A stretch of 64,000 nucleotides of DNA from Anthoceros angustus (GCA_010909165.1 VJWM01000151.1:550248-614247); one strand, 5' to 3'. Positions 1 to 64,000 are shown, counted from the stretch's first letter. Notes: generated by a model from the sequence alone, not told the origin. Translations and numbers: made by a program.

Positions 1-37579: not shown

Positions 37580-38699
37580 CAATTACAGCCGTAGCATAAA
37601 GCGATGAAGGAATTGGCCGGTGGCGCTCCCAATTCGACTTGCCTCTTTTGCGCCCCACTGCTGCTGCAACGACGTTCAAACGAAGCGAGGCCGCTTTGAA
37701 GGTGTTTCGCGCTTGTGGCAGCGTCGAGCACTTGGGAACATAAACCCCTGTTTGAGCCGCGATTACCATATGAGTTGCCCCGGTCTCAATCGATTGGCAG
37801 AGTACGCTGGTAAAATCCATGGAGATTTACCTTCATTTAAATCGATTCCTTGTTTCAAATCCGGTTTACATGCAGGCGGTGGCACATGTCGTTGGGGAAA
37901 GGCGGCGCCGTTACTCTCAATGAGTTCAAAGATTTCCGTTCTTTGAGCATTTAAGTGGTGCATGCATCGCATTTGTCACCGCCTTCGTCTTGACTCTTCT
38001 AGCTAAGACTCTACATATGTCACACCGACTCTAAGGTGAGCGGTAGTCGGGTTGGAGACTAGTGTGACCTCACGAGTTCGAGTGCACCACGATGTTACAC
38101 TTAACTCACTCACAGGCGTTTGAGGTGATCGCATTCAGTTTGCAATTGTATAGGCTTTCAAATGTTCCTCCAGAGTGACAATCGGCTTCCACGGATTTTG
38201 TAGGGCGAGGAAAAGCGATCTTTGTCGCAATTCGGAGGGACTTTGATGCTACTCGGAAGAGGAACGCAATACCGGCAGGCAGTGCAGGGTGTGTCGAAGT
38301 TTGTAACCGCGACACCGCAAAGCCCTGGTGCAATGTGGACCATCGATGGTGTGTTTCGTCCTCTACCTCTACACTCCAACGCACTTTATATGGAACTGGA
38401 ATTGTAGACAAACCAGGTGGATGCTTGCGTACTGAATACTGTTGAGATGACTTCTATAGGCGAAGGCTGGAGGAGGCGCATAAACATCACCAAGACTTCC
38501 TCGGTGTGTTCCCCACACTCCAAGAAACGTGAACCTCTATGCAGCTATGAAGCGGAGTCCGGAAGTTCGAGGCATGGAGGAAGAGGACAAATCGATCGCC
38601 GACATTGCGCCGCCGGGGTTTGTTTGCAGCGGATGAAAGCAAGGTCAGCACGGCTCAACCTCACGATGAATCACCGATTGCCGAACCGGTATCGGCGAA

Positions 38700-41600
38700 G
38701 GATGGGTAATGAGAGATGCTCTTTCCACCCCAAGCCCGAGTGAAACATTTGTAGCGAGCGATGTGTGGATTCGGTGATTCAAAAAGGCGGGCATGTGGGG
38801 TTCCATTGTCCAAAAGCGATAGCGAGGTAGTGATGGACTTGAAAACCATCTTTGCAACAAGCTCGTGTGCAAACTCGCAAGGCAAACTTGCAAGAGCAGC
38901 GTATCGTTATCGAGGATGGGGAGGCGGAGCAAGAAGCGTTTTGCGTCACTAGTGGATGTGGACATCGCGGCGAAACCTAAGGAGAAGGTCATCACACATA
39001 TCATGGGAACTGGGCGCATTCGGTGTTGTTTGCAAGCATTCCGGAGAGTTTATTGCATAGGTTCCAAGCGGTATGAGGAGTTGAAGGCCAGAGTATTGTG
39101 CAATGCTCCATGGGACGGAGCCAGACTGAATCCTCGGCAACCCTCGTCGCATGCACAGGGAGCTGTTGCATGGATGGATTCCACTTTTCAATTCATGTCG
39201 GAAAGGCGCGAGCGTCGATGTTTTTCACATGCCCGATACATTTTCCAAGTTGGAAATATGGGCCCAGTACCGACGGATATGGCACGGTCCTCCATGAAGT
39301 TCGTCTCCTATGCGTATTTCTTAACCCTGTGGAGAAACAACTTTCCGAAGGTCCGGATACCAAAATCAAACAGGTTTTCTACTTGTTCTCTGTGCGAGGG
39401 CCTCAAGCGCACTATTCGCAACACATCTGGCAAGGCAGATCAAGGTTTGTTCCTTTAATCACAAGGCGAATCAAGTTTGGGGGAAATTCGAATGCTGTTC
39501 GTTGACATGTTGCCGGCATGGTAGGGACCGTGTTTATCAATCTGGTTTATGGGCGCCGTCATGCCCACACCAATGTTGATAACATGTGGGCGCTGGCATG
39601 CCGGCACCATCGTGCTTGCAATGGCAGGGTAGGCGTCCGCAAGCTGACACATGCGTGCATGATGTTTGGAGGAAGGCGCCGGCATGCCGGTGCCTATGTA
39701 ACCATAGCTCCGGTTACAAAGGCGCCGGCATGCCGGCGCCTATGCCCATAGATATGGTTACATAGGCGCCGGCATGCGGCGCCTATGCCCATAGCTCCGG
39801 TTACAAAGGCGGCATGCGGCGCCTATGTACATAGCTCAGGTGCGGGCGCCGGCATGCCGCGCCTATGTATAGCTACGGGTGCGGGCGCCGGCATGCGGCG
39901 CCTATGTAACCATAGCTCCGGTTACAAAGGCGGCATGCCGGCGCCTATGTTCATACCACGGTTTTGCGAAACCGTCATGACCCGACCTATGTCCGTAGCA
40001 ATGGTTATGCGGGCGCCGGCATATGTCCATACATCGGTTTATGCGGGCATGACCCGACCTATGCCGGCAATATATGTCGGCGCCGCATGCGGCGCCTATG
40101 GGCATATATTGTTCCCCATGGGTATAGTGCATGGTCGCAATACATGGTCGCCATACATCCGGTGCCTTCACCTTAGTCCTTGCATGCGGTGTCTGTAACC
40201 ATAGCTCCGGTTACAAGGCGGCATGCGGCGCCTATATATAGATATGGTTACATAGGCGCCGGCATGCGGCGCCTATATATAGATATGGTTACATAGGCGC
40301 ATGCGGCGCCTATGTATAGCTACGGGTGCGGGCGCCGGCATGCGCCTATGTATAGCTACGGGTGCGGGCGCCGGCATGACGGCGCCTTTGTGCGTACTTT
40401 GCTCCTATTACATAGGCGACGGCATACCGGTGCCTATGTTCATACCACGGTTTTTGCAGGCACCGTCATGACCCGACCTATGTCCGTAGCAATGGTTATG
40501 CAGGCGCCGGCATGCCAGCGCCTATGTCCATACATCGGTTTATGCAGGCACCGGCATGACCCGACCTATGCCGGCAATATATGTCGGCGCCGACACGCTG
40601 GCGCCTATGGGCATATATTGTTCCCCATGGGTATAGTGCATGGTCTGCAATACATGGTCGCCATACATCCGGTGCCTTCACCTTAGTCCTTGCATGCGTG
40701 CATGCGGCGCCTATGTCCATACATCGGTTTATGTGCCCGTACTCATGTAGGAGTTTTGGTCAAATGTGGTGGAGATCGTTGTGCAATACTCCTTGTTTTG
40801 ACATGTGCATATTTTTCGGTTGTGCGGTATATGAAGGGGCACTGGCGTCTCATCGACTACGTCTGAGCAGAGGGACAAAGCGCAAAGCATCGCTCTAAAA
40901 GTTATGCTCAACCTCACAAGTACATGCTTCTGGCTATCGATGGTATGGACCAAAAGAAGACCGAGCTGCCCCATTTTATTCGATACCCAAAAGATTTAGC
41001 GGATAGTTCACTTATTAATGTTCATGTAGTGGGTGTATGGTGCATAATTACACTTTCAAGGCGAGGCGTATTTGCATTATGCCAATTTGGAATGACGCGA
41101 ATCTAACTATCAACATAATTCAAGATGTCATATTTTCATATGAAGGGGTGCTTCCAAAAGTGCTTTATCTCCAGCTTGACAATACATGCCGGGAGAACAA
41201 AAATCAGTTGTTATTCGCATACCTAAATATGCTCGTTGACCTTCAAGTGTTTGTGAAAGTGAAGGTTGGTTTCCTTCTGGTTGGTCACACACATGATCAG
41301 GTAGATCAAATGTTTTCTTGTTTCTCGAAGCTTCTGAGACACAAAGAGGCTTTTACAATAGATACACTGGCGGACATTCTGACAGCAGCATTCACTCCAA
41401 AACCGGAAGTGAAGATTATAACGGAAGTAGCGGACTTTCGTTCATATGTATGGCCGATCAGGAAAGGAGCAAGAGGATATGCATACAAGGCGGCAGTGAA
41501 ACAGCTGAACAACCTTTCCTTCCAACATCAGTTCAAAATCACACGGGAAGAACGGCAAGACCGTGGCCACGTTACTGTTGTTCGCAGCAAGCAGTATTCC

Positions 41601-42503
41601 ACTTCACCAGTCTGGGAATCAGAAGATGGTTTAGAATTTTTGAACTTCGTTCCCACCATTGCAGTTGGTCCAGCTCCGCTTATGGCTTTGAAAGCGAAAG
41701 ACAAAAAGGGGCAAGATGGTGGTCTGTCGCCATCAGAAGGTGTGAAGCACTTGAAGAATGGGTTATTGAACTTGAGGACATACATAACGGCGGCAGAGAG
41801 AGTGTGGTGGAGGTTGTTTTGGATTGATCAAGAGGGAATCGCCCTTATTGTGGAGAACAACATAGCTCTTGTGCTAAAACAGCCATGGAGATGGTACAAT
41901 AGAGCGGAGGCAGAGGCGAACTTGCCTCCGCTCCAAGTCCCTGAAGAGGTTGTCCTCGACGAAGCATTACTCAGAGAGGTACCCCAACGCGATATGTATT
42001 TGGGGGCATATCAGAATATTGGTCGCCAACAGCAACAAATTGAAAAAATGAATGGGGATATCAAGGAGATACGGAAAGGAATGTTCATCGCTACTCCATG
42101 TGCGGAGGCGCACATACAGGCTTTTGGATTGGGAAGGTGGACAGTGGACTTTAATTGTGAGAAGCCTTCGCTTATGGTCCACTATGAATCGAGCACACCG
42201 ATGCGTTTGAAGGAAATATGTTGAAGAATTTTTGTTCGGGGGACGCCTTGAGGACATGGGAAGCAGGTGGGAAAAAGAGGATTACCAAAGAACATCCAAC
42301 GGTTGTTTGTTGACAAGACTATAATCTTCTATTATGGATTCAACTTGAATGGAAGGAAACACTTGTATGCTTCAGATAAGAAGGCCATTCGTGAAAAACT
42401 AAATCAGCTTCGCCCTTTTCTGCAACCAGGAGAGGACGATAGCGACCAGGAAGCTGATGACGGAGGTCCTATATTGGATGAAGGAATTGAGTCGGCGAGG
42501 TGA
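38700..42503 (+). CDS. DDE-type transposase (DUF7869-like motifs), interrupted by a repeat-filled intron/insert (~39445-40820) and several frameshifts
   Basis: N-part CLQAFRRVYCIG...AVAWMDSTF...FLTLWRNNFPKVRIPKSNRFSTCSLC. Core KYMLLAIDGMDQKK...LYLQLDNTCRENKN...VGFLLVGHTHDQVDQMFS. These motifs are typical of a widespread eukaryotic DNA-transposon-associated family. Confidence 0.8.
39590..40730. repeat. Array of GC-rich palindromic units (GGCGCCGGCATGCCGGCGCC) with a ~490-bp higher-order direct repeat
   Basis: Perfect 22-bp palindrome at 39720-39741 plus many degenerate copies; 39940-40200 repeats at 40430-40700. Confidence 0.9.
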
Positions 42504-43299
42504 AATTGTCGCGGATGTTTGAAAGGGCCAAACTGCGAGAACATGCCCTTGCAAAATAGGCGAGCATGGTTGAGTAGTAGATGTTCACAATTATATAGTT
42601 CTCTATGGGACTCACCCTATTAGGGAGCAGCGCCTACTTTATTCTTGCCGCTCATTAATACGATGTTATCAATTCAAACCGTGCACAAACGGACACAGAA
42701 ACGAAAGTGTCACCCACATATGCTCTTTGTCGTACTGTCCCAAGGCCTAAGGTTAATTAATATGCCCATGAACTCGGCAGTAAAATGCAGTTGTTGCTTC
42801 TTGCTATCGCGCTAACCGCGCGAGATGGGAATGGATAGAAGTTCATCTCTGTACACAGGGTGCGGGGAGTGGGTGGGCGCCGGCATGCCGGCGCCCACAG
42901 ACTACGTGCCTTGTATACGACCAGCCACAATAAAATTCTGGGAAAAAACAACCGGCCTGGCTTGATGTTGCATTGGCGTGTGCGAGAATACAACCAAGGC
43001 CGTACACCTCATCCACGTTACAAATCTGCTCCATGCTCAACACTTCATGCATATCCATATATTTCCCAAACCACTCATCATGCGTGTAAAAGTTGCATAT
43101 TACAAAGCATAGCAGCCCTCTGCAGCCTACATGGACTTAAATATGGGCATGTTTTGCGGCAAAATTGCATTCGCCTTCCAACAAATCCCTTTGTTTGGCC
43201 ACCCCATGTCATGAACTCATGTTCAAGAACATGTGCCACCCTTTTTTCCCTCTTACTTTCAAACAAATAGTCCAAGAAGGGTTTGAGTGCCCATGTTGC

Positions 43300-43800
43300 C
43301 GCCGGTTATTTGTATAAAGTGGGAAAACGCCGCTTCCTGTTTATTACGACGGAAAGAACATTATGGTGTTATGAGGTGGAGAGAGAGGCCTGTCACCGTC
43401 AGTAGATCCTTCCAGACCATCATCAGCAGCGGAGAAATGACCAACGCCATCCATTGATGCATTCTCATTAAGGTCAGCATTAGTTGTTTCTTCCCCTTCC
43501 TCATGGTGAGAAGTAGCTGAAGATTCTAGGTGGGCTTCGGACTCACCATCAGAAAACGGATAATCAGCAAAAACAGCGGAAGAAGAATCAACATGTGGAG
43601 GACTAGGTGTGCTATCTTCTGAATTTTCAATTTCAGTAAACTCACGTGAAGGAGAAAAATGCAGATATGAATCGTCGAATTCTACAGTGTTAGGAGAATG
43701 TAGTTAACAAAAGGTGACACTACGGGCAAGTGTGAGTTTCCTGGTCTTAGGGTCATACAGCTTGTAGGCTTAACACCATAAACCTTCAAGAGGGGGAATA
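43300..43800 (-). mobile_element. Copia integrase C-terminal (SH3-like) fragment
   Basis: Minus-strand peptide YGVK(A)YKLYDPKTRKLTLARSVTF at ~43715-43785. Confidence 0.6.
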
Positions 43801-44216
43801 TACAAACCCTCTTCGGTTGCTGGTGGACCCTCTTGACATAGATCACACCTTTCTGGAAACTATGTTTTTTTCACGTTTGTGACGTATGTCCACCCTTGTC
43901 CGATGGATCCCATGTTGGAAACAACGATTTACGCAATTCCATGTGTGCATGTAATAAACGGACGCCGGCTGGCCGGCGATAGGACCCTCGTCAAAGCAAT
44001 GGTCCACAATGTAGGAAGGAAAATTAAAATTCCACCACTTGAAGACGTTTTTTTTACTGCAAACTATGCGAGTGGCCAACCTTGAGCATATACCTCTATC
44101 AGGCCACAAAACTTATCGTTAAATACCGCCGACGAAATATAAGGCGTCTACAATGGATCATTAGGATGGCTCAAGCTGCATTCGTCTCACACTGTCACAT
44201 CAGTCTAAGACAACCG

Positions 44217-46262
44217 CTAGGTTTCTAATCGCTCTACTTCTTCGTCTTCAAATTATCGTTTTCTTCCAAGGCCTTCGTCTTCGTTCACATCACACTTGGG
44301 GTGGTCCTGTGAGGCGGTGCCACATCATCCAACGTTTGCTGCCCATCTTCCAAAAGTTCACCTGTTGTCGTCTGCAACCTCCTGGCACTCAATGAAACAA
44401 CTTGTGCTTTCAGACTATCTTTTTCGCTGATACATACCTCCTTTGCCCAGAACTATGAAGGTCCTCTGCGATGCGGTTGAAATGTAAGCTCTTCCTCTGC
44501 ATCTGGAAGGACCTCATAACCATGTATTCGTTGAGAAATGTACCCTGCACACCTCAAATCGCCTCAAGCGCAATGCGATTCGTCCACTGAGGACTGCAGC
44601 AAGTGTGGTGGTTCCACTGCCCGAACATGCATCAAGAACCCAGTCCCCTTCCTTTGAGAAGGTCCTTATAAGTTTCATCGAAGACCAAGTGGGCGTTGAT
44701 AAGGGCATACCACAAGTTTGTCATTGGGCGGTAGACTGTTTCTTCACCACCGATGGCGTGTCCTATAGTGAGCCTCCCATTGTTGAACGTCCGTGCATAG
44801 CAACGACATAGGAGCTCTATCCTTTGTGCTTGTGTCTTTCAAACACCATCCGACGGTGATGTATTCCACAGTCTCAAACCCGCCTCTGTCATTTTGCATG
44901 TTGGTCTTATCCCATATGAAGGATACCAATCCGCCTTTCCCTGTCCATGTCCGCATGGATTCCCTGACGGTATGGGCTTCTTCAACCCTATGCATGACTA
45001 TAATGCGGAACTCTTCAATTGTTGTCTTTTCCTCAAAGCTCTGAAACACTGTTCGCATCATTGCCATGTCCACCCGCTTATCCATAGGGCCAATGTCAAA
45101 CCCACGAGGAACGTCCATCACTAGAAGCATGTACCCCCTCGTCCTCAGAAACCCCCGCATGTCAAGAATATTTCTTGTCTCCACCTGGTATTGCACCTGT
45201 TTGTCACTGGAAGGCACGTTAAATATGTTAAGACCTTCTTCCAGGTCCTTATCAGCCAAAGCCCTTTGCTCGTTTTCAAGACCTTTCCAGTTGTTGACTT
45301 CAAATATAAAATGGCGGAAGTCATCCGGCAGCTTCGCCAAAACCTCGACGTCCTTTAGTTGCTGCAAGTTTAAAACCAAACCACATCGTCAGTGCCCCAT
45401 GGACAGAAAGAGGCGCCCTCCTAATAGAGGCCGACACCTCCACAATGGCGCCTTGATGGGGGCGGGCGGCGCCTCCACAATGGATGCCGATGAAGGGCGC
45501 GGCCCCGGCCCTCCACAATGGATGCCGATGAAGGCGGCGGTGAGCGCGCCCTCCATGTGCGTGAGGCACGGATGGGAGGCGGCGGCCCGGCTCCTCCCAC
45601 CATGCCTCCCGCACATGGAGGCGCCGGCCGCCTCCACCAAGGTGTCCATTGTGGAGGCGCCGCCACAATGCCAATGACACGAACTCTTCAATAGAAATGG
45701 CTTTCTCACCTTGCCGGCAAATGCTGTTTGAAACCGTGCCAGCACACTATCTGTTGCATGATGGGGGTACTCTTCCCGCACCTCCTCGAACGATGAGCAC
45801 CCAAGATGTTTCGCCATCGCCACTTGGATGATATGAAATTTCTTCCAGAGGCTGATATCATCATCCATTCCCTTGAGATCAATAAGCCCTGCAAGAACCT
45901 TTTCCGTTGCTGATATTAGTATCTGTTGCCCACATTCCCCTGACGGTATTTCTTGAAACGATTTCCAAGGCTTCGCAAGCATATCCTTCGGCTTCACATA
46001 TGCAGCATCGATTTTCTTGGACTCTTCGGTGACCTTCCGTTTTCCTTTGCCTTTCTTGCTCGTTCCTACTGCGACATGTTTCTTTTGCTCCGGAAGCTCC
46101 CCGGCTTCCCACTTTGAAAAACTCTTGTCCACATTCTCCCATACTCTGCCCTCCTGCTTTGCAATACACAAGATATGAGTCCTGTTGTCCACTTTGTTCT
46201 GCTTGTACACATCGTCCTCTCGCCCCTCATCGTCGTGAATCAACCCTAGTGTGGTGACCACA
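44217..46262 (-). CDS. 3' part of the ParB-linker-DNA amino-methyltransferase (beta class, N6_N4_Mtase-like) gene; GT-AG intron 45709-45362
   Basis: Helical linker (WENVDKSFSKWEAGEL...HLGCSSFEEVREEYP) splices in phase 0 (AFAGK|QLKDVEV). Then motif-IV-like LLVMDVPRGF (45101-45115), FIWDK, VEYITVGW, CPYQRPLGL and motif I GDWVLDACSGSGTTTLAAVLSGR..IALE. Motif IV before motif I indicates the beta class. A few frameshifts. Confidence 0.8.
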
Positions 46263-49200
46263 TGGGTACTCAGACCCCCCTCGAAAAGGAGTGTTTTTTT
46301 TTGTTTTGTGTTTAGGTTGTGAGAATCGTGTGGAGTTGGGATGTGAAGTAGGTTAGGAAATAAGAAAAGCCTACTAGAGCCTAGTAGGAGGAAGAGAGTC
46401 TAGTCCCGATCCCGGATGTAACCTTGAGGGTTGGTCGCTCGGCCGGTTAACGCGTGCTAGGCCGCAACAGGACTGCTATGACAAAGAACCGACTGGAGCC
46501 TGCTATGGTAGCAACCAAGTCGGAGTTATTTTCCGATAAATGGAAAACCTATTTGAGTGAAATCATTGGAAATACCCGAACGGAAGTAACGGGGTCCTAT
46601 TTCCAATGGAAGAGACAAGGAATATTTGCAGGCGAAGGCGGCGCCACACCTCAAGCTCGGAGCACTGACGAGGAGGAAACGCGCCGCGAATCGGAGGCAG
46701 TCACGAGCGCTCGAGAGGGCCGAATCGGGTGGGATGGCGGTGGCGGAGGCGGTGTTTGAAAGAAGGAAGCCCAAAGAGGAGTCGAGGAAGAGGCCATCTC
46801 CGGTGGCGGAGGCGGCGAACGGACGGTGGAGAACGCTGGGCGCGCAATGCAAGGGGCGCGCCGAAATTCGCCCAATGGCGGGTGGGGAGTAATCGGGCCG
46901 TGTAGCTCACGGAGAAGACTAGGCGGGCGCGTGCGGCGACGGGTACCGCAAGGAGCTAAGGAGAGCAGTGGATAGGCGGGGGCCGAGGAATGCAGAAAGG
47001 GAAGTGTGCAGGCGGGCGGTGGCACGCACTGGGAGGTCGCGACAAGGGCAAGACAAAGCGCACTGTGGGTCACTCAACTGGTTGCAGGATACATCCTCAA
47101 GCCTCTGCAGGTACACCAAGCCTCACACAACCGAGGTAGGCCGGAGATCGGCTGAGCGAGGCAAAGTGTATGGCCGAGGATAAGAACGGGGTTTCAATTC
47201 GAGGGGTGCCGGTGTCAAGTCGGACACGTAAACGGCCGAAGATAGGGGTCAGAATAATAAATCGTGGTCTGACGCGCTTCCAAGTGCTGAGTGAATTGTG
47301 CAGACACCCCCATCGTGAAGTTGGAAGCCGAGCTAAGGAGAGTGTGGGGGATCCTCCACCAACAAGCCGAGCTAAGCGGAAATTTCGGATGGGAAGTCGG
47401 CCCCGAGGAGACCGACATGAACAAGGGAGAAAAGTGGGAAGTGCTGTGGTGGTGCATCGCGATAGCCGGACTCCTTACTGTAAACTCGAGCCACGTCACG
47501 GTCGGAAGCATGGCCCCTAAGAAGACCACTCCGGTGGCCATTGAGGCCATTACCAGCATCAATGGCCCAACATGGGGCAATCGGAGAGTGAAGGCGGGTC
47601 TTTGGTGGCTAAGCATCACTTGTCCTTCATGGACAAAAGTGGTGCTACAATAGCCTGTTGGTTTGGGAGTGCAGACATGAGGGAGAAGGCCACGAGGGAA
47701 GGCAACACGAGAACCAACCCCGCACTGGAATATTCAGTTGTTCCAGTGTCTATGAGAGGCTCAAGAGGAATGTGGTGGAATAATCATTGATCCTTTCGAG
47801 CCATCTCCCAAAAGTCGCAGGAGGCACAAGCCGCCATTGCTCCCACATTGTCTAGGGTGGAGAATGGCTGGGTCACCAACAAGTTAGACCCGAGCCGGAT
47901 TAGCCAGTGGATCCTGTGCTCTCACTCACTAAGAAGCTAGAGCACATTCTTGACCATTTTCTTGTCTTTCTCTATGAGGTGGTGAGAGGGTCCAAGATAG
48001 ATTGGGCTAGGATGTTCTATGACACAAGATGTGGAGAGGGACCACTTGACCCTACCATCACCCAGCCCCTCATTCTATCTCCCTTCTTAATCCACGTTTT
48101 GACCATGCCAAGTTGCCGGAGGGATAGAGATGGTCTCATTTTCCATGCCCGGAGGCCGGTGTTTGAAAGAAGGAAGCCCAAAGAGGAGTCGAGGAAGAGG
48201 CCATCTCCATGGGAGTGAAGATGAGAAGTCCAAGTGTCCATGAAGAGGAATGTGGCGGTTGCTAAGGTATCACCGGTTGCTAACAAAGCAACCGGAGTTG
48301 CTAAGACTCCAACAGCACCAAGAGAGGTCGGCCGAGCAACAGGGGACTCCAACCACTCCTAGAGCCACAAGAGCACGACCGGGAACTCACCGGATGTAAG
48401 GTGATAAAGGAAAGGCCGAGCAAAGACTGCTCAGGAGCGTGGGAAGCCACAGTCAACAGGAGGAATCACCAACCTTGGGCACGGCCGAGACCCCGAGAAA
48501 GTCACTACTGCTCAAGGGGTGACCTCAAGTATACCCCTAAGTGGTCGCAGGGAGAGCCGCGCCAGACAGGAAGGAGGAACCCATCCCCGAGGTTTGGGGC
48601 CTAACATCACCCTACAAGAGCCGGTCTCAAATGGCACGCACTAGGTGAGATGGAGGACCGATAGCTCTGGTCCTCTCTTTGTTAGGTTTACAGCGCAGAA
48701 ACAGGGAGAGCAAAGGAGCTCCGTGGAATGAAGGTGGAGAAGGAGGTCTTGAGGGACGCCTAGGTAGCATGGAAGCGGAATTAAGGAAGGTCCGAGAAGA
48801 GTTGCAGAAGACCACTCCGGTGGCCATTGAGGCCATTACCAGTCAATGGCCCAACATGGGGCCTTTGGAGAGTGAAGGCGGGTCTTTGGTGGCTAAGCAT
48901 CACTTGTCCTTCATGGACAAAAGTGGTGCTACAATAGCCCTGCGTTGGTTTGGGAGTGTCACGGGGCACATGAGGAGAAGGCCACGGGAAGGCAACACGA
49001 GAACCAACCCCGCACTGGAATATTCAGTTGTTCAGGGCATATGAGGCTGAAGAGGAATGTGGTGGAATAATCATTGATCCTTTCGAGCCATCTCCCAAAA
49101 TTGCGAGGCTGCGCCATTGCTCCCACATTGTCTAGGGTGGAGAATGGGGTCACCAACAAGTTAGACCACAGGCTGGCCGGATTAGCCAAGTGGATCCTGC

Positions 49201-52200
49201 TCTCGGCTCACTAGAAGCTAGAGCACATTCTTGACCATTTTCTTGTCTTTCTCTATGAGGTGGTGAGAGGGTCCAAGATAGATTGGGCTAGGATGTTCTA
49301 TGACACATGCGAGAGGGACCACTTGACCCTACCATCAGTCCTCGCTCTATCTCCCTTCTTAATCCACGTTTTGACCATGCCAAGTTCTTTGGAGGGATAG
49401 AGATGGTCTCGACCTTCCATGCAGGCGGTGTTTGAAAGAAGGAAGCCCAAAGAGGAGTCGGAGGAAGAGGCCATCTCCGGTGGCGGGAGTGAGGATGAGA
49501 AGTCAAGTGTCCATGAAGAGGAATGTGGCGGTTGCTAAGGTATCGCGGTTGCTAACAAGCGGAGTTGCTAAGACTCAACAGGCACCAAGAGGGGTGAGCA
49601 ACAGGGGACTCCAACCACTCCTAGAGCCACAAGAGCACGACTGGGAACTCACACAGCGGAAAGGCAGGAAGGCGGCACCGTTCCGCGAGAGTGGCGGGAA
49701 GCCACAGTCAGGAGGAATCGGCCCAACCTTTGGGCAGAGTGACCGAGAAAGTCACTACTGTTCAAGGGTGACCCTCAAGTATACCGGAAGTGGTCGCGAG
49801 TCGATTCGCCCGAGATAGGAAGGAGGAACCCATCCCAGTGGGGTTTGGGGCCTAACATCACCCTACAGCTGGTCTCACTGCTATGGCACGCACTAGGGGT
49901 GAGATGGAGGACCGATAGCTCGGTCCTCTCTCTTTGTTAGGTTCTGGTGCACAGAGGCGGCTAAGGAGCTCCGTGGAATGAAGCGAAGGAGGTCTTGGAG
50001 GGCGCCTAGGTAGCATGGAAGCGGAATTAAGGAAGGTCCGAGAAGAGTTGCGTGGAAGACCAAGGATCGAAACCCTCATGGTTCACCTCCTGACGCACAA
50101 AGCACCATAGGGGAGCCGCACGTCATCTCGATGCGCAAGTTCAGCCGAAACTGGATACTACCGGGCCAAGAAGGAGAGGGACGAGGCAAGGAAAGGTTGG
50201 AAAGAGGCCAAGAGGGCTGTGATTGCAAGGAGAGCCACCGTGGAAGATGCGGAGCCTCCATGGAAGAATCTGTCGAGTTAGCACACCGAGGAGGTTGCTA
50301 AGCAAGCAAGCCGCTAAGGAAGCAACAACTCAGACCTGTTGCTAAGGGAGCAACAGCTCCAAGACCGAGCTACAACAAGGAAGAAGGGGCAATGGAGGAG
50401 GACAACAGCTGGGGGAGCGGTAAGCACCGCCTAAGAAGTCTAACTTCCCAATGGTGCATTAGATTGAGGATGCTTATCAAGATAACCATGTGCCCGGATT
50501 CTCCTTGGGAGAGAAGATTGTCTCCGAAAGTTTATGTTGTTGTGGGCACAGGACATGGAGGTACTTGATCCATGCCTTGACGGCACGGATCCTACCTATG
50601 GGTTGGATTCTTAAGGAGGAAACTCTCACCGACCCATCCAGATTCAAGAGCTCACCGAGGAGGAGTACTGCATCATGCGGCGAGCACAAGAGAGAGAGGA
50701 GTCCAGCTGAGGAGGTAGAGATTTTATGGGAGAGATTGCCCAACCAGCCAAGAGGGAGGAGAGCAAGAGGAGAACATGGGGCTAGGCCTAGGAGGCCTGT
50801 GAGAGGTAATAGGGGTAAGTGGCCAAATAGCTAAAGGCCCATGTGTTATAGATCAAATCTTATCCTCTCTCATAGTGGATGTAATTGATAGATAGGCCTC
50901 TAGGATTGGTAGGCTAAGACCGATTGGTATTTTTTGGCAAGCGCCCAAGCCGCTTTGTAATGATCTTGGGTATAAGAGGCACTCTGATGAAATGTAAGCA
51001 ATGTTGGCCTAAGTCTTGTGTTTAATGAGCACGGGGTTTGGGAGGGTTCCAGATCCAAAGGTTGTAAGCCTAGGCACCGCTCCTCCCAGGGGCCAAGAAG
51101 ACTACTGTTGCCCAGATCCGTGTGCCGATCCGCAAGAGTGGTGGAAAGCAAGGAGGGAGCCTTGGTCTCCTTGGAGGGAGTCCTCAAGGTCAAGAGGAAG
51201 GGGTCGGGAAGCCGGGGAGGCTGTCCCTCCTTTACTCATTCTCTGCAGTTTGTCTAGTACTCACCTTGTGTTTAAGTTTTTCAGAGTGTCGAAGGTCGCG
51301 GGAGAGAAGAAGACAAGGCGGGGAGCCGGTGTGTGTGAAGGGAAGGTTGAAGTGAGTTGGAGGCCTGTGGGCTTGTGTTTGGAAAATGAGAGGGAAAAGT
51401 GAACTGTGAGAGAAGTGGAGAATGCTGGACATGGAGAGTTGCTGATTGGCTGTTTGAGAGGAGTAAGAAGGACTGGAGAAGTCTGTAAGTGATGTTTGTG
51501 TCAAGAAGAGAGTCGGAGTGGAGGTTGAAGATCCGTGAGTGGATGAGATGGAATGATTGGGAGGTAGTGAACAAGTATTTTGAGAGTTGGTGAAGTGTCA
51601 AGGTCTGGATGAGAACCTTGTAAGGACTGGAGAGGAGCTGAGTCGAAGTGGAGATTGAATGGGGCGTGAGGTGTGAGAACAAGGAGAGTTGAAGAGAGTT
51701 CTGGGGAAACTTGGAGAGTGTGGGGATCTTGGGTATAAGAGGCACCTCAAGGACTGTGAGAGAGCTGGAGAGGTCTGTATGGAGCTGGAAGGTGAGCTGA
51801 AAGGCTGGAGAGGCAAGGAAGTCTCAAGAAGTGCAAGAGTGAGAGGAGGGGGAGTTATGAGAGCAGTAATCCTGATTGGTGGATCTAACTTTGTGGATGA
51901 GTAAGAGAGAGAGAGAGAGAGAGAGAGGTCAGCTTATCCACTTGGATCCCGACTGGGACCCACCTATTAATAGCCGACTGATCCCAAGGTGGACCCCTCT
52001 AGAAATAGAGGTTGCTAAGTTAGCAACCGGTCTCCGCTGCCGGGTGGCATCGAGGTCAGGCGTGGCTAAGATAGCCAGTGTCCGAGTGTTGTTAGGTAGT
52101 TCGTCTCAGAATCGCTAGATGTTTTGGTGTGTCCGTGTTGGTTGGATTGGCTATGTTTTGGTTGTCTTGACACGAAATCACTCCCTTGGGAACGAATCTC

Positions 52201-52264
52201 AAGTCTACAACGATAAAGAGGGTAAATGTGGCCTCTTTGTGACCACTTGGTTTAGAAAATCACT
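46263..52264. mobile_element. Unclassified 6.0-kb insertion with internal ~1.3-kb duplications and retroelement accessory-ORF-like peptides
   Basis: Begins with TG and is flanked by a CCACA direct repeat (46258-46262 / 52265-52269); removing it rejoins the ParB and linker ORFs in frame. Module TGTTTGAAAGAAGGAAGCCCAAAGAGGAG recurs at ~46753, ~48160 and ~49429. No RT/integrase seen. Confidence 0.7.
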
Positions 52265-53058
52265 CCACACCTAGCAGTTTGTACAGATTAAACTTCCATG
52301 CCATGGTCATCTGCACTCCGTCCCGTTTTGCTATAATCAATTCGTCCCTCAAATATCTGACTTGCTCAATGAAATTCATTTTCTTCCTCCTGTCAGACAA
52401 CACATTGTGATCTGTTGCAAGAATACGCATCTCCTGCATTGTCAGACCACAATACACATGGGCCTCCACATACTGAAAGCGAGTCTTCCCGGGACATATA
52501 TCTGCCAAGTGCTTCATTGCTGCATAAGTGTGGTTGCCTCCAAGAACCCTCCTGATGTATTTTTTTGCCCTAAACTTGTCCCAATCTAGTTTGCTCAGGT
52601 CTTCACACTCTGCAGGGTCAATCATACATAACAGAGGTAATACGCCTTCTTCGATCCTGCCCTTCGAAATCATGCGTGCTAAGTAATTTGTCCATGGTTC
52701 GTCAACCCTCCATATCTGAGCATCCGGTGTGAGGTGTGATGCTGGCCGAAGGTTCTCCAATTTTACAAGAACTGTCTCCAAAACAACCTTTTTTGAATAG
52801 GCCGATTCCCTGATGTGAGTTAGTCCCGAATAGCATGTGCTAACCGCTCCTTGTCCGTTGATACATGAACAGATGGTATGTCCTCTAGCAACTCCTGCGC
52901 CGTTTGCATGTTTTTTCCTTTTTTTCTCCCTGGTCCACTAGCCAGGTCCACGCTCTGTGAACGACTCCTCTCGCCTGATGCTTGGCCCTCTAATGCCTTC
53001 CTTTTTCCTTTGCTGCTTTTATTCCCACTCACATCCTGCATGGAGGCAAGGAGAGGAG
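52265..53058 (-). CDS. 5' part of the same gene: ParB/Srx-like domain
   Basis: RRVLGGNHTYAAMKHL...VEAHVYCGLTMQEMRILATDHN...KMNFIEQVRYLR resembles the ParB/sulfiredoxin xxGNHR core. Preceded, across a 1-nt frameshift at ~52820, by a basic N-terminus MQDVSGNKSSKGKRK (ATG 53041). Confidence 0.7.
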
Positions 53059-53059
53059 C

Positions 53060-56000
53060 TGTAAACGTTCTGGATAGAACGGAGACGGCGAGAGCAGAAC
53101 AAAAATGATTGAATTAATTAACAAAAGGGTCTCATATGTCTTTTATATCTAAACCTAATCACTTAACTGTTATGTCCAATGATCACATACGGTTTATAAA
53201 CAATAACCCAAGCGAGTGTAGGTTAACCAATATGTGCGTATGCGTATTAATTCTAACACTCCTCTTAAACTTCACGAGCTTAAAAACGGTATCACATGGC
53301 TCTGAACTCCTCGCCACCCAATCGAACTTGAGAGCAAACGTGCCAGAGCCCTTAAGATGGCGGTCGTCCTTCCTGCCCACCGACATCATCATCCAGCTTC
53401 ATCCATCCAGCCTCCCCGCCGTGCACCGCCATGTCAACAACAAGCGAGATGAGCCGCGGTCAATCATGACGGCCAAGGGAAGAGACTCGCTTCGCAGAGG
53501 CGCCACCACCAGCTAGGAAGAGCCCTAGACAAGGGCCCCTTCCGACGATCGACGAGTCACACCGCAAGCCCATAAAGCGAGGCACAAGATGGAGGGCCGA
53601 TGCTGGAGAAAAAGCAATCGAGGAGGCTGCAGCCCCCGACTCGGGACGAACTTGAGAGGAGATGAGCTTGATTGGCCGCCTGCATGCTGGCGACCGGCAA
53701 TCGTATCAAAGAGTCCTCCGGGTTGCTACTGCGAGTGGCGATTAAATTCACGTGAGGCTTCATCCGTCCTACGGCCTTTGATCCTCGTGTGGCTCTCACA
53801 TACCGATGCAAAACATGTGCCTGTGGATGCTGTAGGAAGTAAGGGCTGGCGGTCTTTGGAGGCCGGTGAGCTAAATCAAGCTATAGGAGTATCAATCACC
53901 AATTAGAAAGCATAGGCTCCCACCCCACACCCACGGATACCTGCACTCTATTTTGCGTCCTTGAACATGTAACTCCGTTGCGTGAGTCCAAGTCCCTCCA
54001 TATGCCGATAATGTCTCGATTTGGGCGGGGCCTTGGTCAACACATCTCGTTTCTCATCCGTGTGAACATAATCGAAACAAAGACGCTCCACCACATTTAC
54101 GATATAATGGTGTCAGATCTCATGTGTTTAGTTCGGGCAGGAAACCTAGGGTTTGCAACAAGAGCAAGGCATATATTATCACACAAAGAGGAGTTGGCCT
54201 CATCTGCTGCTGGCCCAAGTCTGCAAGGAAAGTCCTTTCCCACTCTGCCTCTTTTGATGCATCACCAAGCTCAGAAGCCTGTGACAGGAGGGTATAGAGG
54301 CTTGCTTTTTACAACTCCAATTGATGGCTGCATTCGCAAGAAGGAAACAGTATGTCGAAAGGCTTTTCCTGCTATCACTATCGATGCCCAATCGGCATGG
54401 GTAACCTTTAAGGTGCTGCTCTGCCAACTCATTATAGATAGTCCATAACATTGGGTGCCCTTAAGGTACTAATACTCTTTTGGCGGCTACCCAATGTCAC
54501 ACCTGGGTTTCTGTGAATTGGGAGAGTGTGCTCACGGATGAATATCCGGAAAGTGCCACTCACAAAAGATAAGGCTTCCTATCAAGTGATGTCTCAGAGG
54601 CACATCTGCCATTTCCCTTTCTCTCACTTTGATTGTGACATTGCAGCTTGTGAGTTTAACTCCCATGGTCAAGGTGGCCGGTCGGGTCGTGCTGGTCTAG
54701 CTTAAACTTGGTCAAGATATCTTGGATGTCTTGTCTTGGTGTATCACTATCAGATGCCCAATCGGCATCAGTGAATCCCTTTAAGGTAAGCTGTTCTTGC
54801 CCACTGCATTTATAGCATAGTCCATAACATTGGGTGCCCTTAAGGTAACGGAATACTCTTTTGGCAGCTACCCAATGCGCGCGACCAGGGTTTTCCAGGA
54901 ATTGGGAGAGTGTGCTCACAGAGTACTGAATATCTGGACGAGTCCAGTTACCTACAAAGATAAGGCTTCCTATCGCATGTCTGTAGGGCACATCTGCCAT
55001 TTCCCTTTTCTCTGCCTCAGATTGTGGACATTGCAGGCTTGTGAGTTTAACTCCCATGGCTGAGGGTGTAGTTGCTGGTCGTGCTTGGTCTAGCTTAAAC
55101 TTGGTCAAGATATCTTGGATGTACTGGTACTGGTGTATCATTAGAAGTCCCTCAGATCTCACACGAAGTAGCTGGATACCTAGGCAAAATTTCAGTTCTC
55201 CTATATCCTTCATTTCGTATTTGCTGCTCAACATGGATTTCACTTCTTCAGCTTGCTTGCCGGGCCGGGCATTGGATCACGCCATCCACGAAGGGCGAGC
55301 ACCACATATCTTAGCCTCTCAGAGCTCGTAAACATAGCTTGATCGCTTGAATGATGCTAAGGAGGTAAGCGTGGATGTTCAAGTACTAGACTTCCAGGCA
55401 CTCATGAGAAGGTCTAACAATGTTGCACACTTCTGGGATGATTTTTATCTATCATTCCCCTCGCCGCCTATAGTAGGTCCTCGTCTAGTGCTCCATAGAG
55501 TAGCCGTGCACACGTCCATTTGATACAATTCCAGGTTATGTTTTGCAGCTAAAGCTAGAATCATTCGATTGATTGTGATCTCAATGCGGAGAGAAGGTTT
55601 CGGATTACTAATCACCGCAGTGAAACTCTCACACAAGTCCTTGTATCCGCTATCTCACCTTTGTCATTCAACTTTAATTTGAATACCCACTTACAAGAGA
55701 TGGGTTTCACGTGCAAGTCCACCAATTTCCGGTATGGTTTTGACGAGGCTATTGAACTCGTCATCAACATAAATTTCCATTGTCTTTTCGTGGCTTGAAA
55801 AAGCCTCTTTTAGCGATTTAGGTTCCAAGTCAATTGTGGTTGATGCGCATGTATAGCTTCAGCATAAGATGTGCGGAAATCGATGGACTGGTATCTAGGC
55901 TCTTTCCATTCTTCAGGAGGTGGCCTGTACCTGCTGGAACGTCTTGGAGGAGGTCATCCCATGAGTTCTTCCTCACCGTCCAAAGATCGACATCAAGAGC

Positions 56001-59000
56001 ATCAGGTAAGCCTCCTGGATCATCAGCCTGTGCTGCATCTTCCTGGAAATTCTGATCGTGAAAGTTATCATCATTGCCAGGAACGTTTACAACATCGTCT
56101 ACATCGCCTTGTGCCTGGTCAGGTCCTGCTCATGTGGGATCGGATGACGTGGATCGAGGTTGCCGGAGCCTCACTTGCTCGGGTTAGGCTCGTCACCGGA
56201 AGTCAAATTCAGATGTTTCTTCTTCCAGATTTTCTCCCTCAGCAGCTGGATTGACTCCCTCAGAGTCCAAATGGGACTGAAATCCTGGAGTAGCAGGGCG
56301 TGTAGGCTCAATGAAGGTGACAGACCTGGCCAGAACAGATGTCTGTGAGGTAGGATTGTACAATTTGTATGCCTTGGAAGTTTCACTATAACCAACAAAG
56401 ATGAGGGCTTGAGCACGAGGGTCTAACTTCCGCCTCTTTTCTTCAGGTATAAGTGCAAAAGCACGGGATCCGAAGACGTGGCAAGCTTGGTTTCTGTTCC
56501 ACATGGCTTCAAAAGGTGTCTTCAACGGGACGAGTGTAAATGTGAGTACATATGTAGCAAAGAACAATAGCCCCTACCCCAAGTTTTGAGGTAATCCAGT
56601 ACATGCTACGTGTCATGGATAAGAGGGTTTGGTTCTTGTGCCACCATTCCGTGGATGGCGTGTATGGAAAAATCAAGCCTCAGACACCATGTTCAGAATT
56701 AAGAATTGTATTCAATATCGCCCCAATACTTGATCGAATTTCCTCGTCTAGTGCTCCATAGAGGTATGCACCGTCCATTTGATACAATTCGAGGTTATGT
56801 TTTGCTAAAGCTAGAATCATTCGATTGATTGTGATCTCACGGGGAGAAGGTTTCTTGGTAGTCTAATCCCTCGATGTGTGAAACCCACAGCGACAAGTCT
56901 AAGTGTCACAGCTATCTCCACATTCAACTTTAATTTGAATACCCACTTACAAGAGATGGGTTTCTGTCGGTGACAGTCCACCAATTTCCGGTATGGTTTT
57001 GCGAGGCTATTGAACTCGTCATCAACATAAATTTCCATTGTCTTTTGGGGCTTGAAAAAGCCTCTTTTGATTTAGGTTCCAAGTCAATTGTGGTTGATGC
57101 GCATGTATAGCTTGACATAAGATGTCTGAAATCGATGGTGTATCTAGGCTCTTTCCATTCTTGAGGTGGCATTACTGCTTTGGGCGTCTTGGAGGAGGTC
57201 ATCTCTGTAGGGGTTCTTCCTCAATTTCAGTCCAATGCACATCAAGAGCATCGTAAGCCTCCGGATCATCGGCTTCTTTGCATCTTCTGGGTGATCGTGA
57301 AAGTTATCATCATTGAGGCGTTTACAACATCGTCTACATCGCCTTGTGCACAGTCGGTCCTTCATGTGGATGCGATGAGCCGATGGGGTTTGCTGGGTAT
57401 CACTTGCTACTGCAGGTTGGGGAGCTGCGTCGTGCAGGAAGTCAAATTCGGATGTTTCTTCTTCGATTTTCTCCCTCGGTTGGACTCCTCGAGTCCAAAT
57501 GGGTGAAATCCGGAGTAGCGGTGTAGGCTCAATGAAGGTAGCGGACACGGCAGGCAATTTATGTGAGGTAGGATTGTACAATTTGTATGCCTTGGAAGTT
57601 TCACTATAACCAACAAAGATGAGGGCTTGAGCACGAGGGTCTAACCGCCTCTTCTTGGTATAAATGCAAAAGCACGGGATCGAAGACCCGTAAGTCGACA
57701 AGCGTTTCTATTCCATGGCTTCAAAAGGTGTCTTCAGCGGAAGAGCTTGCTGAGTACATATGTGACAACAATAGCTCGGCGAAGTTTTGAGGTAATCCGG
57801 CAGAAGCATGCTACGTGTCATGGATAAGAGGGTTTGGTTCTTGCGTTCGGCCACACCATTCTTTGTGGCGTGTATGGAGCGATCAGCGCCTCATACCATG
57901 AGTTCAAAATTACGTGCCATTATCAGTCCTTAAATACTTGACTGAATTTCACGTCAGGTCTGATTTAAACCCGATCCTGAATGTGTGAAGGTATCACTCT
58001 TGAGTTGTAAAGGGTACGTCCATGTATACCGTGAGTAATCATCCGTGATACTTAGGTAATACAAAGCACCAGAGTGGTACTTGATTTTCCCCGAAGATAC
58101 AGTGCGTTCGAGGACAGCCTTTGCTCAGTATGACGCCGGTGTGGAAATGGACGATCATGGCTATGATGCAAGCCTCACGGAAGGAGGTCCTTAAAACATC
58201 GAGGTAAAGGTTCCTTATGACATTCTCAGAGACATATCTACCAACAGGCCGTGCACGGATGTGTGAGGCGGGCATGCCAGACCGCTAATTTTGTGTCTGT
58301 GGATGCTAAACCCGCTACACCTTATGTGTGAAAATGTCCAGCTCGACAGAATTTTCGAATGCCTCAAGGCGTACAAGGATGGGTCGATTGAAAAGTGCAT
58401 GTGTCATCTGCTGACCTTCATGTGGTAGGTCCTCTGCGCATTAGTTTGCTAAGGGGAGGAGGTTCTTTGCCATTGGCACATGTGACATCCTCGTAGGGTC
58501 AATTGATCCATCATGAAGACGAACTTGCATATCTTGTCCTTGTATTTGCAAACTGGTCTTGTTTTGTTCGCCACCCGAAGCACTTTTGATGTGGATCAAG
58601 GCGTGAATCGAGTGAAGAACTCGATTTTGTCCTTGCATATGTGTGAGGTTGGAATCAAGATACGCTCCCTCCTTTGTGCGAGCAAGAGATATGCTGAGGA
58701 TCTTCACGGTGGTTTGGTGTCACCGATTGTATCTTTAATGGTGACATTCGAAGGCTCTTAGTAACGTTGAGGTTCACCAATTTCTTCTTCTTACACTCTC
58801 GGGCCCAATGACCAGCACCCGCCACACCGGTCTCTTGGAGGATGACGACCCATCGTTTGCCACTTGTCGGAGGTCGGGTTTCTAACTTGTTTTGTTAGGT
58901 CGAAAGCAGAGCTAACACCTTTTACGCTTTGTTCCTAGGTACACTAGCGAATTCAAACGGATCGCTCCTCTTATACAAAGCACCAATCACATCTTCACAT

Positions 59001-61727
59001 GTGATTGTGCTTGCGAACCTCCAAACTCCACTAGGTTTGAGTCCATTCGTTGTGACGAAAGCTTGATAAGATGGGGGCAGGCTAGAAAGTAACCTTGCCT
59101 GCCGACTGTATCTTTCTCCGGGCCAAGAGGTAATTTGTGCTCGTAGTTGACGAAATCGGCTTGTATGTGCCGAGATCTTGTCTCCCTCCCTCATCTTCAA
59201 TGTAGTCTCTCAGATGGCATGTAGACTCATCATGTTTTGACTTTTGTATGTCCTCTCCGGTGATCGCATGTAGCAGACCGTGAGATGTTCGACATCGGCA
59301 CAAGGTCCACGCCCGTGCCATTGATGGCACATCTGTCTGACATCATGAAGGGAACTTGATGTCCTTGTATTTACAAAGCGGTCTTGTTTTGTTTCACCAG
59401 CACTTTTGATGTGGTGGCGTGAATCGAGAGTGAAACTGATTTTGTCCTTGCATATGTGTGAGGTTGCGCCGGAATCAAGATACGCTCCCTCCTTTTTATG
59501 CGCAGGCAAGACATACGGTGAGGATCTTCACCGGTGGTTTGGTGTCACCTGATTGTCTGTCTTTAATGGTGACATTCGCAGCGCTCTTAGTAACGTTGAG
59601 GTTCACCAATTTCTTCTTCTTACACTCTCGCCCAATGACCAGCAATTCCCAATTACAATTCAGTCTCTTGGAGGATGACCGTCGGGTTTGCCACTTCTTT
59701 GGAGTCGTGTTGCCTTGGACTTGTTTTTGTTAGGTCGAAAGCTAACACCTTTTACGCTTTGTTCCTAGGTACACTAGCGAATTCAAACGGGGCCTCCTCT
59801 TGGTACAAAGCACCAATCACATCTTCACATGTGATTGTGCTTGCGAACCTCCGGCTCCACTAGGTTTGACAGTCCATTACGTATTGTAAGCTTGATAAGA
59901 TGGGGCGGGCTAGAAAGTAACCTTGCCGCCACCGTGACTCATCTTTTCGCCATCAGGTAATTTGTGCTCGTAGTTGGAAATCGGCTTGTATGTGCCGAGA
60001 TCTTGTCTCCCTCCCTCATCTTCAATGTAATATGCGCACATCATATGTAGACTCATCATGTTTTGACTTTTGTATGTCCTCTCCAGCTGATCCCATATGT
60101 CAGCGGCATCTGTGAGATGTTCGACATCTGGCACAAGGTCCACGTCCAGGCCATTGATTAGGAAACCAGCAATCTTTGTGTCGAGTCCACTTGGCAATGT
60201 CATCACCGCCGCTTGTTTACTCCAAAGTGGCGAGGGAAGTTTCGTAAGTTCTATCCACAATGTTCCAGACACCTTGCGCCAACAGGATGGTCTTGATGCG
60301 AACACGCCAAACAGGATATCGGTTCCCATTAAAACGGTCTTTCTCCTTTAGCTCAGAGGTAAAGGTTGGACCAGACATTTTTATGGGTTTGGGATTCGGC
60401 TTTGGCTTGGGTCTGATGTTAAACTGACCAAATTGTTGAGCTAGTGCATCGATTTGTGCCGTGGACATGCAGATGTAACAGAACACCTGAAAGCTATGGC
60501 TTCAAGATGATTCTGGTATACCTAAATGTCCTGCAACATTCATGTTAGCTCATGCATCACGTTTTGATATCAAACTGACCAAGAGTGCGAGGGATGATGT
60601 GGGGGTAGCGGAGGAGGAGAGGATAGAGACTTATCCTAGCCTTCTCTTGCTAACCTCCTCATCAAAGTCTTCCCAAGGTTTACTTTAACACTTGGCCAAA
60701 GCGTTATGCGGGTTAGTTTAGAGAAAGGAAGGTAATGACGTTTCATTTCTTGACCTAAGCCATGTCCCGTCAGATAAAAGTAACTCTTCTAAAGAACCTA
60801 TCAACGTGCAAGGGACACAATGCCGTGAAGGGGCACCAACTGTTGCGCGATCTGATCCCGATGGCCTCTGTCGTGCAGTTTCCTGTTGTCTGAAATTTCG
60901 TGTTTAGAGCCATCACCGAGGAGTAATTGGTAGGTGAATTCTCCTCGCCTCTTGGGTTTGCACAATGTTCCTCGTGTTGCAATGTGTGATCACACAATTG
61001 GCGTGATAGAAGCCACAAGATTCTTGATTATTTGTAGCTTCGGCCCGAAACCCAAGGATTTGATCACCGCTGGGGTTCCGCCTTCGATCGTCAACTCGTC
61101 TTCAAGACTTCCGGTTTGACAAACGTATGAGTCCTCTCCACACGATACGGTGTGGCCAAGGTCTGCCGCAGGTTCTGGCTAGTTTGGTGGAATTGAATTT
61201 CTATTTTTTGCCCATCACGCCGTGTTGCTGTGGTTCTAGTTTGGAAGAGAGAAGGGGCACCACCTTCGTGGCGTAGATTGTGATTCCGCCCCTTTGTTGA
61301 CAACGGTTTATATACCCATCCGTGATTGATTTTTGCGCACTTTGAGCCTTAATCTCCCACTAGAATGGGTTTCCAAAACGCCTAAGGTACCGGTAGTCGC
61401 CTGTGATATAGGTCTAGCACTCATCCGATGGTACAAAGGAATTGAGACTTGTCGCCCACGACGATCTCTCCTGCTTGTGCCTTCTGATTACGTATTCCTG
61501 CACGCGCCTAGGCATTTGCATGGAAGTTGCCGGGATGCGCAGGGCCTGACACCATGTAAACGCTCGATAGAACGAGACCAGAGGGTAACAAAATGATTGA
61601 ATTGATTAACAAAAGGGTCTCATATGTCTTTTATATCTAAACCTAATCACAACCAAGTTAAGGTCCAATGATCACATACCAAGCTAAACAATAACCTAAG
61701 CTAGTGAAGAACCAATATGTAATGTAT
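53060..61727 (-). mobile_element. Ty1/copia element with short LTRs (53060-53258; 61555-~61727 truncated) and multiply duplicated internal domains
   Basis: The LTR copies share TGTAAACG...TGATTGAATT...AACAAAAGGGTCTCATATGTC. PPT AAGAGGAG at 53259-53266; PBS-like TGGTGTCAG at 61546-61554 (minus). RT/RH peptides include YRHAIGSLIF, GFTDADWASD, NWSCKKQ; INT LDPRAQALIFVGYSETSKAYKLYNP; PR YLDSGATSHI; gag FNGNRYPVWRVRIKTIL. Confidence 0.9.
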
Positions 61728-61739
61728 GACCCTCTTGTG

Positions 61740-64000
61740 ACTGCCGGGTTCCCCTTCTTCCTCATCGACACCATCCGATGTTGGCCTGGCGAGGGTGCTC
61801 CCGAATGACCACAGGGAGCCCCAGCCGTCGGCTGCCCCCAGTGCCCCGGTTTGGGAAACGAACAAAATGACTGATCGTATCACCAAACCGAGTTCCCTGT
61901 CCCGAAGGGTGCCGGCCGGGCCCGCCCACTCCATCGGGTCTACTCACCGCCTGAAGGAAACACCGGCATCCCTAAGGTCTCCACGATCACAAGATCCGCA
62001 CCGCCTCAAGATCTCATTGATCATCATTGCTCCTTAAATATGGTAGTAATAGGTGCATCGCTCATCTTCCTGGTGAAGCTCATCCTCAACTATCCGAGCT
62101 AAAATGTTCAACTCGCAGACCTTGGCCTCGAGGGCTTTTGTAGCCAACAGGGTGGTTGTGGACTACACGGACTTCCCGGCTAGGTTAGGGTAGGATTTTG
62201 TTTTTTGGAGCGAAGGATAAAAAATGAGGCGAAAAAGGGGAAAAGCATGTTAGCACCCCACCAAGACTCGGAGTATACTCCCGGACCGAGTGAGGAACGA
62301 TCTAGGCCTACGATGGCAAAGCACAAGGTAATGGATAAGTCCGACCCACCTGTGACCAGCAGTGATAAGTACGCCTGTGGAAAGTAACTTAGAAGTTGGG
62401 CCGAAGGACTGACTAGGCGACGCCACGTGACGACCGAGTGGAGGATGCTGCATGGGTCGACTGTAACCTTGCTGAGGTCAATAGTGTATTCACGCCACGA
62501 CGCGCGCCAGAGGGGCCAGGCACGCCACAGAAGGCCGTGCACGGCACAGAGGGGCCGAAAGCCATGCATCGGGCTACGGACAGTGAAGAGGCGCCTCCGC
62601 CTGGCATTCCCAAGGCGTGGTCGCGGAAGAAGGCTGCTCACAGCCGAGACACTCGCGATCCTTGCGCCCGCAACCGGCTCCGGGTATCTGGGACACCGAC
62701 GCGGGGCTCACCGCTGAGGTCGGAGTGAACGCGCGAAGAAGGCGAACGTGCTGCCAGCCTCCGGCTGCTGCCAGAACCAAGGGAGGAGAAGGCGATGGCA
62801 CCCAAAAGCCCGCTGGAAGTTTGGGAGCCATGGAACCTTGTGGAGCGCAACATTGTGACCCGCGCTATCCTGACTTTGGGCCTGCCCGTGAAGCGGAGAA
62901 TTGGTGCAGGAGTGGCATTTGGATGTGTTCCGATGGTCTGACATTTGATAGTGTCACCGGGTCCGGAGTTTGCCCGAAGATGTCAAGGGCGGTCAATAAA
63001 GGAGGTGCGGTCCAAGAACCTCCGGAGGACCCAAGGCGATGGACCTTGAGGTCCCGAGGCGCCTACAACCGCCCCAAGGAGGAAGAGGGGAGGGTTTCCT
63101 AATTAAGTTTTGGTAATTAATTTTGATTACATTAAATTCTGCTTAAATGTAACTTAAGCCAGTTTTAATTGTTTTCTTAGTTAGTGGATAGCTTTCAAGT
63201 TAGTGAGAGCTAACTAGCCTTTTAGTCTCATTTTGAAGCGATTCTTCACACCTAGTTCATAGTGAGTGGGAGTGATGAAATATGACCTATTTAGGGCACT
63301 CTTCACTAGGGCACCTAAGGCTATTAATTAATTTAGTTCTTAGGGCTTTAGGTAGTTTAATGAGTAGTTAGTTGTTACAACCACTTAGAGGTTAGAACTA
63401 CTTATGGTTACAACCACCTTATGGTTATAACCACCTAGCCTATATAAAGGCTTTGTACTTTCTATTATAATCAATGCATACAACTTTTTGTGCAAAGCTT
63501 TCTACTATCGCTATGTTTTGCTACCTAGGCGGCTATGATTCTCATCACATACATACAGATGGAATTGCTGACCGTTGACGTCGACAATCAAGCCCCTCAG
63601 GAGAACACAAAGCATATGACTCGGACACACAAGAACTACCAAGCTAGAATGCTTTGGTAGGGTCAAACAGAGCTTGAAGCTCCGCGATGAGCAAGGGGAC
63701 TCCGTCCGTCCATTCTTGAATGCCCTTCCAGTTAATGGCCGCTATTTGTAAGTGAGTCCTTTTCTAAAGTTGGCCCTACTTTAAACTCGGGATGCCTCGA
63801 TCCTATGCACCGTTGGCTCAAGAGGCGTTGTTCAGAGGTCCCTTGCTATCGAGAATAGAAGCTTCATTCACACCACACAAAACATCCCCTTGTTATTTCG
63901 TTCTTATCCTTGCACATTGGCTCCCAGGTGCCTGGGCTCCCACACGATAAGAAGGGCAAGGATGATTCTGCACACACGACTCCATGATCCACACTTCCAC
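61740..64000. mobile_element. Probable further retroelement-derived sequence (degenerate ORFs, AT-rich LTR-like block with TATA at ~63441)
   Basis: Purine run at ~63076-63093 followed by an AT-rich U3-like block with CCTATATAAAGG. No diagnostic domain recognised. Confidence 0.35.

Follow-up and report, generated by a model that had tools for sequence, protein, structure and literature searches.

Among the closest described counterparts of the locus analyzed here is Sola1-1_Ec32 of Ectocarpus, in which the transposase gene is accompanied, on the other strand, by a gene for a 1104-aa ParB plus N4C/N6A methyltransferase protein (Dinatale et al., Genome Biol 2025, PMC12477816). Other insertions are nested within this large element, and its transposase is often pseudogenised (PMC12477816). 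That study already puts forward that proteins of this kind bind the transposon encoding them and modify it (PMC12477816). Since the idea has been published for brown, green and red algae, it is not new at our locus. Sola1 target site duplications (TSDs) are described as 4 bp long and of AWWT type by Bao et al. 2009, as cited in PMC3845634. In the red alga Bostrychia, a Plavaka giant DNA transposon harbors the accessory genes PAG2/PAG3, whose products feature a ParB-like domain and, putatively, an N6-adenine methylase, and tandem inverted-repeat arrays beside the ParB gene have been proposed as binding sites (bioRxiv 10.1101/2025.02.11.637652). Bacterial-type N4C methyltransferases are moreover in eukaryotic use, as documented for MpDN4MT1 in Marchantia sperm (bioRxiv 10.1101/2021.02.12.428880).

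The pairing of a Sola1-type transposase with a ParB-like/methyltransferase cargo is hence known from a brown alga (published 2025, PMC12477816), and our locus adds a member to it. The locus likely represents the broken remains of such a cut-and-paste family, either as one rearranged copy or as two truncated copies arranged end to end, in a nest of Copia elements. Both genes are pseudogenes and the locus is probably without function today, which gives no support to the active epigenetic module that the initial annotation had suggested here.

Architecture of the locus

Copia elements, together with unclassified repeats, form a nest in the window, i.e. the whole 64-kb stretch of DNA that was analyzed. 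A DUF26-domain ORF in the window points to a genome of land-plant type. The transposase gene (+) and the methyltransferase gene (-) are convergent and thus arranged tail-to-tail, with 3' ends about 1.7-1.95 kb apart, in agreement with the earlier estimate of ~1.7 kb (Table 1). No second copy of either gene was found within the 64-kb window. For comparison, we used the related loci L001, L005 and L006, which are contigs of run SRR33208241 and stem from another organism.

Table 1. Features of the locus (positions in the window)
Feature	Position	Strand	Evidence
Transposase exon 1, N-terminal region with Cys-rich stretch	38916..39444	+	ATG, ORF; alignment to L005
Transposase intron, GT-AG, phase kept	39445..40836	+	splice junction restores frame (...ADQ/GHWRLIDYV)
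Transposase exon 2, DUF7869 catalytic core and C-terminal part, pseudogene	40837..42503	+	PF25273
Sequence 3' of transposase, repeated in genome	42504..43370	.	contigs of DNA run
Ty1/Copia polyprotein fragment, integrase C-terminal part (YKLYDP...SRxVxF)	43350..44200	-	translation, tblastx; extent beyond 43677-43769 judged by eye
Methyltransferase exon, pseudogene	44453..45361	-	motif IV, PYQRP, motif I; PF01555; alignment A1
Small intron, GT-AG, 348 nt	45362..45709	-	AAG/GTGAG ... TTGCAG/CA
Linker exon between ParB-like (candidate) and methyltransferase domains	45710..46245	-	relatives' linkers
Large intron, GT-AG, 6,025 nt	46246..52270	-	CTAG/GTGTGG ... CACTAG/GG
Basic N-terminal part and candidate ParB-like domain	52271..53041	-	ATG at 53041; VLGGNH at 52547-52530
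Copia remains between 177-bp direct repeat pair	53060..61721	-	repeats 53060-53236, 61555-61721

The transposase gene

The DDE-type transposase gene that had been proposed on the plus strand is borne out by Pfam, where exon 2 matches PF25273 (DUF7869) with E=1.7e-44. Exon 1 shares 37% identity with the N-terminus of the L005 transposase, and exon 2 aligns with residues 1-529 of the L006 transposase, split over two frames. Motifs conserved in 11 relatives recur in exon 2 as DGMDQ, LQLDNTCRENKN and GHTHDQVDQ; the family forms of these motifs are DGMDQ, LDNTxRENKN (LDN..NKN) and GHTHDxxDQ, with conserved D residues. Based on the Pfam assignment to DUF7869, the DDD-type motifs and the name that the Ectocarpus paper gives to an element whose cargo is the same, the transposase is probably of the Sola1 type (DDD). 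The gene is interrupted by three in-frame stops and one frameshift, namely a stop at 40864-40866, the frameshift near 41031-41037 and stops near 42222-42251. Since the homologous L006 ORF is unbroken (619 aa), the latter stops lie within coding sequence. The intron, whose 5' splice site reads CAAG/GTTTGT, is packed with GGCGCCGGCATGCCGGCGCC-type palindrome arrays and ~43-bp units, and the GCCGGCATGCCGGC core occurs seven times at 39592-40519 (ten times in the whole window) compared to 0.13 matches expected by chance.

The gene on the opposite strand

The protein encoded by the spliced gene on the minus strand begins with a basic N-terminus, continues with a ParB-like domain and a linker and ends with a beta-class amino-methyltransferase, and the spliced model joins these parts in frame to a fused protein on the strand opposite the transposase. 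The product of its first exon is 33% identical to residues 185-380 of the L006 protein (alignment A2 covers the domain), while the linker exon shares 38-47% identity with the linkers of L006, L005 and L001. Splicing of the 6,025-nt intron joins ...YKLLG/LIHDDEG in frame, as in L006. This intron is enlarged by unclassified repeats, including a 1.28-kb unit in ~2.6 tandem copies at 46750-50062, and the ORFs inside it gave no Pfam match. The 348-nt intron is rich in GC-rich inverted repeats and palindromes (I5, I20), and its flanking exons share the frame. The repeat-filled introns or inserts initially noticed in both genes are accordingly true GT-AG introns with frame-restoring junctions.

At least three frameshifts and two stops disrupt this gene. 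A frameshift or small deletion with a stop is located near 52820 in the N-terminal/ParB-like part. In the methyltransferase exon, a stop occupies 44746-44744, the frame shifts by 1 nt near 44680, and near 44565 a further frameshift is accompanied by a stop. In the alignment to P0044/P0047, a 1-nt frameshift falls between PYQRPLGL and MKLIRTFSKEGDW, and HRW is followed by a stop.

Of the composition given for this gene in the initial annotation, the layout and the methyltransferase stood up to analysis, whereas the ParB/Srx-like part obtained no profile match: neither the window piece nor the L006 protein matched ParB_N (PF02195) or its clan in Pfam at E<=1, and the ParB-like part had no match among PDB sequences. 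A PHROG ParB-like family matched it weakly (E=0.25), and its AlphaFold model was poor (pLDDT 47.6), with uninformative Foldseek matches. A VLGGNH(T/S) loop is conserved after a predicted strand (alignment A2), and the language-model neighbours of the window and L006 domains are DUF3723, ParB_N and DUF6551 at 0.90-0.96. As judged from its sequence, this suggests a ParB/Srx-like domain as the candidate identity.

In the methyltransferase domain, motif IV (DVPRGF, 45115-45098) precedes motif I (DACSGSGTT, 44633-44613) on the minus strand, which is the beta-class order. The motif I piece matches PF01555 with E=6.9e-7 (29.9 bits against a gathering cutoff of 26.7). Via the family profile, PYQRP...DACSGSGTT aligns to HPTQKP...DFFAGSGVT of RsrI, which was also retrieved when PDB sequences were searched with this profile (E=4.8e-8). 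The canonical motif IV, (D/S/N)PP(Y/F/W), is absent from the window copy and from six relatives in alignment A1. Instead, DVPRGF is found in the window, DLPRGL in five of the six relatives and DIPYGF in the remaining one, so that D-[LVI]-P-[RY]-G is present in 7/7. By this alignment, the D-x-P-R-G motif IV is a conserved variant of the family and not a product of decay in the window copy. Since D-[LVI]-P-[RY]-G replaces DPPY, enzyme activity is hypothetical. The same holds for the writing of 4mC or 6mA by the cargo, whose catalytic motif is D-x-P-R-G in the place of (D/S)PP(Y/F).

The core of an AlphaFold model of the relative P0044 reached pLDDT values of 80-90, and Foldseek matched this model to CcrM (E=2.4e-12) and MboIIA (4.2e-11) with target TM-scores of 0.5-0.7, further matches being M1.HpyAVI, M.BceJIV, RsrI, PvuII and the rotifer N4CMT. 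The predicted structure of P0044, which stands in for the broken window copy, thus has the Rossmann-like fold of beta-class N6A/N4C methyltransferases, and the amino-methyltransferase fold anticipated for the cargo was recovered.

Family linkage and arrangement of the locus

In L006, a DUF7869 transposase gene (-, 56-1915) lies head-to-head with a ParB-linker-methyltransferase gene (+, 3375-6752); L005 has the same layout, and in L001 the ParB, linker and methyltransferase parts are collinear in one orientation. The three loci encode the same three-part protein (VLGGNH; linker; DLPRGL, PYQKP...DGCSGSG) at 33-47% amino acid identity to the window, and L005 and L006 adjoin a DUF7869 transposase as the window does. 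L005 and L006 differ from it in that their genes are head-to-head, that the L006 transposase ORF is unbroken and that the GCCGGCATGCCGGC palindrome arrays are absent from both L005 and L006. The transposase family and the ParB-like/methyltransferase family are truly linked. Since they are adjacent in L005, L006 and the published Ectocarpus element, the linkage at the family level is not due to chance. The co-occurrence of homologs that the initial annotation had proposed as a check was found in L005 and L006, but in head-to-head instead of convergent orientation.

The two genes had also been taken for one cut-and-paste element. Such a single transposon copy would have a convergent two-gene design, termini outside 38.7-53.1 kb and Copia elements and repeats inserted later, and it would fit the short distance of 1.7-1.95 kb between genes on opposite strands, an inter-gene stretch that recurs across the genome with a depth close to that of the genes, and the occurrence of the family palindrome in both the transposase intron and the spacer (perfect over 20 bp at 42876-42895, degenerate at 43964). 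We nevertheless regard it as unlikely, since both loci checked (L005, L006) are head-to-head and an LTR-less Copia integrase fragment separates the 3' ends. By tblastx, this fragment resembles the two other Copia elements of the window in their SH3_retrovirus regions (E about 5e-4). Moreover, contigs of a DNA run share ~97% identity with 42590-43367, and one of them, from another copy, departs from the window sequence after 43367, making ~43367-43370 a candidate copy boundary. No inverted repeats join 33-38.9 kb to 61.7-64 kb, no TIR pair was found in the window either flanking the genes or in the spacer, no TSD was found at the locus, and the last 20 bp of the repeated segment 3' of the transposase have no inverted partner in the window, in line with the earlier statement that no element termini were found in the window. 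Because this copy is truncated or rearranged, the missing TIRs say little on the family. The tail-to-tail layout is probably not how the family is built, and two truncated copies or one rearranged copy are more likely to account for it than one intact element. On the other side of the locus, the Copia remains begin 19 bp upstream of the methyltransferase ATG; their 177-bp direct repeats are 83% identical and are candidate LTRs without a TSD, and the interval 54.2-57.7 kb contains ORFs with RVT_2 and SH3_retrovirus.

A chance adjacency in the transposon nest, with a methyltransferase gene unrelated to this transposase family, would suit the repeat-rich surroundings and the DUF7869 elements L003 and L004, which carry no methyltransferase within the flanks read, but is very improbable given that the gene families adjoin in L005, L006 and the Ectocarpus element (PMC12477816). 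A domesticated, working host ParB-methyltransferase that writes 4mC or 6mA, for which MpDN4MT1 sets a eukaryotic precedent (bioRxiv 10.1101/2021.02.12.428880), is hardly tenable for a gene with this many lesions that lies in a nest of transposable elements beside the transposase of a linked family and belongs to a family with D-x-P-R-G where MpDN4MT1 has TSPPY.

Possible function of intact family members

The broken remains at our locus leave room for a proposal on intact members of the family. Their ParB-like domain might direct the protein to DNA of the element itself, with the GCCGGCATGCCGGC palindrome arrays as a possible target, and their methyltransferase domain, which keeps the SAM-binding motif I and has D-[LVI]-P-[RY]-G instead of DPPY, might either mark nearby DNA with 6mA/4mC or be a non-catalytic DNA/SAM-binding module. 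Either role could serve self-recognition, transposition control or escape from silencing. In its specific form for this plant family, the proposal that the ParB-like domain reads the element's own arrays of the 14-20-bp palindrome GCCGGCATGCCGGC in introns of the element's genes and that the fused D-x-P-R-G enzyme either adds a non-5mC mark at these arrays or clamps their DNA is a long shot. If true, it would describe a eukaryotic, transposon-borne self-marking system resembling ParB/parS, whose DNA-binding module might be kin to the DUF3723 accessory genes of fungal Starships.

Comparison with known systems

MpDN4MT1a/b of Marchantia and N4CMT of bdelloid rotifers are, like the cargo gene, eukaryotic genes of the bacterial PF01555 type, and N4CMT is among the fold matches. 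In contrast to the cargo gene, they are working host genes with (S/T)SPPY and proven 4mC activity, and have neither a ParB-like domain nor a transposase partner. The Bostrychia system differs in its Plavaka/CMC transposase and in that two separate proteins combine ParB with a 2OG oxygenase and the methylase with a SET domain, respectively. With the PF01555 enzymes CcrM, M.RsrI, M.MboIIA and M.PvuII, the family shares the order of motif IV before motif I, PxQKP, FxGSG(T/S) and the overall fold, whereas the second proline and usually also the aromatic residue are missing from its motif IV, and it has a long linker and spliceosomal introns unlike bacterial and phage enzymes of this type. The language model places the family next to phage PF01555 proteins, and the structural neighbours of the best of them are often fused to ParB_N; compared to these phage ParB_N-N6_N4_Mtase fusions, the ParB-like part of the family is missed by the ParB_N HMM. 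Sola1-1_Ec32, as likened by its description, differs from the window locus in that the latter is dead, arranged tail-to-tail, equipped with the motif IV D-V-P-R-G-F and hosted by a land-plant-type genome, but both share the same pairing of genes on opposite strands.

Structure of the two genes

The DDE-type transposase gene that the initial annotation had placed on the plus strand is borne out by its match to DUF7869 and by conserved aspartates. It consists of two exons, the second of which carries the motifs DGMDQ, LQLDNTCRENKN and GHTHDQVDQ; three aspartates are kept across eleven relatives, which is consistent with a DDD enzyme. The 1.39 kb between the exons have the borders CAAG/GTTTGT and TATGAAG/GG, and since splicing restores the reading frame, this segment is an intron. 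It is full of arrays based on the perfect palindrome GGCGCCGGCATGCCGGCGCC. The 14-bp core of this palindrome occurs ten times in the window (0.13 expected), with eight of the occurrences at 39.59-42.89 kb.

The convergent gene could be reconstructed as annotated throughout, from a basic N-terminus over a domain with a VLGGNH loop and a linker to a beta-class methyltransferase. In its last exon, DVPRGF (motif IV) is followed by PYQRP and DACSGSGTT (motif I), and the motif I piece scores above the Pfam cutoff of PF01555. Motif IV before motif I is the defining order of the beta class. The repeat-filled "intron or insert" noted for both genes can be specified as introns of the GT-AG type.

Gene models of the transposase gene and the convergent methyltransferase gene (window positions)
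Feature	Position	Strand	Basis or content
Transposase exon 1	38916-39444	+	aligns to N-terminus of the transposase of L005 (contig of run SRR33208241, another organism)
Transposase exon 2	40837-42503	+	Pfam DUF7869, E=1.7e-44
Basic N-terminus	ATG at 53041	-	reconstructed gene model
Conserved domain with VLGGNH loop	to 52271	-	reconstructed gene model
Large intron of methyltransferase gene	6,025 nt	-	GT-AG
Linker exon	46245-45710	-	reconstructed gene model
Small intron, rich in GC-rich inverted repeats	45709-45362, 348 nt	-	GT-AG
Methyltransferase exon	from 45361	-	motif IV, PYQRP, motif I

Both genes are pseudogenes. The transposase contains a stop at 40864-40866, a frameshift near 41031-41037 and two stops near 42222-42251; the transposase ORF of L006, a second contig of the other organism, is uninterrupted over the region matching the latter two, which thus fall in coding sequence. 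In the methyltransferase gene, the alignment of seven methyltransferase sequences together with the nucleotide sequence reveals a stop behind ...HRW (44746-44744) and a one-base frameshift separating PYQRPLGL from MKLIRTFSKEGDW. Directly past motif I the frame shifts again and meets a stop, and near 52820 the N-terminal part bears either a frameshift or a small deletion. No RNA run was present among the sequencing runs listed as holding the methyltransferase exon.

Inside the 6-kb intron, at 46750-50062, we observed about 2.6 tandem copies of an unclassified 1.28-kb unit (blocks 86-100% identical) that matches neither Pfam nor Rfam. Apart from Copia parts, the ORFs of this intron and of both flanks belong to no Pfam family, and an Rfam search of 36-64 kb returned no matches.

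Fold and motif IV of the methyltransferase

The family profile matched the PDB sequences of M.RsrI, M.MboIIA, CcrM, DpnA and rotifer N4CMT. For P0044, an intact relative, AlphaFold gave a model with a pLDDT of 80-90 in its core, and Foldseek ranked CcrM, MboIIA, M1.HpyAVI, M.BceJIV, RsrI, PvuII and N4CMT at the top for this model (E 1e-12 to 1e-8). Profile matches, model and ranking thus recover the amino-methyltransferase fold predicted by the initial annotation. The expected motif IV is (D/S)PP(Y/F). Of the seven aligned sequences, which include that of the window, six have D-[LVI]-P-R-G-[LF] at this position and one has DIPYGF. The variant motif is located in the loop following the motif IV strand in the P0044 model. 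Judged from the aligned sequences, it is a conserved family trait rather than damage, with motif I retained. A Marchantia enzyme with proven 4mC activity carries TSPPY (bioRxiv 10.1101/2021.02.12.428880).

The ParB-like domain

For the preceding domain, searches of Pfam, PHROGs and PDB sequences were negative or insignificant, its AlphaFold model was too poor for a fold search, and the phage methylases gathered as a ParB-methyltransferase comparison set were without ParB. The domain has a conserved VLGGNH(T/S) loop, which we take to resemble the GG-x-H-R loop of Srx/ParB. Language-model neighbours, obtained separately for the domains of the window (52271-52781, - strand) and of L006 (3945-4559), are DUF3723, ParB_N and DUF6551; DUF3723 is the nearest among the named ones (0.94-0.96), followed by ParB_N and DUF6551, with no similarity at the HMM level. 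In the Starship transposons of fungi, DUF3723 is a conserved accessory gene; we treat this likeness as a lead only. The ParB label also matches the published annotation of the Ectocarpus gene (PMC12477816). Loop, neighbours and published annotation favour the ParB/Srx-like identity proposed at the outset, which the sequence searches could not confirm.

The gene pair exists at the family level

When the methyltransferase exon was compared exhaustively by phmmer with 1.8 billion protein representatives, only six relatives emerged, all weak; a profile search added one more, and the ParB/linker part of L006 had one close relative in protein databases. Protein sets contain hardly any members of the cargo family. 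The five methyltransferase relatives that were traced, among them P0043, P0044 and P0047 from phmmer and P0049 from the profile search, all derive from Logan contigs of run SRR33208241. In L006, a DUF7869 transposase (- strand, 56-1915) lies head-to-head with ParB-like, linker and methyltransferase parts (+ strand, 3375-6752), L005 shows this arrangement too, and a third contig, L001, holds the three parts in series. In the Ectocarpus transposon Sola1-1_Ec32, a 1104-aa ParB + N4C/N6A methyltransferase gene and the transposase are encoded on opposite strands (PMC12477816). Together, L005, L006 and Sola1-1_Ec32 establish that the pairing of the two genes is real at the family level. The cargo does not appear to be universal in the superfamily, since the DUF7869 transposases of two eukaryote-like contigs of JGI metagenome 3300072920, L003 (1022-2080) and L004 (10001-10783), have no ParB-methyltransferase gene within flanks covering 6.7-10 kb on most sides, the upstream flank of L003 being limited to about 1 kb.

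Downstream, L005 also encodes a Peptidase_C48 (Ulp1-like) ORF and a RecQ-type helicase fragment (11918-12892 and 15394-15961), both typical of other plant and algal DNA transposons.

The locus is probably not a single element

The initial annotation had joined both genes into one cut-and-paste element, a claim that probably does not hold for the locus as it stands. The genes are convergent here, whereas they are divergent in both loci checked (L005 and L006), and between their 3' ends, at about 43350-44200, the minus strand reads as a C-terminal Copia integrase fragment (YKLYDPKTRKLTLARSVTF...), which matches the corresponding region of both other Copia elements of the window and has neither LTRs nor RT beside it. 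The sequence at 42504-43367 is repeated elsewhere at about 97% identity. In one low-coverage DNA run, whose contigs of about 200 bp are too short to define element termini, most of 41-45.4 kb proved to be repeated. A single contig of this run tracks the window up to a breakpoint at 43367 and then differs.

Terminal repeats were not found. Self-BLAST of the window gave no termini, sensitive comparisons among 33-38.9, 42.4-44.6 and 61.5-64 kb in inverted and direct orientation returned nothing, no partner was found for a candidate end at 43351-43370, and no inverted repeats join the outer flanks or lie within the spacer. The window contains no second copy of either gene, and neither the sequence left of the transposase nor the window's final 2.3 kb holds a partner gene. 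Upstream of the methyltransferase gene, 19 bp from its ATG, a further Copia remnant begins. It is enclosed by two 177-bp direct repeats (53060-53236/61555-61721, 83% identical), candidate LTRs at which no TSD was seen. The degraded pol between them retains RVT_2 and SH3_retrovirus at 54.2-57.7 kb and internal duplications (54373-55140, 55478-57843, 58535-60158).

The locus reads as two truncated copies lying end to end or as one rearranged copy. That the convergent layout is instead the design of a sub-family, with the window holding one such element, is unlikely, given the divergent genes of both L005 and L006.

Elsewhere in the window, a Copia element with long ORFs occupies 28000-33600 (- strand; RVT_2 30332-31567, E=8e-61; SH3_retrovirus 31932-32438; Pol_BBD 33149-33523). 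A unit of about 2 kb is tandemly duplicated at 97% identity (19845-21835/21827-23783), each copy with a 350-bp self-complementary stretch (20231-20583, 22213-22560), and a perfect tandem array of 51-bp units occupies 23884-24139. An ORF at 11354-11950 (+ strand) with a DUF26/Stress-antifung domain (PF01657, E=1.5e-9) probably belongs to a cysteine-rich receptor-like gene of the host and is the sole pointer in the window to the kind of host, which looks like a land plant.

Possible function and relation to known systems

This locus is a relic without a working mechanism. In intact family members, the N-terminal domain would tether the protein to element DNA, and the C-terminal domain would bind SAM and modify, or at least clamp, nearby DNA; the resulting private mark would affect transposition or silencing of the element. 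We give this scheme as a whole an even chance. The palindrome arrays, which are strongly over-represented and within the window confined to this element, may be binding or target sites of the cargo protein; as they are absent from L005 and L006, they would, if functional, be lineage-specific.

The authors of the Ectocarpus study propose that proteins of this kind attach to and modify the transposon encoding them (PMC12477816). A comparable self-binding and self-modifying role has been proposed for ParB-like accessory proteins with adjacent inverted-repeat arrays in a red alga (bioRxiv 10.1101/2025.02.11.637652). This type of system was already published for algae in 2025 and the present locus is dead, so that its value is limited: it adds a host-range data point, support for the conserved non-canonical motif IV and a record of intronic palindrome arrays. 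Physcomitrella is recorded as having Sola1 (PMC9033089), and for land plants we found no paper that describes the transposase-cargo pairing. Should intact copies be functional, transposons in a land-plant-type genome would bring along a protein of their own that binds and modifies DNA, from which 6mA/4mC marks might arise outside the 5mC machinery of the host. This would parallel the bacterial transposons under Dam control.
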